The notes under the pieces: model-generated
What the model saw: only the letters and a program-made list of their open reading frames with translations
Told to the model about the DNA's origin: nothing
Database searches by the model: none
Assembly (NCBI GenBank): GCA_944389535.1
Contig: CALXMS010000001.1
Location: forward strand, 103,202-167,201
Length of the DNA stretch: 64,000 nucleotides
Direction of reading: 5' to 3'
Source of the DNA: an uncultured Alphaproteobacteria bacterium
Lineage (GTDB): Bacteria; Pseudomonadota; Alphaproteobacteria; Rs-D84
Shown: positions 1 to 64,000 of the stretch, one piece after another
Layout: every line of letters starts with the position of its first letter
Numbering within the stretch: the first letter of the stretch is position 1
Made by a program: the position numbers and the translations under genes

Positions 1-223
1 CTGTTGTACCCGACGTAAAAACAATCTGGTTCGGCACAGCGTTTATAAATTTTGCTGTGCGCATGCGCGCAGCCGCAACCATATTATCTACGGCGCTTGC
101 ACGTGCACAAATTCCCCTTCCTGCATTAGCGTATGAGTGCCGCAGAAAATCCATTTCCGTTTTTATTACGGATTCGGGTTTTAAGGACGTAGCAGCAGCA
201 TCTAAGTATATGATATTATTCAT
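1..223 (-). CDS. Cysteine desulfurase (aminotransferase class V, IscS/NifS/SufS-like), N-terminal fragment running off the window edge
   Basis: The minus-strand translation from the ATG at ~223 reads MNNIIYLDAAATSLKPESVIKTEMDFLRHSYANAGRGICARASAVDNMVAAARMRTAKFINAVPNQIVFTSGTT. The YLD-AATS and FTSGTT motifs are typical of class V aminotransferases/cysteine desulfurases. The ORF is partial, so it is absent from the ORF track. Confidence 0.5.
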   Translation of the reverse strand, partial: MNNIIYLDAAATSLKPESVIKTEMDFLRHSYANAGRGICARASAVDNMVAAARMRTAKFINAVPNQIVFTSGTT

Positions 224-297
224 TTTATGATTTCTCTTGCATTTTATGGGGATTATAATACACTCCTGAGAAATATCAACAAGGAAGGAGTTGAAAA

Positions 298-618
298 ATG
301 GCTTTGGTACACGCAAATGACGCAAATTTTGAACCTCTAACGTCTTCTGGTATTTCGTTAGTAGATTTCTGGGCACCTTGGTGCGGTCCGTGCCGTATGT
401 TTGGTCCTATCTTTGAATCGGCGTCAGAAAAATTAACCGACGTTAATTTTATTAAATTTGAAATAGATGAATCAAATCGTCGTACACCAGCAAAATTTGG
501 AATTCGTAGCATTCCTAGCGTATTAGCGTTTCGTAACGGCGAATTAATTGAGGCAAGAACTGGTTTAATGGACGAAGAAACACTTATGGATTGGATACGT
601 GAAATAAAAGGATCCTAA
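298..618 (+). CDS. trxA: Thioredoxin
   Basis: 106 aa with the canonical WCGPC active site and a thioredoxin-fold length. A GGAGG-like RBS (aaggaagga) precedes the ATG. Confidence 0.9.
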   Translation: MALVHANDANFEPLTSSGISLVDFWAPWCGPCRMFGPIFESASEKLTDVNFIKFEIDESNRRTPAKFGIRSIPSVLAFRNGELIEARTGLMDEETLMDWIREIKGS

Positions 619-620
619 AA

Positions 621-1049
621 ATGGCAGTAAAAAATTATAAAAACATTGAATTACCGGCGAAATATGTTCCAAAAAAATCTGAACCATATATGTGTCCAGA
701 ACAGCTAGCATATTTTTATCGCTTATTAACGGCGCAGAAAGACGAATTGCTGCATGATGCTGATTCGACTTTAAGCGCTGTAAGAATTGGTGATAAATTT
801 GATAACGCTGGTGTTGGTGACGAATCTGACAATGCAGCCTTTGAACAAGAAATGACGATGAATTTACGTATGTCAGAAAGAGATAATAATTTATTAAAAA
901 AGATAAATGCGGCGCTAGAAAGAATTGAAAACGGTACTTATGGTTACAGCGTAGTTTCCGGCGACGAAATTGGTATATCTCGTATGCTGGCGCGTCCTCT
1001 TGCAACGATGACTATTGACGAACAAGAAGAACACGAAAAACGCGGTTAA
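621..1049 (+). CDS. dksA: DksA/TraR-family RNA polymerase-binding transcription factor (cysteine-less variant)
   Basis: 142 aa with a coiled-coil N-terminus and the C-terminal segment ALERIENGTYGYSVVSGDEIGISRMLARPLATMTIDEQ. This aligns to the DksA zinc-finger region, but the four Cys are replaced by S/V/S/T/I/D. The stop lies 3 nt after the trxA stop. Confidence 0.65.
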   Translation: MAVKNYKNIELPAKYVPKKSEPYMCPEQLAYFYRLLTAQKDELLHDADSTLSAVRIGDKFDNAGVGDESDNAAFEQEMTMNLRMSERDNNLLKKINAALERIENGTYGYSVVSGDEIGISRMLARPLATMTIDEQEEHEKRG

Positions 1050-1073
1050 CATTCGTGATACAATAATAAAAAA

Positions 1074-1096
1074 GGCCGGCAAAAACCGGTCTTTTT
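1074..1096. terminator. Bidirectional rho-independent terminator between dksA(+) and tatA(-)
   Basis: A GGCCGG-caaaaa-CCGGTC hairpin is flanked by an A-run upstream and a T-run downstream, so it is usable on both strands. Confidence 0.55.
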
Positions 1097-1110
1097 AAAA
1101 CGCGTTTTAT

Positions 1111-1371
1111 TTACTTTTTGCTGGTCTTTTTGACCGCTTTTTTTACTGTTTTTTTGGCAGTTTTTTTGCGTGAAACCGCGGGCGTTTTTATTTCGACTTT
1201 TTCTGCTTCTTTTACGCCTTGTTTTTCATTTTTATCTTTTAATTCTTTTTTAAATACGTTTATTCCATCTGCTAAATTTTTCATCATGCCTGGGATTTTA
1301 TTATGCCCAAACAAAATCAAAACCAGAACGACGATTACAAGAATTTCAGCCCAACCAAAACGTCCAAACAT
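1111..1371 (-). CDS. tatA: Twin-arginine translocase subunit TatA/E
   Basis: MFGRFGWAEILVIVVLVLILFG is the TatA transmembrane/hinge signature (FG..GWxEL). It is followed by an amphipathic helix and a Lys-rich tail. Length 86 aa. Confidence 0.85.
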   Translation of the reverse strand: MFGRFGWAEILVIVVLVLILFGHNKIPGMMKNLADGINVFKKELKDKNEKQGVKEAEKVEIKTPAVSRKKTAKKTVKKAVKKTSKK

Positions 1372-1389
1372 TTATACTACCTCTTATAA

Positions 1390-2178
1390 CTATTTAGTTA
1401 CGTAACATTCCACCCCATCGGCTTTTGCGTTACGACAAAAACCATTTGCATCTGCTGCCGCATTAAAACCTATACGTAATCTGTATGTAGTTGTACCGTT
1501 AGGTAATACCGCAGCTAAAATCACAAACTGATGACCAGAAAATAAACTCTGATGTGAAGACTGTAATTTACGCTGTCCCGCTTCTGCCAATGCCCGTGTA
1601 CTATAAGATCCGATTTGGGCATACCATGCAGATGCCTTCGGGGCTGTCTGAGTACGACGAGCTGGCTGTTGCACTGCCTTAGCCGCTGTCTTTTTAACTG
1701 TCGACTTTGTTGTAGTTTTTGCTGCTGGTTGTGCCGCAGGTTTATCAGGATTAAATTTTACATCCTTTCTATCTTCTACAACACGTACAGGAACACCAGG
1801 CGTTGCATTTTGCACAACAGGTTGAGGCGCCGCTTGCGGGGCCTGCTGTACAACAGGTTGCGGGTTTGGCGCAACTACAACAGGTTGTGCAGCATTAGGA
1901 TCCGGTGCAGGTCCAACAACCAAAGGTGCATTAGGATCTTCGCCTTCAACGACTACTGCCGGGGCATCCAAATTAACTTCCATAGTGGTTGAAGATTCCC
2001 CCTCAACCATACGAATTATTACATACGTAGCTAATATGATAACCAATACCCCCACCCCCATCAATAGCCATGGTTTTTTGGGGCGAGGCGTCGAAAACGG
2101 TGCCGCTTCGGGTAAAGCATCCATCGTATCAGCATCGTCGTTTAAATCTAATAAGTCCAAGTTATCATCGTTATTCAT
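1390..2178 (-). CDS. SPOR-domain peptidoglycan-binding protein, likely cell-division associated, with an N-terminal TM anchor and a Pro/Gln-rich linker
   Basis: A single N-terminal TM is followed by a long P/Q/A/V-rich low-complexity linker. The C-terminal ~75 aa (AWYAQIGSYSTRALAEAGQRKL...YRLRIGFNAAADANGFCRNAKADGVECYV) match the SPOR repeat pattern. Confidence 0.6.
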   Translation of the reverse strand: MNNDDNLDLLDLNDDADTMDALPEAAPFSTPRPKKPWLLMGVGVLVIILATYVIIRMVEGESSTTMEVNLDAPAVVVEGEDPNAPLVVGPAPDPNAAQPVVVAPNPQPVVQQAPQAAPQPVVQNATPGVPVRVVEDRKDVKFNPDKPAAQPAAKTTTKSTVKKTAAKAVQQPARRTQTAPKASAWYAQIGSYSTRALAEAGQRKLQSSHQSLFSGHQFVILAAVLPNGTTTYRLRIGFNAAADANGFCRNAKADGVECYVTK

Positions 2179-2252
2179 TTGGATTCCCCCATAGTTCTTT
2201 AAGTCTTATTATATCATAAAAAACCGTGTTTTCCAAAGATTATCTCTAAAAT

Positions 2253-2396
2253 TTACTTTGGCATTTGTCCGAAATTTGGCGGTACAATTAATTTATGATT
2301 TTCTTCTACTATTGGTTCTGTCTCGCACTTTGAGGCACATGCCGATAAAAGTATCGGTGTTATACACACTAATAATAATAACATCGCTTTTTTCAT
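2253..2396 (-). CDS. Small putative lipoprotein (47 aa), not in the ORF track
   Basis: The minus-strand ORF reads MKKAMLLLLVCITPILLSACASKCETEPIVEENHKLIVPPNFGQMPK. It has a signal peptide plus lipobox LLSAC. It lies in the 280-nt gap between the SPOR gene and thrS. Confidence 0.3.
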   Translation of the reverse strand: MKKAMLLLLVCITPILLSACASKCETEPIVEENHKLIVPPNFGQMPK

Positions 2397-2460
2397 ATTA
2401 TATCCCTTTGCTTATACATATATTATAATGGCGCGTTTTTAACGCGCCATATTTTTTTAC

Positions 2461-4194
2461 TTACGCCGGCATTTTTACAGCTTCTTTCATCTGAGATATA
2501 AAGTCATCAAGTTTTACAACTTCCTGCTTTTCTATCCCAAGGCGACGCAAAGTTACTGTTTTATCTGCCATTTCTTTTTCACCAACCACCGCAATAATTG
2601 GGGTTTTTGCCAAAGACAATTCACGGATTTTATAATTAACCTTCTCGTCACGTAAATCAGCCCGTGCATATATACCGGCATCATGCAAAGCATCAACTAT
2701 AGCTTCTGCATAATCACGGAACTTTTCAGAAATAGGGGTAACAACAACCGGTTCTGGTGACAACCACAAAGGCAAGTTTCCACCGGTTGATTCTAACAAT
2801 ATCGCCATAAAACGTTCAATAGATCCTAACATAGCACGATGCAGCATAATTGGACGGTGCTTTTCACCGTCTTCACCGATATAAGACAAATCAAATCTTT
2901 CCGGTAAATTCATGTCTAATTGTACCGTGCCACACTGCCATGTACGCCCCAGCGCATCTTTCAAGTAATTATCAATTTTCGGTCCATAGAATGCGGCATC
3001 ACCTTCTGCAATTTCATATTCAATGCCATTTGCATCCAGCGCATGTTTTAATGCACCTTCGGCTTTATCCCATATTTCATCAGACCCTATACGAAATTCA
3101 GATTCTTTACGGGTTGCTAGTTTCATAGAAATCTTATCAAAGCCAAACTTACCATAAATATCTTTAATAAAACGCAACACTTTTACGACTTCGGATTCTA
3201 ATTGCTCTTCCGTGCAGAAAATATGAGCATCATCTTGGGTAAATTCACGAACGCGCATCAACCCAGACAGACTACCAGCAGTTTCATAACGATTAACTTT
3301 ACCAAACTCGGCCAAATACATAGGCAAATCTTTATAAGACTTAATTCCCTGACCAAATACTAACATTCCGCCTGGGCAAGACATTGGTTTTACGCAGAAA
3401 GTTTTACCATCCTGAGTTTTACCAGAATAATTATGTTCACCATATTTAGCCCAGTGACCGCTACGTTCCCATAAAGAACGATCCATAACGGACGGAGTAG
3501 AAATTTCTAAATATCCTGCTTTTTCCTGACGATGACGGATATATTCAATTAATTTACGGTAAATTTTATATCCCTTATCATGCCAGAATACAGCCCCTGG
3601 TGCATAATCTGGTTCAAAATGGAATAAATCCATATCTTTACCTAACTTACGATTATCACGTCCTGCAGCTTCTTCTTGCATTTTTAAGAATTGTTCTAAT
3701 TCTTCTTTAGAAGCAAACGCATCTACATAAATACGTTGTAACATTTTATTTTTCGCATCGCCTTTCCAATACGCCCCCGCAACATTGCGAACCTTAAACG
3801 AATCGCGTGGTAAATCTTTTGAACTTTCAACGTGTGGTCCGCGACATAAATCAACGAAGTCTCTAAAAGTATAAATAGACAACTGCTCACCCGCGGCATC
3901 ATATTCGTTCAACCATTCCATTTTATATGGCTGATCGGCAAAAATTTGTTTTGCTTCTTCCAAAGATACATTACGCTGTTCAAACCTGCCGTTTGATTTG
4001 ATCAGTGAACGCATTTCTTGTTCTATTTTTTCAAAGTCTTCTTCTGAAAATCTGTGTTCAGTATCAAAGTCGTAATAGAACCCGTTTTCAATCGCCGGTC
4101 CCCCAGCAAATTTTACATCTGGATACAGTTTTTGTACTGCTGCCGCCATAACATGCGCCAAAGAATGACGAATCGTTTCAATAGGATATGCCAT
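2461..4194 (-). CDS. thrS: Threonine--tRNA ligase, a short form lacking the N-terminal TGS domain
   Basis: Has the HSLAHVMAAAV (HxxxH) editing-domain motif, the RDNRKLGKDMDLFHF class-II signature and a C-terminal anticodon-binding domain. At 577 aa it is about 65 aa shorter than canonical ThrRS. It begins directly at the N2/editing domain. Confidence 0.9.
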   Translation of the reverse strand: MAYPIETIRHSLAHVMAAAVQKLYPDVKFAGGPAIENGFYYDFDTEHRFSEEDFEKIEQEMRSLIKSNGRFEQRNVSLEEAKQIFADQPYKMEWLNEYDAAGEQLSIYTFRDFVDLCRGPHVESSKDLPRDSFKVRNVAGAYWKGDAKNKMLQRIYVDAFASKEELEQFLKMQEEAAGRDNRKLGKDMDLFHFEPDYAPGAVFWHDKGYKIYRKLIEYIRHRQEKAGYLEISTPSVMDRSLWERSGHWAKYGEHNYSGKTQDGKTFCVKPMSCPGGMLVFGQGIKSYKDLPMYLAEFGKVNRYETAGSLSGLMRVREFTQDDAHIFCTEEQLESEVVKVLRFIKDIYGKFGFDKISMKLATRKESEFRIGSDEIWDKAEGALKHALDANGIEYEIAEGDAAFYGPKIDNYLKDALGRTWQCGTVQLDMNLPERFDLSYIGEDGEKHRPIMLHRAMLGSIERFMAILLESTGGNLPLWLSPEPVVVTPISEKFRDYAEAIVDALHDAGIYARADLRDEKVNYKIRELSLAKTPIIAVVGEKEMADKTVTLRRLGIEKQEVVKLDDFISQMKEAVKMPA

Positions 4195-4281
4195 AATAAA
4201 AACCTTTTTATTTATATAAATAAAATTAAATTGTTATTGATTATTACACTGTGCGGGAAAAACCGCAAATAGAATCTACAC

Positions 4282-4314
4282 CCCCGTGGGGGTTGTTGTA
4301 GTTGTTATTATAAA
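4282..4314 (-). terminator. Structured hairpin downstream of the hlyIII-family gene; possible terminator
   Basis: CTACA-CCCCC-gtg-GGGGG-ttgt-TGTAG forms a nested stem (outer 5 bp, inner 5 bp G/C). The adjacent U-run is weak, and a second small GCGG-ttttt-CCGC hairpin lies at ~4253-4266. Confidence 0.25.
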
Positions 4315-4385
4315 GAATACTACATTTTTATTCATCATAGATGAATGTTAGTACTTAAAAGAAAAAATGTCAAATATGTTTTACC

Positions 4386-5132
4386 TTATAAATCAATAAT
4401 ACAACCGAACAAAACAGCGAAAAAGAAGCACACACTTCCAGCAATTACAAATAAATGCCAAATTGCATGTGAATACTTCATCTTACGCCACAGATAAAAA
4501 AACACGCCTATGGAATAAGATAATCCGCCAGCTAATATAAACCATAACGCCCTTACAGGTATGCTATATAACATTGCCGGTAAAATGAACAGCAGCGCCC
4601 ACCCCATTATCAAATACAATCCTACAATCCATTTAGGCTGCTGTTTAGGATTACGCATTTTTATGATAGACCCCGCTATAACAATCGCCCATAAAATCCC
4701 GAATACAGTCCAACCAATCCAACCACGTAAATTTACAAGCAAGAACGGCGTGTATGTGCCTGCTATTAAGGCATAGATAGCTACGCTATCCCATACTTCA
4801 AAGAAGCATTCACTCTTTTTTCCGATTGTTGCATGACACATAGTGGAACCAAAATAAAGTGTGAACATAGTCAAACCAAAAATAGCGCAAGAAACAATCG
4901 CCCATGGATTCCCCTTTAATGAGGCAAAAACAACCAGCAACGTCAAACCGGCGATTGCCAACCCGATACCTATGCCATGGGTTAAAATATTTACGGCCTC
5001 TTCTGACTTTGTGCTTGGTCTTTCCCAACGAAACAGACCCGTTGCACGTAATATTCGTAATAATCGACTGCCACGCTTATCCGATTTAACCGCCTTTAGT
5101 TTTGCACGAACAACTTTATTTGATTTAACCAT
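4386..5132 (-). CDS. Hemolysin III / PAQR-family integral membrane protein
   Basis: Seven predicted TM helices and the HlyIII C-terminal motif (YSHAIWHLFVIAGSVCFFFAV). The N-terminal ~40 aa is a Lys/Arg-rich extension. Confidence 0.8.
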   Translation of the reverse strand: MVKSNKVVRAKLKAVKSDKRGSRLLRILRATGLFRWERPSTKSEEAVNILTHGIGIGLAIAGLTLLVVFASLKGNPWAIVSCAIFGLTMFTLYFGSTMCHATIGKKSECFFEVWDSVAIYALIAGTYTPFLLVNLRGWIGWTVFGILWAIVIAGSIIKMRNPKQQPKWIVGLYLIMGWALLFILPAMLYSIPVRALWFILAGGLSYSIGVFFYLWRKMKYSHAIWHLFVIAGSVCFFFAVLFGCIIDL

Positions 5133-6705
5133 TTATTACGTCCTTTATACGATTAACAACTCTATCACTTCCCATAACTTGCATTATGGAATACAAGTCA
5201 GGTGTATTTGTGCGCCCGGTTAAAGCCACACGTAAATTCATTGCTACATCGCCATTTTTAACGCCTTTATCAGCAGCAATCGCCACAATTTTTGCCCACC
5301 ATGCATCTTTATCATCACAAATATCAAAGGTTGACAAGAATGTGCTTAATAAATCTTTGTTAAATTCATATTCTTTGTTCGGCACAAACAAATCATCCCA
5401 AAAGTATGAAACTTCCTGTAAAGTTTGTTTCCAAGTTATAAAGTCCTTACGTATACGCTTTGGATTATCACGTTCAATAGCCAAGATATTTTTCAAGTAT
5501 TCTGGATTATCACCGATTCGAGCCGCCCATTGCGGATCATATTCATCTGCCCAATCACGAACAAGTTTTACCAATTTATCAACCGGCAAAGTCCCGATAA
5601 ACTCACGCGCCCACCATTCCAACTTCTTCATATCAAATAACGCACCTGAAATAGGAATCTTTTTTAAACGCAATTCGTAATCCCAGATTGATTTAACCTG
5701 CCCTTTTGATTTTGCTTCTTCATAACCAGACGCAGCAATGTTACCAAGATATTCCAAAACAGCATCAGTCGGCCAACCATCCTGTAAAAAGAACGCAACA
5801 TTAGCTTCTGGGTCATGACGCTTTGATAACTTTCTTTGCTTACCCGTTTCTGGGTCAATCTTATCAATGGTTGATGTATGAATATATAACGGTGGTGTCC
5901 AACCCATCATACGAAATAACTGAATATGTAATGGAAAAGACGGCAACCATTCTTCACCGCGAACAACGTGCGTTGTTCGCATGAAATGGTCATCACATAA
6001 ATGCGCAAAATGATAAGTCGGCAGTCCGTCATTAGACTTAATCAGAACGATATCTTCATTGTTTTCTGGAAACCCGATAGAACCACGTACAGCATCCTTA
6101 CAGAAAATTCTGTTATCCGGATTACCAGTTGAATATAAACGAATTGAGGGTACTTCACCAGCATCTAAACGACGAATTATTTCTTCTTCTGATATATCCC
6201 TATCACGTGCAAATTCCCCATAAATACCAGTTGCGAAACCGGCCGCTTTTTGATTTTCGCGGATTTTTTCCATATCTTCAGACGTTAAAAAACAAGGATA
6301 CGCCAAACCACGTGCCAACAAATCTGCAGCAACACTATGATAGATATCCTTACGTTGCGATTGATAATAAGGGCCGTATTCTGGTATATCATTATATTCC
6401 AAACCGAATCGATGCATAGAATTTTCTATAATTTTAACGGCATCGGCAACCTCGCGCTTTGTATCTGTATCTTCTATGCGCAGCATAAATACACCACCTG
6501 ATTGCCGTGCTAATTTAGAATCTATAAACGCTTGATACAAACCACCAATGTGCATATAGCCTGTTGGGCTTGGTGCAAAACGAGTAACAAAAGCACCCTC
6601 TGATAAATTACGAGGCGGATATTTTTCTTCCAACTCTGCCAAAGTATATTTTGGTCTATTCCCAAGTACACGAGCAATCACATCTGCCGATAATCCTGTA
6701 CGCAT
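5125..6705 (-). CDS. gltX: Glutamate--tRNA ligase (class I; GluRS/GluQRS family)
   Basis: Has the HIGH-type motif (PSPTGYMHIGG), the KMSKS-type motif (KLSKRH) and a long C-terminal anticodon-binding domain. The start overlaps the hlyIII stop by 8 nt. Confidence 0.85.
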   Translation of the reverse strand: MRTGLSADVIARVLGNRPKYTLAELEEKYPPRNLSEGAFVTRFAPSPTGYMHIGGLYQAFIDSKLARQSGGVFMLRIEDTDTKREVADAVKIIENSMHRFGLEYNDIPEYGPYYQSQRKDIYHSVAADLLARGLAYPCFLTSEDMEKIRENQKAAGFATGIYGEFARDRDISEEEIIRRLDAGEVPSIRLYSTGNPDNRIFCKDAVRGSIGFPENNEDIVLIKSNDGLPTYHFAHLCDDHFMRTTHVVRGEEWLPSFPLHIQLFRMMGWTPPLYIHTSTIDKIDPETGKQRKLSKRHDPEANVAFFLQDGWPTDAVLEYLGNIAASGYEEAKSKGQVKSIWDYELRLKKIPISGALFDMKKLEWWAREFIGTLPVDKLVKLVRDWADEYDPQWAARIGDNPEYLKNILAIERDNPKRIRKDFITWKQTLQEVSYFWDDLFVPNKEYEFNKDLLSTFLSTFDICDDKDAWWAKIVAIAADKGVKNGDVAMNLRVALTGRTNTPDLYSIMQVMGSDRVVNRIKDVING

Positions 6706-6752
6706 TTTTTATTTTCCTTGTATTCGTATAAACCGAATTTTATACTAAATAT

Positions 6753-7385
6753 ATGGAAAAACAAGAGATAAGAACATTTGGACGACGTCACGGTAAAAAA
6801 TTATCCGCACGGCAAAACATTTTGTTAGAAAACATATTACCGACAATACAACCTTACGATTTACCGATAAATACCGGTTTAATTATGGAAATTGGTTTTG
6901 GTGCCGGTGAACATTTACGAGAAATAAGCCGGGAAAAACCGGGTAAAATTATAATTGGTGCAGAACCATTTATTAACGGTGTCGCATCACTGCTATCTGC
7001 AATTACAGACGAAAATAATTCGATTCGTTCCGAATATAAAAACATACGCATTTTTGCCGATGACGTGCGTAAATTCTTACGAGATACCGATTCGAAATTT
7101 GAACAAATTTGGGTTTTACACCCAGACCCTTGGCCGAAAGCAAGACATGAAAAAAGACGGCTTTTAAACGCTGATTTTTTGACGCTTCTGTCAAAACATC
7201 TTACACGAAACGGTGAAATTATAATTGGTACTGACCATTGGGAATACTTTGATTGGGTTATTAATCAAACAAAAAAAACACCACTAAAAATAAGTTTAAC
7301 AGACCTAGATACTATTCATACAAGGTATCAAGAGAAAAATAAGGCCGGTACTAAGAACCCAAAATATATGATTCTTAAAAATTAA
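6753..7385 (+). CDS. trmB: tRNA (guanine46-N7)-methyltransferase
   Basis: Has the SAM-binding motif IMEIGFGAGEHL and the conserved WVLHPDPWPKARHEKRRL segment of TrmB. Length 210 aa. Confidence 0.85.
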   Translation: MEKQEIRTFGRRHGKKLSARQNILLENILPTIQPYDLPINTGLIMEIGFGAGEHLREISREKPGKIIIGAEPFINGVASLLSAITDENNSIRSEYKNIRIFADDVRKFLRDTDSKFEQIWVLHPDPWPKARHEKRRLLNADFLTLLSKHLTRNGEIIIGTDHWEYFDWVINQTKKTPLKISLTDLDTIHTRYQEKNKAGTKNPKYMILKN

Positions 7386-8050
7386 ACCCTTATAAAAAAT
7401 TTAAGAGATCTAAGCAAATTTTGATGCATAGCTTCAGTTAATCTTACTACTTGTTCTATACGAGAAAAAATATTGCCAAGTAAAAAATGTAATTGGGGCG
7501 TATATTCATCATCTATAATACTTTCCAGTAATGAATATATACGTCCAACAAAATCGGACTTATCCCCGCTATCCTTAGGTAAAACTAACATTAACCCCGT
7601 AGCTCGTATTTTTTTTACCAAATTAAAAACATTTTCCCAATCACAAAAATTTATTTCATTTATATTTAAACCTATAAACAAAGATTTATTAAAGAACAAA
7701 TCATCTCTGATCATGTATAATTGTGATACCAATTCATTTAAATCGGTCATAGAAACGAAAATTTGTGCGCCATCTGCCCCCTGCTTAAAAGATTGATTTA
7801 TTTCTTCTGACAAATTAGATATATCTTCTATTTTATGTCCATTTAAATAAAAACGCGAAAAAATTTTGATATTTTTATTTTCTAACCATGGCCACATAAT
7901 AGAAACCGAAACAGGCGCAACAGATATTATAGGAATATGTTTTTCTATAGCAATTGACGCCATCCGTGCCAAATCCGTTGGTTCAAGTTCAGAGCCACAC
8001 CAAATTGCGCTTTCAGACACATCTAAAAGAATATCATCCTGTTTCATCAT
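7382..8050 (-). CDS. Hypothetical protein (ORFan; faint aldolase/TIM-barrel-like resemblance)
   Basis: A 222-aa ORF with no recognisable motifs. It converges on trmB with overlapping stop codons (TTAA). The segment HIPIISVAPVSVSIMWPWLENKNIKIFSRF weakly recalls DeoC-type aldolases. Confidence 0.4.
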   Translation of the reverse strand: MMKQDDILLDVSESAIWCGSELEPTDLARMASIAIEKHIPIISVAPVSVSIMWPWLENKNIKIFSRFYLNGHKIEDISNLSEEINQSFKQGADGAQIFVSMTDLNELVSQLYMIRDDLFFNKSLFIGLNINEINFCDWENVFNLVKKIRATGLMLVLPKDSGDKSDFVGRIYSLLESIIDDEYTPQLHFLLGNIFSRIEQVVRLTEAMHQNLLRSLKFFIRV

Positions 8051-8093
8051 TACCCTTTTTACTTTATCACAAATATGGTATAATTAAAACTAA

Positions 8094-9035
8094 ATGAAAA
8101 TACGTATAGATAATATATTATTATGCGTTTTATGGTTACTAGCCGTAACCCTGGGGGCATCTTTTTGGTTTAATACAGTTTTTGGTTTTGATATATTCTC
8201 TTCAGCTCATTGGGAATATATTGCTTTGCTTCAAGCGTCACATTCGCCTATAAAGACCGGTTTTTATGTATCTATGGCGATTACTATATTTGTTGCGATA
8301 TTTGGTTTGTATTTGGTTGTAAGACCCCGCATACGAAAAATCAGACTGCCTATAATGAGGGTAGATATGACACACAACAAAACTACAACCAACATTGAAC
8401 AACATCAAGATAACGTAATCCAATCAAATTCGGATGCATCGACTTTAGATTTATTACAAGCAGAAGAACAAAAATATACCCCTAATAAAGTGCCTTCTAA
8501 TCAATCTAATTTAGCGCGCCCGCCACGATTAACGTTACCGACGATAAATAATAATTTTATGTCTATGCCAGCTGAAACAACAATGTCATCTCACTTAACA
8601 ACTCGCACTACCCCAACTGATGAAGATACTTTAACCATTCAAAAAATCTTTATAAACACCGGTTATACAGTCAAACCTAACGTTACTTTAAACGGTATAA
8701 AAACGGTGTTAATAGCGATTGGTACGAATGAAACAATGTGGTTGGGTTGTATTGGGGTCAAAACAACAGATGTACGTGGAATAATAGAAAAATTCCAGCA
8801 GATATTTTCAGATACCCTGGACGAGACGGAAATATCAATAAACGGTTTTGTAATTGGTGCGCCAGACGCAGCTACCTCTGAGTTTCAAGATATATTAATG
8901 TTTAATACGATTAAAGACTTACAAGATTATGTGCAAGGAAGACAGAATCCGCCTTTGCCAGACGATGACGACGGTATGTTTGAAGCATATTCACAATACA
9001 TAGATGCAGTTATAACCCATATAGGTAAAATCTGA
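8094..9035 (+). CDS. Hypothetical membrane-tethered protein: two N-terminal TMs, a long S/T/N/Q/P-rich linker and a C-terminal ~140-aa globular domain
   Basis: 313 aa. TM1 is ILLCVLWLLAVTLGASFWF and TM2 is FYVSMAITIFVAIFGLYLVV, followed by the RPRIRKIRLP positive patch. A low-complexity TTTN...PTDEDT linker precedes the C-terminal domain, which ends in an acidic patch PPLPDDDDG. It is the first gene of a three-ORF operon with overlapping start/stop. Confidence 0.5.
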   Translation: MKIRIDNILLCVLWLLAVTLGASFWFNTVFGFDIFSSAHWEYIALLQASHSPIKTGFYVSMAITIFVAIFGLYLVVRPRIRKIRLPIMRVDMTHNKTTTNIEQHQDNVIQSNSDASTLDLLQAEEQKYTPNKVPSNQSNLARPPRLTLPTINNNFMSMPAETTMSSHLTTRTTPTDEDTLTIQKIFINTGYTVKPNVTLNGIKTVLIAIGTNETMWLGCIGVKTTDVRGIIEKFQQIFSDTLDETEISINGFVIGAPDAATSEFQDILMFNTIKDLQDYVQGRQNPPLPDDDDGMFEAYSQYIDAVITHIGKI

Positions 9036-9544
9036 TGAAATTTACTAAGGACATGGCAGAAAATCGTTTAAAAGAAATGAATATGGGCGATATGCCGATA
9101 ACTGAAATCAAGCCAACTCCAACAAATGTAGCCAGTGACTGGTTTAAATCATATAAACATTTATGTCGTGAATTTATGCGATCCTTAACCGATTCTGTTG
9201 AGGAACTAGCATTTATGAATCTAAACCAAAATGAATTTATGTCATTGATAATGGGAAAAAACGTTCCTCAAAATATATCTATACGATTTCGTATACCTCT
9301 TATATGGGGCGGAAAACTTGAAATAGATAATTTATTTATGTGTTCGACCTTTCCTTATTCTCAGAAGCTGGACCAATTCATACTAGAACAGTCTGGTTCA
9401 GATAGTATATGGTTACCGAATCCGGTAAAAAAAATTTATATTCAAGCACATACGTCATCTGGTGGTGATGGCGGTAACGCAACAGAAGATCGATTAAGTC
9501 AAATTGCGGCACAAATAGTTGCTGCGAAAGGAATGGAACAATAA
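9035..9544 (+). CDS. Hypothetical soluble protein, second operon gene
   Basis: The start ATG overlaps the upstream stop (ATGA). 169 aa with no recognisable family motifs. Contains a GGDGGNATEDRL segment. Confidence 0.4.
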   Translation: MKFTKDMAENRLKEMNMGDMPITEIKPTPTNVASDWFKSYKHLCREFMRSLTDSVEELAFMNLNQNEFMSLIMGKNVPQNISIRFRIPLIWGGKLEIDNLFMCSTFPYSQKLDQFILEQSGSDSIWLPNPVKKIYIQAHTSSGGDGGNATEDRLSQIAAQIVAAKGMEQ

Positions 9545-9557
9545 GCTGGAAACAAAC

Positions 9558-9992
9558 ATGACCTGTTCTGAATTTATATCTTTAATGGAAACGAAAAATG
9601 CTTTATTTACAGCGGCCGCATCTACGCGGTCAATAATGTTAACTAATTCAGCATTACAAAATATACGTGCGGCTATATTACCACAATTTATGATAGAACT
9701 ATATCAAAGACATGGTGCAATAAATCTTGGCAACGGTTATATTTTTGGTCCCACAGAAGTCAAACGCGGAAACAAATACCCGATACCAAGTATTTCGCAG
9801 TTAAATAATGATTTAATAAATATATCTAAATTACGGGGGAAAACTGTATTTGGTCGAAACGATTTATTTTGGTTTGCGTTTGATTCTTTCGGCACTTGTT
9901 ACATGTTAGATAATGTAACATTAAAAGAACTACGGAAATATTCAGACCCATATCAGTCTCTTTCAGATTGCTTAATTATAGGTGCTTTATAA
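9558..9992 (+). CDS. Hypothetical protein, possibly SUKH (SMI1/KNR4)-like immunity-type fold
   Basis: The track ORF starts at a TTG at 9519, overlapping the upstream gene. The first ATG, at 9558 (MTCSEF...), is the likelier start. Pattern LPQFMIELYQRHGAINLGNGYIFGP ... KTVFGRNDLFWFAFDSFGTCYMLDNVTLKEL resembles SUKH-1 domains (N-terminal LP..Y..F, C-terminal G.d.gG..y.lD). The similarity is weak. Confidence 0.4.
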   Translation: MTCSEFISLMETKNALFTAAASTRSIMLTNSALQNIRAAILPQFMIELYQRHGAINLGNGYIFGPTEVKRGNKYPIPSISQLNNDLINISKLRGKTVFGRNDLFWFAFDSFGTCYMLDNVTLKELRKYSDPYQSLSDCLIIGAL

Positions 9993-9995
9993 AAA

Positions 9996-10199
9996 ATGAA
10001 AAAATTATCAGTATCTTTATCTGGTCATCAAACCAGCATATCTTTAGAACAAGAATTTATAGACGAATTACATAAAATTTCAAAAGCAGAAAATAAATCT
10101 GTTGCATCAATTATAGAAAGTATTGATGATCAACGCACCCCAGAAACAAATTTATCATCTGCCATAAGAGTATGGATTTTAAAAAAACGCTTAGCATAA
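9996..10199 (+). CDS. Ribbon-helix-helix domain protein (RHH_4 family; often mis-annotated as aryl-sulfate sulfotransferase)
   Basis: 67 aa. MKKLSVSLSGHQTSISLEQEFIDELHKISKAE...NLSSAIRVWILKK matches the conserved alphaproteobacterial RHH_4 pattern (KRSVSIaGH.TSiSLEdeFW...NLSSAIRvfvL). Confidence 0.6.
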   Translation: MKKLSVSLSGHQTSISLEQEFIDELHKISKAENKSVASIIESIDDQRTPETNLSSAIRVWILKKRLA

Positions 10200-10201
10200 A
10201 A

Positions 10202-12214
10202 TTAATTTTTATTCTGCTTTGCATACAATGATATTGTGCATATACAAGAAAACAATAGAATAATTATCATCCACGTATCTCGACCAATACTTCTATATGG
10301 CGTTACATGGGCACCGAAAATTACACCATCCATATAACCTGATAAACCGACAGGAATTTCTGACATTACCGCACCATCGGCAGAAATAAATGCACTAATT
10401 CCTGAATAATTTGCTCTAATAATCGGTAAACCAGATTCAATAGCATAACGTCGAACCATGTCTAGATGCTGATAAGTTCCTGGCGTATTACCAAACCAAG
10501 TATCGTTTGTTATATTTATAACAGCATCGGGGTGTTCTCCTTTGGGAACCAAAGAGTCAGAAAAAATAATTTCATAACATATTGCCGGTGCAAATTTAAA
10601 AGAATGGTCCTTTATATTCATATTTATAATTTCTGGTCCGAAGCCCTTTTCTAATTGTCCAGGCGTCGGAATAATATCACCAAAAGGTCTATATTCACCA
10701 AAAGGAACTAAATGAGATTTACTGTATACTTTTTGAATTTCTCCGTTTGACGTTGATACTATCATTGAATTATACATATTATTATCAGAATAAGTCGTTG
10801 CTCCAATAATAACATTATTATTTAATACCTCCGCCAAAGGCATATCATCTCCTTTTAAAACAACAAAAGGATATGATGTTTCTGGAAAAACGATTAAATC
10901 GGGAGCCCCTGTCGAAGAAGCCAAATCTATTAAAACTCTTACATTTTCTGTGGCATTTTGTATTGCTTCTTCTCTAGAATGTGTCGCTTTTTGCACTGCG
11001 CTGCGCGCTGGTTGAACAACCCTTATGATGGGGCTAGTACTTGTGATCTGTTTAGATTTTTTGACATTAATATAACCATAAGTCGATCCAATAAAAGCTA
11101 AAACAAGAAATATTATAAACGTTACCCAGCCTATTTTGCTTTTACGTAAATTCACTAATTCAATGATTGACGCAATTAATCCCAAAACAACAAAAGAAGC
11201 ACCTAACGCGCCCCATAAAGACATAGAATTACTCAACAATTGTGACGGCATAAGAATGTTAGCAATTGGATTCCATGGAAATCCTGTTAACAGCCATTCT
11301 CTGAACCATAATATAAGCACCCATGTTGCAGCAAATAAAAACGCCCTACATGCTGGAAAAGTACGCACACGCATCACCACGACAAAGGGTATGGAAAAAA
11401 CAACCCCTCCTAATAATGCTATTCCTAATAATGCCGGTATAGTCCATATCGCGAATTGAGCAGTCAGTTCCGGAACAACATAAATAGAGTTTACTACCCA
11501 CCAAAACATAGCAAGCGCATATGCTGCGCTAAATGGCAAAATTCTTAAAAAAGCTTTTAGTGTGGTTATATTATGCGTTACGTTTATAGATAACTTATAA
11601 GCGGCAGCAACGGCTATCAAAGTTGCCCACCAAATATGAAACGGGGCAAAACCTAATGCTGCAATTCCCCCTAACAAGGCCATAATTATATACTGCCATA
11701 TAGAATTTTCTTTTATTTTGAAACGTTTTAACCATAAAAATATTTTGTTTCCGGGACAACACGATAAATCGCTGCATGCGTTAGATTCCGCTTTATAGGG
11801 ATTTTTTATACCAATGTTTTTTAAAATATTTATTTCTTTGTTTTCCATTATTTTTGCGTCTTTGTCCCTAATATGGTCATACCCTTGTAAATGCAATACA
11901 CCGTGAACAATCATATGCGCTGCATGATCTTCAAATGATATATTTTCATCCTTGCATTCACGTAAAACTGTATCGAAAGAAATATAAATATCTCCTAAAA
12001 GAATATCATCATCTAATTCAAACGATAACACGTTAGTTGGTTTATCTATATTGCGGTATGTTTTATTTAATTGGTGAATTTTTGCATCATTAGTTAATAC
12101 AATAGATACCTCAGCGTCTTTACCGACATGTAAAGCCGCTGCATTTGCTATTTTATTAAAATCAATCTTGTATTTACGCCAACGTTCATCGTCATAATTT
12201 ATATAAATTTTCAT
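10202..12214 (-). CDS. ybeY/lnt: Fusion ORF: N-terminal endoribonuclease YbeY domain joined to apolipoprotein N-acyltransferase Lnt
   Basis: The first ~140 aa carry the YbeY zinc-binding HGVLHLQGYDH motif. The remainder has the Lnt multi-TM N-terminus and a C-terminal CN-hydrolase domain (PETSYPF ... ICYEIIF). One uninterrupted 670-aa frame covers both. The two are usually separate genes in a phoH-ybeY-corC-lnt operon. Confidence 0.75.
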   Translation of the reverse strand: MKIYINYDDERWRKYKIDFNKIANAAALHVGKDAEVSIVLTNDAKIHQLNKTYRNIDKPTNVLSFELDDDILLGDIYISFDTVLRECKDENISFEDHAAHMIVHGVLHLQGYDHIRDKDAKIMENKEINILKNIGIKNPYKAESNACSDLSCCPGNKIFLWLKRFKIKENSIWQYIIMALLGGIAALGFAPFHIWWATLIAVAAAYKLSINVTHNITTLKAFLRILPFSAAYALAMFWWVVNSIYVVPELTAQFAIWTIPALLGIALLGGVVFSIPFVVVMRVRTFPACRAFLFAATWVLILWFREWLLTGFPWNPIANILMPSQLLSNSMSLWGALGASFVVLGLIASIIELVNLRKSKIGWVTFIIFLVLAFIGSTYGYINVKKSKQITSTSPIIRVVQPARSAVQKATHSREEAIQNATENVRVLIDLASSTGAPDLIVFPETSYPFVVLKGDDMPLAEVLNNNVIIGATTYSDNNMYNSMIVSTSNGEIQKVYSKSHLVPFGEYRPFGDIIPTPGQLEKGFGPEIINMNIKDHSFKFAPAICYEIIFSDSLVPKGEHPDAVINITNDTWFGNTPGTYQHLDMVRRYAIESGLPIIRANYSGISAFISADGAVMSEIPVGLSGYMDGVIFGAHVTPYRSIGRDTWMIIILLFSCICTISLYAKQNKN

Positions 12215-12231
12215 AATCCATTACCTATGTA

Positions 12232-14157
12232 TTAATCTAAATTTTTATCAGATTTTGACAAAAGTTTTTCTTTAATCATATTATCTTTGTCTTGTTTTTT
12301 TATATTCTTTGCGGCATTAAAAAATGCGGCTGTTTTATCGGAATAAATATTATTAATTCTGTCCACATCTTTATTTACAGTGACATTGCCATTTGCAACA
12401 GACAATTTATAATTAGCCAAAGCCTTTTTAAAATCTCCTAGCATTTCATATGCAAATCCGGCATTATATTGCGCCGCGGCATACTGACTTTTATCTCCTA
12501 TGCGATGCAAAATTTCTCTGGCCTGCGCAATGGCCTCTTCATATCTACCTAAATGGTTATACGTTGCAGCTAAATCATTATGTAATAACGCGTTATTTGG
12601 ATACTGCACCAACATTTTCTCAAATTGTGTTGCTGCCCCAAGATAATCTTTTTTAGTATATGCAGCTATAGCATTATTGTATTGTTCGTCATAACCAATA
12701 GTATACGTTTTAGCCATAACTCTTTCTTGCGATTTAACAACTTTATAAAAGTTATCATTATTTAGTTCACACTTACCATTTTGACACAAAGCTAAAACAT
12801 CAGATGGTAGAAAGTCTGCCACTTTTTTCCAATGTCGTAAGCTTTCACCTTTAGCGTTTACCGGATTAAGTATCCATTGTTTAAATTTTATAAAAGTTTC
12901 TTTATTTACTTTTCTATTAGTTATATCACCGATAAAAAACGCTTCCTTCTTTTTTCCCATAACACAAAAAAATTCGTACATACCATTTACTGGACAGCTT
13001 AGCAACATTCCAGGTGTTATATCACCAGTTAATAATCCAGCCTCTAACCAACGGCGCCAATACAAACCTCTGCCGCCAGATAAAAAACCACCTAATTTAT
13101 TTGCTACAACATCTTTATCAGCCCCTTTTAACCAAAATTTCCCGAAAGACGTAGTATCTTGTATAGGGTATCGATCAAATATTTTTTGAACCAACGTATC
13201 AGGTACACCATAACCATACTTATCATATAAATTACGCAATTGTTCAAATCTTTCTTTATTATTTTTGTCTTCAGGATTTTCTATCAATTTAGAGTATGAG
13301 TTATATAAAATAGACCCCATACCCAAAACCTCACTTGTTGAAGTAATATTAACGTTTGTTTGTGAAACTTCATAACAATATAAAATGAAATAAGTTTCAC
13401 TTTCTTCCAAATGCCAACGAGCTAATTCATATGCCTCTTCTGTTGTCATCGGTTTAGTTTTCATGGTAACGCGACTGCCGTCTTTTAACATTGTTGAACC
13501 AAAGCCAATTGTAGGTATATTCTTTGAATCAAGATATGGTTTATGTAGCCCTGTTTGTGGATCGACATGAACACCTTCTTTTGCAATTAAATCCGCAATA
13601 AGAAAAGGCGTTATTGGTTGCACTTTATTTAGAAATGCTTTATAAGTACCACGCGCTTGTTTTTCTGCGGCGCGTTTTGTTCGATATTCTTTATATTGTT
13701 TAACCGCGTCCGGGACATATTCTACACCTGCATAAATACTAAAAGACAACGCCGTTAAACCCAGCAACCATATAGCATGCGAGAAAGAATTCGGATTTGA
13801 CTTTATAAACGAAGGAACGAATTTAGTTTTACCGTCTTTATTTTTTTTCACCTTCATTTCTTGAATTTTATTTTCAATTTGCCGCATATATTTATTATCC
13901 ATTGTCAACCAACGCGCCAACGTAAGTAAAAACTGACTGCCTCCAGCTGCCAGCCATGCGGTTCCCTTTGCTAATCCCAAAAAACCTATTGCAGCATTAT
14001 CACGCAATTTTGGGTAACGTTCTTTAATTCCATCTTCATCTTTTTTACTGCGTTTATCACGAATATATTGTACAGGTTTCTTTTTTTCTATAAATTTACG
14101 TAAATTCGCTGCCACTTGTTCTGGTATGGCAACCTTTTCTCTAAATTTTTCTGACAT
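12232..14157 (-). CDS. Membrane-anchored protein with a GH24 (phage-type) lysozyme-like catalytic domain and C-terminal TPR repeats
   Basis: An N-terminal hydrophobic segment (AIGFLGLAKGTAWLAAGG / WLLGLTALSFSIYAGV) precedes the central LIADLIAKEGVHVDPQTGLHKPYLDSKNIPTIGFGSTM...MTTEEAYELARWHLEE. This fits the GH24 E...D-x5-T(IGxG) catalytic pattern and the downstream tEEAe.LL..dL helix. The C-terminus has three or more TPR-like repeats (YNNAIAAYTKKDYLGAATQFEKML... YNAGFAYEMLGDFKKALANYKLSV). Confidence 0.5.
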   Translation of the reverse strand: MSEKFREKVAIPEQVAANLRKFIEKKKPVQYIRDKRSKKDEDGIKERYPKLRDNAAIGFLGLAKGTAWLAAGGSQFLLTLARWLTMDNKYMRQIENKIQEMKVKKNKDGKTKFVPSFIKSNPNSFSHAIWLLGLTALSFSIYAGVEYVPDAVKQYKEYRTKRAAEKQARGTYKAFLNKVQPITPFLIADLIAKEGVHVDPQTGLHKPYLDSKNIPTIGFGSTMLKDGSRVTMKTKPMTTEEAYELARWHLEESETYFILYCYEVSQTNVNITSTSEVLGMGSILYNSYSKLIENPEDKNNKERFEQLRNLYDKYGYGVPDTLVQKIFDRYPIQDTTSFGKFWLKGADKDVVANKLGGFLSGGRGLYWRRWLEAGLLTGDITPGMLLSCPVNGMYEFFCVMGKKKEAFFIGDITNRKVNKETFIKFKQWILNPVNAKGESLRHWKKVADFLPSDVLALCQNGKCELNNDNFYKVVKSQERVMAKTYTIGYDEQYNNAIAAYTKKDYLGAATQFEKMLVQYPNNALLHNDLAATYNHLGRYEEAIAQAREILHRIGDKSQYAAAQYNAGFAYEMLGDFKKALANYKLSVANGNVTVNKDVDRINNIYSDKTAAFFNAAKNIKKQDKDNMIKEKLLSKSDKNLD

Positions 14158-14170
14158 AATTGTTACCTTA

Positions 14171-14536
14171 TTATTTTTTTCCTAAACCTGTTTTTTTAGC
14201 AATTTTTGATCTACGCATCGAATAATTAGGTGCAACGAAAGGATAATCTTCTGGCAGGCCCCATTTTTCACGATATTGCTGCGGTGTCATATTAAATTTA
14301 CGACGAATATACCTGCGCAACATTATATGCCAGGTACCATCTTCCAGACATTGAATTTTATCCTGATGTACAGAATTCTCTATTTGTTGACGAGAAACAT
14401 ATGTTCCTCGTAAAGTTTCACGTGCTTTTTTTACTGCTTGTTCCATAGAAAGTTCCGGATTAGCGCCAATAGCAGCAGCCGCTAAATTAGCCACAGCCAA
14501 AGTAAATTCAGAAGAATCCTTATTTACAGTTACCAA
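14171..14536 (-). CDS. mucR: MucR/Ros-family transcriptional regulator
   Basis: 121 aa with C-terminal TPQQYREKWGLPEDYPFVAPNYSMRRSKIAKKTGLG. This closely matches the Ros/MucR DNA-binding domain (tPeeYRaKWGLPaDYPmVAPnYa..RS.LAK..GLG). The zinc-coordinating positions are partly substituted. Confidence 0.7.
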   Translation of the reverse strand: MVTVNKDSSEFTLAVANLAAAAIGANPELSMEQAVKKARETLRGTYVSRQQIENSVHQDKIQCLEDGTWHIMLRRYIRRKFNMTPQQYREKWGLPEDYPFVAPNYSMRRSKIAKKTGLGKK

Positions 14537-14613
14537 TTGAAAACCTCACTTTTATTTACTAAAATTCATTATATCATAAATAAACATCAAATAAAACCAA
14601 AGTAAAAACAGAT

Positions 14614-15897
14614 ATGTCGACTGAAAACCGACCTCTTGCAGATTTAATGCGTCCGACAACAATAAACGATATTGTCGGGCAACCACAATTACTGGGTGAA
14701 AACGGACTAGTCCGTCGTATGGTCGATAATAACAAATTATCAAATTTAATTTTATGGGGTCCTCCAGGATGTGGTAAGACAACAATCGCCCGTGCTTTGG
14801 CAAAATCGGTTGATATGGATTTCGTACCGATGTCTGCTGTATTTTCTGGTACAGCAGATATAAAAAAAGCAATGGAAGCAGCACGCATGAATTGCGACAT
14901 TGGTCGTTCAACGCTTTTATTTATCGACGAAATCCACAGATTTAATAAAACCCAACAGGATACGTTATTACCATATTTAGAAGATGGAACTGTTGTTTTT
15001 ATGGGTGCTACAACAGAAAACCCAAGTTTTAATTTAAATAACGCTTTATTATCTCGTTGCCACGTTGGTGTATTACAACCTTTATCAACAGAAGACTTAA
15101 TGACGCTTATATCGCGTGCAGAAAAATTCTTAAATAAGAAACTGCCGCTTGACGATTCGGCTCGTTTACATTTAGCACAAATGTCAGATGGAGACGCCAG
15201 ATTTTTATTAAACACGATAGAATATTTATCAAACGCAAATTTTAAAAAGAAATTAACGCCTGAGTCATTAGACAATGTTATACAAAAACGCGCACCGTTA
15301 TCTGACAAAACTGGGGACGAACATTACAATCTTATATCAGCCGTACATAAATCTTTACGTGCCAGTGATACCGATGCCGCATTATATTGGACGGCTCGCA
15401 TGATGACGTCTGGTCAAGACCCAATGTACTTATTTAGACGTCTTACCCGATTCGCAATGGAAGATATAGGGTTGGCAGATCCTAACGCTATGCAAATAGC
15501 ATTATCTGCTTGGCAGGTATATGAACGCATGGGCAGCCCAGAAGGTGACCTTGCGTTGACTGAATTAGTAATATATCTTGGGACGGCACCTAAAAGTACG
15601 GCGAATTACAAAGCGCAAATATCTGCCTATAGTACCGCCAGAGAAACGGGAAGTTTAATGCCGCCTAAAAATATTTTAAATGCGCCGACACGTATGATGA
15701 AGGATATGGGATATGGTGCTGGATACATATATGAACCTAATACAGCATCAGGTTTCAGCGGTCAAAACTGTTTCCCAGAATCAATGGAACGTCAAAAATT
15801 TTATTATCCAATCGAGCGCGGTTTTGAAAGAGAAATAAAAAAACGACTTGAATATTGGGATTCCTTACGAAAAAAAATAAATTCAAAAAAAGATTAA
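14614..15897 (+). CDS. rarA: Replication-associated recombination protein A (AAA+ ATPase RarA/MgsA)
   Basis: Has the Walker A motif LWGPPGCGKTTIARALA, the Walker B motif LLFIDEIHRFNK and the conserved C-terminal MgsA domain. Divergent from mucR with a 77-nt shared promoter region. Confidence 0.9.
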   Translation: MSTENRPLADLMRPTTINDIVGQPQLLGENGLVRRMVDNNKLSNLILWGPPGCGKTTIARALAKSVDMDFVPMSAVFSGTADIKKAMEAARMNCDIGRSTLLFIDEIHRFNKTQQDTLLPYLEDGTVVFMGATTENPSFNLNNALLSRCHVGVLQPLSTEDLMTLISRAEKFLNKKLPLDDSARLHLAQMSDGDARFLLNTIEYLSNANFKKKLTPESLDNVIQKRAPLSDKTGDEHYNLISAVHKSLRASDTDAALYWTARMMTSGQDPMYLFRRLTRFAMEDIGLADPNAMQIALSAWQVYERMGSPEGDLALTELVIYLGTAPKSTANYKAQISAYSTARETGSLMPPKNILNAPTRMMKDMGYGAGYIYEPNTASGFSGQNCFPESMERQKFYYPIERGFEREIKKRLEYWDSLRKKINSKKD

Positions 15898-16859
15898 CGT
15901 TTAATAGATTGACTTAAACAAGTAAGCATATTTATTACGTTCGTCAAAGAATTTGTTTTGCGCGCAACCACGCCAACTTTTGCACGATTGATTAAACCAG
16001 TAAGCGTTCTACCTGGTCCTAATTCATATGCAGAAGTGATATTGTGTTCAGGAAATTTTTCCATTATATCTAACCAGCGCACTCCTTGTGTCATTTGACC
16101 GATTAATGCACTTTTTACATCTTGCGGATCAGACAAAATTTGCGCTGACTGATTAGAAAACCATCTTGTTTTTGGTGAAACTAAATTGATACTTTCCAGA
16201 CGATGATTTAACAAAATTTTTGCGTTTTCCATCAAAGCGCAATGTGCCGGTACAGATACATTTAACTTTTTTGCAATTTTTGCACCCTTTTCTTTTGCGC
16301 GTTCTATAACAGCGTCCAAAGCATCACTTTGTCCGCTGATAGTAAACTGATCTTTTGCATTATGATTAGAAATAGAAGCGAAACCACGACCTGTTGCGGC
16401 CATTAAACACATCTCTACAGCATCTTTATCAAGACCTACAATACAAGCCATACCCCCACCTTCTGCACTTGTCATAGACATATATGTAGAACGTGCAGAT
16501 AAAAGTTTGACAGTATCCTCAAAACTTAAACTACCGGCACAATGCAATGCAGAATACTGTCCCATAGAATGCCCTGTAACAGCATATGCAATTTTATATA
16601 ATGGTGCATTAAAATATGACTCTATTATACGTGCAATAGATACAGAATGAGCCAAAGTCCCCAAAGATGTAAATTCTGGTTTATTTAAAATTTCCTGCGG
16701 TCCATTAAAACACGCCTGTGTTATATTTTTATGTGATATATCACACACTTCTTCAAACGTATGCCGAACAACGGCATATTCTTTAAATAAATCATGTGCC
16801 ATTCCAATATATTGAGCACCTTGACCAGGGAACACAAAAACTATATTTTCTTTCATCAT
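15894..16859 (-). CDS. fabD: Malonyl-CoA:ACP transacylase
   Basis: Has FVFPGQGAQYIGM and the active-site GHSMGQYSAL (GHSxG) motifs. Length 321 aa. Convergent with rarA with a 4-nt overlap of stops. Confidence 0.9.
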   Translation of the reverse strand: MMKENIVFVFPGQGAQYIGMAHDLFKEYAVVRHTFEEVCDISHKNITQACFNGPQEILNKPEFTSLGTLAHSVSIARIIESYFNAPLYKIAYAVTGHSMGQYSALHCAGSLSFEDTVKLLSARSTYMSMTSAEGGGMACIVGLDKDAVEMCLMAATGRGFASISNHNAKDQFTISGQSDALDAVIERAKEKGAKIAKKLNVSVPAHCALMENAKILLNHRLESINLVSPKTRWFSNQSAQILSDPQDVKSALIGQMTQGVRWLDIMEKFPEHNITSAYELGPGRTLTGLINRAKVGVVARKTNSLTNVINMLTCLSQSIKR

Positions 16860-16898
16860 TAAACGTGATTATTGCACAAACATAGAAAATGTCAACAT

Positions 16899-16925
16899 TG
16901 CTTAATAAAAAATCCTGCACAAAAC
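16899..16925 (-). terminator. Putative rho-independent terminator downstream of the outer-membrane protein gene
   Basis: On the minus strand, a GCCTG-ttttgtg-CAGG stem is followed by ATTTTTTATT. Confidence 0.35.
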
Positions 16926-16936
16926 AGGCATTTTTA

Positions 16937-17662
16937 TCAGAATAAAATATTTACATTAACCCCAACCTGCAAATCATCGCTTTCAAATTCATAATCTAGG
17001 TGACCTGCATATTGCGTTCTTCCATATTGACGAACTATTTTTCCCCCTAACCATTCTTGATCATAGTGAGGATTGGTTGCTTTACGCAATGTAAATTGCG
17101 CGCCCAAACGCCAATCTTCTGCTATACGAAAATATGCTTCTGGTGTTGCGTCTATATAGGCCATTCCGCGCTCATCATCGAAAATCCAACTGGATTTTAT
17201 AGTCGCAGCCAAAGTCATACCAGCCCATTGACGCCCAAATCTATAACCGGCATAATACGTAGAATCGGCATAATCAGGCGTACGCACACGGGAAGAACCA
17301 CCAAACTTTAACCCAAATAAAACGTCTGATATTATATTAGAACTATTCCCAGCAGCTGTTCCGACGCGATAAATTCCACCCAAATCAATGGCGGAAAAAC
17401 CGTCTTCTGGTCCATCAAAATCTTGCTGAAAGTGTACGTTTGCCGCTATAGTTAGTCGATTATTCAAACCATATGATAATTCTTGCCCCAGACGTAATAC
17501 GTTATCCCAATAAGTCAAACTTGTTTTAGATAACACTTGTTGTTCAGCCAATAAAAACAATGGGTCTGATGTATCCGTATCTAATGAGTTCGCATATGCA
17601 CCAGAACTTATAGAAAAAACAAGCCCTATTGCGGCAAATAATCCTATTAAATTTTTACGCAT
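16937..17662 (-). CDS. Outer-membrane beta-barrel protein (signal peptide, C-terminal aromatic)
   Basis: Has the signal peptide MRKNLIGLFAAIGLVFSISSGAYA. Alternating amphipathic beta-strand pattern rich in G/Y/W/D. The terminal ...VNVNILF ends in Phe, as typical for BamA substrates. Confidence 0.5.
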   Translation of the reverse strand: MRKNLIGLFAAIGLVFSISSGAYANSLDTDTSDPLFLLAEQQVLSKTSLTYWDNVLRLGQELSYGLNNRLTIAANVHFQQDFDGPEDGFSAIDLGGIYRVGTAAGNSSNIISDVLFGLKFGGSSRVRTPDYADSTYYAGYRFGRQWAGMTLAATIKSSWIFDDERGMAYIDATPEAYFRIAEDWRLGAQFTLRKATNPHYDQEWLGGKIVRQYGRTQYAGHLDYEFESDDLQVGVNVNILF

Positions 17663-17757
17663 CTCTCCCCTTCTTTTTTATAGATTTTTATATAAGCGCT
17701 TTTACTAAAATCTGGGTTCCGACTTTCATCGGAACCCGATAAAGCATTGCCATAAGT

Positions 17758-18963
17758 CTAGAACATAAAGATTGCCTGTAACCCAACAGATGCTTCGGAA
17801 TAGTTATCGATACTTGCTGTTCCCATTTTACGGAATACACCGTCAACAGCATCTGTCTGCCAGAACGATAAATCTTTACCATCGGCAGAATCCCATACCG
17901 CCATCTTACCGTACAGATTCAGCGCAAACCAATCATTTGGCTGCCAACCGATTGCGGCTTTCAAACTTGCTTGGTTGTGCCAATCGTAATTTCCTAAGAT
18001 CGCTTCGAAATTAAGCGTCCAATCTTCTTCCAGTACGCTAAACACACCAAGCCCACCTTCTACATAGAAAGTATTTTTCGCATCCGTGTTATAAGCCATA
18101 AAGAACGTGGCATCATTACCTTCTTCCGTTGTTCCGTTAACTCCATTACCATAAGAATCGCCTTCAAAATTCAAATACCAACCACGAACCAATCCATATA
18201 TGGTAGAAGAACTGATTTTATATCCACCCTTAATATCTAAAACTATATTATTAGATATGTCTTGCTGATGCTGATAGTATGCAGACGCGGTCGCAATCCA
18301 TTCGTTTGTATCAACAAATCTCCACTGCATCCCCAAACCAAAAAGATTTAACCCGCTGTCATCCATGGTATCATCTGGTGCAACAGCCCAATCAAATTTA
18401 TAATCTGAAATATCAAAACGCGCCATAGCCAGTATAGATAATTCATCTGTGATACCATAACTAAAATCTTCTTTTATAGAAAACTGACTCATATCCCATT
18501 TACCATTAGGATCAGATATGGCACCACCAGAAACAGGTGTTAAGAATATATCATAAGAATTCATATTGTAAGACAAATCCGTTACGGAACCAAATTTACC
18601 CTTTGTCGGTTGAAAGAACGGATGCGCCAGATAATATTTACGTTTTAACTCTGTACGATAAGTTTCGGCACGCGTTGTACGAACCGTTGACGCGGAATTA
18701 CCGCTGTCGTATTGCTTATAAAGTGCGCTACGATTTGCTGGTTGCGTATAATATATGTTCTTTGCGTCCGCCTGGTCATAAGTTTTAGTTGTTGAACGAG
18801 TTGTATATTTTTCATAGTTTACTTGCGTACGTTCACGAACTGCTGGTCCGCTGGTTAAATCAGCGCTGGATGCAGCACGAGTACCGGAATTAGTTGCAGC
18901 CAACGCAGGCATCGCACTTACTAATGCCGCAAAAACGGCAACTAAAGACAAATGTTTTCTCAT
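17758..18963 (-). CDS. Outer-membrane beta-barrel protein (porin-like), second of a tandem OMP pair
   Basis: Has the signal peptide MRKHLSLVAVFAALVSAMPALAA, an N-terminal S/T/Y-rich region, a beta-strand-rich C-terminal ~280 aa and a terminal ...LQAIFMF. Confidence 0.5.
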   Translation of the reverse strand: MRKHLSLVAVFAALVSAMPALAATNSGTRAASSADLTSGPAVRERTQVNYEKYTTRSTTKTYDQADAKNIYYTQPANRSALYKQYDSGNSASTVRTTRAETYRTELKRKYYLAHPFFQPTKGKFGSVTDLSYNMNSYDIFLTPVSGGAISDPNGKWDMSQFSIKEDFSYGITDELSILAMARFDISDYKFDWAVAPDDTMDDSGLNLFGLGMQWRFVDTNEWIATASAYYQHQQDISNNIVLDIKGGYKISSSTIYGLVRGWYLNFEGDSYGNGVNGTTEEGNDATFFMAYNTDAKNTFYVEGGLGVFSVLEEDWTLNFEAILGNYDWHNQASLKAAIGWQPNDWFALNLYGKMAVWDSADGKDLSFWQTDAVDGVFRKMGTASIDNYSEASVGLQAIFMF

Positions 18964-19030
18964 TATCCAAATCTCCTTTTTGTAAAATTATATCATAAAA
19001 AGACCGAATGAAAAAGAATTAAAAATATTT

Positions 19031-19058
19031 TCGATAAAGGAAACCGCTTTATAGCGGT
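19031..19058. terminator. Hairpin terminator downstream of ftsK
   Basis: AAACCGCT-ttat-AGCGGTTT is a perfect 8-bp stem flanked by T-rich sequence (TTTCTTTAT on +). Confidence 0.4.
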
Positions 19059-19063
19059 TTTCT

Positions 19064-21310
19064 TTATAATATATGTCGTTTATTATTAGCATCTGGTGGA
19101 CTAACTATACCTTCTTGCTCCATACGCTCCATAAAACCTGCGGCTTTATTATAACCTACCCCTAACCTGCGCTGTATATAAGAAATTGTTGGTTTTTTAT
19201 CACGCAATACATATTCTTTTGCCTGCGTATATAAATCAGCATCCTTATCGGCCTTGGTAGGTGCACCCCCACTTATTAAACCAGACGATTCACCGCCGGC
19301 AAAATCCTCTCCATTCTCACCGTCGGTAACGCCGGTGGCATATTCTGGTTCACCTTCTGAACGCAAGAAATCCCCAACTCTATTCATTTCTTCATCTGAT
19401 ATAAAAGCCCCATGTATACGTACTGGGACGCGCCCAGCCTCACTGAATAACATATCACCACAAGACAATAGTAACTCTGCCCCCTTTTCACCCAAAGTCG
19501 TCATAGAGTCAATTATACTGCGCGCCTGGAAAGATACACGCGTCGGGAAGTTAGCTTTAATAACCCCTGTAATAGTCGTGGCATCCGGGCGTTGCGTCGC
19601 CATAACTAAATGTATACCAGCGGCACGAGCTTTTTGAGCAATACGCTGAACGCATGCCTCTACTTCTTTACGAGCAAGACTCATTAAATCAGCGACCTCA
19701 TCAATAATTATTACAATATAAGGCATATCAGACAAATCAACTTCTTGGGTTTCAAACAATAACTCTCCTGTTTCTTCGTCTGTACCAACGGCAACCTGAC
19801 GCGTAACTTTTTCACCGCTTTCACGCTTTTTTGCGGCCATTTCATTATAACTTTCTATATTGCGCGCATTTAAAATTTGTAGCTGCTTATACCTTTCTTC
19901 CATTTCACGAACCGCCCATTTTAATGCATTTACAGCGGCAGCGGCATCTAACTTAACAATAGGAGTTATTAGATGTGGTATATCATCCCAGAAGCCAAAA
20001 TCCACCCCTTTAGGATCAATTATCATCAATTTACATTTATCGGGTGTAAAATGATACACTATCGACATAATTATGGACTGAACAAAAACAGATTTTCCCG
20101 AACCAGTACGACCAGCAATCAACATATGAGGCATCTTTGCCAGATCGTAATACATTGGATTTCCACCTATATCCACACCCAAAGCTAATGGTATTTTATA
20201 TTTAGAATTTATGAAAGTATCATTATCTACCAATGATCTAAAACGAACAGTTTGCCGAGCAAGATTTACCATTTCTACACCAATTAACTGAGTACTTGGT
20301 ATATGTGCAATACGAATGCTTTCTGTTGCCATGGCGCGCGTCATGTCTTTTACCGTTTTACTTACGTCAGCCATACGCACACCACTTTCTGGCATAAACT
20401 CATATAATGTAACAATAGGTCCCGGACGAATACCAACAACTTTACCTTTTACACCATACTCTGCAAAATGAACTTCCATTGCGGCTGCGTTTCTTTTCAG
20501 TTCTGGTGTAACCACATTCTTACCGAAATTAGATTTTTCCAAGAACGCAGGGTCTGGTAATTCGTATTCCCCAGAAATTTTTTTTGATTTTGTACTTTTA
20601 ATTAAACGTTTTGCATGACGACGAGCAGGTTTAGTTTCCTGTACTTCTGTTTCTTCTGTTTCTTCTTCATCCACTTCAACTTCTTCTTCGTCTTCCGCTT
20701 CATATGAATAAGCCGGCACCAAATGAAAAACAGATAACACCCAACGCATTGCACGCCATATTGCGACAAACACGCTCTTTACATGTGACCATTTTATGTG
20801 TAGCATAAGTGCCCCCATTACAAGGAACAACCCCACTAAAACAATCCCTATTAAGATGCCCCAGTTTCCAATTAAACCGGTAATATCAGCCGCCGCAATA
20901 TACCCCAACATTCCGCCGAACGTAGACGTCGGCAAAAGCAGTCCGAAACCTATTGTCCCGATACATATAGTTACAAAACAACGTAAAAAATTATATTCCG
21001 GAGCAAAATTTTCTTCCCATCCCGCCAACCACACCAATCCCCATCGTGCTATACATAATATAAAAAACAAGGCAGGAACAAAACCTATTCCATATCTAAT
21101 AAAACCGACCACCTGCCCCATGAAAGATTGTTCACCAAAAGTACTAGCAACAGCAAAACCATTAAGATAAGGATCAAAAAACGCCAGCGAAAACAGTGCC
21201 CACAAAGCAACCAATAACAAACAAACGCCGGTAACGCGCTTTGCCAACTTTTTTAAAGCGTTAGAAATACTTTCTGGTAAAAATTTTGCATTTCTTGCCA
21301 TGCCTGACAT
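19064..21310 (-). CDS. ftsK: DNA translocase FtsK
   Basis: Has an N-terminal 4-TM domain and an acidic linker. The motor domain carries the Walker A motif GRTGSGKSVFVQSIIMS. The C-terminal gamma winged-helix domain has ISYIQRRLGVGYNKAAGFMERMEQEGIV. Confidence 0.9.
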   Translation of the reverse strand: MSGMARNAKFLPESISNALKKLAKRVTGVCLLLVALWALFSLAFFDPYLNGFAVASTFGEQSFMGQVVGFIRYGIGFVPALFFILCIARWGLVWLAGWEENFAPEYNFLRCFVTICIGTIGFGLLLPTSTFGGMLGYIAAADITGLIGNWGILIGIVLVGLFLVMGALMLHIKWSHVKSVFVAIWRAMRWVLSVFHLVPAYSYEAEDEEEVEVDEEETEETEVQETKPARRHAKRLIKSTKSKKISGEYELPDPAFLEKSNFGKNVVTPELKRNAAAMEVHFAEYGVKGKVVGIRPGPIVTLYEFMPESGVRMADVSKTVKDMTRAMATESIRIAHIPSTQLIGVEMVNLARQTVRFRSLVDNDTFINSKYKIPLALGVDIGGNPMYYDLAKMPHMLIAGRTGSGKSVFVQSIIMSIVYHFTPDKCKLMIIDPKGVDFGFWDDIPHLITPIVKLDAAAAVNALKWAVREMEERYKQLQILNARNIESYNEMAAKKRESGEKVTRQVAVGTDEETGELLFETQEVDLSDMPYIVIIIDEVADLMSLARKEVEACVQRIAQKARAAGIHLVMATQRPDATTITGVIKANFPTRVSFQARSIIDSMTTLGEKGAELLLSCGDMLFSEAGRVPVRIHGAFISDEEMNRVGDFLRSEGEPEYATGVTDGENGEDFAGGESSGLISGGAPTKADKDADLYTQAKEYVLRDKKPTISYIQRRLGVGYNKAAGFMERMEQEGIVSPPDANNKRHIL

Positions 21311-21358
21311 TTTATCATAAAAAAGACTAAAATGTTAGGATTTAAGATAAAAATTTAA

Positions 21359-22057
21359 TCATTTATTAAATTCTGCGCCGTAACGTTTTAACGCCGCCTT
21401 AACAAAATCTGCAGTAAGCATACCGATAAAAGCGCCTAATATTACGTCAGACGGCCAATGCGCCCCAACGGGTATACGAGAAAAACCGATAATGATTGCT
21501 AATGTCCAAGTAAACCATTTGACCTTAGGTGCCAATAACCCAAGCATAACTAATCCAGCAAATGAAGCAAACGTATGCCCAGAAGGCATAGAATTAAACG
21601 CCCAATCCGTTGAAAAAGGAACAAATCCTGTTTTATCCAAGGCTTCAAAAAATACGGGTCTCATACGTCCTATAACAATTTTTAAAATTTTACCTACTAT
21701 ACTTGCGGTCAATACAGACGATAAAACAAAAAATGCATAACTATTATGAGTCTTATCGATAAAATCACGTATAAAAACAATCAAACTAATTTTATTTTTT
21801 TCGTTTTTAAACTTAGGTTTATTTTTAATTATTTTTTTTATATAGAACACAAATAAAACAATTGCCGCAACGATAATCCAAATTTTTGCATCAAAAACCC
21901 AATCAAATATCCGCCATAAACCGCAATCAAAATTACGAAAGAATAAATATAAAGGTTCGTCAAACCAAAATATTCCTAAAAAAACCAATCCAACTGTTAT
22001 AACCAAAGCCCAAAGAACCCAATTCCATTTAATTTTATTATCACTTTTTAAAAACAT
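21359..22057 (-). CDS. PAP2-family phosphatase (PgpB / undecaprenyl-PP phosphatase-like)
   Basis: Carries the acid-phosphatase motifs KxxxxxxRP (GRMRP), PSGH (SMPSGHTF) and SRxxxxxHxxxD (SRIPVGAHWPSDV) within a multi-TM protein. Confidence 0.75.
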   Translation of the reverse strand: MFLKSDNKIKWNWVLWALVITVGLVFLGIFWFDEPLYLFFRNFDCGLWRIFDWVFDAKIWIIVAAIVLFVFYIKKIIKNKPKFKNEKNKISLIVFIRDFIDKTHNSYAFFVLSSVLTASIVGKILKIVIGRMRPVFFEALDKTGFVPFSTDWAFNSMPSGHTFASFAGLVMLGLLAPKVKWFTWTLAIIIGFSRIPVGAHWPSDVILGAFIGMLTADFVKAALKRYGAEFNK

Positions 22058-22077
22058 ATTTTCCCCGCTTAATTATT

Positions 22078-23583
22078 TTATTCTGCAATCAACTTATTAT
22101 AAACTTTTTTATCCGTAAGTATTTTAGCTGACACGGCGGCCGACAAAGCATCTTCATCAGCACCGCTGGTTATAGTTGGACAGCCTTTACGAATTTCTTC
22201 GACGCTAAAATCATTGTTTTTATTAAAATCTTGCGCATTAAAATCATTATTGATTACATTTAAGAAAAACGCGTTTTGTTGATTCGTTGACCTTATATTA
22301 GACAAACATACTATCGGGAAAACACCACGTCCATCAATCATTCTACCAGAACCGGTTTTTATAGATTTATTTAATAGTTCTAAAGCCCCACCGTTTTCCA
22401 AATCGATACGCGTTGCTATTCTTGCGTTACCTGCAGTGGGTGTACCAACCAAAACACCTCGTTCATTTTCATAAAACGATGCGGCGACGGCTTCTGCTGT
22501 GCCACGCGTCATATCAGACATCAAAACAACGACTGGAACATCTGTAACAGCATTTCCACCTGGTATAACCTCAACTTCTTCTTTAGCAGTTTCAATAATT
22601 CTCATAACTGGTTTTGCCCCTATAAACAACCCCGCCAGTTTGGCTGCAGCACGCTCATCATCCCCCATAGCAGCCCTTAAATCTAAAACTATACCGGAAA
22701 CATCCGGATATTTTGCTAGTGCCTCATTTACAATTGCGACTGAATTATCTGATATCTTGTGGACGACAATTTCTAAAATTCCGCCCGTATCAGGATCACT
22801 TCTATGCACAATATCTGCATCTGCTAAAATAATTGTCGCCCTACGTAAAACTACATCTTTTTCACCGCTTGGCGCCAATACTTTGATTTTTGAAGTACCA
22901 GAATTAAAACCAGACATTACCGCCGACAAATCCGCATCTGATAATTCTGAAACATTTCGTCCGTTTATAGAAACTATCAAGTTACCTTCACGGATACCTG
23001 ACGTATCAGCCGGAGAATCTTTATATATACCCGTAACTCTATAATTGCCACGCTCATCACGTACGCCTTCTAAACCAACACTGGTAAGGATTCTTCCGTC
23101 TTCTGTAATTTCTGCAGCTCTTGAATAAATATACCTTCCGTTTTCATCAATTCCGCGCATTAAACTATCTACAACCATCTGATACATTTCGCTAGTAGAG
23201 GCGTTATGTAAAACAGGATCATTCGCACGTAATTTTAAAATCAATGCCGTCGTTATTTCACCAAAACCTTTCCAATCAGACGCATTAGGACGTGGGTAAT
23301 TAGCAATGATAGAATCCTGCCAGACAAGAACTATGCGCTCATCTGTTGCTGCTATATGTGCATTTTTATTTAAATTTTCTAAACTCTCTATGGCAACATT
23401 TATGTTTTTTCCGCCCCATTTTATACCGTCTAACTTTTCATATATATCTGCAAAAGTGGAAGAGACCTCAAAAACATTTAAACCATCTTGTATAGGTTCA
23501 TCTTCAAAAAACAAACTTTCAGATCGACAAGGTAACGAAACCAAGGTTAAAAGTGCGAATAAAAATAATTTAGTTATTTTCAT
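22078..23583 (-). CDS. ctpA: Carboxy-terminal processing peptidase (S41 family) with PDZ domain
   Basis: Signal peptide. PDZ domain GIYKDSPADTSGIREGNLIVSINGRNV. The S41 catalytic region is VVLMSDMTRGTAEAVAASF...GVFPIV. Confidence 0.8.
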   Translation of the reverse strand: MKITKLFLFALLTLVSLPCRSESLFFEDEPIQDGLNVFEVSSTFADIYEKLDGIKWGGKNINVAIESLENLNKNAHIAATDERIVLVWQDSIIANYPRPNASDWKGFGEITTALILKLRANDPVLHNASTSEMYQMVVDSLMRGIDENGRYIYSRAAEITEDGRILTSVGLEGVRDERGNYRVTGIYKDSPADTSGIREGNLIVSINGRNVSELSDADLSAVMSGFNSGTSKIKVLAPSGEKDVVLRRATIILADADIVHRSDPDTGGILEIVVHKISDNSVAIVNEALAKYPDVSGIVLDLRAAMGDDERAAAKLAGLFIGAKPVMRIIETAKEEVEVIPGGNAVTDVPVVVLMSDMTRGTAEAVAASFYENERGVLVGTPTAGNARIATRIDLENGGALELLNKSIKTGSGRMIDGRGVFPIVCLSNIRSTNQQNAFFLNVINNDFNAQDFNKNNDFSVEEIRKGCPTITSGADEDALSAAVSAKILTDKKVYNKLIAE

Positions 23584-23618
23584 ATTCCCTATCTCCTCCC
23601 CCTGGTTAAAATACCATA

Positions 23619-24485
23619 TTACTTTGTATCATCACGCAAATTAAAGTGATACAAAATAACATTTGAAATATAAATACTTGTAAAGGTTCCCATAACAACA
23701 GCAAATGTCATGGCTATAGCAAACTCGCGTAACATGGTGCCACCGAACAAATATAACGCCACCATGGCCAAAATCGTTGAAACCCCGGTCATGATTGTTC
23801 TACGCATCATTTCGTTAACTGATAAATCAATTAAATCGTCCATAGGCATTTTATGATACATTTTTATATTTTCTTCAATACGGTCATAATTAACAACTTT
23901 ATCATTTATGGAATATCCGACGCCCATCAATATGACTGCAATGGCAGTTTGATTAAATTCCAGTCCCGTAATAGAAAAGAAACCAAACATTATTATAAAG
24001 TCTAAACATAACGAAACGAAAGATCCTATTGCATATCCGCCACGATAACGAACCCATACATAAACAGACATTAGTATAAAAGAGAACAATACTGCCAAAA
24101 TTCCTCCACGTACTAGTTCCCCACCAATTTTTGGTCCGACGATTTGTACCTGAGAATATTCAACTTTATTTCCTAATATATTCTTAATTTCTGTTACTCG
24201 TTGATTTTGTTCGGCGTCGGTTGCACCTTTATGCAGTCCCACGCGCACTAATATCGCCCCATTATTACCAACCGATTGCAATTCTGGTTTAAATTGAGAC
24301 AAATCAGCACGCATTTTATCAATGGTATAATCTGCGGACACAGGTGTAACTTCCATTGATATTCCCCCAGCAAAGTCAATTCCATAATTCAAACCGCGAA
24401 CACATAAAGATAATATAGAGAGTCCGACAAGAGCCGCCGCAACCCAGTACGATAATTTGCGATATTTCATAAACTTCAGTTTCAT
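23619..24485 (-). CDS. secF: Protein translocase subunit SecF
   Basis: 288 aa with 6 TMs and a conserved SecF periplasmic loop. Sits immediately downstream of secD. Confidence 0.9.
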   Translation of the reverse strand: MKLKFMKYRKLSYWVAAALVGLSILSLCVRGLNYGIDFAGGISMEVTPVSADYTIDKMRADLSQFKPELQSVGNNGAILVRVGLHKGATDAEQNQRVTEIKNILGNKVEYSQVQIVGPKIGGELVRGGILAVLFSFILMSVYVWVRYRGGYAIGSFVSLCLDFIIMFGFFSITGLEFNQTAIAVILMGVGYSINDKVVNYDRIEENIKMYHKMPMDDLIDLSVNEMMRRTIMTGVSTILAMVALYLFGGTMLREFAIAMTFAVVMGTFTSIYISNVILYHFNLRDDTK

Positions 24486-24495
24486 CGAAATCCCC

Positions 24496-26055
24496 TTACT
24501 TACTTCTTACATAACCAATTTTTTTATTTTTACCGTTCATATACCAATCAATTATAACCTTTGACAAAGACACACATGTAAATAAAGTCGTCAAAACGCC
24601 AACCGATAACGTTACGGCAAATCCACGAATTGGTCCCGCCCCGAATTGAAACAAAACCAACGAACAAATTAAATTTGTTAAATTACCGTCTAATACCGCC
24701 TTCATTGAACGATGGAAACCGGCCTCAACCGCCCTTAACGGCGTAGATCCGGCACGAATTTCATCACGGATACGTTCAAATGGTAAAATATTCGCATCCA
24801 CCGCCATACCCAACGTTAATACGATACCTGCGATACCAGGTAACGTTAGCGTTGCTCCTAAGAAAGCAGAAATACCGATTATCATTGCTAAATTTATCAC
24901 TAATACAAAACTTGCAATAACACCGAAACTACGGTAGCACACTATCATAAATATCATTATAAAGATCATACCAAACAATGATGCAATTTTACCTGCAGCA
25001 ATGGTATCGGCCCCCAGCCCCGCACCAACGGTACGTTCTTCTATTACTTGCAAAGGTGCTGGCAAAGCCCCACTTCTTAACAGCACAGCTAAATCTTTTG
25101 CCCCCTGCAAAGTAAAACCACCAGAAATCTGACCACGACCACCAGGTATAGGTTCACGAATTGTCGGTGCTGACAAAACCATATCATCTAAAACTATTGC
25201 AAAACGTTCGTTTACATGTTCTGTTGTAAGACGCGCAAATTTACGGGCACCACCAGAATCAAAAACAGTTGTTACAACAGGCATATTATTTTGATCAAAA
25301 TCAGCCTGAGAATCTTTCAACGATTCACCAGACACTTCTACCCTAGAATAAACAGGAATAAGTTGATCTGGCGCCTCCATCAAAGGCAAAAATTCTGTAC
25401 CCTTTGGTGCCCGTCCAGAAGCTAATTGTTCTTGTGTTATATCCTCGTTTACAAGATGAAATGTCATCTTTGCAGTTTGTCCGATCAATTCTTTTATACG
25501 TTCTGGATTATCAACCCCAGGCAACTGAACCAAAATATATTTTCCGCCCTGACTTTGAATAGAAGGTTCTTTCGTTCCCAGCGCATCAATACGACGACGA
25601 ACTATTTCTATACTACGCGACAAAGCATCTTGAACCAATTCTTCTTTTGCTTTTTCTGAATAAGTTAAAGATATTGTGCGCCCATCGGTTGTAACATCTA
25701 CCATATCGCCGAATTCGCTTTTTAATCTGGACTTTGCCTTAGAAACGTCGGCTTCATCACGAACAACGAACGACACAACCCCGTCGTTATTACGCATATT
25801 AGAAAATCTAATTACCCCTTTGTCACGATCTATCAATGCACTTCGCGCATCTTCATACAATTGCGCGGTCTTATCTTGCATCATTACATCTGTATCAACT
25901 TCTAACAAAAGTTGAGCCCCCCCCTTCAAATCCAAACCCAATGGTATAGGCTGAATCCAAGAAGGAAAATACGGCGCCAAACTTGGTGCGATTGTCGGAA
26001 CCGCCAACAAAACACCAAATACAGCAACGAAAATTATTGCCAGTTTTTTAAACAT
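24496..26055 (-). CDS. secD: Protein translocase subunit SecD
   Basis: 519 aa. LDLKGGAQLLLEVD is the SecD signature. Contains a large periplasmic P1 domain and C-terminal 6 TMs. Confidence 0.9.
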   Translation of the reverse strand: MFKKLAIIFVAVFGVLLAVPTIAPSLAPYFPSWIQPIPLGLDLKGGAQLLLEVDTDVMMQDKTAQLYEDARSALIDRDKGVIRFSNMRNNDGVVSFVVRDEADVSKAKSRLKSEFGDMVDVTTDGRTISLTYSEKAKEELVQDALSRSIEIVRRRIDALGTKEPSIQSQGGKYILVQLPGVDNPERIKELIGQTAKMTFHLVNEDITQEQLASGRAPKGTEFLPLMEAPDQLIPVYSRVEVSGESLKDSQADFDQNNMPVVTTVFDSGGARKFARLTTEHVNERFAIVLDDMVLSAPTIREPIPGGRGQISGGFTLQGAKDLAVLLRSGALPAPLQVIEERTVGAGLGADTIAAGKIASLFGMIFIMIFMIVCYRSFGVIASFVLVINLAMIIGISAFLGATLTLPGIAGIVLTLGMAVDANILPFERIRDEIRAGSTPLRAVEAGFHRSMKAVLDGNLTNLICSLVLFQFGAGPIRGFAVTLSVGVLTTLFTCVSLSKVIIDWYMNGKNKKIGYVRSK

Positions 26056-26066
26056 ACCCTAACCCT

Positions 26067-26396
26067 TTATTCAACGTTTGCTATTGCGCCTTTATTTACT
26101 TCGATTACAACGCCATCAGCAATTTCCATTTCTATCGATTTTTCATTTATTTTTTTTATAGTCCCATAAATACCGGCAGCCAAAACGCGATTCCCAACTT
26201 TTAAAGAATCCAGCATTTTTTGATATTCCGCCATACGTTTTTTATTAGGTCTGACCATAAATACATAAATTATTGCAAAAATTATCAGACAGTAAATCAA
26301 CATCCCCCACCAATCATTTGCCGTCGTTGCGGCTGTGGTTGTTGCTGTTTCTACTACTGCTGTTGTTTCTTCCATTATATTTCTCCTTATATCCAA
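26067..26396 (-). CDS. yajC: Preprotein translocase subunit YajC
   Basis: A single TM (LIYCLIIFAIIYVFMVRP) is followed by KKRMAEYQKMLDSLKVGNRVLAAGIYGTI. This matches the conserved yajC-secD-secF order. Confidence 0.8.
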   Translation of the reverse strand: MDIRRNIMEETTAVVETATTTAATTANDWWGMLIYCLIIFAIIYVFMVRPNKKRMAEYQKMLDSLKVGNRVLAAGIYGTIKKINEKSIEMEIADGVVIEVNKGAIANVE

Positions 26397-26468
26397 GTAT
26401 ATTTATATGGCTCAGAATAGTAAAAAAAGCCGATTATGTAAAGAAAATAGTTAATAAAAACTTTAAAA

Positions 26469-28193
26469 TCAAACACGTTCGAACCAACCATCTATCTCTG
26501 AAAAAGGAATTATTTTATACACTGGTCGACCATGATTACATTCCCCTGCCCGACTTGTATTTTCTATATCTCTTAATAAGGCATCCATTTGCGCAAAATC
26601 CAACTTCTGCCCAGCCCGAACGCTGTGATGACATGCGTAATTTGCAAGTTTAAGATGAAGCTTTTCTCCTAGTTGTGAAGAATGACCAAAAACTCTTACT
26701 TCATCCGCTATGTCATGAAACAGTTCCGCCCAATTTAAATCCCAATCTGCCGGTTTTTCAAAAATAGCCACTGCATCGTCACCGAACGCTTCAACATGTA
26801 AACCAGATGCCATCATTTCTTCGGAAATAGCCAATAGCGCATCAACATCTTCTGAACGTAATTGAATAACTATAGGTGTTAATAATGGTTGTTTTTTTAT
26901 TTTATTGGATCGTAATTTTTCGTATGTAATACGTTCATGCGCAGCATGCTGATCAACTATAACTAAATTTTCACCGCTTTGAGCTAATATATATTTATTT
27001 CCGACCTGACCTATAACGCGCCCCAAAGGCATATCTTTTATAACAATATCTTCTTTATCCAATACATCTTGATCTTTTTCTGTCGTTTGTTTTTCAAACA
27101 TAAAAGCAATGTCTGGCCCAAGATTTGTTGTACATACGCGAAAATCTTTACTTATAAAATTCATCGTGTTTTGATGGATATTTTTAGCACCTTCCGTATT
27201 TATAAAGCTTTTTTTGTCTATTAATTTTTTAGCCAATACATCACGCAAAGCTTTTATTATAAAAGATCTAATATGAGAAGGTTCTAAAAAATGTACTTCT
27301 GTTTTTGCTGGAGATACATTTACATCGACGCTGCGCGGGTCTAAACTTAAATACAATGCACACAGCGGAAATTCTCTGGTATGCATAACATCTATATAAG
27401 CAGCCCTTAAAGCCCCGACCAGCACTTTGTCTTTAACGGACCTGCCGTTTACAAATAAATACTGATCTACTGAAGATGCCCGTCTTAAAGTCGGTTCAGA
27501 TATAAAACCATATAAACTTAACGATTGGTTAGAAGAAGATTTAGCGTTAACTTCTAACATACGCCCACGAACGTCATCTCCCATAACAGCGACGATTCTT
27601 TCTTGTAAATCTTGATTCTTTGGGAAACGCCATTTATTATTTAACGTAAAACCCACATCTGGTCTAGACATAGCCAATCGTTTTATTACATCTACGATTG
27701 ACATCATTTCGGCTTTATCGCCCCTAAGAAACTTCAGTCTAGCAGGCGTTTTTGCGAATAGATTAAGTACTTTTATTCTGGTTCCACAATCCCAATCTGA
27801 CGGTCTAATTTCTTCTGTCTCACATTTCATAGACCAACCATTTGAATCATTTCCATTAAAAGTATCTATGAACATATCAGAAACAGACGCTATCGAAGGC
27901 AAAGCTTCTCCGCGAAATCCCATAAAATGTATATTTAATAAATCATCAGATGGTAACTTAGAAGTTGCATGCCTCATAACGCTTTGCTTTAAATCTTCGC
28001 GAGACATCCCAGAACCATTATCTATTACAGAAATAGAAGTTCTTCCACCGTCTATTACATCTACGACGATTTGATCGGCACCTGCATCAAGAGCGTTTTC
28101 AACAAGTTCTTTAACAACACTGGCCGGACGTTCAACGACCTCACCCGCGGCAATCTGGTTTATTAAAAAGTCGGGCAGAACGCGAATCGACAT
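26469..28193 (-). CDS. mutL: DNA mismatch repair protein MutL
   Basis: Has the N-terminal GHKL ATPase motifs (QIAAGEVVERPASVVKELVENALDAGA, DNGSGM) and a C-terminal dimerisation domain. Confidence 0.9.
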   Translation of the reverse strand: MSIRVLPDFLINQIAAGEVVERPASVVKELVENALDAGADQIVVDVIDGGRTSISVIDNGSGMSREDLKQSVMRHATSKLPSDDLLNIHFMGFRGEALPSIASVSDMFIDTFNGNDSNGWSMKCETEEIRPSDWDCGTRIKVLNLFAKTPARLKFLRGDKAEMMSIVDVIKRLAMSRPDVGFTLNNKWRFPKNQDLQERIVAVMGDDVRGRMLEVNAKSSSNQSLSLYGFISEPTLRRASSVDQYLFVNGRSVKDKVLVGALRAAYIDVMHTREFPLCALYLSLDPRSVDVNVSPAKTEVHFLEPSHIRSFIIKALRDVLAKKLIDKKSFINTEGAKNIHQNTMNFISKDFRVCTTNLGPDIAFMFEKQTTEKDQDVLDKEDIVIKDMPLGRVIGQVGNKYILAQSGENLVIVDQHAAHERITYEKLRSNKIKKQPLLTPIVIQLRSEDVDALLAISEEMMASGLHVEAFGDDAVAIFEKPADWDLNWAELFHDIADEVRVFGHSSQLGEKLHLKLANYACHHSVRAGQKLDFAQMDALLRDIENTSRAGECNHGRPVYKIIPFSEIDGWFERV

Positions 28194-28200
28194 TATTCAA

Positions 28201-28713
28201 TCATTCCTTAAATTTCACTTCTAATATTTCATATTCCTTTTCGCCACCTGGAAGCTTTACAATACAGGTATCTCCCACGCAGCGTCCTATCATTGCACGC
28301 CCCACAGGAGAAGTACAAGAAATAACCTGTTTTCCATCAGATTCTATATCAGATAAAATTCTACATTGCATGCGGTTTCCGTCTTCATCTTCGGCGACAA
28401 CCCTTGCACCAAACACAACACGATCGCCGGACAAACTGTCAACATCAATTACGTCCGCATTATTTATAAAATCCTCTATAAACTGAATGCGTTTATCTAT
28501 TTGGCGCTGTTTTTCTTTTGCAGCGCTATAATCTGCATTTTCTGATAAATCCCCTAAAGAACGAGCCCACTGCACAGTTTTTAAGATTTCTGGACGCTGT
28601 ACTTCTTTCAAATCTTTAAGTTCTTTAAGCAGGCCATCAAATCCAGCCCGCGAAATTGGTCTTTTTTCCATTTTATATAACCTTATTATGTCGTTGAAAT
28701 TATACGCATTCAT
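28201..28713 (-). CDS. greA: Transcription elongation factor GreA
   Basis: GDLSENADYSAAKE is the acidic finger tip of the coiled coil, followed by a C-terminal FKBP-like domain. Length 170 aa. Confidence 0.9.
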   Translation of the reverse strand: MNAYNFNDIIRLYKMEKRPISRAGFDGLLKELKDLKEVQRPEILKTVQWARSLGDLSENADYSAAKEKQRQIDKRIQFIEDFINNADVIDVDSLSGDRVVFGARVVAEDEDGNRMQCRILSDIESDGKQVISCTSPVGRAMIGRCVGDTCIVKLPGGEKEYEILEVKFKE

Positions 28714-28752
28714 TTTAATTTTGCAATTATCAAATGAACAGGGTATACTTTT

Positions 28753-29832
28753 TTGATTGGAATAGATAATATGAGACTGAAACCAAAAATCTTAACACGA
28801 TTTTTAATGAGACGCTTTTTCTATGGCGTTGGTTTGGTTATGTTGGTTGTATGCGGTATAATAATGGCCGTTACTTTTGTTGAACGACTGCCGTCAAACC
28901 CGACTGCCATGGCCGCTTTTATAGATTCTTGGCGGCGCTTACTAGAATATTTCCCGATGTTTCTTCCAATGGCAATATTTATGGGTACTTTACTTGCATC
29001 GTATAATCTTACAAAATCTAGTGAAAATATAATAATTGCTAGTGCTGGATTATCCCCGTTTCAGATAGCTCGTCCATCTTTAATTGGTGCCACAATAATC
29101 GGGATATTTGCCACAACAATTATAAATCCTTATTCGGTTGATTTAAATTCAAAAGACATAACACCAGATCATCTTGTATTAATAGACGATGAAATCTGGT
29201 TACGCGAATCGTCTGACAATGGTTTTTTAACGATGAATGCAAAAAACATGCATAAATCTGGCAACATATTACTTTTTGATGACGCAACAATATATGTACA
29301 AAATACAAATTTTAAATTGGAACAGCGTGTTCAGGCGGATACGGTCAAACTATCTGATGCAGGGCTTAGCGCAAGCAAAGCAACTACTTGGGACAACAAA
29401 GGGGTTCCATCCAGAACAGACTGGCATATGGATACGCTATTAACCCCACAAACGGTACTTGATCGCTATTTACAACCTGACCAAATTTCATTCTGGGAAT
29501 TACCACACTTTATAAAAAAGATGCAAGAAATAGGCGTTCCTGTACGTGGTCACCTGGTACAATTTTGGACGTTATTGTTTTTACCTTTAACGTTGGTATC
29601 AATGGCAACTTTAGGCGTTGCTTTTTCTCAGACGCGCCAACGTCGTAATTATAGTTTTGGTATAAAGTTTGGCATCGGTATTTTAACGTGCTTTGCAGTA
29701 TATTTTCTAATAAACATGTTTAACGCATTAGGTGCGACTGGCGTATTTCCACCGATTTTAGCAATTGTTGCCCCACCGTTAATAATCATTGCCGCTGCGG
29801 GCGTATTCATAACAACATTTGACACCATATAA
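28753..29832 (+). CDS. LPS export ABC permease LptF/LptG (YjgP/YjgQ family)
   Basis: 359 aa. Has an N-terminal 3-TM bundle, a periplasmic beta-jellyroll region and 3 C-terminal TMs. The start RFLMRRFFYGVGLVMLVV is typical of the family. Divergent from greA. Confidence 0.75.
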   Translation: MIGIDNMRLKPKILTRFLMRRFFYGVGLVMLVVCGIIMAVTFVERLPSNPTAMAAFIDSWRRLLEYFPMFLPMAIFMGTLLASYNLTKSSENIIIASAGLSPFQIARPSLIGATIIGIFATTIINPYSVDLNSKDITPDHLVLIDDEIWLRESSDNGFLTMNAKNMHKSGNILLFDDATIYVQNTNFKLEQRVQADTVKLSDAGLSASKATTWDNKGVPSRTDWHMDTLLTPQTVLDRYLQPDQISFWELPHFIKKMQEIGVPVRGHLVQFWTLLFLPLTLVSMATLGVAFSQTRQRRNYSFGIKFGIGILTCFAVYFLINMFNALGATGVFPPILAIVAPPLIIIAAAGVFITTFDTI

Positions 29833-29843
29833 TGGGGGATAAA

Positions 29844-29975
29844 ATGCCTTTACGAAAAAGAAATACAAAAAGAAAGCAAATAATTATTTGGACTTTGGTT
29901 ATTGTATTAATAATATTGATGATAATATCATTCCCTGCAACGCAGAATGTTACTGAAATTGTGTTATATCAATGA
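29844..29975 (+). CDS. Small hypothetical membrane protein (43 aa) overlapping the xerD start; not in the ORF track
   Basis: MPLRKRNTKRKQIIIWTLVIVLIILMIISFPATQNVTEIVLYQ has a basic N-terminus and one TM. It is preceded by a GGGGGA RBS, and its stop overlaps the xerD ATG (ATGA). Confidence 0.25.
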   Translation: MPLRKRNTKRKQIIIWTLVIVLIILMIISFPATQNVTEIVLYQ

Positions 29976-30838
29976 ATTATATAGATGTTTTTTTAGAGGC
30001 TTTATCTGCAGAAAAAGGACGTAGCAAAAAAACATTAGAAAGTTACGCCAGTGATTTACATCATGCCGATGAAATTATTCCTAGTGGATTAAATGGGGCG
30101 TCTGCAAAAGATATACAAAATTATTTGTCTGGTTTACCGGATAAACCATCATCAATTGCTAGGAAAGCCAGCGCAATACGCGGTTTTTATAAATTTTTAA
30201 TGTTAGAAAAAATAATTTCTGAAAATCCCGCTGCTAATATAGAATTACCTAAACGCAATAGATCCTTACCAAAATTTCTATCAGTTGAAGAAATAGAACT
30301 GATCATATCTTCTGCCGGCGACACAAAAAATTCTACTCGACTTAGGGCAATGTTAGAACTTGTGTATGCATCTGGTCTTCGTGTATCAGAATTATGTGAA
30401 TTACCAATGACCGCAAACCTTGGCGATAAATTATTAATTCATGGTAAGGGGGCCAAAGAACGCATCGTTCCAATGCATGAAAGGGCTCAACATGCATTAC
30501 AGAAATGGTTAAACATACGAGGTAACGATAAATCTAAATATATATTTCCATCATCTGGGAAAACCGGCCATATAACTCGTGATGGTTTTTTCAAAATATT
30601 AAAAAAGTGTGCCGTACAGGCCGGAATTGATCCACATAGAGTAAGCCCCCATGTTTTACGACATTCTTTTGCGTCTCATTTATTAGCAGGTGGTGCTAAT
30701 TTACGTGCAATACAAACAATGCTTGGACACGAAGACATTTCTACGACACAAATATATACTCACGTACTGCCAGAAAAGTTAAAAGAAACGGTACAGATGC
30801 ATCATCCATTGGGTCAGCATGGGGAAAATAAAAAATGA
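29972..30838 (+). CDS. xerD: Site-specific tyrosine recombinase XerD
   Basis: The C-terminal catalytic region RHSFASHLLAGGANLRAIQTMLGHEDISTTQIYTHV (R..HxxR...Y) and the XerD-type tail ...MHHP are present. Length 288 aa. It is embedded among housekeeping genes with no phage genes nearby. Confidence 0.85.
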   Translation: MNYIDVFLEALSAEKGRSKKTLESYASDLHHADEIIPSGLNGASAKDIQNYLSGLPDKPSSIARKASAIRGFYKFLMLEKIISENPAANIELPKRNRSLPKFLSVEEIELIISSAGDTKNSTRLRAMLELVYASGLRVSELCELPMTANLGDKLLIHGKGAKERIVPMHERAQHALQKWLNIRGNDKSKYIFPSSGKTGHITRDGFFKILKKCAVQAGIDPHRVSPHVLRHSFASHLLAGGANLRAIQTMLGHEDISTTQIYTHVLPEKLKETVQMHHPLGQHGENKK

Positions 30839-31344
30839 TAAAAAAATGTGATCATCCTGGTTGTACCAAAGCCGGTACATGTCGCGCCCCTAAAACGCGT
30901 GACTTGAAAGAATATTGGTGGTTCTGTCGCGACCATGCGGCAGAATATAATAAAAACTGGAATTATTATGCCGGAATGACCCCAGAAGAAATTGAAGAAG
31001 ACTGGGAAAAACAAACGTTCGGTTCCCCATTAAAAGACAAAAAACAATCTGAACAAGACGCTAAAGATTATATAAATTTTTTAAATGATTTTATAACCGG
31101 TAGATCAACATTTGATAAAAAACCACCTAAACGCACAACGCTGCCTGGACGCGTTGTTTCGGCATTAAAGTTTTTTGATTTACCGATTACTGCATCATGG
31201 CGTGAAATTTCTGCAAGATATCGCCTGCTAGCAAAAAAATACCACCCAGATACAGCGCGAACAAATAAAGAAGCAGCAGCAAAAAACTTTACAAGTCTTA
31301 CTTCCGCATATGAAACATTACAAAAATACTTTGGAAAAAAATAA
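30835..31344 (+). CDS. J-domain (DnaJ-like) protein with N-terminal Cys-rich zinc-ribbon-like segment
   Basis: The C-terminal J domain has the HPD motif (ISARYRLLAKKYHPDTARTNKEAAAKNFTSLTSAYETL). The N-terminus reads CDHPGCTKAGTCRAP...WWFCRDH. The start overlaps the xerD stop (ATGA). Confidence 0.6.
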   Translation: MIKKCDHPGCTKAGTCRAPKTRDLKEYWWFCRDHAAEYNKNWNYYAGMTPEEIEEDWEKQTFGSPLKDKKQSEQDAKDYINFLNDFITGRSTFDKKPPKRTTLPGRVVSALKFFDLPITASWREISARYRLLAKKYHPDTARTNKEAAAKNFTSLTSAYETLQKYFGKK

Positions 31345-31365
31345 TCGGGTTTTATCCCGATTGTT

Positions 31366-32274
31366 TTATACCCTTGAATTTAAAAACGCTATTGCGTCCA
31401 TGGCTGCGCTACACCCTGCTCCAACCGCTGTGGCTATTTGCATTTTTAATTCGGACTGAACGTCACCTGCGACATACAAACCTTCAGGTAATTCACTTGG
31501 AATTATGCGCCCCATATTATCACGCCCATATTCTTCTGACAAATAATCAGTATTTGCTTCATGTCCTATTGCAACAAACAAACCGTCACAAATAATCTCT
31601 TGATCTTCAGTTGTTGTAATAACTAATTTATCGTCATCCGTTTTGGTTATTTTTTTCAAATCTGTATTAAACAAACACTCTATATTTTCACGTTCTGCAA
31701 CACGATTACGCAAAACCTCTTCCGCGCGCGTAAAAGCACCTTTTCTATAAACAATTTTTACATTGTGGGCAACGTCTGACAAATACAACGCATCGTTTAA
31801 CGCTGAATTTCCCCCGCCCATTACAACAACATCTTTGCCATAATAAAAGAATCCGTCACATGTAGCACAATAGGATACACCCTTACCAAACAATTCTTTT
31901 GCTCCTTCAATTTCAAGTTTTCGTGGGGAAGCTCCTGTTGCAATTATGACAACTTTAGAAACATACCTATTGCCATCATCACATAAAACATTAAACCCAC
32001 TTTCTACATCACCGGAAATATTTTTAGCGGAAACGAACTTAATTTTTGCACCGAAAGATTCGGCTTGATTTTTCATAAATTCTGATAATTCTAAACCACT
32101 GCCTTTCCAACCAGGATAGTTTTCTAAAACAGCGATGCCAGCTGTTTGACCACCAAGACGATCACCACCTAAAACCAAAGTATCCTTACCTGCACGCGCG
32201 CAATATAATGCCGCAGTTAACCCCGCGGGACCGGACCCTAAAATTATAACGTCGTGCATAATTACTTCGTTCAT
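31366..32274 (-). CDS. trxB: Thioredoxin-disulfide reductase
   Basis: Has the FAD motif VIILGSGPAGLTAALYCARAG, the redox-active CATCDGFFY and the NADPH motif VMGGGNSA. The track ORF extends to 32352. The ATG at 32274 (MNEVIMHDV) has an AGGAGA RBS and matches canonical TrxB length, so it is the likelier start. Confidence 0.9.
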   Translation of the reverse strand: MNEVIMHDVIILGSGPAGLTAALYCARAGKDTLVLGGDRLGGQTAGIAVLENYPGWKGSGLELSEFMKNQAESFGAKIKFVSAKNISGDVESGFNVLCDDGNRYVSKVVIIATGASPRKLEIEGAKELFGKGVSYCATCDGFFYYGKDVVVMGGGNSALNDALYLSDVAHNVKIVYRKGAFTRAEEVLRNRVAERENIECLFNTDLKKITKTDDDKLVITTTEDQEIICDGLFVAIGHEANTDYLSEEYGRDNMGRIIPSELPEGLYVAGDVQSELKMQIATAVGAGCSAAMDAIAFLNSRV

Positions 32275-32549
32275 AATTAAATCTCCTCTATTCTTTTCGG
32301 CACAAAGCATAGCATAAACCTGCAACATGCGCAAATAATTTCGTTTATGCATAAAATCTGGGATTTTAATTGATTTTTAAGGTTGGCAAATATATAATTG
32401 TAAACAACATGATTAAATTATTTTTATCTTTTTGTCTTTCGTCATCCCCTTTTGGGGTGCTAATTTAAATTAATACATAATTTATATAGTTGAGCTTTTT
32501 AAAAAGCAGCATTATCATAATAACAGTTTAACATTTTAAGGAAAAAACT

Positions 32550-33830
32550 ATGTTAGATATTAGATTTATTCGTGAAAACCCAGAAGTTGTAAAAAACGCA
32601 TGTGAAGTCAAAGGTTTTGAAGATCACGTTGATGAAATATTAACATTAGACACCCGTGTACGCGAGTTAAAAACAATAACTCAAAATATGACGGCGGAAA
32701 AAAATAAAATAACAAAAGAAATACCAACTGCACAGGACAAGGCTTCTCTAATTGCGAAATCAAAGCAAATAAGCGATGAAATTGCGGCAGATATGGCAGA
32801 ACTTGCCGATAAAGAGGCACTGCTAAACGATCTTCTACATCGCGTACCACAGATTCCTGATGCATCTGCGCCTATTGGTCCGGACGACAGCGCCAATGTA
32901 GAGGTACGACGCATAGGTGAACCCCGTAAATTTGATTTTACACCACGTGCACAATGGGACTTACTGGACTTAAACGGTTGGTGGATGCCAGAAAAAATTG
33001 CACAAATATGCGGCACACGCACATATTGTTTGGTTGGTGAAGCAGCCGAATTGCAACTGGCTATTGAAACATATGTAATTCAAAAATTAATTGCCAAAGG
33101 TTTTACATTTATAGAATGTCCATCTATCACGAAACCGCAAACAATATTTGATGCCGGACACTTTATGGGATCAGATTTATCAATTATGAATAATGATGTA
33201 TTTATGTTGACCGACACAGATAGATGTTTAGCTGGAACAGCAGAGATAATTTTGAATTCTTTACATAGCGGTGAAATTTTGCCGGAAAATGCATTACCGA
33301 TTAAATATGCGGGTTTTTCCCCATGTTTTCGTAAAGAAGCTGGGGCTGCCGGTCGTGATACACGCGGTTTAGCACGCTTTCATCAGTTTAACAAAGTCGA
33401 ACAATACATATATTGCAAACCAGAACAATCTGATGAAATGCATGAACATATCTTGAATAACTTATGCGAAGTTATTGAAGACTTTGAATTACCATACAGA
33501 GTCATTGCTAATTCAACCGGAGACATGGGATTTAATAAGGTAAAAATGAACGACGTGGAAGCATGGGTACCAAGTGAAAATGCATATAAAGAACTGGGTA
33601 GTTGTTCTTCTATCGGTACATTCCAAGCACGTAGGACAAATACCAGATACCGCGAAAACGGTACTAACGAAGTTAAATTCTGTGCAACATTAAACAATAC
33701 AGGAATTGCCGTACCACGCGTTCTTGTACCGATATTAGAAAATCACCAGAACGCAGATGGCAGTGTAAATATACCAAAGAAGCTTCAGCCATTGATGGGT
33801 GGAAGGACTAAAATTGGTGGTAAACATTAA
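32550..33830 (+). CDS. serS: Serine--tRNA ligase
   Basis: Has an N-terminal coiled-coil tRNA-binding arm and class-II motifs in the catalytic core (FRKEAGAAGRDTRGLARFHQFNKVEQ). Length 426 aa. Confidence 0.9.
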   Translation: MLDIRFIRENPEVVKNACEVKGFEDHVDEILTLDTRVRELKTITQNMTAEKNKITKEIPTAQDKASLIAKSKQISDEIAADMAELADKEALLNDLLHRVPQIPDASAPIGPDDSANVEVRRIGEPRKFDFTPRAQWDLLDLNGWWMPEKIAQICGTRTYCLVGEAAELQLAIETYVIQKLIAKGFTFIECPSITKPQTIFDAGHFMGSDLSIMNNDVFMLTDTDRCLAGTAEIILNSLHSGEILPENALPIKYAGFSPCFRKEAGAAGRDTRGLARFHQFNKVEQYIYCKPEQSDEMHEHILNNLCEVIEDFELPYRVIANSTGDMGFNKVKMNDVEAWVPSENAYKELGSCSSIGTFQARRTNTRYRENGTNEVKFCATLNNTGIAVPRVLVPILENHQNADGSVNIPKKLQPLMGGRTKIGGKH

Positions 33831-33833
33831 ACT

Positions 33834-33857
33834 AAAATCCCGCAAAAGCGGGATTTT
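33834..33857. terminator. Bidirectional rho-independent terminator between convergent serS(+) and a hypothetical(-) gene
   Basis: AAAATCCCGC-aaaa-GCGGGATTTT is a perfect 10-bp palindromic hairpin with A/T runs on both sides. Confidence 0.6.
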
Positions 33858-34392
33858 AATGTTGCAACTGATAATATATTTTCTTCAGCGGTCGTAATAA
33901 AAAATTCGTCTTATATAAATCCACCATTTTTTTTGACTGCTCTGCCATAGTTATTAATTTTTCTGCGCTATACGTTAAAGTTCTTATAGAAACCATATCT
34001 TTTTTTTCGTAATTATTTTCCCAATTTTGTATTTCCGCACAAAAATTATAATATTGATCTATTATCTCGCCACTCATAACGTCTAGAACACGCTTTAAAA
34101 TTATATCTTTCGGTTCATCTATGATATACAAAGCGTATTTTGATTCTATGCCATTGTTTTCCAACACTCGTTTTATTCTTACGCTTTTCTCATGTTGATT
34201 ACGCTTAGAAAAGTATAAAGACGGTTTTTTAGATAAATCCTTCATATAAACCAATGCTCTGGCAGCAGAAATCCGCTGTTTATTAGACATATTTGCCCAA
34301 TGAGAAGAAACCTGAGCTTTTGCCAAAATATAAAAATTGCTTAATCCCGACTTAATAATGTCATTTATATCTTTTTCTTTTATTTCACTCAT
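33856..34392 (-). CDS. Hypothetical protein (ORFan)
   Basis: 178 aa, Lys-rich, with no recognisable motifs. Sits between serS and typA. Confidence 0.4.
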   Translation of the reverse strand: MSEIKEKDINDIIKSGLSNFYILAKAQVSSHWANMSNKQRISAARALVYMKDLSKKPSLYFSKRNQHEKSVRIKRVLENNGIESKYALYIIDEPKDIILKRVLDVMSGEIIDQYYNFCAEIQNWENNYEKKDMVSIRTLTYSAEKLITMAEQSKKMVDLYKTNFLLRPLKKIYYQLQH

Positions 34393-34548
34393 AGTCTATC
34401 TCTTTTGATTTTTTTCCGATCAAAACATTAACACATATAAAGAAAAAACGTCAATCTTTTTATATATTTGTTGAAAATGGGATTTTATAGTATAATCTAT
34501 TGGTTACGAAAATTTTGGTAAGAATATGTTAATTAAGGTATTAAAAGT

Positions 34549-36387
34549 ATGTCTATGAAGATTAGAAATATTGCAATTATTGCGCACGTTGATCACGGAA
34601 AAACGACACTTGTTGACAATATGTTAAAACAAGCCGGTACGTTTCGTGAAAACGAGCGTGTTGCCGAACGAGTTATGGATAGCGGTGATATTGAGCGTGA
34701 ACGTGGAATAACAATATCAGCAAAACCAACATCAATTCAATGGGGTGAATATAAAATTAACATTGTTGATACACCGGGTCACGCTGATTTTGGTGGCGAG
34801 GTGGAACGTATTTTATCCATGGTTGATGGTGTGGTGCTTTTAGTTGATGCGGCAGAGGGTCCATTACCACAGACAAAATTCGTTTTATCTAAAGCTCTTA
34901 AATTAGGTTTAAGACCTATTGTATGTATAAATAAGGTAGACCGCAGTGACGCCCGTCCAGACGAAGTTTTAACAGAAACATTTGACCTATTTGATAAGTT
35001 AGGTGCAACCGATTCCCAACTAGACTTTCCGTATCTATATGCGGTTGGTCGTGATGGATGGGCTGTAAGAAATTTAAATGACGAACATAAAGATTTAACA
35101 CCATTATTTCAATTAATAATCGACCATGTTCCGGCCCCAGATTGTAACGGCAGTCGCTGTCAAATTGATGCACCTTTTTCTATGCTTGCAACGACACTGG
35201 AAGCAGATCCATATGTCGGCAGAATTCTAACCGGAAAAATTGAATCTGGTACTGTTCGTGTTGGTCAGACGGTTAAAGCCATAAATATGAAGGGGGAATT
35301 CATAGAAAACGCAAAAATAACAAAGATCATTGAACATCGTGGTATCGAAAAAGCATCTTTAGAATCGGCATCTGCAGGTGACATAGTGGTCATAGCAGGC
35401 TTTTCAAAAGCAACCGTGGCAGATACACTCTGTGCACCAGAAGTGACAGAACCGATTCCTGCGATGCCTATTGACCCACCTACCCTGACTATGACATTTT
35501 TTGTTAATACTTCACCGTTGGCGGGAAAATCCGGTAAAAAATTAACGTCACGTATGATTGGTGAACGCTTGTTTAAAGAAGCGGAGACAAACATTGCTTT
35601 ACGCGTTACGCAAAGCGCAAATAATGAATCATTTGAAGTTTCTGGACGTGGTGAATTACAGTTGGGGATTTTAATAGAAACTATGCGTCGTGAAGGTTTT
35701 GAACTAAGTGTTTCTCGTCCGCGTGTCGTGATGCAAGACGGCCCCAACGGCGAAAAATTAGAACCGATCGAAGAAGTGGTTATCGACGTTGATGATGAAT
35801 TCAGCGGTGTTGTAATCGAAAAAATGACAAAACGTAAAGCCACTATTACGGAAATGAAGGCTTCTGGTAACGGTAAAACTCGTATAGTATTTTCTGCGCC
35901 TTCTCGTGGTTTAATTGGATATTTATCTGAATTTCGTACAGACACCCGTGGTACAGGCGTTATGAATCGCGTTTTTTCTGGTTACGAAGAATATCGTGGT
36001 CCTATAACCCAGTATCGACCTGGCGTACTGGTATCAATGGAAAATGGTGTCACATCAACTTATGCATTACACAATTTGGAACCTCGCGGTGTATTATTTG
36101 TCGGACCACAAACAGAAGTTTATTCCGGTATGATAATCGGAGAACATAGTAAAGAAAATGATTTGGAAGTAAACCCAGTAAAAGGTAAAGAACTGACGAA
36201 TGTTCGTTCTGTTACAGCCGATGAAAAATTATTTTTGGCGCCACCGCGTAAAATATCCTTAGAAGAAGCGTTATCTTATATTCAAGACGATGAACTGGTT
36301 GAAGTTACACCGGCTACAATTCGTTTACGCAAAAAAGAATTGGATAGCAATATAAGAAAAAAGATACGGAAAAACAGTGAAATCTAA
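34549..36387 (+). CDS. typA: Translational GTPase TypA/BipA
   Basis: Has the G1 motif IRNIAIIAHVDHGKTTLVD and DTPGHADF. EF-G-like domains II-V and a BipA-specific C-terminal domain are present. Length 612 aa. Confidence 0.9.
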   Translation: MSMKIRNIAIIAHVDHGKTTLVDNMLKQAGTFRENERVAERVMDSGDIERERGITISAKPTSIQWGEYKINIVDTPGHADFGGEVERILSMVDGVVLLVDAAEGPLPQTKFVLSKALKLGLRPIVCINKVDRSDARPDEVLTETFDLFDKLGATDSQLDFPYLYAVGRDGWAVRNLNDEHKDLTPLFQLIIDHVPAPDCNGSRCQIDAPFSMLATTLEADPYVGRILTGKIESGTVRVGQTVKAINMKGEFIENAKITKIIEHRGIEKASLESASAGDIVVIAGFSKATVADTLCAPEVTEPIPAMPIDPPTLTMTFFVNTSPLAGKSGKKLTSRMIGERLFKEAETNIALRVTQSANNESFEVSGRGELQLGILIETMRREGFELSVSRPRVVMQDGPNGEKLEPIEEVVIDVDDEFSGVVIEKMTKRKATITEMKASGNGKTRIVFSAPSRGLIGYLSEFRTDTRGTGVMNRVFSGYEEYRGPITQYRPGVLVSMENGVTSTYALHNLEPRGVLFVGPQTEVYSGMIIGEHSKENDLEVNPVKGKELTNVRSVTADEKLFLAPPRKISLEEALSYIQDDELVEVTPATIRLRKKELDSNIRKKIRKNSEI

Positions 36388-37225
36388 ACGACTATTTTTA
36401 ATTGCTGGATATAGTGCGGTAAAAAAGATTGACGCGTCACTAATTTATATGCTCAAGTCATTGTCTTTTTGTGGAGACGTTATCTTAATGCTTGATAGCG
36501 ATATCTCTAAAGAAGAATTAGATAAAATTTCTTCTTATGTGATACATGTACATGCTTCGCGACATGGGGAATATGATTTTGGTTCTTATAAACGTGCATA
36601 TCAATACGCCAAAGATAAAAAGATACTAAAAGAATACGACTTTGTATATATGATAAACGATTCTGTATACGGCCCCATAAAAGATATTAAGCCATATTTA
36701 CAACAAATGGAATCTTTTGATGCCGACGCGTTCGGTTTAGTATGTAACCCAAATAAAGACCATCCACATATTCAATCTTGGTTTATAGGAATGCGTAAAA
36801 CTATATTTTTATCACGGTGGTTTGATGAATTCATAACGTCTGTTACTAAGCAACCTAATAAAGGGGCAATTACCCGTCTGTATGAACAGGGTTTTTCTAA
36901 ACTAGTAACTGAACATGGCGGCAATTGGCTGTGTATATATACAATTTCGGGACGTGGCATATATAATAATATCAAAAAATTATATAAACACGGTTTGCCT
37001 TTTATTAAGAAAGTCTCTTTTACGCGTCATAACGGTTCACTTGGGAAAGAAATATATTACGTTATGCGTCATATAAATAAAGAAGCAAGCACAGCAATTA
37101 TTAGTGGTGCAAAAACAACCTTTGGGGAAAAATATATAAGCTGGCTTTTAACGCGAAATCCTATTAAAATATTTTTAAGAAACATAAAATATTTTATAAA
37201 AAAATTGTTTAATGAGGGCTTATGA
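36377..37225 (+). CDS. Hypothetical polysaccharide-biosynthesis protein (possibly rhamnan-synthesis-F/glycosyltransferase-like)
   Basis: 282 aa. It overlaps the typA stop by 11 nt and its stop overlaps the next glycosyltransferase start. A weak motif resemblance (DFVYMINDSVYGP...SWFIGMRKTIF) to RgpF-type surface-polysaccharide enzymes is present. Confidence 0.35.
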   Translation: MKSKRLFLIAGYSAVKKIDASLIYMLKSLSFCGDVILMLDSDISKEELDKISSYVIHVHASRHGEYDFGSYKRAYQYAKDKKILKEYDFVYMINDSVYGPIKDIKPYLQQMESFDADAFGLVCNPNKDHPHIQSWFIGMRKTIFLSRWFDEFITSVTKQPNKGAITRLYEQGFSKLVTEHGGNWLCIYTISGRGIYNNIKKLYKHGLPFIKKVSFTRHNGSLGKEIYYVMRHINKEASTAIISGAKTTFGEKYISWLLTRNPIKIFLRNIKYFIKKLFNEGL

Positions 37226-38073
37226 AAAAAACACCTACAAAAACATTAAAAAAAATTGCGGCCATAACTATGGCACGAAACGACGAATTTTTTCTATCGC
37301 GATGGATCAAATATTATGGTGACGCAATTGGTAAAGAAAATCTTTATATATATCTTGACGGAGAAGATCAAAAAATACCGGCAAATGCCGGAACGGCTAA
37401 TATACAAAAACTGCCCCATATAGATATGTCACGGACAGCGGGTGATAAATATCGTATAGCCAAGTTATCAAAATTAGCTAATGATTTGTTAAAATCTTAT
37501 GACATTGTAATAGGATGCGATTGCGATGAATTTTTAATTGTGGACCCTGCTCTGAACAAATCATTATCTGAATATTTATCAGGTCTAAAAATCAACATAA
37601 GTGTATCTGGTCTGGGATTAGATGTGGGTCAAAATATAAATAAAGAAAAAACACTTAATCATAAAAAAACATTATTATCACAACGTGAATATGCGCTGCT
37701 ATCAACAAGATACACAAAACCTGTAATAATAAACCAACCAGTAAATTGGGGCAGCGGGTTTCATAGCATACGCGGTAAAAACTTTCATATTGATAAAAAT
37801 TTATATTTATTACATTTTGGTGCCGTCGATATGCAAATGTTATTAGACAAGGCGGCTTCTCGTGGTTCTGATTGGGTAAATCACCTACGCAGACGCGGTA
37901 ACGGTACAATAAATGCTGTAAGTCAATTACCAATACATACAGAAAAATGGTTAAAAATTGCTAGGATAATACAAACGTACGCGCGCCCTATATATGCATT
38001 AGACAAACCAGGAATGTTGGGATTAAAGCGCGTTGTAAAAATACCTTCACGATTTAAACAATCAAACGTATGA
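37222..38073 (+). CDS. Putative glycosyltransferase (GT2/GT92-like fold)
   Basis: The N-terminal AITMARNDEFFLSRWIKYYGDAIGKENLYIYLD resembles the nucleotide-sugar-binding start of GT2-like/GT92 enzymes (v.NEadii.eWl.yh). The DxD-like CDCDEF follows. Confidence 0.45.
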   Translation: MKKTPTKTLKKIAAITMARNDEFFLSRWIKYYGDAIGKENLYIYLDGEDQKIPANAGTANIQKLPHIDMSRTAGDKYRIAKLSKLANDLLKSYDIVIGCDCDEFLIVDPALNKSLSEYLSGLKINISVSGLGLDVGQNINKEKTLNHKKTLLSQREYALLSTRYTKPVIINQPVNWGSGFHSIRGKNFHIDKNLYLLHFGAVDMQMLLDKAASRGSDWVNHLRRRGNGTINAVSQLPIHTEKWLKIARIIQTYARPIYALDKPGMLGLKRVVKIPSRFKQSNV

Positions 38074-39204
38074 TTTTATAAGTTTTATAATTTGTTTTGA
38101 TATCTGACCCGCATCAAAACGTTTTAATCCATTATGCGCAATCTGTTTCATTTTATTTATTGGAACTTTTTTATTAAAAACTGCGTCCATACATTCTGCC
38201 AAAGCTTTTGCATCACCCGCTTCAAATAATAACCCACCCTTTCCTTCATATAAAATTTCATTTGGGCCATTTTTACAATCGGATGAAATATTTAATGTAT
38301 CAACAGCTGCTGCCTCTATCAAAACAGTTGGCAGTCCTTCACTTCTACTAGACAAAATGTTTGCCATGGATCCGCGCATATACCCGAACGGATTTGACAA
38401 AGCCCCTGTAAAAATAATTTGCTTGCTTGCAGATAATGATTTTGACATTTCTTCATAACGGATTCTATAACTTCCGTCACCAATGATATATAATTTTACG
38501 TCCGGTCGATCATTTTTATTCCAAAAAATATCAAAACCTTTTAATAAAGTTGAAATATCTTTATCCGCATATAAACGTGAAACGCAACAAAAATACCTTC
38601 CTTTTGGTATCGTGACATTTTTAACTTTCTGTATAACATGATTTATATCTATCGGATTATAAATACGAATGATTTTATTCGAATATTCTGGATATATTTT
38701 TTTAAATTCTGTAACAAAACCATCTGTTAATGTTATTAACTTGTCATAATTTTTCATATACTTTATATAATTTCCGCGTATGAAGTTATCTATTGACGAA
38801 TGCCACCAAATTAACTTCGTTTTTTGTAGTTTTCTAAATTCTGCATTAAATGAAAAATTATAATAATCAATGAACACATCAATATCATTATCATAATGAA
38901 AATTTATAAAATTACGACGTACATATCTATACACATCTCGACAAGCATGCTTAAATAAACGCCACAAAAAGAAATGTGGCAAATCTGTCCCTAACCATGA
39001 AGAAGGATACAAAGTAAAAAGTTTTACGTCAGGGTGCCCAGCGAACCAATCTAGATATACTTTCTCTTTTATTTTAGAATACGTTATAACAACAATTTCT
39101 AAATTTTTGTTTTCTAATAACTTTTCCATGGTTCGAATCATAACAGATTCAACCCCACCAATTTTCATGTCTCTTACACAAAAAGCGATTTTTATTTTTT
39201 TCAT
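38062..39204 (-). CDS. Glycosyltransferase family 4 (GT-B, RfaG-like)
   Basis: Has the C-terminal GT4 signature SRSEGLPTVLIEAAAVDTLNISSD (E-x7-E) and an N-terminal GT4-N-like domain. Length 380 aa. Confidence 0.75.
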   Translation of the reverse strand: MKKIKIAFCVRDMKIGGVESVMIRTMEKLLENKNLEIVVITYSKIKEKVYLDWFAGHPDVKLFTLYPSSWLGTDLPHFFLWRLFKHACRDVYRYVRRNFINFHYDNDIDVFIDYYNFSFNAEFRKLQKTKLIWWHSSIDNFIRGNYIKYMKNYDKLITLTDGFVTEFKKIYPEYSNKIIRIYNPIDINHVIQKVKNVTIPKGRYFCCVSRLYADKDISTLLKGFDIFWNKNDRPDVKLYIIGDGSYRIRYEEMSKSLSASKQIIFTGALSNPFGYMRGSMANILSSRSEGLPTVLIEAAAVDTLNISSDCKNGPNEILYEGKGGLLFEAGDAKALAECMDAVFNKKVPINKMKQIAHNGLKRFDAGQISKQIIKLIKSYV

Positions 39205-40226
39205 TTTTTACAAATCTTTATAAATCTACAAATTCTGCAACGTAAACAACGAGTACATTTTGTTGGCGGATTATCCAAAGCACCAATTTTTTCTAGTTCA
39301 CAAAAACGTTTACGTGCGGCTTCTAAGTCCGCGTTATTATCAAGATATTTTATTTTACGAAAAGCCCATTTTATAAAGAACCATTTAAATTTTCTTGTCC
39401 ACTGTTTCTTTTGATATTCTGTAGCTTTTTCTTTATATAATTTAAAAGCATTTTCTATACCATCACACAAACTGTGTAATATACGTAATTGCTTCGCAGA
39501 CAATACTATGCCGCCAAAATTAGGAACATAAAAATACAACGGCAAAGGCGCAATAGTTACTCGTGGATTTTTAAGCATAATTGCAGACCACCACGGGAAA
39601 TCTTCAAACAAAATTCCTTTTATAAACGGGGTATCTGCAATTAATTCACGCCTATATAAATTTTTCCACACTTGGCAATGTTTAATTAACCATTTACGTT
39701 TCGGATTAAACGCATTATGCGCACTTTCAGTAGCGTACGCATATACATCATCTGTAACTAATGTTTTTATATTTAACGGATCATATTTTTTATGTATTCG
39801 TGCCGGGACAACACTATCAGTATCCATACCTAGTTTATATCTTATCATTAATTGCGGACGATAAATTCTATCATACGTAAACGATACTATGTCAGACCCA
39901 TCACGAGTTGCTAAAAAATGAGAAATTTCCATAGTCTGCGGATGAATAAAATCATCGCTGTCTAAAAACAAAATAAAATCACCTTCTGCAACATGCATAC
40001 CGGCATTACGAGCATCTGATAAGCCACCATTTTCTTTCGTTACTATTTTAAACCTAGCGTCTTTTCTGGCATATTCTTTAAGTATAGCAGCGCTATTATC
40101 TGGACTTCCATCATTAACGCAAATGGCCTCCCAGTCAGAAAAAGTTTGATTTAAAACACTGTCTAAACATCTACGTAAATATTTTTCTACGTTGTATACA
40201 GGTATTATAACTGAAATAGACGGCAT
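39201..40226 (-). CDS. Glycosyltransferase family 2 with an unusual Cys/Arg-rich C-terminal tail
   Basis: Has the classic GT2 start SVIIPVYNVEKYLRRCLDSVLNQTF...NDGSPDNS...LDSDD (DxD). The tail is PPTKCTRCLRCRICRFIKICKK. Confidence 0.8.
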   Translation of the reverse strand: MPSISVIIPVYNVEKYLRRCLDSVLNQTFSDWEAICVNDGSPDNSAAILKEYARKDARFKIVTKENGGLSDARNAGMHVAEGDFILFLDSDDFIHPQTMEISHFLATRDGSDIVSFTYDRIYRPQLMIRYKLGMDTDSVVPARIHKKYDPLNIKTLVTDDVYAYATESAHNAFNPKRKWLIKHCQVWKNLYRRELIADTPFIKGILFEDFPWWSAIMLKNPRVTIAPLPLYFYVPNFGGIVLSAKQLRILHSLCDGIENAFKLYKEKATEYQKKQWTRKFKWFFIKWAFRKIKYLDNNADLEAARKRFCELEKIGALDNPPTKCTRCLRCRICRFIKICKK

Positions 40227-40243
40227 AAGATGTCCCCTAAGTT

Positions 40244-41152
40244 TTAGTTTTTATACATTTTATTTATCATAACATCAGCAAAACTTCCCTTTGGGGGATT
40301 CTTTGCTTGAGCATAAGTCGTTTTCTGAAAAAACGCCCCAGATGTTACTTCGTCAAAGGTTTTCTGATTAAACGGTTTATCTGCATACGACCACCACAGT
40401 GCATGTGTTGAATCTTGATCAATATGGGGCATTTGGGCAAAATATTTTTTTGCTCTTGGATCATTCATTACCAAGGTTTTAAATAATAATTGATGCATAA
40501 AATAATCAAAACTATGATTTTCATGTATCCAATAATCTAAAATCATCGCACGCCAAGCATCTAATAGATAAGCTCCTTTTCTTGCCCTAATGAAACAGTT
40601 CTGCATAAAGCTGTACGGACTTCCTACCTTTTTTCCTGCCATATATACAAAAAAATCCTCTTTTATAATCCAATCAGGAATAGAAGACGTGGCAAACCCT
40701 GTAGAATCCAACCATATCCCCCCATGTTCATACAATAGTTCTACACGACATATATCAGCAAAATGTGCGTTCTTTATTTTACCTTCACTACGTTTTTTCC
40801 AGATTATTTCTGGTAAAGTAATATATTCTTTCAACGTATTTTCATCTAATACAATTAATTCTTGCGTACAGTTTTTTCTAACACTACGAAAACACGCCTT
40901 GACCAAGTCAGGCGCGTTTTCTTCTCCTTGTAACCAGATCGTAAAAATCTTTTCGTTCTCATCATCTTTCTGAACAGGTCTTTCAACAACTGCGGCCGCA
41001 GCAGGTAAGTACCTTTTAAAATATCGCGGTATAGCCGTTGCTAAGACATCGCTACGAACTTCTCTACGTTTTTCTCGACCACGCCAAAACCAATTTAACA
41101 CATGTCCACGAATTATTACATCAGACATTGCGAAAAATCTTGCAATATTCAT
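40244..41152 (-). CDS. Capsular-polysaccharide-synthesis / DXD-sugar-binding glycosyltransferase (Caps_synth/Gly_transf_sug-like, GT32-type)
   Basis: IWLQGEENAP...ADICRVELLYEHGGIWLDSTGF matches the Gly_transf_sug/Caps_synth pattern (w.g.......y.sD..R..lLy.yGGiYlDtD). Confidence 0.55.
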   Translation of the reverse strand: MNIARFFAMSDVIIRGHVLNWFWRGREKRREVRSDVLATAIPRYFKRYLPAAAAVVERPVQKDDENEKIFTIWLQGEENAPDLVKACFRSVRKNCTQELIVLDENTLKEYITLPEIIWKKRSEGKIKNAHFADICRVELLYEHGGIWLDSTGFATSSIPDWIIKEDFFVYMAGKKVGSPYSFMQNCFIRARKGAYLLDAWRAMILDYWIHENHSFDYFMHQLLFKTLVMNDPRAKKYFAQMPHIDQDSTHALWWSYADKPFNQKTFDEVTSGAFFQKTTYAQAKNPPKGSFADVMINKMYKN

Positions 41153-41160
41153 AGTACCCC

Positions 41161-42231
41161 CTATTCTTGCACAACCTCATCTTCTTCAGCAGGACCAGTC
41201 GTCATTTCTTCTGCAATTCCCTGAGCTTTAGCCATAATTTTTTCTAACAATTCTTTTTGAACATCTTCATGTTCCTTTAACCATTGTCTTGCATTGGCCT
41301 CGCCCTGCCCCATACGTTCATCGTTATAGGAATAAAAACTACCCGCCTTTTCAATAAGGTCGTACTTTACACCCATATCTAAAATTTCGCTAATACGAGA
41401 AATTCCTTCGCCGTACATAATTTTAAAATCAACCGTACGGAAAGGTGGCGCAACTTTATTTTTTACAACCTTAACTCGTGTCTCATTTCCAACGATATTT
41501 TCTTTATCCTTAATCTGTCCTGTACGACGGATATCAAGACGTACAGAAGCATAAAACTTTAAAGCATTCCCACCCGATGTGGTTTCTGGATTACCAAACA
41601 TAACACCTATTTTCATACGGATTTGATTAATAAATATTAATAAGGTATTGCTACGCGATACAGAACCGGCCAATTTTTTTAAACTTTGTGACATAAGACG
41701 GGCAGTTGTACCGACAAACGAATCGCCGATATTTCCTTCTAATTCAGCTTTTGGAACCAGTGCTGCAACAGAATCAATTACTACCACGTCAACTGCACCC
41801 GACTTAATCAAAGTATCGGCAATTTCTAAGGCTTGTTCACCAGAATCGGGTTGAGATATAATTAAATTAGCGACATCTACCCCCAGTTTTTTTGCATAAC
41901 TTGGATCCAAAGCGTTTTCTGCATCTATGTAAGCACAGGTTCCGCCTTTTTTTTGCGCCTCTGCCACGGCATGTAACGCAAGCGTAGTTTTCCCAGAACT
42001 TTCGGGGCCATAAATTTCAACTATACGTCCACGCGGATATCCCCCTATTCCTAAAGCGATATCCAAACCCAAAGAACCTGACGAGATCGCCTCTATATTC
42101 TGTTGAGAGCCGTCCCCCATTTTCATAATTGCTTCTTTACCAAATTGCTTTTGAATTTGTGCCAACGCCGATTCCAGCGCCGGATTTTTTACTGCTCCTG
42201 CTGTTTCTTTTGCTACTTCTTTTTTTGCCAT
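41161..42231 (-). CDS. recA: Recombinase RecA
   Basis: The Walker A motif GPESSGKTT, the L1/L2 loops and the [22 protein letters not shown] segment are unmistakable. Length 356 aa. Confidence 0.95.
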
Positions 42232-42317
42232 AAAAATCCCCTTTTCTTATCAGGCAAATCATACAAATTATTTATAACACGCGCAATAAAATAAGAATTA
42301 TTGCAGGTGCGACAAAA

Positions 42318-43502
42318 TTACTTTTTGGCAAACACCAATAAAGCTGACAAACCTCCGATCAAAGCCGTTACAACCCATACAGCAGAAGTACCGCCAAATA
42401 TAGTTATACATGCAGCGCCTAATATTGGTGCAATTATATTAGGCAAATTGACACTTGTTCTAAACACACCGTAATACTTTGTTTGTTCTGATTTTTTTGC
42501 CGCATCAAAAAACAATAAATCATGTACAGATTCCATTAACGCACCAGACACTTGCCACATAACGAATATCGCCAACAAGGGATATCCTGTTACAAATGTT
42601 GCAAAAGCAGAAAAAACGGCGAACGAAGAAAAACCTATGAATAACCATTTTCTTTTACCGTAACGTCGAACAAGCTTTGCCATTATTTCTGACAATACCA
42701 AATAAGGAATAATACCAAGCGTTAAAACCCAACCCAAAACGTCTTTTGAAAAACCATTTTCTATAACGACGATCGGCACATATAAATATCTCATCGCCCG
42801 CAATGCATAATAGCCGAAATTTACAGCATATGCGCGCGGCATACCTTTCTTTTTAAAAAACGCCAATGTATTTTTCCATAAGAACCGAAAGGTTCTTCTT
42901 GGGCTGACTGGTTTTATTTGTTTATCTTCTTGAATAATTCTAAATAATTTGAATGCCATCCAACCAGCAAGATATATAAGTGCAGAAGCAAAAAAAGCAG
43001 CTCTATTATCAAATTGACTGGCCACCGCTACGGCTATCATCGGTGCAAACAAAGCACCAACGTTCATCCATAAATGATATCTAGAATTTAATCTGGCCAT
43101 ACCGATTTTTCCAGAGAAATCAGACATAAATAATGGTATAAGAACCCCGACAAGCGTTGCGGCAATTCCTGTGGTATAGTCTAATATGATAAAAGTACTT
43201 GGACGTATTGAAAAACTCATCATCGCATAACACACTGCCAGCATCAACATAGAAAAATAAAAAACGCGGACCTTTGAAAATCTACGAAATAATTCATTTG
43301 CGAACAAACCGACTATCATACAAAAAGCCGCATATATACCGACATAAATACCGACTGTTGCAGAACTCATAAAAATTTCTAACAACACAAGAGAGTATAC
43401 CGCATTATAAATACCATCTGCAAACCCGGTAAACAAACCTAGGTTTGCAAACGAAAACCCGCTAACACCGTTTTTTACAGAAATATATTTATCTTTTGCC
43501 AT
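42318..43502 (-). CDS. MFS transporter
   Basis: 394 aa with 12 predicted TMs and an MFS-like loop-2/3 motif region. Substrate unknown. Confidence 0.7.
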   Translation of the reverse strand: MAKDKYISVKNGVSGFSFANLGLFTGFADGIYNAVYSLVLLEIFMSSATVGIYVGIYAAFCMIVGLFANELFRRFSKVRVFYFSMLMLAVCYAMMSFSIRPSTFIILDYTTGIAATLVGVLIPLFMSDFSGKIGMARLNSRYHLWMNVGALFAPMIAVAVASQFDNRAAFFASALIYLAGWMAFKLFRIIQEDKQIKPVSPRRTFRFLWKNTLAFFKKKGMPRAYAVNFGYYALRAMRYLYVPIVVIENGFSKDVLGWVLTLGIIPYLVLSEIMAKLVRRYGKRKWLFIGFSSFAVFSAFATFVTGYPLLAIFVMWQVSGALMESVHDLLFFDAAKKSEQTKYYGVFRTSVNLPNIIAPILGAACITIFGGTSAVWVVTALIGGLSALLVFAKK

Positions 43503-43536
43503 ATCTTATATATTGTAACATAAAAATAGTTAAAAT

Positions 43537-43561
43537 AAAAATCCGCTATATGCGGATTTTT
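43537..43561 (-). terminator. Rho-independent terminator downstream of secB
   Basis: An AAATCCGC-atata-GCGGATTT hairpin is followed on the minus strand by TTATTTTAAC. Confidence 0.5.
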
Positions 43562-43574
43562 ATACTTATTTTTA

Positions 43575-44018
43575 TTACTTATTATTAGCAGGTGCTTGTT
43601 TTTGTCTGTCTTCATACAGTTTTTCAAAATCAACAGGTTGCATAACAAATGCAGGGAAACCTGATTCTGCTGTCATACGAGTAATTAAAGCGCGTACAGC
43701 CGGGAATAATAATGTCGGTACATTTATTAATAACGTACGTTTTTTTACTTCTTCGTCTTTTTCTTCTTCCATCTGTACCAAACCAGAATAAGTTGATTCA
43801 ATCATAAAAATAGATTTATCGCCATTATTTAATTTAGAATGAATTTTTGTAATTAAATCGACCATAAACAAATTATTTTCGGCGCCTTTGATCTGAATAT
43901 CTATATTTATTTCCATTTTTGCCTGTCCGTTATCATTTTTAAAAAACAATTCGGGAACATTGGGGCTTTCAAAAGAAAAATCTTTTAAGAACTGTGTAAT
44001 AATATTAAATTTTGCCAT
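43575..44018 (-). CDS. secB: Protein-export chaperone SecB
   Basis: 147 aa. The N-terminal FNIITQFLKDFSFESPNVPELF corresponds to the conserved SecB start (f.iqriY.KDiSFEaPnaP..F). The length and acidic C-terminus fit SecB. Confidence 0.7.
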   Translation of the reverse strand: MAKFNIITQFLKDFSFESPNVPELFFKNDNGQAKMEINIDIQIKGAENNLFMVDLITKIHSKLNNGDKSIFMIESTYSGLVQMEEEKDEEVKKRTLLINVPTLLFPAVRALITRMTAESGFPAFVMQPVDFEKLYEDRQKQAPANNK

Positions 44019-44101
44019 TGCGAATACTCCTTTTTTTGGGCGTCATTTTATGATAATATAACATTATAAATAAATTTTACAAGTGGGGGGAAATAATAAA
44101 A

Positions 44102-45205
44102 ATGTTGGGTTCTGTAAAACGGATTCTATTCCGCGTTTTAACTGGCGTATTATGTGCAGTAACATTATCTTCTTGTGACTTATCTACCCCAACCCACAGG
44201 GGTGATAATTCCGTGATACCATCAAATTTAAAAAAAGTATCCTATAATGACTTACCTGGATGGTATAATGACGATGTTCGTTATGCTTTACAAGCCTTTC
44301 GTAACTCTTGCAGGGCAAAAATACAATACACAGGAAAAGTAATTCCAGACCGTGAACTATTCCAAGAAAAATGTCGTATGCTGCCATCCGCATCTGCAGA
44401 TGTAGCAACTGTACGAGCATGGTTTGAATCTAACTTCCAACCGTATCAAATTTATAACGATGACGGTTCTAATAAAGGTTTATATACAGGCTACTATTCA
44501 CCTATAATTTCTGGCTGCAAGACTAAAACAGCCCAATGTAACGAACCTTTAATGGGGGTACCTACTGATGGCCGTAATTATAAAGGGGTGCCAAAAAAAC
44601 AGATTGTAGAACAACAAATTGGTCGCCCTTTATATTGGGCAAACATAGTAGATGTACAAAACATTCAAATCCAAGGCAGTGGCATGCTTCAGCTTGAAGA
44701 CGGTAAAATGGTAAAGTTAAACTTTGCCGCTGTAAATGATTTGCCTTTTAAATCTATTGGGGAACAGTTGCGCTCACGTGGTATAAGACCACCAAATGGT
44801 TACTCGGCAGACGCGGTATGGCAATATCTAAAGCAAAATCCGACCCTTGCAAAAGAAGTAATATATAACAACCCAAGGTATGTATATTTCTATGAGTCTG
44901 TACCACCTGATGTAATAGGAAAGCTTGGTACACCGTTATCAAAGATTCGTTCTATTGCAATGGATGACGACATATACACATTAGGCTTACCGGTTTACGT
45001 TGACACAAACCTATCCGACGGGCGTAGATTTAGCAGACTGATGATTGCGCAAGATACCGGCAGCGCGATTCGTGGTTGGATACGAGCAGATATATTCTTT
45101 GGCAAAGGTGACGAAGCCTATAAATTTGCCCACGGTCAGCACGCACAAGGAAAAATGTTTATTTTAATGCCGAAAGAATATACATATGTCAAACCAACCA
45201 AATAA
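44102..45205 (+). CDS. mltA: Membrane-bound lytic murein transglycosylase A (MltA, 3D domain)
   Basis: Lipoprotein-type signal (LCAVTLSSC). The MltA domain has C-terminal 3D-domain motifs (AQDTGSAIRGWIRADIFFGKGDEA). Confidence 0.85.
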   Translation: MLGSVKRILFRVLTGVLCAVTLSSCDLSTPTHRGDNSVIPSNLKKVSYNDLPGWYNDDVRYALQAFRNSCRAKIQYTGKVIPDRELFQEKCRMLPSASADVATVRAWFESNFQPYQIYNDDGSNKGLYTGYYSPIISGCKTKTAQCNEPLMGVPTDGRNYKGVPKKQIVEQQIGRPLYWANIVDVQNIQIQGSGMLQLEDGKMVKLNFAAVNDLPFKSIGEQLRSRGIRPPNGYSADAVWQYLKQNPTLAKEVIYNNPRYVYFYESVPPDVIGKLGTPLSKIRSIAMDDDIYTLGLPVYVDTNLSDGRRFSRLMIAQDTGSAIRGWIRADIFFGKGDEAYKFAHGQHAQGKMFILMPKEYTYVKPTK

Positions 45206-45515
45206 CTTAGACAAACGCTCTAAACGCCCTGTTACTATCGCCAGCGCTTTGGGGGATTTATTAAAATCGTTTGGTGTACGTGCGTCTGACGCGGATTTAG
45301 TAAAACGTTGGGATAAAATAATGGGGCCGGATATTGCAAATATAGCAAAAATTGTCGCCATAAAGAAAACGAAAGACGGCTATTTTAATATCACATTACG
45401 CCCGGAAAATCCCGCATTTACATTACAGCTATCATACATGTCTGATGAAATAAAGAAAAAGATAAACAAATACTTTGGACGTGATGCCGTTGCAAAAATA
45501 AGTTTCAGAAAATAA
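45186..45515 (+). CDS. DUF721/DciA-like protein (putative DnaC-independent helicase-loader family)
   Basis: 109 aa. ALGDLLKSFGVRASDADLVKRWDKIMGPDIANIAKIVAIKKTKDGYFNITLRPENPAFTLQLSYMSDEIKKKIN follows the DUF721 consensus (lgdiL..lg.....l...W.eivG..ia.ht.p..ik.g.L.v.v.ssaWaqeL.fl...il.kln). Overlaps the mltA stop. Confidence 0.55.
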   Translation: MSNQPNNLDKRSKRPVTIASALGDLLKSFGVRASDADLVKRWDKIMGPDIANIAKIVAIKKTKDGYFNITLRPENPAFTLQLSYMSDEIKKKINKYFGRDAVAKISFRK

Positions 45516-45517
45516 AA

Positions 45518-45542
45518 AAACCGGTATTTACCGGTTTTTTTA
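45518..45542. terminator. Bidirectional rho-independent terminator
   Basis: AAAAAAACCGGT-attt-ACCGGTTTTTTT. ACCGGT is self-complementary. A-run and T-run flank the stem. Confidence 0.55.
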
Positions 45543-45854
45543 CTTTGTAACCTTTCTTTCCCACCATATGGCAATAGCCGGTACCAAAAACATTATTACA
45601 CCTGCCAGTCCCCATAAAGCAAGAGTACCAACAACATATACATAAAACATAGGTGCCGAAACCCCAGTAATTAAAACACCAAGATACATAAGTTCCGGAA
45701 AAAAACTTAACAACCAAATAAACATAACAAATAAAGTATTTACACCAAAGGCACGAAACAATATACGTTGCTTGGATAATAACTTCATATCTTTTTTTGC
45801 AAGAATATCTTTTTTCATTTCCATACCCTTTTGTTTAATTATAACACAAAACAC
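45540..45854 (-). CDS. Small hypothetical inner-membrane protein (2-3 TM)
   Basis: 104 aa. Hydrophobic helices include NTLFVMFIWLLSFFP and VIMFLVPAIAIWW. No family assignment. Confidence 0.35.
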   Translation of the reverse strand: MFCVIIKQKGMEMKKDILAKKDMKLLSKQRILFRAFGVNTLFVMFIWLLSFFPELMYLGVLITGVSAPMFYVYVVGTLALWGLAGVIMFLVPAIAIWWERKVTK

Positions 45855-45860
45855 AAAATC

Positions 45861-46340
45861 TTAAAACCCGAATTTACTCATATTGGCATGCGCTAATGCA
45901 ATGGCTATCGCATCGCTTTCGTCCGCTGTCTTCGGATTAGCCATCGGTAACAAAATTTTTACCATTTTATATACTTGTTCTTTGTCCGCGTGTCCGGCTG
46001 AGGTTAATGCTTTTTTTATTTTATTCGGCTCATATTCAAAAATCGGAATATCTTTGTTTGCTACTGCCACAATTGCGGCTGCACGAGCATGTCCTAAAAT
46101 CAACGTAGTTTTTGGGTTTTTATTTACAAACGTAATTTCTATGCTGCACGCATCCGGACAAAATTTTTCACAAAGTTCCGTAACGCCACGAAAAATTTCC
46201 TTTAGACGCGCTGGTAAAGATAAAGACGTTTTCGGCAAAATTACCCCGCTATCGACATAACGTCGTTCAGAACCTTTCGTATCAATTATAGCCCACCCTG
46301 TATGTAATAACCCTGGGTCAATTCCAAGAATCCTAGTCAT
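45861..46340 (-). CDS. ruvC: Crossover junction endodeoxyribonuclease RuvC
   Basis: ILGIDPGLLHTGWAIID is the RuvC N-terminal catalytic-Asp motif. The track ORF starts 11 codons upstream. MTRILGID (ATG at 46340) is the conserved start. Confidence 0.9.
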   Translation of the reverse strand: MTRILGIDPGLLHTGWAIIDTKGSERRYVDSGVILPKTSLSLPARLKEIFRGVTELCEKFCPDACSIEITFVNKNPKTTLILGHARAAAIVAVANKDIPIFEYEPNKIKKALTSAGHADKEQVYKMVKILLPMANPKTADESDAIAIALAHANMSKFGF

Positions 46341-46419
46341 AACACATAACCTTATACATATAATATATAACAAAAAGTGCCGCTAATGCGACACTTTTTA
46401 TTTTTATATTCTCATCATT

Positions 46420-47136
46420 TTATGCAGCCGCTGTAAAAACTTTTTGCACATCATCATTATCATCCAAAGCATCTACCAGTTTTTCAACTTTTGCATACGT
46501 CTCGTCGTCTAAATCCATTGGCATGTTTGGAATCCATGTTAATTCGGCACTTTCTGGTTCTCCAAGTTTATCGGACAAGATTTTTTGAACGGTCATAAAA
46601 TCGTCTGGCTTTGTGGTAACTATAAAGCCTTCTTCAGATGTTTCTAAGTTATCGGCATTAGCCTCCATTATGATTTCCATCATTTCATCTTCAGTTTTAC
46701 CGATAGATGCAGGATAGAAAATCTGGCCAGCACGAGTAAACATGAATACAACGCTGCCCTCTTCCCCCATATTTCCACCGTTTTTAGCAAATATATTACG
46801 AACTTCCGGAACTGTACGGCGCGGATTATCAGTCAAAGCTTCAACAATGACAGGTACAGCACCCGGGCCATAACCTTCATAACGAACAGCTACATAATTT
46901 TCTGTATTTGCACCAGACGCCTTTTCGATTGCACGTTTTATGTTGTCATTCGGCATAGAATTTTTACGTGCATTTAAAACCGCTAAGCGTAACCGAGGAT
47001 TATTATCTGGATTTTTATCGCCCAGTTTTGCCGCCATCGTTATTTCTCGCGCAAGTTTTGTGAACAAACCGCTGCGCGCTGCATCAACCGCTCCCTTCTT
47101 ATGCTGGATGTTATGCCATTTACTATGTCCACTCAT
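46420..47136 (-). CDS. yebC: YebC/PmpR-family DNA-binding transcriptional regulator
   Basis: MSGHSKWHNIQHKKGAVDAARSGLFTKLAREI is the near-invariant YebC N-terminus. Length 238 aa. Confidence 0.9.
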   Translation of the reverse strand: MSGHSKWHNIQHKKGAVDAARSGLFTKLAREITMAAKLGDKNPDNNPRLRLAVLNARKNSMPNDNIKRAIEKASGANTENYVAVRYEGYGPGAVPVIVEALTDNPRRTVPEVRNIFAKNGGNMGEEGSVVFMFTRAGQIFYPASIGKTEDEMMEIIMEANADNLETSEEGFIVTTKPDDFMTVQKILSDKLGEPESAELTWIPNMPMDLDDETYAKVEKLVDALDDNDDVQKVFTAAA

Positions 47137-47186
47137 ATTTGACCTTTTACTTTTATTTGATTAAAATTACGTCAAAAGGATAACAA

Positions 47187-47765
47187 ATGATTGGAAAATT
47201 GCAAGGCATAGTTGATTACGTTGGCGACGGTTTTATAATATTGATGGTACACGATGTTGGTTACAAAGTTTTTACCCCGGAATACCTGACGCCAAAGTCC
47301 ACGGTGTCTTTATGGATAGAAACTGTGGTTCGCGAAGATTCCATACGCCTATTTGGGTTTTCGTCTATTGCTGCACAAAATCTGTTTATACAGCTAAACG
47401 GCGTATCTGGGGTTGGGCCTAAGGTAGCTCTTGCAATAATGGGTACAATAAAAACTGATACATTACTATCCGCAATTGCAACTGGTGACGCCAAAACAAT
47501 TGCAACGGCACCAGGTGTCGGAAAAAAAGTTGCGGAAAAAATCATACTAGAATTAAAGAATAAAATCGGGGGAACGTCTTTCGAATTTGCCACATCCGAC
47601 AATGACAGTAACAGCCTGTCAGATTTACTGTCTGCATTGGAATCGTTGGGTTACAGAAGACTAGATATAATTGATATGGCACAAAAATTGGTAAAAGAAA
47701 ATCCATCGGCAGACGTTACAAAATTAGTACCAATGGCATTAAAAGAAATCAGTGGGAACAAGTAA
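47187..47765 (+). CDS. ruvA: Holliday junction DNA helicase subunit RuvA
   Basis: MIGKLQGIVDYVGDGFIILMVHDVGYKVF is the RuvA domain I start. Helix-hairpin-helix motifs are present (GVGPKVALAIM, APGVGKKVAEKII), as is C-terminal domain III. Confidence 0.9.
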   Translation: MIGKLQGIVDYVGDGFIILMVHDVGYKVFTPEYLTPKSTVSLWIETVVREDSIRLFGFSSIAAQNLFIQLNGVSGVGPKVALAIMGTIKTDTLLSAIATGDAKTIATAPGVGKKVAEKIILELKNKIGGTSFEFATSDNDSNSLSDLLSALESLGYRRLDIIDMAQKLVKENPSADVTKLVPMALKEISGNK

Positions 47766-49072
47766 TGAATAATAAAGAAACTATTTTCGCCCTGTCCAGC
47801 GGGTACGGTAAAGCGGGTGTCGCGGTAATACGTATATCAGGCGATAATTTATATAATTTATTTTTAAAAATAACTAACCGTAAATCCGCCGATGCCCGAC
47901 ATGCATATTTTGCTAATATACGAGATACCGACAACAGTATAATTGATCAAATTATTGGAACTTATTTTGCTGCTCCGGCCTCTTTTACTGGAACAGACAT
48001 GATTGAGATTTATTCCCATGGGGCTTCTGCAGTAATTGATAAAATATTTGAATATTTATACTCAACTGGCGCTCGCATGGCGGAACCGGGAGAATTTTCC
48101 AAACGCGCTTTTTATAACGGAAAGATGAATTTAGCCGACATTGACGGCTTGGCAGCCCTGCTTGATGCACAAACAGATGCCCAGCGCAAAAGCGCTCTTA
48201 CATCTATGATGGGCGGCGACAGTAAAATATACGACGCATGGCGCAAACAGATGATAGAAATATCCGCATATGCGGCGGCTACTCTTGATTATTCCGAAGA
48301 TGAGTTACCAGCCAATATAGAAGAAACAATTCGTAAAAAAACGGAAAAATTATATAAAGAAATAAAAAACGCATTATCGCGCTATGCGGCAGTTCGTGCC
48401 ATACGCAACGGTTTTAATATAACACTCGCAGGTGATACAAACGTTGGAAAATCATCCTTATTTAACGCAATACTTGGTGCAAACCGTGCAATAGTTTCTG
48501 ATATACCAGGCACAACCAGAGACATCGTTTCTGCCTCCATGGATATCGGGGGATATTTAGTTAATTTATCTGATACGGCGGGGCTTCGCGATACTAAAGA
48601 TAAAATTGAAAAAATGGGGATAGAAAGAACACAATCAGAAATAGAAAATGCGAATTTAATTTTGCGGGTCTTAGACGGATCAAAAAAAATAAAAACACCT
48701 AAACTTTCAGATAATGAAATTTTAATAATAAATAAATCAGATCTGATAAAAAATAAGAATATACCTGATGCGATATATGTATCCGCAAAGAATGGTGAAG
48801 GAATAGACAAATTGCTAATCATTATAAAAGAAAAAATTATACACCTGACTGCAAATACAGAATCCATTGTGGCAGTAAACGCGCGTACACTTACCCTGCT
48901 GACCGATACCGCAACCGAATTAGAAAAAGCACTATCTGCCCCAGATGGAAATTATGATGTTTTTTCTGAACATACACGACATGCAGCCGATAATATTGGT
49001 AAAATCCTGGGAACAATTACCGCCAACGAAGTAATGGATGCAACATTTAATCAACTATGCTTAGGCAAATAA
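47765..49072 (+). CDS. mnmE: tRNA modification GTPase MnmE (TrmE)
   Basis: The G-domain has GDTNVGKSSLFNAIL and DTAGLR. The invariant C-terminal motif is CLGK. The start ATG overlaps the ruvA stop (TAATG). Confidence 0.9.
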   Translation: MNNKETIFALSSGYGKAGVAVIRISGDNLYNLFLKITNRKSADARHAYFANIRDTDNSIIDQIIGTYFAAPASFTGTDMIEIYSHGASAVIDKIFEYLYSTGARMAEPGEFSKRAFYNGKMNLADIDGLAALLDAQTDAQRKSALTSMMGGDSKIYDAWRKQMIEISAYAAATLDYSEDELPANIEETIRKKTEKLYKEIKNALSRYAAVRAIRNGFNITLAGDTNVGKSSLFNAILGANRAIVSDIPGTTRDIVSASMDIGGYLVNLSDTAGLRDTKDKIEKMGIERTQSEIENANLILRVLDGSKKIKTPKLSDNEILIINKSDLIKNKNIPDAIYVSAKNGEGIDKLLIIIKEKIIHLTANTESIVAVNARTLTLLTDTATELEKALSAPDGNYDVFSEHTRHAADNIGKILGTITANEVMDATFNQLCLGK

Positions 49073-49154
49073 AAAACTTTAACCTTTAAAAATAATAGAT
49101 TGTTTTTTCTGTTGTTTTTACACAGTTGATAAAGTAGTTTAACTATTTAAAAAT

Positions 49155-49184
49155 AAACCCGTCGGTATGACGGGTTTATTTATT
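49155..49184. terminator. Bidirectional terminator between convergent mnmE(+) and acyl-ligase(-) genes
   Basis: AAACCCGTC-ggtat-GACGGGTTT is a 9-bp stem followed by ATTTATTTAT. Confidence 0.5.
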
Positions 49185-49198
49185 TATGTCTAATTCCC

Positions 49199-50779
49199 CT
49201 ATTCTTTTCTAATAGGATATTTTCCGTCTATCAGGTTTTGACGTACAACATGATGCTTTACCTTTTGTGTACTTGTCATTGGCAAATCATCTGTTGTCAT
49301 CGCAAAGTGGGTTACCCACTTATATGATGCGACTTTCTTATTTGCTTGCGCAATTGCCGCTGCCAGTTTTTCAATTGTCATTGAAGGTTCTACGCTAAAA
49401 ACACCATATGTAACTGTTTTTCCTTTTACCTTATGTTCAAAAACAGCAACGTTTTTAACACCGGGAATTTCCATAAACATTGCTTCTAACTCATCTGGAT
49501 AAACGTTTTTACCAGAATCTAAAACGATAACCTGCTTTTTACGTCCAGCAAAGTGCAGTTCACCGTTTTTATCCATAGAAACCATATCACCCGTATTAAA
49601 GAACCCTCTTTCGTCAAAGACTTCTTTATTTACCTCAGGATTATTTAAATAACCACCAAAAACCTGATGTCCGCGCAACCATAAAACACCGACACCATCT
49701 TCGTTTTTATCACGAATTTCACATTCGTTATTAGTCGTCGGTCCACCAAATGCAAACGGCAAACGATTTTTAGTTGGTTTAGATATGCAAATCGGTCCCA
49801 CACATTCCGTCAGACCATATCCCTGAATAAAAGTTAATCCTAAACGTTCATAAAAAGTCTCAACTTCTGGTTTTGTTGCTGCCCCACCGGCAATTAACAA
49901 GCTTACACGCCCACCAAAAACGTTTAAAACCGGTTGTTGAACTTTACGAACCAAAGGTCCAAGCCCAATTTTCTTCAAGAAATTACCGTATTTTAAAACG
50001 ATAGATACCAACCACCATTTATGCTGAGCTTTTATATTATCAATTATTTTGTTACGGAAAACTTCCCACAACCTTGGTACAGCAGGTATTACATGCGGAC
50101 GATAGGTTTTAAAATCATCCAAAATATCTTTTGGGTTTATTGTTGGCTGTAATAAAACCCCTGCCCCATAATGTAGCGTAGCCAACAATTCGGTCGCAAA
50201 ACCGAAAATATGGTACATAGGTAAGAAACCGTACATTATAAACCCAGGTTGAATCCATTCATGCATATCTTCCAATGAATTTGAGCACTCTATCAAATTA
50301 AAGTGCGTCAAAGGAACAACCTTTGGTGTACCCGTTGAACCAGATGTAAAAGAAAGCGTTGCAACATCTAATGATTCTAAGTTTTCTGGTTTTAATTTCG
50401 GATCTATCTTGCCATCTTTTTTCTTTATATCATAAAACGTAAACTTCTGCGTTTTATAAAAGAAAGACTTTTCTGCACATACAATATGACAATCTGTTGT
50501 TGCCGTCATATTATCGTATTCGAATGGGGTCAGATTTGTATCTAGCAATAAGGCCGTTCCACCCAAATACCATATTGCAAACAAAGTTATCGGAAATTCT
50601 GGAATATTGTGCGCCAGAACCCCTACAACGTCACCCTTCTTAACACCTGCTGCGTGCAATGAAGCAGCACGAGCCTTTACCAAATCTATGAATCCTACAA
50701 ACGTAACATTTTCACGAACCAGAAATAAATTGTCTGGCCACGTGGCTGCTGCTCGTTCCAGTAACTGATACATATTCAT
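49199..50779 (-). CDS. AMP-dependent synthetase/ligase (fatty-acid--CoA / acyl-ACP synthetase family)
   Basis: Has the AMP-binding motif I LSFTSGSTGTPKVV and motifs II/III (GYGLTE, DRKKQVIV-like GRKKQVIVL). Length 526 aa. Confidence 0.7.
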   Translation of the reverse strand: MNMYQLLERAAATWPDNLFLVRENVTFVGFIDLVKARAASLHAAGVKKGDVVGVLAHNIPEFPITLFAIWYLGGTALLLDTNLTPFEYDNMTATTDCHIVCAEKSFFYKTQKFTFYDIKKKDGKIDPKLKPENLESLDVATLSFTSGSTGTPKVVPLTHFNLIECSNSLEDMHEWIQPGFIMYGFLPMYHIFGFATELLATLHYGAGVLLQPTINPKDILDDFKTYRPHVIPAVPRLWEVFRNKIIDNIKAQHKWWLVSIVLKYGNFLKKIGLGPLVRKVQQPVLNVFGGRVSLLIAGGAATKPEVETFYERLGLTFIQGYGLTECVGPICISKPTKNRLPFAFGGPTTNNECEIRDKNEDGVGVLWLRGHQVFGGYLNNPEVNKEVFDERGFFNTGDMVSMDKNGELHFAGRKKQVIVLDSGKNVYPDELEAMFMEIPGVKNVAVFEHKVKGKTVTYGVFSVEPSMTIEKLAAAIAQANKKVASYKWVTHFAMTTDDLPMTSTQKVKHHVVRQNLIDGKYPIRKE

Positions 50780-50848
50780 AACAAAAATTCCTTGTTGTTT
50801 TTATATTGGACAGGTTTTATTATACCCACAAGGAAAAAGATTGCAATT

Positions 50849-51619
50849 ATGAAAATACTTACATTAAATATTAACTCTATTAGAGCACACGCAGAAAGTT
50901 TCATTGACATTTTGCGTACCAAAGAATATGACGTCATATTAACCCAAGAAATAAAAGTGGAAAACGCTAATTTTCCGCATAATATTTTTGATGAATTTGG
51001 TTATAATATCAAAGTATTCGGGCAAAAAAGCTGGAATGGCGTCGCCGTTTTTTCTAAATATTCTATAGAAGACGTAATAACGGGTCTTCCAAACTATCCA
51101 GATGTAAATGCACGTTTTATAGAATGTGTAATTGACGGTCGTATACGTATAATAAACGTATATATGCCAAATGGAGACACAATTGATTCACCAAAATTTC
51201 CATACAAATTAGAGTGGATGAAAGCCTTTACTAATTATATAACACCATACCTAAACTCACCAGAACAAGTAATTATTGGTGGTGATTTTAACGTTGCTTT
51301 GACAGATAAAGACGTATGGAAACCTTCAAATTACGTTGGTATTGCTATTGCCGCGCCTGAGGCTCGTGCAATAATGCAACAATGGTTAAATGCTGGTTGG
51401 ACAGACGTATGGCGTAACATGCATCCAGATGAAATAGATTATACGTGGTATGGATACCGAGGCGGAGATACAATCGGAAAAAAACAGGGGCTACGATTAG
51501 ACTACTATCTTGCCAACCAAGCCGCCATGAAGTCTATAAAATCATGCGAAATAGATATGTCACCAAGAATGGCAAACAAACCGACAGATCATTGCGGATT
51601 AACGTTAACAATAGACTAA
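50849..51619 (+). CDS. xthA: Exodeoxyribonuclease III (AP endonuclease, XthA family)
   Basis: MKILTLNINSIRAH...DVILTQEIK is the XthA/Ape1 start. The C-terminal LDYYL...SDHCGL-like motif is TDHCGLTL. The track ORF begins 19 codons upstream. The ATG at 50849 is the conserved start. Confidence 0.85.
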   Translation: MKILTLNINSIRAHAESFIDILRTKEYDVILTQEIKVENANFPHNIFDEFGYNIKVFGQKSWNGVAVFSKYSIEDVITGLPNYPDVNARFIECVIDGRIRIINVYMPNGDTIDSPKFPYKLEWMKAFTNYITPYLNSPEQVIIGGDFNVALTDKDVWKPSNYVGIAIAAPEARAIMQQWLNAGWTDVWRNMHPDEIDYTWYGYRGGDTIGKKQGLRLDYYLANQAAMKSIKSCEIDMSPRMANKPTDHCGLTLTID

Positions 51620-51620
51620 A

Positions 51621-54125
51621 TTAATCGTTGCATCTGGCCAAATCGTCATACATTTTATATTTAAGTTCGTTAGTCTTACGATATTCATATGGTGCGCGTC
51701 CGACAAAGAACACATCTATCATCTGTTTAGCTTTATCTACAGCAGCATCTATCATTTTTTGGGTTGTATCTGCGTCATAACATATTGTACGAACGTCACC
51801 ATTTTTTAATTGTAAAAATGTCATGACCGGCGTTTTAGATTTGATTGTTGTTTTAATCGGGAAGGATTCTTTTTGTAACATGTACGCCTCTAAAGGCAAC
51901 TGCGGCATATTTCCTTGTTCTAATTGACTTTTTGTCGGAACAGCGCCGGTTTTAATATCTAGCACCCCCCCATCCCAAACACGATCTGCACGGGCACGTA
52001 TATTATGACCATCAATAGTAACCACACCTTCTATTTCCGGTATAGAATTTATAATATCTGGCATAAATTTTGAAACGACACTGGAAATTTCTATAAATCT
52101 TTTATGCCAAAAATAAAATAACACACTATCGCCACCTAACTTTTCTAGCGCATGCGTATCCATTTCTTTCAATAAATAATTTTGTGAAAAATCTTTAGCT
52201 TTTTCTATAACCTCATGTACAAGGTTTCCAAAATCACGCGCATCAGGAGTTGCCCAATAATCATTTAAAACACGTAATCGCAACATATGACGTACATAAA
52301 ATGCGTATGGGTTATGTATTAATAATTCTAATTCAGTAACATATATATCATTCCAATCTTCCGGTGGTACTGGCGCAGAATAATCCAGCGGCATAGATGC
52401 GACAATATCATATCCCCGTACCTTTTCTAAAATTTGCTGCGCTGCTTTGATATCATACTTTCCTTCTCTTACATCTACACGAGACAAAAACCTAGACTGC
52501 ACAGTCTTTACGCCACCTGAAGAAAAACTTCGTGTCCAATAAACTTCTTTTCCGCAAGAAAGATTCATAAAATCTAATGATTGTAAAGATACTTTTCTAT
52601 CCGGTGATGGCAAGCCAATTTTCTCTGCAACGTCACGTGGCAGCCAAGCATTTTCATACCCACGCGATGGAAACATACCGTCATTTAATCCAGTCAAAAT
52701 AACCACATCTGCTGTTTGCATTCTTGATTCTATCGTGCCAAGAACGCTGATCTTAGATTCGTTATTTATGTTATTACGTATCTGTAAAGAACCGATTGTA
52801 TCAGAAATAAGAGACCGTATATCTCTCAAACCAACCGTCAGATTTGAACGTGTTAAACAATCAGATAAATTTTTTATTGCCTTCCATATCTGAATTGAAT
52901 CAGGACTATCAGTTTCAAAACTTGGTAAGAAATTAAACTGACATTCATCAACCATATGAATGATCGCCTCTGTTAAATTATAATCGCATGCAGAGTACAA
53001 ATTATCAAATATAGAACTTTTTCCTTGATCCAACCATTCATCAAGTTTGTTTAATAACGCCCTTCCCGCAGAGGTCATATTTCCAGGTGTTCCACCAGAA
53101 AAATCTGCAGTTAAACCACGTGCAGCAAAAGCCGACGCTATACGCTGGTTTCCCGCAGAATCAGGTGTAATGACCAAAACGCTTTTCCCATTCTTTACCG
53201 CCTGATTACCGATTTCCGCAACGACTGCGGCTTCTTCACTTTCTCGCTCACAATTTATCAGATGACAGTTTGATAAATCACAACTACAACTAGGATGAGC
53301 CGTATTATTACTAAATGCAAAGTTAAAAAAATCCATTGGGCTATGTCCAACGTTTATCGGTATCAAATCTTTCGGCGTAATACCAATCTTTGATAAAAAC
53401 CTATATTCCGAATTATACGGATTTGTGTTTAAATTAAAATCTGCAAAATCACCGTCTATATGACCAGACAATATAATGCACCCTTTTTCTAACTTTGCTA
53501 TTGCCGTCATTAAATCTGCAGTTGCAGGTACACTAGCCGTAGAACCGCATACAATAACTAATTTATATTTATTTAAATATTTTATCCATGCACGTATTTC
53601 TTCGTTTCTTACCTGGGTTTCTGTTGGTCTATTATCAGACATTTCTGATTGTACCATTGATAATATATTTAATAACTTTGCTTTGCGTTGGAAATGAACT
53701 GCATACTTTTCATCTACCAAAGCACTCCAATCTATTTGCGCGGCATCTATTCCTTCATTTTCCAAATAATCTTGCATTCTTATCAAATCATGAGCCAACG
53801 GTAACGCATTAGTAATATTTCCAATAATTTCATCTGCTGCCAATAATTTAGCCGCTATAACAACGCGCATAGTTTTAGATACCGCTTCTGATTTCTCTTC
53901 TTCAATATCATCTATTCCTTCACCAAGAGCCACTAATTTTGGCAAAATAATACTATGCCCTGCCTTATCAACTAAAAACCTTTCTACAGATCGGACCGCA
54001 CGACGACTTGGAAGAAAAATTAACATATCAGAATAATCAATACCCGAGCCTTGTAATACTTTATACAAAGCATCTAACATATGTGCAGGATTTGTCGCAT
54101 AAAATATATTTTTATTTGATCCCAA
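51621..54125 (-). CDS. PD-(D/E)XK nuclease-family protein, AddB-like double-strand-break repair nuclease subunit
   Basis: 834 aa. The C-terminal IRARADRVWDGGVLDIKTGAVP matches the AddB/RecB nuclease motif (g.IDRvD....g..iiDYKTG). The N-terminal region is inactivated-helicase-like. No addA/UvrD-type partner is adjacent. Confidence 0.5.
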   Translation of the reverse strand: MGSNKNIFYATNPAHMLDALYKVLQGSGIDYSDMLIFLPSRRAVRSVERFLVDKAGHSIILPKLVALGEGIDDIEEEKSEAVSKTMRVVIAAKLLAADEIIGNITNALPLAHDLIRMQDYLENEGIDAAQIDWSALVDEKYAVHFQRKAKLLNILSMVQSEMSDNRPTETQVRNEEIRAWIKYLNKYKLVIVCGSTASVPATADLMTAIAKLEKGCIILSGHIDGDFADFNLNTNPYNSEYRFLSKIGITPKDLIPINVGHSPMDFFNFAFSNNTAHPSCSCDLSNCHLINCERESEEAAVVAEIGNQAVKNGKSVLVITPDSAGNQRIASAFAARGLTADFSGGTPGNMTSAGRALLNKLDEWLDQGKSSIFDNLYSACDYNLTEAIIHMVDECQFNFLPSFETDSPDSIQIWKAIKNLSDCLTRSNLTVGLRDIRSLISDTIGSLQIRNNINNESKISVLGTIESRMQTADVVILTGLNDGMFPSRGYENAWLPRDVAEKIGLPSPDRKVSLQSLDFMNLSCGKEVYWTRSFSSGGVKTVQSRFLSRVDVREGKYDIKAAQQILEKVRGYDIVASMPLDYSAPVPPEDWNDIYVTELELLIHNPYAFYVRHMLRLRVLNDYWATPDARDFGNLVHEVIEKAKDFSQNYLLKEMDTHALEKLGGDSVLFYFWHKRFIEISSVVSKFMPDIINSIPEIEGVVTIDGHNIRARADRVWDGGVLDIKTGAVPTKSQLEQGNMPQLPLEAYMLQKESFPIKTTIKSKTPVMTFLQLKNGDVRTICYDADTTQKMIDAAVDKAKQMIDVFFVGRAPYEYRKTNELKYKMYDDLARCND

Positions 54126-54666
54126 GTATTATCCTTAATGGTTCTAAACCTGTTTTCTTTTCTGCTGATGTTTCTAAAATTTCAGAAGACATCGCAGGAT
54201 GTTTTTCGTGATTTAGTTCTTGCTGTGATTTCTCACGCACACGTTTATCTTTTTTTGTGTATACGATCTGATAAGGTATACCATTTATATCGCAAAAATT
54301 CATTACATCTAAATCTGAATCGCGCGCCCCTATACGAGAATCAATTAAGATAAACAGTTTTCTTAACTGGCTGCGCTTCATTAAATACTCTTCCAATCGA
54401 CGTAACCACATCAAAGAATCTGCTCTAGATACTTTTGCATATCCGTACCCCGGTAAATCAACAATCATTATTCTGTCATCTACATTAAATAAATTTAACG
54501 TTTGTGTACGACCTGGTGTGTTTGAAGTACGAGCAACCTTTTCCTTAACAATTGCATTTATCAAAGATGATTTACCAACGTTGCTTCGTCCAATAAAAGC
54601 ATACTCAGGGAATTGCGTATTTGGCAAAGCAGAAACGGTATCAAAACTACCTATAAACTTTATCAT
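54112..54666 (-). CDS. engB: Ribosome biogenesis GTP-binding protein YihA/YsxC (EngB)
   Basis: Has the G1 motif FIGRSNVGKSSLINAI and DLPGYGYA. Length 184 aa. Confidence 0.85.
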   Translation of the reverse strand: MIKFIGSFDTVSALPNTQFPEYAFIGRSNVGKSSLINAIVKEKVARTSNTPGRTQTLNLFNVDDRIMIVDLPGYGYAKVSRADSLMWLRRLEEYLMKRSQLRKLFILIDSRIGARDSDLDVMNFCDINGIPYQIVYTKKDKRVREKSQQELNHEKHPAMSSEILETSAEKKTGLEPLRIILGIK

Positions 54667-55493
54667 TTGTCATCCCCTTTTTTTAACATACGTTTATAGG
54701 CCTCTTTTTTTGATATCCCAGCACGTTTAGCCAAATCTGCCGCAGCCCCTTTTGTAGATTTATCGGCTGCTATATCATTTATTATATTAGATATTTCATT
54801 TTCAGTCATTTTATGTTCTGGCGCCGGAGAAACTACTATTACAATTTCTCCACGAGGTGGCTCTATATGCAACAAATCTGCTGGATATCCTATAATAGTC
54901 TCTTCGTGTAACTTTGTTATTTCTCTAACAATAGCAATTTGACGTTCTGGCATTACACTGTTAATAGCTGCAATTGTCGTCATAATCCGATTAGGGCTTT
55001 CATAATAAATTATAGTGTGGCGAATTTTATTGTCATCACGTAGTTTCTTTTCATCAAAGAACCCGCAAAATGTAAACCTGTCTGTCGGGAACCCCGACAA
55101 AACCAGTGCAGAAATTGCCGCAATGGGACCGGGCACAACATATACCGGTATCGAAGCTTCACGAGCCGCCCGAACAATTCTAAACCCCGGATCGCTTATT
55201 CCTGGCATACCTGCGTCAGATACTGTGGCAATAGACATACCAGATAATAATTTTTCAATTAAATCTGGAATAACCTCGCGCTCGTTATGTTCATGACAAG
55301 AAATACGAGGCGTTTTTATACCAAAATGTGTTGCAAGTTTAGCAAACACTCTTGTATCTTCGGCTGCTATTAAATCAACATTTTTTAAAACGTCAATGGC
55401 TCGCGAAGACATATCTGACAAATTTCCTATTGGCGTGCCGACAATATAAAGCCCAGATTGCATTGTAAATCCTTTTATAGTAGAATAATACAA
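54663..55493 (-). CDS. rsmI: 16S rRNA (cytidine1402-2'-O)-methyltransferase RsmI
   Basis: LYIVGTPIGNLSDMSSRAIDVLKNVDLIAAEDTR is the conserved RsmI tetrapyrrole-methylase N-terminus. Length 276 aa. Confidence 0.9.
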   Translation of the reverse strand: MYYSTIKGFTMQSGLYIVGTPIGNLSDMSSRAIDVLKNVDLIAAEDTRVFAKLATHFGIKTPRISCHEHNEREVIPDLIEKLLSGMSIATVSDAGMPGISDPGFRIVRAAREASIPVYVVPGPIAAISALVLSGFPTDRFTFCGFFDEKKLRDDNKIRHTIIYYESPNRIMTTIAAINSVMPERQIAIVREITKLHEETIIGYPADLLHIEPPRGEIVIVVSPAPEHKMTENEISNIINDIAADKSTKGAAADLAKRAGISKKEAYKRMLKKGDDK

Positions 55494-55499
55494 AAATAA

Positions 55500-57134
55500 A
55501 TGGATTTTTCAATGTATATGAAAAGAATTTTTAGATTTTTAGCATTACTAACCATTACCGGTTGCGCCACAGAAACTCCGCAACAAAGTCCTTGGTTTAA
55601 TGAATATGGGACTATGGAAACGGGTATACCGATTCAAATGCAATATGGTTCACCAGACATGCAACCAGGAAGCCCTACAGACAATCTTCTTGGTGCACCA
55701 GTACATCGTATGGCTGTAATGTTACCTCTAACTGGGGATGCAGCTGCAACAGGTAAATCCATACGTACATCTATTGAAACAGCTGTTCTACAAAATGCAC
55801 CAAGAAATTTATCTGTTACTTTTTATGATACTGCAACAAATATTTCTGATACAATAAATGAAGTTTTATTGGACAATCCAGAGGTTATAATAGGACCTAT
55901 TTTTGCAGAAGAAGTCCGAACATTGCGCGATAATAAACCAGAAATCTTACCGGTTCTTTCTTTTACATCCGACGCAACTGCTGTTGGTAACGGTGTAATG
56001 ACAATGGCTCTAATGCCTACAAACAGCGTTGAATCGATTATAAAAGAAATGTCCATAGATGGTATAAAGGGTTTTGTAATCTTAGCACCGGATACAGAGT
56101 CTGGAAAACTTATGGCTGGTACAGCATTAAGTGCAGCTGAAATTTATAACGTTCCTATTTCTGGTATATTCTATTATAAAGAAAATAATTCAGAATCTAT
56201 TAAAAACACAAGTATGGAAGCATCAATGAATTCTGCCAGAACGGCGGCACACACGCGGGCCAGAGAAGTATTATCAGACATATTGACAACAGAACGTTTA
56301 ACTGCGCTTGAAAAATCGTCGCTAACGCTGCAGCTAGAAAGATTATCAAAAACAGAAACTTTAGGGGCTTTGCCTTATAACGCTGTACTATTTCTTGGCA
56401 ATGGCGACGATACGGAAAGCTTGGCTTCATTTCTAAGATATTATGGCGTAACCTCTCGGGAAGCACGTTTCTACGGTACTGCCCTATGGGAAGGTTCCGA
56501 TATTTTAACAGACTTTAATATGACAGGGGCAAAATACGCAGTTTTACCTGACACAGCCCCAGAATTTTCTAATTTATATGAACGGGTTTCTGGGACTATC
56601 CCTGGGCGTCTGGCCGGTTTTGGTTATGACGCCGCAAATATGGCAATGGGAATGATTTATTCTAATAAATCAGATGCAGCATATTTATTGGATCCCAGCG
56701 GTTATGCTGGCGTAGAAGGGTTGTATCGTTTAAAACCTACTGGTGAAAATGAACGTGCGTTGCAAATAGTCCAAATTTCTAATAATGGTTCGACACAAGT
56801 TGTAAGATATGCGCCTATGAATTTTTTAAGACCGATATATTCTTTGGAACAAGGGAAAGTTAAGCCAGCGTCTAGAATGGAACTAGAAACCCCTGGTATA
56901 AATCCAAACGATTATATAAGCATACCACAGCGTCTTACAAATAAATATAAATCGAAAACCTATGGTGCACATATGAATTACTCATCGCCAACAACATCTT
57001 TGTATGATCAACAAAGTATTGTAATTTTACCAGAAGACGATAGCGATGATGTGTTTATGTCTCCGGACTTTCAACCTGTTGAACTTGAATCAATAAATCG
57101 AACCTATATTGACAGTATTGAAATAGAAGAATAA
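55500..57134 (+). CDS. LpoA-like lipoprotein (periplasmic-binding-protein type I fold; putative penicillin-binding-protein activator)
   Basis: Has a lipoprotein signal with lipobox (FRFLALLTITGC). The leucine-binding-protein-like core has HRMAVMLPLTGDAAATGKSI...VIIGPIF. It is divergently adjacent to rsmI, as in the conserved rsmI(yraL)-lpoA(yraM) arrangement of other proteobacteria. Confidence 0.5.
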   Translation: MDFSMYMKRIFRFLALLTITGCATETPQQSPWFNEYGTMETGIPIQMQYGSPDMQPGSPTDNLLGAPVHRMAVMLPLTGDAAATGKSIRTSIETAVLQNAPRNLSVTFYDTATNISDTINEVLLDNPEVIIGPIFAEEVRTLRDNKPEILPVLSFTSDATAVGNGVMTMALMPTNSVESIIKEMSIDGIKGFVILAPDTESGKLMAGTALSAAEIYNVPISGIFYYKENNSESIKNTSMEASMNSARTAAHTRAREVLSDILTTERLTALEKSSLTLQLERLSKTETLGALPYNAVLFLGNGDDTESLASFLRYYGVTSREARFYGTALWEGSDILTDFNMTGAKYAVLPDTAPEFSNLYERVSGTIPGRLAGFGYDAANMAMGMIYSNKSDAAYLLDPSGYAGVEGLYRLKPTGENERALQIVQISNNGSTQVVRYAPMNFLRPIYSLEQGKVKPASRMELETPGINPNDYISIPQRLTNKYKSKTYGAHMNYSSPTTSLYDQQSIVILPEDDSDDVFMSPDFQPVELESINRTYIDSIEIEE

Positions 57135-57205
57135 GTACTTTATTTCTTGAAAACCGTTATATATAAATTAACATAAGGACATCAAGTAAATCTAAGGGTA
57201 TCGTT

Positions 57206-58906
57206 ATGAACATTTACAAAGCAATATCTAAATCCGTTATTGACAAGATAACACAAGTCCCAGAAATAAAGAACTTTATTACATCAGACATTTTAAATGC
57301 CATGAGTATTGAAATACCAAAAGTTCGTGATTTTGGTGATTTTTCTACTAACGTTGCAATGTTACTGGCTAAAACATTGGGTAAAAAACCACGTGACATA
57401 GCAGATGCGCTGGTTCCATATTTAAAGCAGATACCAAACGTTGCAAGTGTTTCTGTCGCGGGTCCTGGGTTTATAAATTTAAAACTTAAAGATGATTATA
57501 TTAAGGAACTATCATTTAAAGAAGATACGCCCCAGAATCTTAGTAACGGTAAAAAAATAGATTTAGATTACGGTGGTTATAACGTCGGTAAAAACCTTCA
57601 TATAGGCCATCTTAGGACAACTGTGGTTGGCGATACATTTAATAGAATATCAAAATATCTTGGTTATAAAACAAAAGCTTACAACCATATGGGTGATTGG
57701 GGACGTCCTATGGGTTTAATAATTGCGTGGGTACTAGAAAACGGCATGCCGAAAAACGTTGATGACGTTAATCGTATGTACCCTGCTTCGTCGGCGCGTG
57801 CCAAAGAAGATCCAGATTGGTTAGAAAAAGCACAAAAAATAACAGTTGAATTACAAAACGGTAATCCTGAATATAAAAAAATATATGATACATTTATACC
57901 GATGTCCTTGGGGCAAGTTGACAGACTACTGACGCGACTAAACATATTGCCATTTGATGAAAATAAAGGTGAACGCTTAATCGCTGAATATGTTCCGGAC
58001 GTACAAAAAATTTTAGAACAAAAAGGTTTGATAGAACACAGTGATGGTGCAGAAATCATATCTGTAAAACAAGACAGCGATACAGAACCCATGCCACCAG
58101 TAATGTGGAAATCCAGTGCCGGTGCACAGACATATGCAGCAGCTGATTTGACGGCCATTTATTACCGTGAAAAAACAGACAACCCAGATGCTATTATATA
58201 TTTTACTGACAATCGTCAAACCTTGCATTTTAAACAAATCTTTCGTGCAGCCCGTATGGCTGGTTTTGCGAATGACGCTGAATTACAGCACATAGGTTTT
58301 GGTACAATAACCGGTGCTGATGGTAAACCTTTTAAAACGCGCGACGGCAACGTTCCAAGTTTAGACGAAATGTTGAATATAGTTGCAGAATCTGTAAAAA
58401 ATCGTGTTAAAGAATCCGGTAAAATTTTACCAGATTCCACAATCGAAATGATTGCCCTAGCGGCGTTAAAGTTTAATGATTTAATGCACGATGTAAAATC
58501 AGACTATATATTTGATGTAGATGCGGTTACAAACTTTGAAGGACGTACAGGTCCATATATTCTTTACACAGCAGTAAGATTAAATTCAATATTAAAAAAG
58601 ATCTCTTTGGTATCAGATGTTCAAGATTGTGAATTATCAGCCGAAGAAAGAGATGTACTTATGTTCTTACTGGATTTTGACCGCACAGTAGAGGTTGCTT
58701 TTGAAAAGCGTGCCCCATATATATTGGCGAATTACGCATATGATTTATGTAAACTTATAAACACTTTTTATCACAACTGCCCTATTATGCGCGATGATAT
58801 AGAAGACAAAGTAAAATCTAAACGCATAAAGATAGTAAATCAATCTGTAAAAACGTTATCCAAAGCGATTGATTTAATGGGTTTAAAAGTTCCTGATGAA
58901 ATGTAA
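57206..58906 (+). CDS. argS: Arginine--tRNA ligase
   Basis: Has the N-terminal Arg_tRNA_synt_N domain and the class-I HIGH motif (NLHIGHLRTTVVGD). The DALR anticodon-binding domain ends in ...GLKVPDEM. Length 566 aa. Confidence 0.9.
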   Translation: MNIYKAISKSVIDKITQVPEIKNFITSDILNAMSIEIPKVRDFGDFSTNVAMLLAKTLGKKPRDIADALVPYLKQIPNVASVSVAGPGFINLKLKDDYIKELSFKEDTPQNLSNGKKIDLDYGGYNVGKNLHIGHLRTTVVGDTFNRISKYLGYKTKAYNHMGDWGRPMGLIIAWVLENGMPKNVDDVNRMYPASSARAKEDPDWLEKAQKITVELQNGNPEYKKIYDTFIPMSLGQVDRLLTRLNILPFDENKGERLIAEYVPDVQKILEQKGLIEHSDGAEIISVKQDSDTEPMPPVMWKSSAGAQTYAAADLTAIYYREKTDNPDAIIYFTDNRQTLHFKQIFRAARMAGFANDAELQHIGFGTITGADGKPFKTRDGNVPSLDEMLNIVAESVKNRVKESGKILPDSTIEMIALAALKFNDLMHDVKSDYIFDVDAVTNFEGRTGPYILYTAVRLNSILKKISLVSDVQDCELSAEERDVLMFLLDFDRTVEVAFEKRAPYILANYAYDLCKLINTFYHNCPIMRDDIEDKVKSKRIKIVNQSVKTLSKAIDLMGLKVPDEM

Positions 58907-58950
58907 AAAGCACCGATTATATTGTAGTATATAATGATAACATAAAACAA

Positions 58951-58973
58951 AAACCGACCTATTAGGTCGGTTT
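58951..58973. terminator. Bidirectional terminator shared by argS(+) and the tRNA-Gly/Tyr transcript(-)
   Basis: AAACCGACCT-att-AGGTCGGTTT is a perfect 10-bp stem. On the minus strand it is followed by TTTTTGTTTTAT. Confidence 0.55.
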
Positions 58974-58979
58974 GTATTC

Positions 58980-59066
58980 TGGTGGGAGTGGGTGGATTCG
59001 AACCACCTCAGGCTTAAGCCAACAGATTTACAGTCTGCCCCGGCTCTCCAACTCCGGCGCACGCCC
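58980..59066 (-). tRNA. tRNA-Tyr (anticodon GUA), type II with a long variable arm
   Basis: Reverse complement is GGGCGTGCGCCGGAGTTGGAGAGCCGGGGCAGACTGTAAATCTGTTGGCTTAAGCCTGAGGTGGTTCGAATCCACCCACTCCCACCA (87 nt). Has the anticodon loop CUGUAAA, a GGTGG/CCACC T-stem with TTCGAAT loop, a long variable hairpin and encoded CCA. One apparent C4.U69 acceptor mismatch and C8 may be reading errors of +/-1 nt. Confidence 0.6.
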
Positions 59067-59073
59067 AATCCCT

Positions 59074-59148
59074 TGGTGCGGGCAGCGGGAATCGAACCCG
59101 CATTTCAAGCTTGGAAGGCTTGCATACTAGCCTTTGTACTATGCCCGC
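59074..59148 (-). tRNA. tRNA-Gly (anticodon UCC)
   Basis: Reverse complement is GCGGGCATAGTACAAAGGCTAGTATGCAAGCCTTCCAAGCTTGAAATGCGGGTTCGATTCCCGCTGCCCGCACCA. Clean cloverleaf with U8, A9, anticodon loop CUUCCAA, a GCGGG/CCCGC T-stem with TTCGATT loop, a 7-bp acceptor stem and encoded CCA. Confidence 0.75.
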
Positions 59149-59154
59149 AACAAA

Positions 59155-59200
59155 TTCAAAGCCCTGTGATTATATAATATTTTTACCTGAACGCAAGCAT
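59155..59200 (-). promoter_or_regulatory. Probable promoter region for the tRNA-Gly/tRNA-Tyr transcript
   Basis: An AT-rich stretch sits immediately upstream (on the minus strand) of the tRNA-Gly 5' end. It contains a TATAAT-like hexamer (ggtaaaaatattatataatca on minus). No experimental support. Confidence 0.25.
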
Positions 59201-59225
59201 TTAATTTTTACGACCGCTTAACTTT

Positions 59226-60092
59226 TTACCTTATGCCATGAATTATATTCTCCATTTCTAACAAGAATTCTTCATCATAACCACGCGCTTTTAAGCGCTG
59301 CACCATTAAATGCGCCGCCTCTGCCACGCCTAAACTTTTACAGATTTCAACAACCGTTACTATTTCGTCACGTGTCATCTTATCTGTCGGCATCAACGCA
59401 ACCGCAACACCTAATTCTCTTATAGCTGCCCGCATATATGCCGGTTTGTTATCGCAACATCCATACTCATATAAAACCGCATATGTTCTAGCGTTATTTA
59501 AAAATTCATAATAATTATATGCGTTCTGATTTATATTCTTTAATACACGATTTTCAATCGTCTGACATATCTTTTCATCCGAATATAAATATTCAGTTGA
59601 TACCATGGCATCGTCTTCATAACCATAACTCGCCTTTAAAGCATCTGCTATCGCTTGCTTACGTGCCGCCATATCTGTAAAGAATGTTGAATTTTCTGGA
59701 CATCCGTATTTTGCTAACGTTTTATAAATGTACGCTGAACTTTCTTGCCAACGATAATCATCGTCTTCATCGGATACAATATCTTTCAATAATAATTTTT
59801 CAACAACTGCGCATGCAGGTGGTATTTCCGAATTTTCTATAACTTGTACAGTTTCAACATTAGTCTGTACTGACGAATCTTCTTCTATAACAGTGGTTGT
59901 TTCAATAACTTGCTCTGTATAATCTGATGGCATACTTTTAGTAAAAACATCACGCCAATTCACAACGCCACCATCATGTAAAACCCATGCAGTAGCACCA
60001 GCTATAATCAATATTACAATAAACAACCACAACCATACACGGCCGCGATGTATACGATTTTTTTCTTCTTCTTTGCGTTTAGTTTGTTTCAT
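59226..60092 (-). CDS. Hypothetical type-II membrane-anchored protein with a periplasmic helical domain carrying repeated Y..L..YGC.(E/D)N...Y..A..REL..A.AL motifs; paralog of the 61034..61759 product
   Basis: Has a basic N-terminus (MKQTKRKEEEKNRIHRGR) and one TM (VWLWLFIVILIIAGATAWVL). The domain contains YKTLAKYGCPENSTFFTDMAARKQAIADAL and YAVLYEYGCCDNKPAYMRAAIRELGVAVAL. It aligns with the 61034..61759 protein over ~100 aa (C..IE..L....NY...L.NA.TY....E.GC..N...Y.A..REL..A.AL.P). Confidence 0.5.
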   Translation of the reverse strand: MKQTKRKEEEKNRIHRGRVWLWLFIVILIIAGATAWVLHDGGVVNWRDVFTKSMPSDYTEQVIETTTVIEEDSSVQTNVETVQVIENSEIPPACAVVEKLLLKDIVSDEDDDYRWQESSAYIYKTLAKYGCPENSTFFTDMAARKQAIADALKASYGYEDDAMVSTEYLYSDEKICQTIENRVLKNINQNAYNYYEFLNNARTYAVLYEYGCCDNKPAYMRAAIRELGVAVALMPTDKMTRDEIVTVVEICKSLGVAEAAHLMVQRLKARGYDEEFLLEMENIIHGIR

Positions 60093-60112
60093 TTCTCTCC
60101 CCTATATTACAT

Positions 60113-60376
60113 TTATTTAATTGGAGGATAACAATCACCATTGCCTGCGGGGCAACAATTAAAACCTAAATCCCCCATATCGGTATAAACTTCACCTGTA
60201 CAGCAACCGTTATCATCAGGTACGCTTCCGTCTGGACATACTTGTTCATAATTTGTGCTATACGCACTATTTCCAGCGTATACAGCCATTAAATACCCTA
60301 TACCTATGCCACATATAAAACATAATGAAGATATAGATATTATACACCAATTACAATTTTTTAATTTAAAATTCAT
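60113..60376 (-). CDS. Small signal-anchored protein with a C-terminal six-cysteine module (C..GCC.GE...DMG.L.F.CCP...G.CYPPI)
   Basis: The track ORF uses GTG at 60409. The ATG at ~60376 overlaps the upstream gene's stop (ATGA). Has a hydrophobic anchor (CNWCIISISSLCFICGIGIGYLMAVYAG) and then VCPDGSVPDDNGCCTGEVYTDMGDLGFNCCPAGNGDCYPPIK. This module is shared with the C-terminus of the 60373..61041 product. Confidence 0.45.
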   Translation of the reverse strand: MNFKLKNCNWCIISISSLCFICGIGIGYLMAVYAGNSAYSTNYEQVCPDGSVPDDNGCCTGEVYTDMGDLGFNCCPAGNGDCYPPIK

Positions 60377-61041
60377 ATTGCATCCCCGCTGGTTATAGGT
60401 GGATAACACTCGCCCCCATCATCTGGGCAACAAGCAAACACTAAATTTCCCATATCTTTAAACGTTTCGCCTTCGCAACAACCAAATTGATTTGGTTTGC
60501 TGCCGTCTGTACAAAGTCCAGCCGCAACATTTGCTGCAGCAGTTACAGCATCTATTTCAACAATTTTAGACTTATCAATATTATTACAATCGTTATTATA
60601 CTGACTTTGTAAAGGTTGCAATTCTGTTGAACTAACCCCTGCGGCAGTTAACGTATCCATATCTGTTTTTAAACCTTCGCATAAATTTTTACGTTCTGTC
60701 AGATAATCATTTAAAACGCTTTGCGATGTTATAATTACAGTCTCTACAACTTGTACAGTATTTTCATTTGTCGCCGCTGTCGCCGTAGCTGTCGCAACGC
60801 GGCTTGACGCAGAAGTACGGCGCCCAGATGCAGATTTAGAACAATTACTACGATATTGCGACTGCAAGTTACTTAGTTCGGAACTTTGTGCCTCATCAAG
60901 AGTTTCCATCGCAGATAATTGATTTATTCGTGCCTGCATTTCTGTACAATCCATACGTTCAGAAACATCTGCAGATATTGCCGGCACAGTAAAGATACTA
61001 ATTAATAAAAAAACTAAAGTTTTTTTCATTTTTTTACTCAT
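60373..61041 (-). CDS. Secreted protein with a cleavable signal peptide, coiled-coil/low-complexity middle and the same C-terminal six-cysteine module
   Basis: Signal peptide MSKKMKKTLVFLLISIFTVPAISA. Has an Ala/Thr-rich tract (RVATATATAATNENT). The C-terminus LCTDGSKPNQFGCCEGETFKDMGNLVFACCPDDGGECYPPI aligns residue-for-residue with the small protein at 60113..60376, and all 6 Cys are conserved. Confidence 0.5.
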   Translation of the reverse strand: MSKKMKKTLVFLLISIFTVPAISADVSERMDCTEMQARINQLSAMETLDEAQSSELSNLQSQYRSNCSKSASGRRTSASSRVATATATAATNENTVQVVETVIITSQSVLNDYLTERKNLCEGLKTDMDTLTAAGVSSTELQPLQSQYNNDCNNIDKSKIVEIDAVTAAANVAAGLCTDGSKPNQFGCCEGETFKDMGNLVFACCPDDGGECYPPITSGDAI

Positions 61042-61759
61042 TTATTATTTGTTCCATTTTTAAAATAAAATCTGTCGCAGGATCTATCAGCTGCTTCATT
61101 TTATCTAAAAATTCTTCAGCTTCGCGCTGCATATCTAATTTTTTAAATGTATCTATTACAAGTGTCGCGTCTCCTTGGTCCATGTTTCTCTCTGGTTGTA
61201 ACGCAGTGGCAATTTCTAATTCCCGCAACGCAAGAGCTTTATACATATCAGCATTTTCAGAACAACCATTTTCTGCAATGGAACTATATGTGTTAGCGTT
61301 TGTTAAATGATCTATATAGTTAACACTATCTTCTGGCCATAACCTTTGTTTTAATAAAGATTCGATTCTGGAACATGTGGACATTATTTCTGACTTTTCT
61401 TCAGCCACAGAAACAGGTTCTTTTTCTATAACAACCAAACTACCCGCGCAGCCCGATAAATATCTTTCTTGTAATTCATTTAATACGTCTACATTATCTG
61501 CATTTGCACCCTGTGTAGTTATATTAACAATTTCGTTTGCCATAGCGTCGCATTGTTCCGCACTAAGTGCCTGTCTTGTCGTAACCGGTTCACGATAAGA
61601 CAAACCTAAAATTAAACCGCATGCAAACAAACCTGCCAAAGCAACGGCACTCCAAATTTTATGTCCTGTACTACAGCAATTTATTGAACATTCTGTTGCT
61701 TGTTTAACGTTTACTTTTTTTGCAACTTTTTTTGTAGTGTTTTTCATAATTCCCTCCAC
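61034..61759 (-). CDS. Hypothetical type-II membrane-anchored protein, paralog of the 59226..60092 product (YGC.EN/REL helical-repeat domain)
   Basis: Has a Lys-rich N-terminus, a CC pair (ECSINCCSTGHK) and one TM (IWSAVALAGLFACGLILGL). The periplasmic domain carries YIDHLTNANTYSSIAENGCSENADMYKALALRELEIATAL. The stop overlaps the next gene's start by 8 nt. Confidence 0.5.
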   Translation of the reverse strand: MEGIMKNTTKKVAKKVNVKQATECSINCCSTGHKIWSAVALAGLFACGLILGLSYREPVTTRQALSAEQCDAMANEIVNITTQGANADNVDVLNELQERYLSGCAGSLVVIEKEPVSVAEEKSEIMSTCSRIESLLKQRLWPEDSVNYIDHLTNANTYSSIAENGCSENADMYKALALRELEIATALQPERNMDQGDATLVIDTFKKLDMQREAEEFLDKMKQLIDPATDFILKMEQIINE

Positions 61760-61768
61760 TTATAAATA

Positions 61769-62491
61769 TTATTCCACAATTCCGTCATTAATTGTAATTT
61801 TTCTGTCGGCGCGCGCCGCTAAATTCATATCATGCGTTACAAACATCATTGCCATTTTATTTTTACGCACAAGATTAAGCAATAAATCAAATACGGCCGC
61901 GGCATGATTTGGATCCAAACTTCCCGTTGGTTCGTCAGCAAGTAAAATCTCGGGCTCATTTGCCAAAGCCCTTGCGACAGCGGTGCGCTGTTGTTCCCCG
62001 CCAGACATTTCACCAGGCATATGAGAAGCACGATGAGCAACATTCGCAGCACGCAATAATTTCATCGCTCGATTACTAGCGGCTCGCTCATCAACGCCAT
62101 TCGCCAACATAGGTAATACAACATTTTCCAGTGCTGTAAAATCTGACAACAAATTATGTCGCTGATATACGAAACCTATTTTTTGTCTGCGCATCATGGT
62201 TCGCATTTCATCGTCCATTTTCTGAACAGGAGTACCGTTTAATAAAATGCTTCCCGCTGTTGGTTTATCAAGCAACCCAACGCATTGTAAAAGTGTTGAT
62301 TTCCCACTGCCTGACGGCCCTACAAGAGCAATTATTTCACCACGATGCAAATCAAATCCGCCGCCGCGCAATATATGCAATGGCTGCCCCCCTTCCATAA
62401 ATGTTTTTTTTATATCACGAACCGACAGTACTACGTCGTTACGAGAAACTTTTGATAAAGAATTTAATATATTCGCCATTTCTTTAATCAC
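61769..62491 (-). CDS. lolD: Lipoprotein-releasing system ATP-binding protein LolD
   Basis: ABC ATPase with Walker A GPSGSGKST, signature LSGGEQQRTAVARAL and Walker B ILLADEPT. Sits directly downstream of the lolC/E permease gene. Confidence 0.85.
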   Translation of the reverse strand: MIKEMANILNSLSKVSRNDVVLSVRDIKKTFMEGGQPLHILRGGGFDLHRGEIIALVGPSGSGKSTLLQCVGLLDKPTAGSILLNGTPVQKMDDEMRTMMRRQKIGFVYQRHNLLSDFTALENVVLPMLANGVDERAASNRAMKLLRAANVAHRASHMPGEMSGGEQQRTAVARALANEPEILLADEPTGSLDPNHAAAVFDLLLNLVRKNKMAMMFVTHDMNLAARADRKITINDGIVE

Positions 62492-63745
62492 CTATTCATT
62501 ACGTAATACTTCTACCGGATCAGTACTTGCGGCTTTCCACGCAGGATATAACGTTGCAAGAAAAGCTAATAATATAGCAAGAAGCGCAATTCCTACCACG
62601 GTACTTGGAACAAGTTTAGATGGTAATTCTGATAAATAATATAATTCTGCTGGAAATAAATCTCTTCCAGTTGCCCACTGAAAGAATTGTCTGATTGGTT
62701 CTATATATATTGCGATAAGTACCCCGAATACAGTTCCAAAAAAAGCCCCTAAGATACCAATACTTGTACCAGACAAAATGAAAATTTTCATCATTGACCG
62801 ACGCGATACCCCGAAAGTACGCAAGACCGCTATATCTTTTGATTTATCTTTAACCAACATTACCAAACTTGAGACTATATTAAAAGCCGCAACGATAACA
62901 ATCAGCATCAAAATTAAAAACATTACATTTGATTCAACTTGTAAAGCTCCGACGAATCCTCTATTCAGATCGCGCCAATCGCGGACTACAAAACCTTCTG
63001 GTAATAAGGTTGTTAATGCATCACGAACTTCTTCTGTATCTTCTGGATCTTTTAAAAATAAATCTATATGAGTTACAGAACTTGGTATGTTTAAATACTT
63101 CTGCGCGCTTTCCAATGGCATAAAAATATAACCAGAATCATATTCATACATTCCCATAAAGAAAGAAGACATAACTGGATAAGACATAATTCGCGGCATA
63201 GAACCAAACGGGGTTGGCGTCGCATTATTAGCAGAAGCTAAAGAAATTTTATCTCCCATTGTAACGCCCAGCGATCTTGCCAACGAAGCACCGACAACTA
63301 ATTCATCTTCTTTTATTTCATCCAAACGTTTACCATAAATTTTAGTTCCTGTGACAGTTTTAGCGACCAAATCTTCCATACGAATTCCGCGAATCATTGC
63401 ACCAGTATTATTACCATTAGCCATAGCCATAACCTGCCCCTCTGCAATGGGAACTATGCCTATTGCATTTTCTGCAACGACTTTGTTTTGTTTCATTTTA
63501 TCAATTAAGAAATCATAGTCCTGAATTGCCCCATCTTGATAATACACGACAACGTGACCGTTCATCCCAACGATTCTAGATAATAAAGTATCATGAAACC
63601 CACCCATCACAGACATTACAACGATCAAAGTTGCAACGCCTAAAGTTATGCCTATCAAAGAAACCCATGATATGACAGAACCAAAACCGCGTCTTTTCGC
63701 CGCCAGATATCTAAATGCAATTTTTCTTTCTAATTTTGAAAACAT
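62492..63745 (-). CDS. lolC: Lipoprotein-releasing system permease LolC/LolE (FtsX-like)
   Basis: 417 aa. Has an N-terminal TM, a large periplasmic MacB-like domain and a C-terminal FtsX 3-TM domain. The stop abuts the lolD start (ATG immediately after). Confidence 0.85.
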   Translation of the reverse strand: MFSKLERKIAFRYLAAKRRGFGSVISWVSLIGITLGVATLIVVMSVMGGFHDTLLSRIVGMNGHVVVYYQDGAIQDYDFLIDKMKQNKVVAENAIGIVPIAEGQVMAMANGNNTGAMIRGIRMEDLVAKTVTGTKIYGKRLDEIKEDELVVGASLARSLGVTMGDKISLASANNATPTPFGSMPRIMSYPVMSSFFMGMYEYDSGYIFMPLESAQKYLNIPSSVTHIDLFLKDPEDTEEVRDALTTLLPEGFVVRDWRDLNRGFVGALQVESNVMFLILMLIVIVAAFNIVSSLVMLVKDKSKDIAVLRTFGVSRRSMMKIFILSGTSIGILGAFFGTVFGVLIAIYIEPIRQFFQWATGRDLFPAELYYLSELPSKLVPSTVVGIALLAILLAFLATLYPAWKAASTDPVEVLRNE

Positions 63746-63754
63746 TTATATTCC

Positions 63755-64000
63755 TTACATATCTGAACCTAAAAATTCACGTAACGCATCACCAACCAGC
63801 GGCACATCTGAACCTGTTGGCAGTTTTGCAGCATCTACGATAGATATTATACGTGGTGACATAAATACAACTAATTCAGCAAACGGGCTTATTAAAGTCT
63901 CTGGCGTCGTAACAAAAGAGTGCGTCGGTATACCTATGATCACATAATTATCACCAACGTCAGAAGGTATGTTGAAAGAAGATAATTCTCCGTTACTTGT
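63755..64000 (-). CDS. 3' end of a gene continuing beyond the window, possibly the prolyl-tRNA synthetase C-terminus by synteny
   Basis: The minus-strand frame is open from the window edge to the stop at 63755 (...NIPSDVGDNYVIIGIPTHSFVTTPETLISPFAELVVFMSPRIISIVDAAKLPTGSDVPLVGDALREFLGSDM). In many alphaproteobacteria proS sits directly upstream of lolC-lolD. The fragment alone carries no diagnostic motif. Confidence 0.3.
   Translation of the reverse strand, partial: TSNGELSSFNIPSDVGDNYVIIGIPTHSFVTTPETLISPFAELVVFMSPRIISIVDAAKLPTGSDVPLVGDALREFLGSDM

Follow-up and report, generated by a model that had tools for sequence, protein, structure and literature searches.

A conserved operon with toxin/immunity ancestry at a fixed chromosomal site in gut alphaproteobacteria of the order Rs-D84

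Introduction

Toxin-immunity and defence cassettes are usually viewed as mobile accessory genes with a fast turnover. What, then, is an operon resembling such a cassette doing between trmB and ybeY-lnt in a gut bacterium with a very small genome? The question arose from a window of 64,000 nucleotides, the whole stretch of DNA analysed here, from a Candidatus Enterousia-like gut alphaproteobacterium of the order Rs-D84, whose genomes measure about 1 Mb. A first-pass annotation, made from the sequence alone, had noted three translationally coupled ORFan genes followed by an RHH regulator and had likened them to toxin/immunity, contact-dependent inhibition or anti-phage modules.

Results and Discussion

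Gene layout and neighbourhood

The locus comprises the following genes (coordinates of the window):

7382..8050, minus strand: A222, 222 aa, divergent from ORF1
8094..9035, plus strand: ORF1, 313 aa
9035..9544, plus strand: ORF2, 169 aa
9558..9992, plus strand: ORF3, 144 aa counted from the ATG (alternative TTG start at 9519)
9996..10199, plus strand: ORF4 (RHH_4), 67 aa, final gene of the operon

The ORF coordinates, the ATGA coupling and the close spacing were as previously annotated. ORF1 and ORF2 are joined by an ATGA overlap, and gaps of 13 nt and 3 nt separate ORF2 from ORF3 and ORF3 from ORF4. This tight spacing was kept over 80 species, with the ATGA overlap present in 69/80 and gaps of about 0-25 nt (ORF2-ORF3) and about 0-8 nt (ORF3-ORF4). 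An apparent ORF2-ORF3 fusion in the L049 and L066 loci was rejected, since a TAA stop lies between the ORFs. The flanks were also correctly assigned: trmB lies on one side of the module and a ybeY-lnt fusion on the other, convergent to ORF4 and with its stop codon 2 nt away. In agreement with the earlier statement that no secretion system, phage or IS is nearby, tRNA, phage and secretion genes and IS-like repeats were all absent to a distance of about 10 kb from the module. An Rfam scan and a repeat search revealed neither an RNA element nor mobile-element boundaries, and the GC content was unremarkable.

ORF1, ORF2 and A222 were not covered by any curated family in Pfam, NCBIfam, PADLOC or PHROGs. 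Among the PADLOC anti-phage models the sole match of any module protein was a weak, TM-driven hit of ORF1 to PycTM (E 0.027). A PycTM identity of ORF1 (Pfam E 0.12) was rejected because these were short matches to TM segments.

Conservation and selection

The label ORFan turned out to be wrong. Homologues grouped at 90% identity formed at least 149 clusters for ORF1, 725 for ORF2 and 697 for ORF3, and a relative of ORF1 was found in 154 species-level genomes. Synteny was examined in 80 related species genomes out of these 154. The order trmB, A222 (minus strand), ORF1, ORF2, ORF3, RHH_4, ybeY-lnt was common to 80/80, and in all of them the module was single-copy, syntenic and vertically inherited. 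Extra cassettes or paralogues were absent from the 80 loci, the domains were orthologous in every one, and the lengths of the module proteins were uniform across orthologues.

Over 132 species pairs, dN/dS was 0.155, 0.104, 0.136 and 0.123 for ORF1 to ORF4, comparable to the housekeeping neighbours trmB (0.115) and ybeY-lnt (0.19), and 0.26 for A222. Values of 0.10-0.16 for the operon genes and 0.26 for A222 contradict the suggestion, considered by the first-pass annotation as a point against itself, that the ORFs might show no purifying selection. Within species dN/dS was uninformative, the operon being nearly identical among the available contigs. ORF1-4 and A222 are real genes, maintained by purifying selection at one constant locus. 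The same annotation had named conservation of the trio as an operon across related genomes, and a lack of SUKH or toxin affinity, as arguments against its reading; the trio is indeed conserved as such an operon, and an affinity to SUKH and toxin proteins was nevertheless found.

ORF2 resembles an HNH DNase toxin domain

ORF2 is a soluble protein with an N-terminal helical region followed by a putative degenerate HNH (beta-beta-alpha) core at residues 79-117 (nt 9269-9385). An invariant C-terminal motif, GGDGGNATEDRLSQ, occupies residues 143-156 (nt 9461-9502) and is followed by a terminal helix. ORF2 itself gave no Pfam HNH match, no significant match in a profile search of the PDB and no match in a phage search, and a fold search with its predicted structure showed an HNH resemblance with weak scores. 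It did match an HNH protein encoded on a plasmid (tblastn against 7.3 Gb of plasmids, E 3e-3; BLASTP, 3e-10; hhalign, E 2.8e-5), and this plasmid protein passes the Pfam HNH model with 26.4 bits (cut-off 21.4). Residues 45-135 of ORF2 align with the toxin domain at 34% identity, and direct comparison of the ORF2 profile with E. coli YhhZ gave E 0.11 in the same register. YhhZ-type proteins are presumably T6SS 'Hcp-ET1' HNH-DNase effectors (see also the review PMC6099711).

The residues G74, P78, GG92-93 and N99 and a P-x-P-x-x-x-IY tail are common to ORF2 and the YhhZ-type toxin domain. Unlike that domain, ORF2 lacks VHHK, the PYH histidine and any Hcp or other N-terminal delivery domain, and adds the conserved C-terminal motif with its helix. 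The HNH sequence VHHK aligns with IRFR of ORF2, R84-F85 replaces the catalytic His-His in every orthologue, and the helix (PYH) histidine aligns with a variable S/H/Y/Q. The ORF2 family has no invariant histidine at all, and the dyad and the helix histidine are missing from relatives in deeper lineages as well. These alignments make ORF2 a sequence homologue of the HNH DNase toxin domain from which the catalytic residues have gone.

ORF3 and the immunity partner

The loose fit of ORF3 to the SUKH pattern, seen in the first inspection, was strengthened by profile comparisons. The window protein scored 17.9 bits (E 0.0022; cut-off 55) against the NCBIfam YrhA model (NF038335) and 12.7 bits (E 0.2; cut-off 25.4) against Pfam SMI1_KNR4 (PF09346). 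YrhA was matched below its cut-off by 37/41 ORF3 orthologues (best E 6.4e-10), and SMI1_KNR4 weakly by 11/41. A profile search of 1.84e9 representatives returned only 48 matches, among them the remote proteins P0400, P0404, P0405 and P0406 (E 1e-8 to 8e-5), which all score above the YrhA cut-off. One of these four, P0404, is in addition accepted by the Pfam models SMI1_KNR4 (35.1 bits) and SUKH_6 (29.1 bits). PDB profile and plasmid searches with ORF3 gave no match, and comparison of its profile with a single plasmid YrhA sequence was not significant; ORF3 is tied to YrhA solely by the NCBIfam model and by intermediate sequences. A literature search for YrhA and SUKH found nothing relevant. 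The transitive homology places ORF3 in the SUKH superfamily, nearest to the YrhA family.

ORF3 starts just past the HNH-derived ORF2, and the same order occurs in E. coli, on IncHI2 plasmids and in the L094 and L098 loci. Intact pairs of HNH and YrhA proteins are present in E. coli K-12 (yhhZ-yrhA), on IncHI2 plasmids (WP_011152987.1 / WP_000654195.1) and on the metagenomic contig L098, in each case with an HNH-type domain followed by YrhA/SUKH as in ORF2-ORF3. SUKH proteins confer immunity against HNH and REase toxins, and some of these toxins carry two TMs at the N-terminus (PMC3113570). ORF3 would descend from the immunity protein that partnered the HNH domain. Unlike the plasmid- or island-borne YhhZ/YrhA pairs, the ORF2-ORF3 locus is chromosomal, fixed and clade-wide.

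It might be argued that this is an ordinary, lineage-specific housekeeping operon without any conflict ancestry, in which the likeness to nucleases and SUKH proteins reflects chance or reuse of a fold. Strict synteny, purifying selection and the reduced genome would suit such an operon, as would the facts that direct matches to curated families are all sub-threshold and that the fold-search scores of ORF2 are weak. However, ORF2 matches a Pfam-positive HNH protein by sequence and in the correct register, and the gene after that HNH protein is YrhA, the very family that ORF3 resembles, a double adjacency hardly to be expected by chance. In addition, hhalign of ORF2 with its T4SS-linked homologue in L094 gave a probability of 94.9%. 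We regard an origin without conflict ancestry as highly improbable.

ORF1 carries a REase-like domain on a membrane tether

The two TMs, flexible linker, C-terminal domain and acidic patch first described for ORF1 were all recovered. A conserved hairpin of two TMs (about residues 7-27, nt 8112-8174, and 56-77, nt 8259-8324) is followed by a basic juxtamembrane RPRIRKIR, a tether rich in P/T/A/Q/S (about residues 88-141, nt 8355-8516) that varies in length between 29 and 74 aa, an invariant RPPRL (residues 142-146, nt 8517-8531) and an acidic C-terminal domain (residues 176-313, nt 8619-9032). We infer an inner-membrane protein of N-in/C-in topology.

The C-terminal domain matched no sequence family. 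PDB profile searches with ORF1 gave no significant match, and a plasmid search with the domain found nothing. In a fold search its predicted structure showed a PD-(D/E)xK-like (restriction-endonuclease) fold with an alpha-beta-beta-beta-alpha-beta core, at 4-14% identity to N.BspD6I, NucS, AF1548, the FokI cleavage domain, VRR-NUC and YraN. In contrast to these nucleases the ORF1 domain lacks the catalytic D and K, is strongly acidic and is membrane-tethered. The D...(D/E)xK signature is missing from the hairpin, which reads xxTxLxAIGTNExLWIG and offers neither a D at beta2 nor a K at beta3, and E213 is the only invariant residue of the catalytic triad. ORF1-like domains of deeper lineages retain D and E and lack K. 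Two other assignments were discarded: a NERD domain in the ORF1-like proteins of deeper lineages received no support from Pfam, and the N-terminus of the plasmid HNH protein proved on comparison to be unrelated to ORF1.

The architecture of the module recalls the SUKH polymorphic toxin systems (Zhang, Iyer & Aravind 2011, PMC3113570; 2012, PMC3482391), in which SUKH proteins lie beside HNH/EndoVII and REase folds, as here, and in which a two-TM N-terminus combined with a C-terminal nuclease fold resembles ORF1. It differs from them in having no C-terminal polymorphism, orphan cassette, secretion system or catalytic residues, and in being vertically inherited in at least 80 species.

Could the operon still be an active toxin-immunity, addiction or abortive-infection module? 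ORF1 and/or ORF2 would then be toxic by a non-canonical or non-nuclease activity, ORF3 would neutralise them, RHH_4 would autoregulate the operon, and its loss would kill the cell. The ancestry of an HNH toxin and SUKH immunity protein, the REase fold of ORF1, the tight coupling of the genes, the RHH gene at the end and the known role of SUKH proteins against HNH/REase toxins, some with two TMs (PMC3113570), are all compatible with this. Non-canonical catalysis, in ORF2 through R84/R86/N99/D113 or in ORF1 through K194/E213/D240/D258, might still take place, and addiction could account for the universal retention of the module. On the other hand, the HH dyad and the helix histidine are gone in all orthologues and deep lineages; D...ExK is absent from ORF1; the ORF1 C-terminal domain and ORF2 are both acidic by pI, the module proteins in general being acidic or neutral and not basic like DNases; and PADLOC detected no system. 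Nor is there patchiness, polymorphism or an orphan cassette: the locus is syntenic in 80/80 and the 'toxin' genes have housekeeping-like dN/dS. Addiction modules normally degenerate across divergence of this extent, as mutations inactivate the toxin. An active toxic module seems unlikely to us.

A222 and RHH_4 in deeper lineages

The convergent ORFan proposed upstream of ORF1 is a real gene, but it is divergent from ORF1 and no ORFan. A222 is acidic (pI 4.9) and soluble, adjoins ORF1 in 79/80 loci at 36-62% identity, and also occurs in the distant lineages L092 (26% identity, E 2e-25) and L097, despite their different flanks. It had no match to Pfam, NCBIfam or PDB profiles, nor in a plasmid search; a DeoC/TIM-barrel impression gained from sequence patterns was dropped, neither Pfam nor the profile search of the PDB having returned a match. 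A222 belongs to the conserved module.

ORF4 is an RHH_4 protein (PF13467; 74.1 bits against a cut-off of 25, E 9.5e-21, residues 2-63 of 67), as had been recognised. Over 79 loci it is 57-83% identical and lies 0-8 nt past ORF3. What did not hold is its role as a regulator specific to the cassette. Full-length, orthologue-level relatives with 35-47% identity occur in Sinorhizobium, Paracoccus and sphingomonads, where they follow DUF4169; compared with this pair (S. meliloti, Paracoccus), ORF1-3 take the upstream place of DUF4169. RHH_4 is an ancient alphaproteobacterial gene and not a cassette-specific regulator. A literature search on PF13467 yielded nothing relevant.

The module recurs in the deeper lineages L092, L096 and L097 with other flanks. 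An RHH_4 gene follows ORF3 in L096, where it is succeeded by AsmA as in S. meliloti, and in L097. It is missing from the module in L092, and its regulatory role may therefore be incidental. Recurrence in different surroundings argues for a functional linkage of A222, ORF1-3 and usually RHH_4.

A compact intergenic region

The region between A222 and ORF1 contains the following elements:

8051..8093, no strand assigned: intergenic candidate bidirectional promoter, 43 bp
8076-8084, plus strand: putative extended -10 TGGTATAAT, 9 nt before the ORF1 ATG
8069-8061, minus strand: mirrored TGATAAAGT, putative A222 promoter

The spacer measured 43-44 bp in 71/79 loci, and within it CTTTTTACTTTATCAYAAATATGnTAYAAT was almost invariant, although synonymous sites were saturated. 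The promoter motif is unique within the window, and the distant lineages L092 and L097 likewise have TGnTAYAAT, 7 nt ahead of the ATG of ORF1. Positions 8051-8093 probably form a compact bidirectional promoter giving a near-leaderless ORF1 mRNA. The two mirrored elements form an imperfect inverted repeat, which is a candidate RHH operator.

Relation to T4SS loci

The closest relative of the ORF2-ORF3 pair outside the clade is an ORF2-like/YrhA pair in L094, located between VirD4/TraG and VirB8-VirB9 of a T4SS cluster, a position suggestive of a role in secretion. Following this, the module might be a T4SS accessory in which ORF2, a former effector, is a secreted or translocated substrate, ORF3 its chaperone or immunity protein and ORF1 a recruiting platform in the membrane. 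The ORF2-like protein of L094 likewise lacks the HH dyad, the intact IncHI2 pair sits in the transfer region beside TraG-N and a lytic transglycosylase, and the invariant C-terminal motif and helix of ORF2 could be a recognition signal. However, the Enterousia contigs, L092, L096 and L097 are free of T4SS genes to a distance of about 10 kb from the module, the neighbours being housekeeping genes, and the T4SS-linked locus contains nothing equivalent to ORF1 or A222. We consider a T4SS accessory improbable.

Proposed function

Taken together, the HNH homology, the SUKH relationship and the REase fold support a toxin/immunity ancestry of the module, as the first-pass annotation had suspected; its picture of an active, mobile polymorphic-toxin or defence island is not supported in view of the 80/80 synteny, the housekeeping-like dN/dS and the lost catalytic residues. 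Because the catalytic residues were lost, yet the same site and purifying selection were kept, the module looks converted to a lineage-specific cellular function. The reading that we prefer, and on which we are evenly divided, is that of an exapted, non-catalytic, membrane-tethered complex derived from a cassette of the YhhZ-CT (HNH DNase)/YrhA (SUKH) type and vertically inherited in Ca. Enterousia.

In such an exapted complex, ORF1 would sit in the inner membrane, with the flexible tether extending its acidic, REase-derived domain into the cytoplasm. ORF2 and ORF3 would still associate with each other, as they did when they were toxin and immunity protein; translational coupling would keep their synthesis matched to that of ORF1, and they would dock on the ORF1 domain to give a membrane-associated complex. 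RHH_4, the only likely DNA binder, might autoregulate the 43-bp bidirectional promoter. The complex would serve as a scaffold or signalling device and not as a nuclease weapon. A precedent for a SUKH protein acting with a membrane protein is Syd (SUKH-2), a cytoplasmic protein that binds SecY in a housekeeping, non-immunity role (PMC3113570). This is an analogy only, as ORF3 is closer to YrhA/SUKH-1 than to Syd and a link to SecY was not observed.

Conclusions

The locus combines an HNH/SUKH pair and a REase-fold domain, all without catalytic residues in the nuclease-like parts, yet it is conserved like housekeeping genes in genomes stripped of most non-essential functions. We put forward tentatively, leaning somewhat against it, the broader proposal that the disarmed cassette, together with the tether, A222 and RHH_4, was exapted into an indispensable membrane complex kept in the entire order of these obligately partner-dependent gut alphaproteobacteria with genomes of roughly 1 Mb. 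The role of disarmed toxins becomes directly testable at this locus, and a widespread alphaproteobacterial RHH_4 protein gains a first functional context. Annotation pipelines based on SUKH and HNH domains would mistake loci of this kind for active toxin systems. A222, ORF1, ORF2 and the ORF3-type proteins represent four uncharacterised families that are probably important to abundant uncultured bacteria of the human and animal gut. If the proposal is true, it would be a case of bacterial toxin-immunity genes domesticated into core cell biology, analogous to the recruitment of SUKH domains by eukaryotes.

Genes of the module and their surroundings

The module consists of four genes in one operon, ORF1 to ORF4, and the divergent neighbour A222. 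The ORF coordinates of the first-pass annotation were reproduced in the window:

6753..7385, trmB, flanking gene
7382..8050 (-), A222, 222 aa
8094..9035 (+), ORF1, two-TM membrane protein, 313 aa
9035..9544 (+), ORF2, HNH-related, 169 aa
9558..9992 (+), ORF3, SUKH-like, 144 aa
9996..10199 (+), ORF4, full-length RHH_4 protein (E 9.5e-21), 67 aa
10202..12214 (-), ybeY-lnt fusion, the other flanking gene

ORF1 and ORF2 overlap by ATGA, and the gaps between ORF2 and ORF3 and between ORF3 and ORF4 are 13 and 3 nt. ORF1, ORF2 and A222 matched no family in Pfam, NCBIfam, PADLOC or PHROGs. The G+C content of the module is similar to that of the surrounding DNA; no tRNA was found nearby, nor any Rfam element or meaningful repeat, and none of the five genes has a paralogue within the window. 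Genes up to about 10 kb from the module are housekeeping genes.

In the flanking fusion, the endoribonuclease YbeY and the apolipoprotein N-acyltransferase Lnt form a single 670-aa ORF (Pfam YbeY, LNT_N and CN_hydrolase), present in all 80 related loci described below and in the distant loci L091 and L092 (597-626 aa). Beyond it, 12232..14157 (-) encodes a 641-aa protein that weakly matches phage lysozyme and carries TPR repeats at its C-terminus. Its conservation is far poorer than that of any other neighbour (identity 23-68%, with truncation or absence in many loci), right next to a rigid module.

Conservation and selection

ORF1, ORF2 and ORF3 had been regarded as ORFans, which did not hold: we found at least 149 homologue clusters for ORF1 (full-length, identity down to 38%), 725 for ORF2 and 697 for ORF3, all from gut metagenomes or MAGs named 'Alphaproteobacteria bacterium'. 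When one genome per GTDB species was scanned, ORF1 relatives occurred in 154 species, the best 80 of which carry the name Candidatus Enterousia or are unclassified Alphaproteobacteria. Enterousia-type organisms belong to the order Rs-D84, whose members are thought to be partner-dependent, and have genomes below about 1 Mb without TCA cycle or respiration (PMC12306168).

The module is under strict vertical conservation and purifying selection. All 80 loci showed the order hlyIII(-), gltX(-), trmB(+), A222(-), ORF1-ORF2-ORF3-RHH_4 (all +), ybeY-lnt(-). The ATGA overlap is kept in 69 of the 80, the remaining gaps being about 0-25 nt. Median identity to the window is 45% for ORF1, 62% for ORF2, 56% for ORF3, 68% for ORF4 and 45% for A222, compared with 70% for trmB and 57% for ybeY-lnt. 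Over 132 species pairs dN/dS was 0.155, 0.104, 0.136, 0.123 and 0.26 for ORF1 to ORF4 and A222, rough values since dS of the module genes is saturated; the neighbours trmB, ybeY-lnt and gltX gave 0.115, 0.19 and 0.076.

Compared with same-species contigs (L002-L006), ORF1-ORF4 (8094..10199) showed only 0-2 nucleotide differences, whereas the flanks were far more divergent (dS 0.19 for trmB in L004, 0.03-0.06 for ybeY-lnt, 0.08 for the TPR gene). A recent sweep or recombination could account for this local diversity trough.

Relationship of ORF2 and ORF3 to a nuclease toxin-immunity pair

The core of ORF2, IRFRIPLxWGGKLExDNLFMC, resembles an HNH motif by eye, and the AF2 model (pLDDT 85.7) places a beta-hairpin and helix at residues 81-117. 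A tblastn search paired residues 47-135 with the C-terminal part of a 353-aa 'HNH endonuclease' carried by 432 conjugative IncHI2-type plasmids, at 34% identity (E 3e-3 across the database and 3e-10 in pairwise comparison; hhalign E 2.8e-5). This match is decisive support for homology. The plasmid protein passes Pfam HNH and shares 47% identity across 234 residues with E. coli YhhZ ('putative endonuclease'). A 'YrhA family protein' gene starts 10 bp after the plasmid gene; in E. coli the overlapping gene downstream of yhhZ is yrhA itself. On these large enterobacterial plasmids the pair belongs to the transfer region, where a lytic transglycosylase/HAD protein flanks it on one side and TraG-N on the other, as in the IncHI2 plasmid pUTME-9-1 (L087 3230-4807).

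The protein preceding P0404, a metagenomic bona fide YrhA, ends ...WQIHHKMPL...NEPYH. Aligned with the catalytic VHHK are IRFR in the window and VRLR, VKFR, IMFK or VMLK in relatives, and the residue opposite the HNH helix His varies. G74, P78, G92, G93 and N99 are invariant in this multiple alignment; the ORF2 family has no invariant His. Its tail GGDGGNATEDRLSQ, followed by a helix, is invariant and family-specific. ORF2 is thus best read as a putatively disarmed HNH domain. A still-active toxin or addiction/defence system would have to use non-canonical chemistry; the gene order and folds would suit it, the lost residues would not, and we regard it as unlikely.

The SUKH assignment proposed for ORF3 proved right at the superfamily level, because remote matches to its profile pass curated cut-offs: P0400, P0404, P0405 and P0406 exceed that of YrhA, and P0404 also those of Pfam SMI1_KNR4 and SUKH_6. 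These came from an exhaustive search of 1.84 billion representatives, which returned 48 proteins only. The window's own ORF3 gave sub-threshold matches (SMI1_KNR4, E 0.2; YrhA family, E 0.0022). Among 41 orthologues, 11 matched SMI1_KNR4 weakly, 3 matched SUKH_6, and 37 matched the NCBIfam YrhA family nearly end to end (best E 6.4e-10, below the curated cut-off); ORF3 thus does not reach the threshold of YrhA proper. That the module has no conflict-system ancestry whatever would sit with these sub-threshold scores, but not with the plasmid match, and is very improbable.

Architecture of ORF1

ORF1 is best conserved in its N-terminal 85 or so residues, which comprise two hydrophobic segments and a conserved 28-residue loop, followed by RPRxRKIRLP. 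A linker of 29-74 aa and variable sequence (P 17%, T 16%, A 11%, Q 9%, S 8%) is closed by an invariant RPPRL motif. The positive-inside rule would place the C-terminal domain on the cytoplasmic side. Residues 138-313 were modelled (AF2, pLDDT 83.7) as alpha-beta-beta-beta-alpha-beta. In the beta2-beta3 hairpin, LxAIGTNExLWIG, E213 alone is conserved and the canonical restriction-endonuclease D and K are absent; the tethered domain is predicted to have a restriction-endonuclease fold without the motif.

With a pI of 4.2 and a net charge of -12 this domain is very acidic; ORF2 has a pI of 5.4, while ORF3 and the RHH_4 protein are mildly basic. Usually the DNase is basic and its immunity protein acidic. 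Because the module reverses this pattern, its charges argue that DNA binding has probably been lost.

Promoter region and RHH_4

The spacer between A222 and ORF1 is 43-44 bp in 71 of 79 loci. Its near-invariant sequence CTTTTTACTTTATCAYAAATATGnTAYAAT, found once in the window, is followed after 7-9 nt by the ORF1 ATG and is a predicted extended -10 promoter. With this element so near the ATG, the ORF1 mRNA would have to be leaderless or nearly so. On the opposite strand the mirrored TGATAAAGT is a predicted promoter element for A222. At L092 and L097, both distant loci, TGnTAYAAT likewise lies 7 nt ahead of the ORF1 ATG; the motif also occurs just 5' of several further genes in the window:

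2208-2216 (-), extended -10 TGnTAYAAT
14568-14576 (-), extended -10 TGnTAYAAT
18987-18995 (-), extended -10 TGnTAYAAT
43512-43520 (-), extended -10 TGnTAYAAT, at a distance of only some 10 nt from the start codon of 42318..43502

This organism may commonly make mRNAs that are leaderless or have short leaders.

Full-length relatives of ORF4 (35-47% identity) occur in Sinorhizobium, Paracoccus and Sphingomonads. There a DUF4169 gene precedes RHH_4, and in S. meliloti AsmA follows it, so RHH_4 is an ancient alphaproteobacterial gene rather than a cassette-specific regulator.

Deeper lineages

The genomic contexts of remote ORF3 homologues were as follows:

L092/L093, 238-kb alphaproteobacterial contig: A222-like (-), ORF1-like (349 aa), ORF2-like (172 aa), ORF3-like, then ybeY-lnt and miaB
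L097: A222-like, ORF1-3 and RHH_4, between rpsT and leuS
L096: ORF1-3 and RHH_4, adjoining AsmA
L094/L095, alphaproteobacterial T4SS cluster: 319-aa protein, then bona fide YrhA, between VirD4/TraG and VirB8-VirB9

L092/L093 lacks RHH_4 and its left flank is unlike that of Enterousia. Since the module survives such rearrangements, functional linkage of A222, ORF1-3 and usually RHH_4 is indicated. The ORF2-like protein of L092/L093 has KFR at the dyad position and the tail GGNSTSDRMS. The 319-aa protein has an ORF2-like C-terminus (hhalign probability 94.9%, E 4.5e-8) without the HH dyad, so even T4SS-linked versions can lack it. The disarmed HNH/YrhA pair is older than Enterousia. The T4SS cluster also speaks for a T4SS-related substrate and chaperone set, to which the housekeeping surroundings in the window lend nothing; we consider that reading improbable.

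The 319-aa protein is Pro/Ala-rich; the stretch of the T4SS cluster concerned is L094 3907-10142 (and L095). In L097 the called ORF1-like start (4376) is probably too far downstream (4322-4376): an in-frame ATG at about 4322, 7 nt after TGATATAAT, restores the conserved first TM segment. In L096 a 921-aa Lys/Asp/Asn-rich protein without family match (1687-4452) directly precedes the ORF1-like gene, overlapping its start, and may be an extra component there.

Nature of the module

Among known systems the YhhZ-CT HNH DNase/YrhA pair comes closest, within the broader kin of SUKH-associated polymorphic nuclease toxins (PMC3113570). The module shares gene order, folds and sequence ancestry with them but, unlike active SUKH-associated systems, is without catalytic residues, polymorphism, secretion linkage and mobility. 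With this anatomy, these homologies and the missing catalytic residues in view, we classify it as a probable domesticated, nuclease-dead derivative of a SUKH-associated nuclease toxin system. ORF2 and ORF3, as a former toxin-immunity pair, may still bind each other and would join the acidic domain that ORF1 holds on its tether at the membrane's inner face, with RHH_4 possibly controlling the invariant bidirectional promoter. The role of such a complex would be structural or signalling rather than nucleolytic. The nuclease-dead derivative would thus have been joined with a membrane-tethered REase-fold protein, the acidic A222 and RHH_4, in a module fixed throughout a lineage of reduced-genome gut bacteria.

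Follow-up and report, generated by a model that had tools for sequence, protein, structure and literature searches.

YbeY is a universally conserved, zinc-dependent and single-strand-specific endoribonuclease that helps to mature the 3' end of 16S rRNA and takes part in ribosome quality control, and its mode of action is still under debate. Lnt, the apolipoprotein N-acyltransferase, attaches the third acyl chain of lipoproteins. The gene order in E. coli is miaB-ybeZ-ybeY-ybeX-lnt, and we know of no accepted explanation for the persistent operon linkage of ybeY to corC and lnt. The ybeY-lnt operon linkage extends to Alphaproteobacteria (PMC6943124). Both termini of Lnt are cytoplasmic and its catalytic triad is E267/K335/C387 in E. 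coli (PMC5500888), and YbeY-Era fusion proteins occur in Clostridia and Selenomonadales (reviewed in PMC10582724). A full-text literature search turned up no paper that describes a protein with the YbeY-Lnt architecture. Here, we describe a locus in a 64-kb stretch of alphaproteobacterial DNA (hereafter, the window) where ybeY and lnt share one open reading frame (ORF), very probably a genuine, evolutionarily old gene fusion that is translated as one inner-membrane protein of ~75 kDa.

Results

YbeY and Lnt share a single open reading frame

As the original prediction had it, the ybeY::lnt ORF is continuous: it occupies positions 10202..12214 of the minus strand and encodes 670 aa, with an ATG start and a TAA stop at 10202-10204 in the ORF listing, and direct reading of the window sequence across the YbeY-to-Lnt junction revealed no stop codon in this frame. 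In a genome of 35% GC, 670 open codons cannot have originated by chance. Pfam profiles matched YbeY (PF02130) at aa 15-133 (E 1e-35; 122.9 bits, cut-off 25), LNT_N (PF20154) at aa 182-344 (63.2 bits, cut-off 27.1) and CN_hydrolase (PF00795) at aa 423-620 (76.7 bits, cut-off 23.2), and the NCBIfam equivalogs for YbeY (TIGR00043: 133.6 bits, cut-off 45) and lnt (TIGR00546: 226.2 bits, cut-off 132.9) were also recovered. Neither partner is truncated, given that E. coli YbeY residues 24-153 of 155 (against fusion aa 19-143) and E. coli Lnt residues 14-512 of 512 both align to the fusion. In the AF2 model of the protein (pLDDT 82), both domains are folded and the linker between them is disordered. 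The public record names the protein only "apolipoprotein N-acyltransferase", so that name-based metabolic reconstructions would wrongly score ybeY as missing in these reduced gut genomes. Our comparison set consisted of 80 species-level GTDB representative genomes of Candidatus Enterousia/order Rs-D84, which are gut metagenome-assembled genomes (MAGs).

The YbeY endoribonuclease domain (11795..12214, minus strand; about aa 1-140 to 1-~144 by Pfam and NCBIfam) ends in a conserved NPY (aa 138-140), close to where stand-alone YbeY naturally ends. The structures 1xm5 and 1xax match this domain at E 1e-24 and 1e-25, respectively, and the AF2 domain (pLDDT ~85) superposes on 1xm5 in Foldseek with a TM score of 0.79-0.81 and an rmsd of 2.9 A. 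The predicted zinc site HGVLHLQGYDH, of the form H-x3-H-x5-H, was read at aa 104-114 (11873..11905, minus strand), and its three histidines, H104, H108 and H114, are invariant in 80/80 sequences.

The Lnt half is likewise complete. Its membrane domain (LNT_N, PF20154, TM helices 1-7; aa 173-400, 11015..11698, minus strand) has AF2 helices at aa 172-188, 195-210, 218-244, 258-282, 287-309, 331-355 and 360-388, and is followed on the same strand by the periplasmic nitrilase-like (CN-hydrolase) domain (PF00795, TIGR00546; aa 401-640, 10295..11014) and by the C-terminal TM helix (Lnt H8) with a basic tail (aa 641-670, 10205..10294; AF2 helix aa 645-669), a segment that aligns with the C-terminal end of E. 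coli Lnt. The AF2 helices and strands thus give eight TM helices, with the periplasmic domain lying between H7 and H8, and Foldseek aligned the fusion to 24 Lnt chains with TM scores of 0.72-0.78 over about 525 columns. The catalytic residues, all on the minus strand, are E445 (nt 10880-10882, motif FPETS), K499 (nt 10718-10720, motif SKSHLVPFGEY) and C546 (nt 10577-10579, motif APAICYE), which align with the matching motifs of P. aeruginosa Lnt (5n6m) and are invariant in all 80 sequences. The window also contains a lolD-like gene and lolCE (420 bits against a cut-off of 362), which would indirectly support a lipoprotein pathway in use and Lnt N-acylation.

The fused frame is shared by the clade and by distant relatives

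An uninterrupted, ATG-started ORF of 650-703 aa with 54-72% identity is present in 79 of the 80 genomes; the sole exception (L059) begins at a contig end. The three Pfam domains are present together in every one of more than 120 protein clusters formed at 90% identity. More distant fusions, at 33-52% identity, were found in other alphaproteobacterial MAGs (P0121-P0128, P0136 and P0142), where NCBI annotates them as single CDSs. All short YbeY-like matches from the clade are fragments continuing into the linker or into Lnt TM1; no stand-alone YbeY was seen among them, the genomic view covering +/-10 kb around matches. Judged from these comparisons, the fusion is ancient and common to a clade of small-genome gut Alphaproteobacteria.

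These data bear on two of the options that had been offered for the locus. The first, that an indel near nt 11,770-11,800 introduced in sequencing or assembly masks a ybeY stop and that two real genes exist, is a reasonable prior worry for MAG-derived, AT-rich sequence and found no other support; with the frame continuous in >120 clusters and in 79/80 assemblies made independently, by various assemblers and from various hosts and studies (the exception being the contig-end case), and every linker indel between species in frame, we reject it and regard its probability as negligible. The second, a very recent loss of the ybeY stop, would be a neutral or decaying read-through peculiar to the genome of the window. 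Reduced genomes do gather such accidents, and corC and phoH have already been lost from this locus; however, the fusion is still found, between orthologous flanks, in relatives of only 33-41% identity, the catalytic residues of both halves are invariant (80/80) with domain identities of 54-68%, and the linker has gained a conserved motif of its own. The closest relatives carry the fused ORF and not two separate genes, the opposite of the outcome that had been set as a refutation. A recent stop loss is thus rejected as highly improbable, and of the three options proposed at the outset it is the genuine bifunctional fusion that the 79 genomes, the >120 clusters and the two invariant catalytic centers support.

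The domains are joined by a short, variable linker

The inter-domain linker of ~30 aa (aa 141-172; 11699..11794, minus strand) varies in sequence and length, with a mean identity of 38% vs. 54-68% for the domains across the 80 sequences, and all of its indels between species preserve the frame. It is predicted to be disordered (AF2 pLDDT 45-61), with aa 156-164 (KIFLWLKRFKIK), a basic amphipathic helix, as the exception. A junction-spanning segment is AESNACSDLSCCPGNK (aa 142-157; K before it and I after it), and only about aa 146-162 align with neither YbeY nor Lnt of E. coli. Alignment of the 80 sequences revealed a Cys motif, C147-x4-C152-C153-P154-G155 (11750..11776, minus strand), conserved at 82% (C147), 82% (C152), 78% (C153), 70% (P154) and 78% (G155). 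In three species (L047, L060 and L074) this motif is expanded into metallothionein-like clusters of 9-12 Cys; about 10 species have lost it, as have all distant fusions, one of which (P0123) is almost linker-free, with TM1 directly after NPYKKSNTFF.

Five K/R residues at aa 157-168 of the linker fit the positive-inside rule. Since the N-terminus of Lnt is cytoplasmic, a topology with YbeY in the cytoplasm but tethered to the membrane is feasible, and because the YbeY domain continues into a membrane protein we expect it to be tethered and not soluble. As a counterpoint to the fusion, membrane tethering might hinder the access of YbeY to 30S subunits.

One ORF could also yield two proteins, if Lnt were made additionally or only as a separate protein by internal initiation within or downstream of the linker, or if proteolysis of the linker released YbeY. 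The predicted-disordered linker could be a protease substrate, yet distant fusions such as P0123 have almost no linker to cut. As for initiation, Met178 supplies an in-frame ATG in the window, but this Met is found in only 26/80 sequences, no other start codon is conserved within aa 141-190, and a start at Met178 would drop the N-terminal cytoplasmic segment. The internal start that had earlier been suggested at MALLGG is not conserved, with the Met in 26/80 and no Shine-Dalgarno motif. A search of aa 141-190 in the 80 species for Met plus ATG/GTG/TTG codons with Shine-Dalgarno-like motifs, a low-power test, gave no conserved site, and an in-frame internal ATG with such a motif upstream occurs in 2/80. 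Even the true start has such a motif in just 22/80, the signal being weak across the clade, so its absence is weak counter-evidence. A promoter/terminator scan of 9900-14700, a method that is uninformative in AT-rich DNA, detected nothing above chance in the linker and no promoter-like site on the minus strand there. Taken together, production of two proteins from this ORF is unlikely, and a single, stable polypeptide is the product we would expect.

Gene order points to a dismantled ancestral cluster

Neither phoH nor corC was found when the window's ORFs of 150 aa or longer were assigned, in most cases by direct scanning and, for those in 2461-7385 and 15894-23583, via synteny with L083. The absence of corC had been noted from the start and is borne out, with ~30 codons joining the domains and no CorC/CBS/DUF21 protein in the window. 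Nothing is left here of the phoH-ybeY-corC-lnt operon that had been invoked as the usual setting, phoH being gone as well. Upstream of the fusion lies a pair made up of a MucR gene and a TPR/lysozyme-like gene, the latter (TPR plus phage-lysozyme-like, 12232-14157, minus strand) next to the fusion, and miaB is gone. In three distant loci (L086, L087 and L089), miaB lies immediately upstream of the fusion and is, on gene order, what remains of the miaB-phoH-ybeY-corC-lnt cluster once phoH and corC had been lost. The window and L089 have five downstream genes in common, in favor of a single, old fusion event.

Some relatives within the same Lnt clade have an unfused Lnt with no ybeY nearby (P0134, P0137 and P0139), suggesting that the fusion is dispensable or reversible. 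A stand-alone ybeY was not found beside the unfused lnt at L081, L084 or L085; the upstream genes are unrelated to ybeY (at L081, a Cys-rich secreted protein), so these loci show no "adjacent but separate" intermediate. A neighbor-joining tree of the Lnt part, drawn without support values, places the fused and a few unfused sequences in one clade, and would fit either one fusion followed by fissions or several independent fusions.

Discussion

We favor the genuine gene fusion as the explanation of this locus. It would have originated in a genome-reduced gut alphaproteobacterial lineage that includes Candidatus Enterousia (order Rs-D84), where an ancestral miaB-phoH-ybeY-corC-lnt cluster may have lost phoH and corC, and ybeY its stop codon. 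In the resulting protein, the N-terminal ~144 residues would form a complete cytoplasmic YbeY, connected to the cytoplasmic N-terminus of Lnt by a flexible, basic, Cys-containing linker of ~30 residues. Such a fusion would set the expression of YbeY and Lnt at 1:1 and confine YbeY to the membrane surface. The catalytic residues of both halves have been kept, and the two enzymes most likely work independently.

A coupling of the "Rosetta-stone" kind, in which YbeY would have a role at the membrane, either jointly with Lnt or in building the envelope, would account for the long-standing ybeZYX-lnt linkage; it might take the form of envelope-mRNA processing, of ribosome maturation at the membrane, or of regulation of Lnt by the metal status of YbeY via the Cys-rich linker. 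It is consistent with the ybeY-lnt operon linkage from E. coli to Alphaproteobacteria (PMC6943124), with retention of the fusion over a long time, with a Cys motif that adjoins a zinc enzyme and with the other recurrent fusion, YbeY-Era, which joins functional partners (PMC10582724). However, operon neighbors in shrinking genomes can fuse without being linked in function, the membrane lies between the two active sites, unfused Lnt occurs away from ybeY in some relatives, and distant fusions lack the Cys motif; functional coupling to Lnt is therefore quite improbable. A related proposal, speculative and in our estimate doubtful, is that the inner membrane, on its cytoplasmic side, is where YbeY works, for example on ribosomes that translate envelope proteins or in a 30S maturation tied to envelope growth, which would explain the linkage of ybeY to the membrane-protein genes corC and lnt across Proteobacteria; the C-x4-CCPG linker of Enterousia would then be a putative metal-binding element, serving to deliver zinc to the RNase or to sense it.

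Returning to the fusion itself, its long covalent anchoring to Lnt in this clade would mean that YbeY can function when confined to the membrane, with only a few residues between it and the first TM helix in some members, and makes the fusion a natural construct for testing the site of action of YbeY. If it is a mere by-product of genome shrinkage, it would still offer a clean, datable case of operon neighbors fusing after loss of the intervening gene.

Compared with the classical miaB-ybeZ(phoH)-ybeY-ybeX(corC)-lnt cluster, both fused partners are members and the order of ybeY before lnt is kept, whereas phoH and corC are gone from the fusion loci and miaB is also gone in the window (Enterousia). 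The YbeY half resembles stand-alone YbeY (E. coli b0659, PDB 1XM5; H. influenzae HI0004, PDB 1XAX; S. meliloti SMc01113) in being a full-length domain, at 38-43% identity, with the H-x3-H-x5-H zinc site in common and a similar fold (TM 0.79-0.81), but unlike them it has no stop past the C-terminal NPY motif and reads on into a membrane protein. The Lnt half shares with known Lnt (E. coli b0657, PDB 5N6H/5XHQ/5VRG; P. aeruginosa 5N6M) the full architecture of eight TM helices plus a nitrilase-like domain, the E/K/C triad, a TIGR00546 score above the cut-off and the fold (TM 0.72-0.78); it differs in a ~160-residue cytoplasmic N-terminal extension, made up of YbeY and the Cys-containing linker, and has only 20-23% sequence identity to the solved Lnts. 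As in YbeY-Era, YbeY is the N-terminal module and the partner is the product of a conserved neighbor gene; there, however, the partner is a soluble ribosome-assembly GTPase with a KH domain that binds YbeY physically (PMC10582724), whereas here it is not Era but Lnt, an integral membrane acyltransferase with no known ribosome link.

The ybeY and lnt genes form a single open reading frame

Only one ORF, 10202..12214 (minus strand; 670 aa, ATG start, TAA stop), is listed for this part of the window, as the original prediction of a continuous ybeY/lnt frame had it, and direct reading of the window DNA revealed neither a stop nor a frame change between the YbeY and Lnt halves. Pfam recognized YbeY (PF02130; aa 15-133, E 1e-35), LNT_N (PF20154; aa 182-344), and CN_hydrolase (PF00795; aa 423-620) in the protein, and the NCBIfam equivalogs for YbeY (TIGR00043: 134 bits vs. 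a cut-off of 45) and Lnt (TIGR00546: 226 bits vs. a cut-off of 133) both matched it. The zinc site HGVLHLQGYDH that had been ascribed to the YbeY part is present at aa 104-114.

The fusion is widespread and old

Searching one genome per GTDB species, we recovered 80 loci from human, chicken, ruminant, and horse guts, named Candidatus Enterousia spp., "uncultured Alphaproteobacteria" or "Rickettsiales bacterium". Enterousia, a member of the uncultured order Rs-D84 of Alphaproteobacteria, has genomes of ~0.75-1.0 Mb (PMC12306168). In 79 of the 80 loci, we observed one ORF of 650-703 aa that starts with ATG and runs through without interruption, not two genes; in the sole exception, L059, the match starts at a contig end. 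This result supports a genuine fusion, and we rejected the proposal that a sequencing frameshift hides a stop. A search of 5.8 billion proteins revealed at least 120 clusters that match the fusion at 57-99% identity (~650-686 aa each), every one with the same three Pfam domains. Extending the search to all 1.84 billion 50%-identity representatives yielded more distant fused proteins at 41-53% (P0121-P0128) and 33-34% identity (P0136 and P0142), which are single CDSs in NCBI records, labelled "apolipoprotein N-acyltransferase". Since fused proteins reach 33-34% identity, we also rejected a very recent loss of the ybeY stop.

Both halves retain their catalytic residues and predicted folds

When the window protein was aligned with 79 relatives, the three zinc-binding His of YbeY (H104, H108, and H114), E445, K499, and C546 of Lnt, and the flanking motifs FPET, HLVPFGEY, CYE, NDTWFG, and GFPWNP were invariant (80/80). 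E445/K499/C546 line up with the catalytic motifs of P. aeruginosa Lnt; the triad of E. coli Lnt has been defined as E267/K335/C387 (PMC5500888). Against the E. coli proteins, aa 19-143 of the fusion pair with residues 24-153 of the 155 in YbeY, and aa 176-668 with residues 14-512 of the 512 in Lnt; both partners are untruncated, with ~aa 146-162 alone lacking a counterpart in the two E. coli proteins. An AlphaFold2 model built from 53 sequences (mean pLDDT 82, pTM 0.71) showed confidently folded YbeY and Lnt domains joined by a low-confidence linker (pLDDT 45-61), and with Foldseek it matched all solved Lnt structures (target TM 0.72-0.78) as well as E. coli and S. aureus YbeY (TM 0.76-0.81). 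Judged by sequence and modelled fold, both halves look functional and complete, and would be ordinary members of their families in every sequence and fold feature considered.

The linker is less conserved than the domains (mean identity 38% vs. 54-68% in the same alignment). In the Enterousia-level clade it carries the motif C147-x4-C152-C153-P-G (window 11750-11776, minus strand; aa 147-155), each position of which is conserved in ~70-82% of the sequences. The motif has grown to metallothionein-like clusters of 9-12 Cys in L047, L060, and L074 (near locus positions 6420-6520; e.g., CNCGCGGKCNCVDCKCKNCSCCNCPG) and is missing in ~10 species of Enterousia and in every distant fusion. As a guess, it is a candidate metal site beside the zinc RNase, in a region of low AlphaFold2 confidence.

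The fusion gene probably yields one membrane protein

An internal start at M178 (MALLGG) had been suggested for the Lnt part; this Met was found in only 26 of the 80 species, and aa 141-190 contain no other conserved Met column. An in-frame ATG/GTG/TTG follows a Shine-Dalgarno-like motif in 7/80 species (ATG alone: 2/80), although such a motif precedes the true start in only 22/80 and this test is therefore weak. Among the short YbeY-like representatives of the clade (P0133, P0143, P0145, P0148, P0151, and P0246) we saw no stand-alone YbeY: all are fragments that either continue into the linker and TM1 or end at a contig edge. P0143 (219 aa) and P0133 (318 aa) have a normal YbeY-linker start followed by unrelated sequence, probably owing to a frameshift or a chimeric contig; fragments of this sort could wrongly pass for stand-alone YbeY genes. 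It is possible that the disordered linker is cut post-translationally, separating YbeY from Lnt, but this is hard to picture in distant members; in P0123, for example, about six residues separate NPY from TM1. We consider with good confidence that the fusion gene gives rise to one bifunctional membrane protein.

Since the Lnt N-terminus faces the cytoplasm (PMC5500888), a domain fused there remains cytoplasmic; by this analogy the YbeY part would lie on the same side as the RNA substrates of YbeY. The segment preceding TM1, NKIFLWLKRFKIKEN, is predicted to be helical (aa 156-164), and its five K/R residues fit the positive-inside rule, which suggests an amphipathic helix, presumably placed at the membrane interface.

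Gene neighbourhood points to a single fusion event

The E. coli order is miaB-ybeZ-ybeY-ybeX-lnt, and ybeY of S. meliloti is flanked by phoH and tlyC/corC (PMC6943124). In three distant loci, L086 (P0136), L087 (P0126), and L089 (P0128), miaB (UPF0004 + Radical_SAM) abuts or overlaps the fusion start, as expected if the ancestral cluster lost phoH and corC. No ORF of 150 aa or longer in the 64-kb window corresponds to either gene (direct scans, with the remainder covered by synteny with L083, a 65%-identical relative), and the predicted absence of corC, including from between the two domains, was thus borne out. In the window, a gene for a 641-aa protein (12232-14157, minus strand), 17 nt upstream of the fusion, replaces the miaB of distant relatives; the protein has C-terminal TPR repeats and, at aa 205-256, a weak phage-lysozyme-like segment whose score sits at the Pfam cut-off. 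A Ros/MucR regulator gene (14171-14536) comes before this gene, and this Enterousia upstream arrangement, together with MgsA, is kept in L083.

Downstream, five genes convergent to the fusion (window 7382-10199; 222 aa on the minus strand and 313, 169, 157, and 67 aa on the plus strand) encode an RHH_4 (ribbon-helix-helix) protein and four proteins without a Pfam match. They occur in the same order in L083 and in L089, whose fusion is 41% identical and whose five genes match those of the window at blastp E 8e-10 to 3e-46, and constitute a conserved cluster accompanying ybeY::lnt. The five genes in common indicate that the L089 and window loci are orthologous, and hence that the fusion was most likely a single event, deep in the lineage.

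In a rough NJ tree built from the Lnt part (no support values), the fused proteins form one clade with a small number of unfused Lnts (P0134, P0137, and P0139-141), whose unfused state likely stems from secondary fission or relocation. At the loci examined, ybeY was not found beside the unfused lnt. Within 1-2 kb of unfused lnt, termite-gut-type 'Rickettsiales bacterium' MAGs carry a type II CRISPR-Cas locus (Cas9 of 990-1083 aa, Cas1, and Cas2; L081 5195-9080, L082 5106-8991, and L084 2623-6763). Directly upstream of unfused lnt in L081, where ybeY might be looked for, a gene (1102-1626) encodes a Cys-rich protein of 174 aa that lacks Pfam matches and begins with a signal-peptide-like stretch.

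Other features of the window

The reduced genome retains a lipoprotein release system: lolCE (TIGR02212, 420 bits, above cut-off) and a LolD-like ABC ATPase (252 bits, under the 308-bit cut-off) lie at 61769-63745 on the minus strand, indicating that the Lnt-requiring lipoprotein pathway is in use. Five glycosyltransferase/capsule-synthesis genes (RgpF-like, GT2, GT1, GT2, and Caps_synth) adjoin recA at 36377-41152; because this cluster includes the GC minimum of the window (0.315 at 38001-40000), it may have been acquired horizontally. GC skew is negative nearly throughout (cumulative skew down to -3.97 over 64 kb) and the majority of genes are on the minus strand, consistent with a window inside one replichore.

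Comparison with known systems

In the simplest view, the operon neighbours ybeY and lnt would have fused during genome reduction, and the cytoplasmic orientation of the Lnt N-terminus would have made the fusion tolerable; that the fusion reflects a real functional link of YbeY to the membrane or envelope seems to us quite unlikely. The fusion would be a natural membrane-tethered YbeY with a Cys-rich linker; it demonstrates no new mechanism and is no new kind of system. Full-text searches of the literature yielded no description of a YbeY-Lnt fusion, and this architecture is previously undescribed yet visible in databases, under the Lnt name only. Whereas YbeY-Era is the recurrent YbeY fusion of the literature (PMC10582724), YbeY-Lnt is the unusual architecture here.

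Follow-up and report, generated by a model that had tools for sequence, protein, structure and literature searches.

The Neisseria lgt locus (lgtA-E) produces the variable lipooligosaccharide (LOS) alpha-chain, which is built directly on the lipid A-core; in N. gonorrhoeae it comprises five glycosyltransferase (GT) genes and is phase-variable via poly-G tracts. The LOS locus of Campylobacter jejuni has a conserved frame of heptosyltransferase genes, from waaC to waaF, occurs in many variable classes and often includes sialic-acid synthesis genes. In E. coli, HtrL is encoded next to the waa genes. O-antigen and capsule loci, such as galF-gnd in Enterobacteriaceae and dexB-aliA in pneumococci, carry wzx/wzy or ABC exporters, initiating transferases and sugar-nucleotide genes inside the locus. 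Here, we describe a compact GT locus wedged between typA and recA in the window, the whole 64,000-nucleotide stretch of DNA that was analysed. It is best read as a GT-only surface-glycan locus of Candidatus Enterousia that is inherited vertically and mosaic within.

Protein sequences place the source organism in Candidatus Enterousia, an alphaproteobacterial lineage of the GTDB order Rs-D84: the cluster of at least 90% identity that holds the g4 protein also includes a Ca. Enterousia avicola protein, and the corresponding RecA cluster includes proteins of both Ca. E. scatequi and Ca. E. onthequi. In GTDB, the genus Enterousia is named Rs-D84, and its genomes span 0.75-1.0 Mb (PMC8035907, PMC12306168). 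The reduced genome of the original prediction is thus borne out (<1 Mb in Ca. Enterousia; PMC12306168, PMC8035907), but its "endosymbiont-type" is not, since the genomes are MAGs from the gut lumen that are densely coding and retain the full recA/mutL/ruv/uvrB repair set. A partner-dependent lifestyle of these bacteria has been put forward in the literature, as a proposal only. According to published reconstructions, glucokinase, glucose-6-phosphate isomerase, sugar transporters, nucleotide synthesis and lipid synthesis are absent from Rs-D84 genomes, and many hypothetical membrane proteins are encoded in them (PMC12306168).

Gene content and layout of the recA-typA interval

The interval at 36377-41152 contains five intact GT genes, g1-g5, as the original prediction had it. 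The locus and its neighbours are as follows.

34549-36387 (+): typA, translational GTPase, left flank (TIGR01394, 910 bits)
36377-37225 (+): g1, short RgpF-like GT-A glycosyltransferase, 282 aa (PF05045)
37222-38073 (+): g2, Glyco_tranf_2_4 family GT-A glycosyltransferase, 283 aa (PF13704)
38062-38073 (both strands): convergent 3' ends of g2 and g3, a 12-nt overlap TCAAACGTATGA read on both strands; variable slot 1 (see below)
38062-39204 (-): g3, GT4 (GT-B, retaining-type) glycosyltransferase, 380 aa (PF00534), occupying variable slot 1
39201-40226 (-): g4, GT2 glycosyltransferase, 341 aa (PF00535), recA-side frame gene
39738-39845 (-): 108-bp mosaic (recombination-like) tract in g4, with 26 nucleotide differences (10 aa)
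40244-41152 (-): g5, Caps_synth (GT32-like) glycosyltransferase, 302 aa (PF05704 and PF04488), adjoining recA
41161-42231 (-): recA, right flank (TIGR02012, 540 bits)
42318-43502 (-): MFS transporter, immediately upstream of recA (PF07690, 116 bits)

The gene overlaps described earlier are exact, and the tight packing is confirmed. The typA stop lies within g1 (11-nt overlap), whose start is GTG; g1/g2 and g3/g4 join through ATGA overlaps (37222/37225 and 39201/39204); and no terminator is predicted at the g2/g3 overlap. In relatives (L087-L090), this convergent junction varies between an overlap of 20 nt and a spacing of 307 nt. g5 lies 17 nt upstream of g4, with an AGGGGA Shine-Dalgarno sequence, and only 8 nt separate the recA stop (41161) from the g5 start, the GGGG Shine-Dalgarno of g5 falling inside this spacer. 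Neither a terminator-like site in the recA-g5 interval nor an alphaproteobacterial SOS box near recA was found. recA is probably the head of a recA-g5-g4-g3 transcription unit, in which these GT genes would be co-transcribed with it. The MFS transporter may conceivably be functionally tied to the locus.

All five proteins match Pfam families above the curated gathering cut-offs. g1 scores 68.6 bits against PF05045 (RgpF; gathering score 25), and the putative RgpF-like call holds for the N-terminal part of the model (positions 1-222 of 503). Its orthologues, all of the same length of 282 aa, carry the identical precomputed RgpF assignment. g1 does not have the full-length two-part RgpF architecture (~500 aa). 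Its AF2 model (pLDDT 95) has a GT-A fold with a single GT-A domain and a helical tail, and its best solved structural matches reach only TM<=0.45 (AfGfsA, TarP, RmlT). Residues N94-D95-S96 are invariant across 39 orthologues, homologues form 925 clusters, and with a mean pairwise p-distance of 0.48, g1 is the fastest-evolving member of the locus. No rml genes for dTDP-rhamnose occur in the 84 kb examined. g2 scores 42.5 bits against PF13704 (gathering score 27.5) and has a DxD motif, D100-C101-D102, which is invariant in 24 orthologues. Confidence in its AF2 model is restricted to residues ~10-130, the GT-A nucleotide-binding half, with weak GT-A fold matches; no solved structure related by sequence was found, and homologues form 2966 clusters. 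Of the earlier "GT2/GT92-like" description, the GT-A enzyme stands as a Glyco_tranf_2_4 member, but there is no GT92 (PF01697) match at E<=0.01.

The GT4, classic GT2 and Caps_synth/GT32-type calls for g3, g4 and g5 all hold above gathering scores. g3 matches PF00534 (Glycos_transf_1) at 94 bits (gathering score 26.4) and has the C-terminal E-x7-E motif (E289GLPTVLIE297); its closest solved proteins are PglH/WlaC (1.6e-12) and WaaB (2.4e-11), with 24% identity to E. coli WaaB over 264 aa (E 5e-15). g4 matches PF00535 (Glycos_transf_2) at 128 bits (gathering score 23.3), carries its DxD motif in LDSDDF (D89-S-D91), ends in a basic, Cys/Arg-rich tail, and has many solved GT2 relatives; it is 31% identical to E. 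coli WaaH over 236 aa (E 8e-30). g5 covers positions 11-266 of the 278-position PF05704 (Caps_synth) model at 215 bits (gathering score 24.5), gives a second match to PF04488 (Gly_transf_sug; 27.4 bits, gathering score 23), and reads D149-S-T at the expected DxD position, in GGIWLDSTGF. None of the five proteins has a transmembrane segment or any hydrophobic segment up to threshold, and all are net basic (K+R > D+E).

A conserved frame with two variable slots

Metagenome loci of relatives were sampled via the neighbouring MFS gene, so that GT content could not bias the choice of loci. The gene after MFS is recA in 55/55 loci, g5 follows recA in 50/50 (gap 14-159 nt, except 972 nt in L132; 8 nt in the window), and a g4-like GT2 gene follows g5 in 43/43. 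A GT cluster fills all 33 complete recA-typA intervals (28 MFS-anchored and five others, the window among the latter), with g2 and g1 on the typA side wherever scorable. The GT locus is conserved genus-wide among the sampled Enterousia, a core locus with a variable middle and one variable edge. The identical five genes in identical order occur in L001 (RecA 94%), the five genes are also present in L087, L088, L089 and L090, and gene number ranges from 4 to about 8 per locus.

The fixed frame consists of recA, g5 and g4, converging on g2, g1 and typA from the other strand. Variable slot 1 is the convergence point, held by g3 in the window, and variable slot 2 is the g1-typA junction, empty in the window. 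Across relatives, the slots hold GT4, extra GT2, Stealth, GT61, GT92-like or NUDIX genes, or nothing. Among the 33 complete loci, slot 1 contains a GT4 gene in 15, a second GT2 gene in ~10, a Stealth gene in five and another gene in one, and is empty in two; slot 2 is empty in 14, contains GT61 in 13 and a GT92-like, GT2, RgpF-like or other gene in six. The slot-2 protein of L092 matches PF01697 (GT92) at 73 bits, and that of L163 weakly resembles HtrL. typA adjoins g1 (-11 to +98 nt) in 10/28 metagenome loci; co-transcription with typA is not conserved, because slot-2 genes of opposite orientation split the two in the other 18.

Recombination breakpoints lie inside the locus. Between L095 and L096, nucleotide identity is 97.5-98.5% in recA/g5/g4, 86.8% in g2 and 78.7% in g1, and a GT61 gene is present in L095 and absent from L096. 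The 108-bp tract in g4 separates the window and L081 from five other same-species contigs, which outside it differ at 0-4 sites per gene over 7.6 kb; it corresponds to about residues 128-152, the loop in which orthologues vary most. Distances of g5 and g2 correlate weakly with those of the MFS gene (Spearman 0.08 and 0.10, versus 0.50-0.53 for housekeeping pairs), although saturation or old, discrete classes of alleles, and not recent exchange, could account for part of this weakness.

These data bear on the claim of the original prediction that the five genes form an accessory island inserted between typA and recA; read as a recent insertion into this genome, it is highly improbable. The slightly low GC of the five genes (0.30-0.36; window mean 0.372), the stronger conservation of the flanking RecA/TypA (91-97%; TypA 87-96% identical across relatives) than of the GT proteins (50-85%), and the differing gene content at two positions between species would suit it. 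However, the block occupies the same site in every relative sampled, including the MFS-anchored loci chosen regardless of GT content, which is essentially the finding that the prediction itself had named as marking a core locus. In divergence, the frame GTs also keep pace with the adjacent MFS gene (p-distance 0.30-0.33 versus 0.31). Signs of insertion are missing: GC3 (0.225-0.281 for g1-g5; window mean 0.278 +/- 0.034) and codon usage lie within the normal range of the window, the block edges have no direct repeats, integrase, tRNA or intergenic space on either side, the only tRNAs of the window lie at 58980-59148, and its XerC/D-type recombinase (29972-30838) is syntenic in relatives. With ordinary GC3 and no flanking repeats, recent transfer is unsupported. 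Its presence in all relatives sampled rules out a recent island for the locus as a whole; "accessory" applies to the slot genes, since the g3 position and the g1-typA junction vary between species, but not to the locus itself, which is core.

Acceptor and role of the locus

No nucleotide-sugar precursor, flippase or polymerase gene was found in the window by Pfam/NCBIfam searches of about 50 ORFs, and no polytopic membrane protein was found among its unassigned ORFs, so the earlier statement to this effect holds within detection limits. The same gene classes, and initiation genes, are absent from 10 kb beyond each window end of the parent contig, and all 33 locus variants lack nucleotide-sugar precursor, flippase, polymerase, ligase and initiating transferase genes. 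This pattern fits the proposal that the enzymes decorate an acceptor rather than build a capsule from scratch. The locus is not a Wzx/Wzy- or ABC-type O-antigen/capsule cluster, as initiator, exporter and polymerase/ligase are absent from the 33 variants and the window; in gene content it matches an LOS-type GT-only locus, in which all genes encode GTs or glycan-modifying enzymes, with window proteins free of transmembrane segments. The DNA examined around the locus amounts to ~84 kb, ~9% of the ~0.9-Mb genome, and contains no lpx, kdtA, msbA or heptosyltransferase genes. An LptF/G permease is encoded at 28753-29832, and Lnt, LolCDE, LolA and an AsmA-like protein are encoded in the window or the adjoining 20 kb.

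We propose, with about an even chance of being right, that this is a genus-wide Enterousia surface-glycan GT locus with a fixed frame and two slots, acting most likely on an LOS-type acceptor. The five GTs would work from the cytoplasmic side of the inner membrane as peripheral enzymes, because all lack transmembrane segments and are net basic. They may add sugars one by one from nucleotide-sugar donors onto a lipid-anchored acceptor begun elsewhere; the four frame enzymes would build a conserved part of the glycan, and slot genes together with recombination between alleles would give species- or strain-specific outer structures. The lipid A-core is the most likely acceptor, because export and initiation genes are absent from all versions and the Lpt export system is kept; the product would then follow an LOS-type pathway via the general MsbA/Lpt route only. 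The source of nucleotide-sugar donors is left unexplained by this model, because Rs-D84 is reported without sugar activation and nucleotide synthesis genes (PMC12306168).

The strongest competing view keeps the same mosaic locus but assigns it to an Und-P-linked polymer (O-antigen, capsule or exopolysaccharide), with initiator, flippase or ABC exporter, polymerase and ligase encoded elsewhere; we consider this possible, if less probable than an LOS-type acceptor. RgpF (g1), Caps_synth (g5) and the Stealth hexose-1-phosphotransferases that occupy slot 1 in five relatives belong to families more familiar from Und-P-linked or capsule-type polymers than in LPS core synthesis, PglH, the best solved relative of g3, acts on an Und-PP-linked glycan, and the inspected DNA is a small part of the genome. 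Set against this, initiation, export, polymerase and ligase genes normally cluster with their GTs and do so in 0/33 variants, and a <1-Mb genome (PMC12306168) is less likely to retain complete Wzx/Wzy or ABC machinery together with WaaL. The likeness of g4 and g3 to WaaH, WaaB and PglH is no closer than that commonly seen among GT2 or GT4 enzymes from different pathways. Improbable, in our view, is a target that is not a lipid-linked saccharide, such as proteins of the surface or membrane, or diacylglycerol (glycolipids). g3 is weakly similar in NCBIfam to the SdgA/SdgB adhesin O-glycosyltransferases and to monoglucosyl-diacylglycerol synthase, but its scores are far below the cut-offs (25-57 versus 400-800 bits); the hypothetical membrane proteins and missing lipid synthesis of Rs-D84 (PMC12306168) would suit such targets, but four to eight different GT families suggest a chain of several sugars and not one lone modification, and neither a target protein nor an oligosaccharyltransferase gene is linked in the 33 loci.

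Beyond the LOS-type reading, a bolder and rather unlikely extension is that the recA-linked GT locus is the main determinant of cell-surface identity (partner or host attachment, phage escape), supplied with scavenged nucleotide sugars or sugar phosphates, perhaps MFS-imported, and with its conserved half expressed via recA read-through. If so, the surface identity of a <1-Mb, possibly partner-dependent gut alphaproteobacterium would hinge on one mosaic GT locus.

Comparison with described surface-glycan loci

Like Neisseria lgt, the Enterousia locus is a compact GT-only cluster without flippase, polymerase or ligase, with strain-variable content and internal recombination. Unlike lgt, its longest tracts are A8 and C6 and repeat variation is not seen; its GT families are different, it is wedged between recA and typA with convergent transcription, and its lipid A-core acceptor is putative. 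With the C. jejuni LOS locus it shares a conserved frame around a GT-variable centre, recombination mosaics and, as a likely role, surface antigenic diversity of a gut bacterium, but the Enterousia frame consists of four GTs of other families with housekeeping outer flanks and without precursor genes. The points in common with the E. coli waa (rfa) genes are the alignments of g4 with WaaH and g3 with WaaB and the weakly HtrL-like protein of L163. NCBIfam scores are far under the equivalog cut-offs (129 versus 423; 88 versus 385), and in contrast to waa, the locus and its surroundings lack waaA, the waaC/F/Q heptosyltransferases, kinases and waaL.

g1 belongs with streptococcal RgpF in its Pfam family and GT-A fold, but it covers less than half of the model, has no linked rmlABCD, RgpC/D ABC transporter or RgpG initiator, and its host is a diderm alphaproteobacterium. 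A fixed chromosomal site with conserved edges and a variable middle, exchange via homologous recombination in the flanks, and GT genes that evolve faster than their housekeeping neighbours are features shared with the galF-gnd and dexB-aliA loci, whereas exporter, initiator and sugar-nucleotide genes are found in 0/33 Enterousia variants.

Gene content of the recA-typA interval

The original prediction placed five glycosyltransferase (GT) genes, here called g1 to g5, between typA and recA, and a six-frame ORF list reproduced its gene map exactly:

34549-36387, + strand, typA
36377-37225, + strand, g1, RgpF-like GT with a GTG start (Pfam RgpF)
37222-38073, + strand, g2 (Pfam Glyco_tranf_2_4)
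38062-39204, - strand, g3, GT4 enzyme (Pfam Glycos_transf_1)
39201-40226, - strand, g4, GT2 enzyme (Pfam Glycos_transf_2)
40244-41152, - strand, g5, GT32-like enzyme (Pfam Caps_synth)
41161-42231, - strand, recA

The junction sequences also bore out each of the tight junctions. typA and g1 overlap by 11 nt, g1/g2 and g4/g3 share ATGA start/stop overlaps, and the convergent genes g2 and g3 overlap by 12 nt (TCAAACGTATGA, 38062-38073). A 17-nt spacer with the ribosome-binding site AGGGGA separates g5 from g4, and the recA stop lies 8 nt, with GGGG inside, from the g5 start.

All five proteins exceeded the Pfam gathering scores that served as family cut-offs: g1 with 68.6 bits to RgpF (N-terminal 222 of 503 model positions only), g2 with 42.5 bits to Glyco_tranf_2_4, g3 with 94 bits to Glycos_transf_1, g4 with 128 bits to Glycos_transf_2, and g5 with 215 bits to Caps_synth together with a DXD sugar-binding region. 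They belong to five different families, all intact, and are GTs as had been proposed, except that the GT92-like label given to g2 found no match in the Pfam scan. The predicted catalytic signatures of g1 to g4 are intact: N94-D95-S96 of g1 is invariant in 39 orthologues and D100-C-D102 of g2 in 24, and D89-S-D91 of g4 and E289-x7-E297 of g3 are present. The AlphaFold model of g1 (pLDDT 95) shows a GT-A fold with distant solved relatives (TM at most 0.45). The AF2 model of g2 is poor past residue ~130 (pLDDT 64) because its alignment held only 76-82% identical sequences, and weak fold matches lend support to a GT-A assignment of its N-terminal, nucleotide-binding half. PDB sequence searches with g1, g2 and g5 returned nothing meaningful. 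None of the five proteins has a transmembrane segment, and all have a net basic charge and amphipathic C-termini. The C-terminus of g4 (39204-39260) is a basic Cys/Arg-rich tail, CTRCLRCRICRFIKICKK, partly conserved among orthologues as RxLRCKICxFIK..C.K, which could be a membrane-association or metal-binding element.

Pfam and NCBIfam scans covered about 50 window ORFs, and the parent scaffold (294 kb) was also inspected for 10 kb past either end of the window, ~84 kb in total. The window otherwise encodes ordinary chromosomal housekeeping functions (thrS, gltX, a YbeY-Lnt fusion, ftsK, secDF, mutL, greA, LptF/G permease, XerC/D-type recombinase, serS, secB, mltA, ruvA, mnmE, argS and lolCDE), among them an LPS-export permease and lipoprotein machinery, and Rfam matched two tRNAs and nothing else in it. 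Sugar-nucleotide, flippase, polymerase and ligase genes are absent from the window and from the 10 kb beyond either end, and no unassigned window ORF encodes a polytopic membrane protein such as a divergent Wzx, Wzy or WaaL. The lack of precursor, flippase and polymerase genes first remarked for the window thus extends over ~84 kb.

Three further genes deserve mention. The ORF at 10202-12214 (-), a single gene call on the parent scaffold too, joins a YbeY endoribonuclease to an apolipoprotein N-acyltransferase (LNT_N + CN_hydrolase) in 670 aa and is an apparent gene fusion. About 2.9 kb past the 3' end of the window, a 597-aa product with FtsA-type and ribulose-phosphate 3-epimerase domains (flanking scaffold read L173, 5313-7106, -) is apparently another fusion in this reduced genome. 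Between serS and typA, a 178-aa orphan gene (33856-34392, -) has no Pfam or NCBIfam match; it retains only 31% identity in the closest species (L001) and escapes tblastn detection in L087/L088, where its place is taken by an ORF of 138-159 aa. This gene is evolving very fast.

Conservation and variability among relatives

The GT genes had been read as an island inserted between typA and recA. When one genome per species was scanned with RecA as the anchor, the matches listed included one close relative, L001 (RecA 94%), whose recA-typA interval has the five genes of the window in unchanged order. Four g1 homologues of 54-64% identity on long contigs (L087-L090), a biased sample found via a GT gene, all lie in the same block adjoining recA; the typA side is rearranged in L089, and L090 has two extra GT61 genes between typA and g1. 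Because GT-found loci are biased, sampling was repeated with an anchor chosen without regard to GT content, the 12-TM MFS transporter gene upstream of recA (42318-43502, -). Its alignment against metagenome contigs gave 80 loci (MFS identity 53-89%). In every locus with enough sequence, recA directly follows MFS (55/55), which makes the transporter a constant neighbour of the GT locus; after recA comes a g5 homologue (50/50) and then a g4-like GT2 (43/43). The GT cluster is present in all 33 complete recA-typA intervals (28 MFS-anchored, plus the window, L001, L087, L088 and L090). These keep a frame of g5 and g4 on the recA side and g2 and g1 on the typA side, with one exception, L132, in which the recA side is rearranged. 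Adjacency of recA and g5 is likewise conserved (gaps of 14-159 nt, median about 53; 972 nt in L132 alone).

The locus as a whole is therefore core rather than accessory in the relatives sampled. The GC3 of the five genes (0.225-0.281) is close to the window mean (0.278 +/- 0.034), and codon usage is ordinary, with g2 a mild outlier (distance 0.203 vs 0.136 +/- 0.028). No repeats bracket the block and no intergenic room exists at its edges. Recent horizontal transfer was rejected on the ordinary GC3 and codon-usage distances and the lack of bordering repeats, and a recent island between typA and recA is scarcely credible. In seven loci of the distantly related Rhodobacteraceae (L035, L036, L063, L009, L040, L058, L069), recA and typA are convergent with alaS between them (918 aa; Pfam-confirmed in L035), suggesting that the recA/typA neighbourhood may predate the GT locus. 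On L089, ftsK has beside it a gene for a type IV secretion coupling protein (T4SS-DNA_transf/TrwB/TraG, 1-1518), ~7 kb from the GT locus.

ORF-level comparison of the 33 loci, with Pfam applied to unmatched proteins, located the variation in two slots: slot 1 at the convergence point, occupied by g3 in the window, and slot 2 between g1 and typA. Locus size ranges from 4 to about 8 genes.

Content of the two variable slots in 33 complete loci
Slot 1, GT4: 15 of 33
Slot 1, second GT2, 42-65% identical to g4: about 10 of 33
Slot 1, 337-aa Stealth-family protein (CR1/CR2/CR4): 5 of 33
Slot 1, empty: 2 of 33
Slot 1, different arrangement: 1 of 33
Slot 1, NUDIX hydrolase: occasional addition
Slot 2, empty: 14 of 33, window included
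Slot 2, ~400-aa GT61: 13 of 33
Slot 2, GT92-like, GT2, RgpF-like or other: 6 of 33

Slot-2 genes run against the direction of typA and g1. The overlap of typA with g1 in the window is accordingly not a conserved feature. An HtrL identity for the slot-2 protein of L163 was dropped (22.1 against the Pfam cut-off of 24.1; alignment to E. coli HtrL over only 72 aa). The Stealth protein that replaces GT4 in the central slot (L106 13035-14048; also L114, L127, L134 and L145) is a putative hexose-1-phosphotransferase, which implies a phosphodiester-linked sugar in the glycan of those relatives.

Divergence is also uneven between genes. Mean pairwise protein distance (p-distance) among 30 complete loci was 0.058 for recA, 0.087 for typA, 0.31 for MFS, 0.30 for g4, 0.31 for g5, 0.33 for g2 and 0.48 for g1; the frame GTs evolve at about the rate of the neighbouring transporter, and g1 faster. 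Saturation of synonymous sites is expected at protein identities of 50-85%. Distances of g4 and g1 track those of MFS (Spearman 0.61 and 0.63). For g5 and g2 the correlation is lost (0.08 and 0.10, vs 0.50-0.53 among housekeeping genes), which indicates that their allele classes are distributed independently of the flanks. Between the contigs L095 and L096, nucleotide identity is 97.5-98.5% in recA/g5/g4 and falls to 86.8% in g2 and 78.7% in g1, a drop that places a recombination breakpoint inside the locus; GT61 is present in L095 only. Five other same-species contigs are virtually identical to the window and L081 over 7.6 kb, with one exception in g4: a 108-bp tract (39738-39845) with 26 nucleotide differences and 10 amino-acid changes, which corresponds to the loop most variable between species and looks like a short gene-conversion tract. 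Phase variation found no support, since the simple repeats amount to A8 and C6 runs plus two of the form (TA)4, and repeat length is constant among six same-species contigs.

Expression and the glycan acceptor

Given the 8-nt recA/g5 spacer and the lack of a terminator-like site, g5, g4 and g3 would be expressed together with recA. The consensus scans showed no terminator at recA/g5 or typA/g1; overall, neither promoters (26 vs 44.9) nor terminators (12 vs 7.4 +/- 3.4) exceeded shuffled expectation. Between secB and MFS, a strong hairpin with a 12-bp stem (ATAAAAATCCGC/GCGGATTTTTAT, 43521-43577) is likely a bidirectional terminator that delimits the MFS-recA-GT unit upstream. Within g2, antisense to it and ~670 nt beyond the g3 end, a GC hairpin plus T-run resembles a terminator (CCGGCATTTGCCGG TATTTTTT, 37378-37391, - strand). 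Read-through from the recA side might end there; a chance match is equally possible at 12 terminator-like sites vs 7.4 expected. SOS coupling was rejected, since GTTC-N7-GTTC boxes occur at chance frequency (34 against 35 expected) and are missing upstream of recA.

The suggestion that these enzymes extend an existing acceptor holds up, as no initiating transferase, flippase, ABC exporter, polymerase or ligase gene occurs in any of the 33 variants. The five GTs would work on the cytoplasmic side of the inner membrane, extending step by step a lipid-anchored acceptor that is synthesised elsewhere. The common part of the glycan would come from the four frame enzymes, and its species- and strain-specific outer parts from slot genes and allele swaps.

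For the acceptor itself, lipid A-core in a lipooligosaccharide (LOS)-type pathway has about an even chance of being correct. It is favoured because a GT-only locus would then need no dedicated export, because it suits a genome of <1 Mb, because g4 is 31% identical over 236 aa (E 8e-30) to WaaH, an E. coli core enzyme, in an alignment that continues past the generic GT2 half, and because WaaB is among the nearest solved relatives of g3. Polymers linked to undecaprenyl-phosphate are the more usual context of the RgpF, Caps_synth and Stealth families, and the sequence inspected is about 9% of the genome; a polymer of this kind is possible, if rather unlikely. Acceptors of any other type are improbable.

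Host lineage and relation to known systems

Exact copies of individual window proteins are present on as many as 12 metagenome contigs, that of g2 was read on 20, and clusters of at least 90% identity for g4 and RecA include proteins of Candidatus Enterousia avicola, E. scatequi and E. onthequi. Ca. Enterousia / Rs-D84 is widely distributed across gut metagenomes of animals and humans, with >100 contigs represented in single orthologue clusters and 2966 g2 homologue clusters. To our knowledge, it has never been cultured. The locus in this lineage is a previously undescribed surface-glycan locus, GT-only and variable, whose chromosomal position is fixed.

The GTDB genus Rs-D84, in the family and order Rs-D84 of Alphaproteobacteria, bears the Latin name Enterousia (PMC8035907). 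A 2025 study reported genomes of 0.75-1.0 Mb with a coding density of about 90%, and its authors proposed a partner-dependent lifestyle as possible (PMC12306168); the genome is thus reduced, as first noted, and an endosymbiotic character is not established. Sugar uptake and activation pathways and standard sugar transporters were reported missing (PMC12306168). That study does not mention LPS, glycosyltransferases or polysaccharides, and published genome reconstructions of the lineage are silent on envelope glycans. The locus is notable mainly because this uncultured gut lineage, whose genome is very small and shows no evident means of obtaining activated sugars, has retained and diversified it. 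This sharpens the puzzle of where nucleotide-sugar donors come from. That a genome of about 900 genes spends 4 to 8 of them, at one fixed site, on a diversifying surface glycan implies strong selection on surface identity, by phages, host immunity or partner recognition. In addition, the fixed recA and typA flanks offer a practical way to type these bacteria in metagenomes, in the manner of a serotype locus.

The locus does not qualify as an rgp-type rhamnan cluster: of RgpF, g1 has the N-terminal domain alone, and neither rml nor ABC-transporter genes are linked. O-antigen and capsule loci are looser analogues that share conserved flanks, and the Enterousia locus differs from them in having no export, initiation or precursor gene. 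The nearest analogues in function and organisation would be the Neisseria lgtA-E and Campylobacter jejuni LOS loci, which are GT-only and recombining. The likeness to lgtA-E lies in these two properties, and that to the C. jejuni locus in a conserved frame with variable classes; unlike both, the Enterousia locus is without phase-variable repeats and heptosyltransferase frame genes, and its outer flanks are recA and typA.
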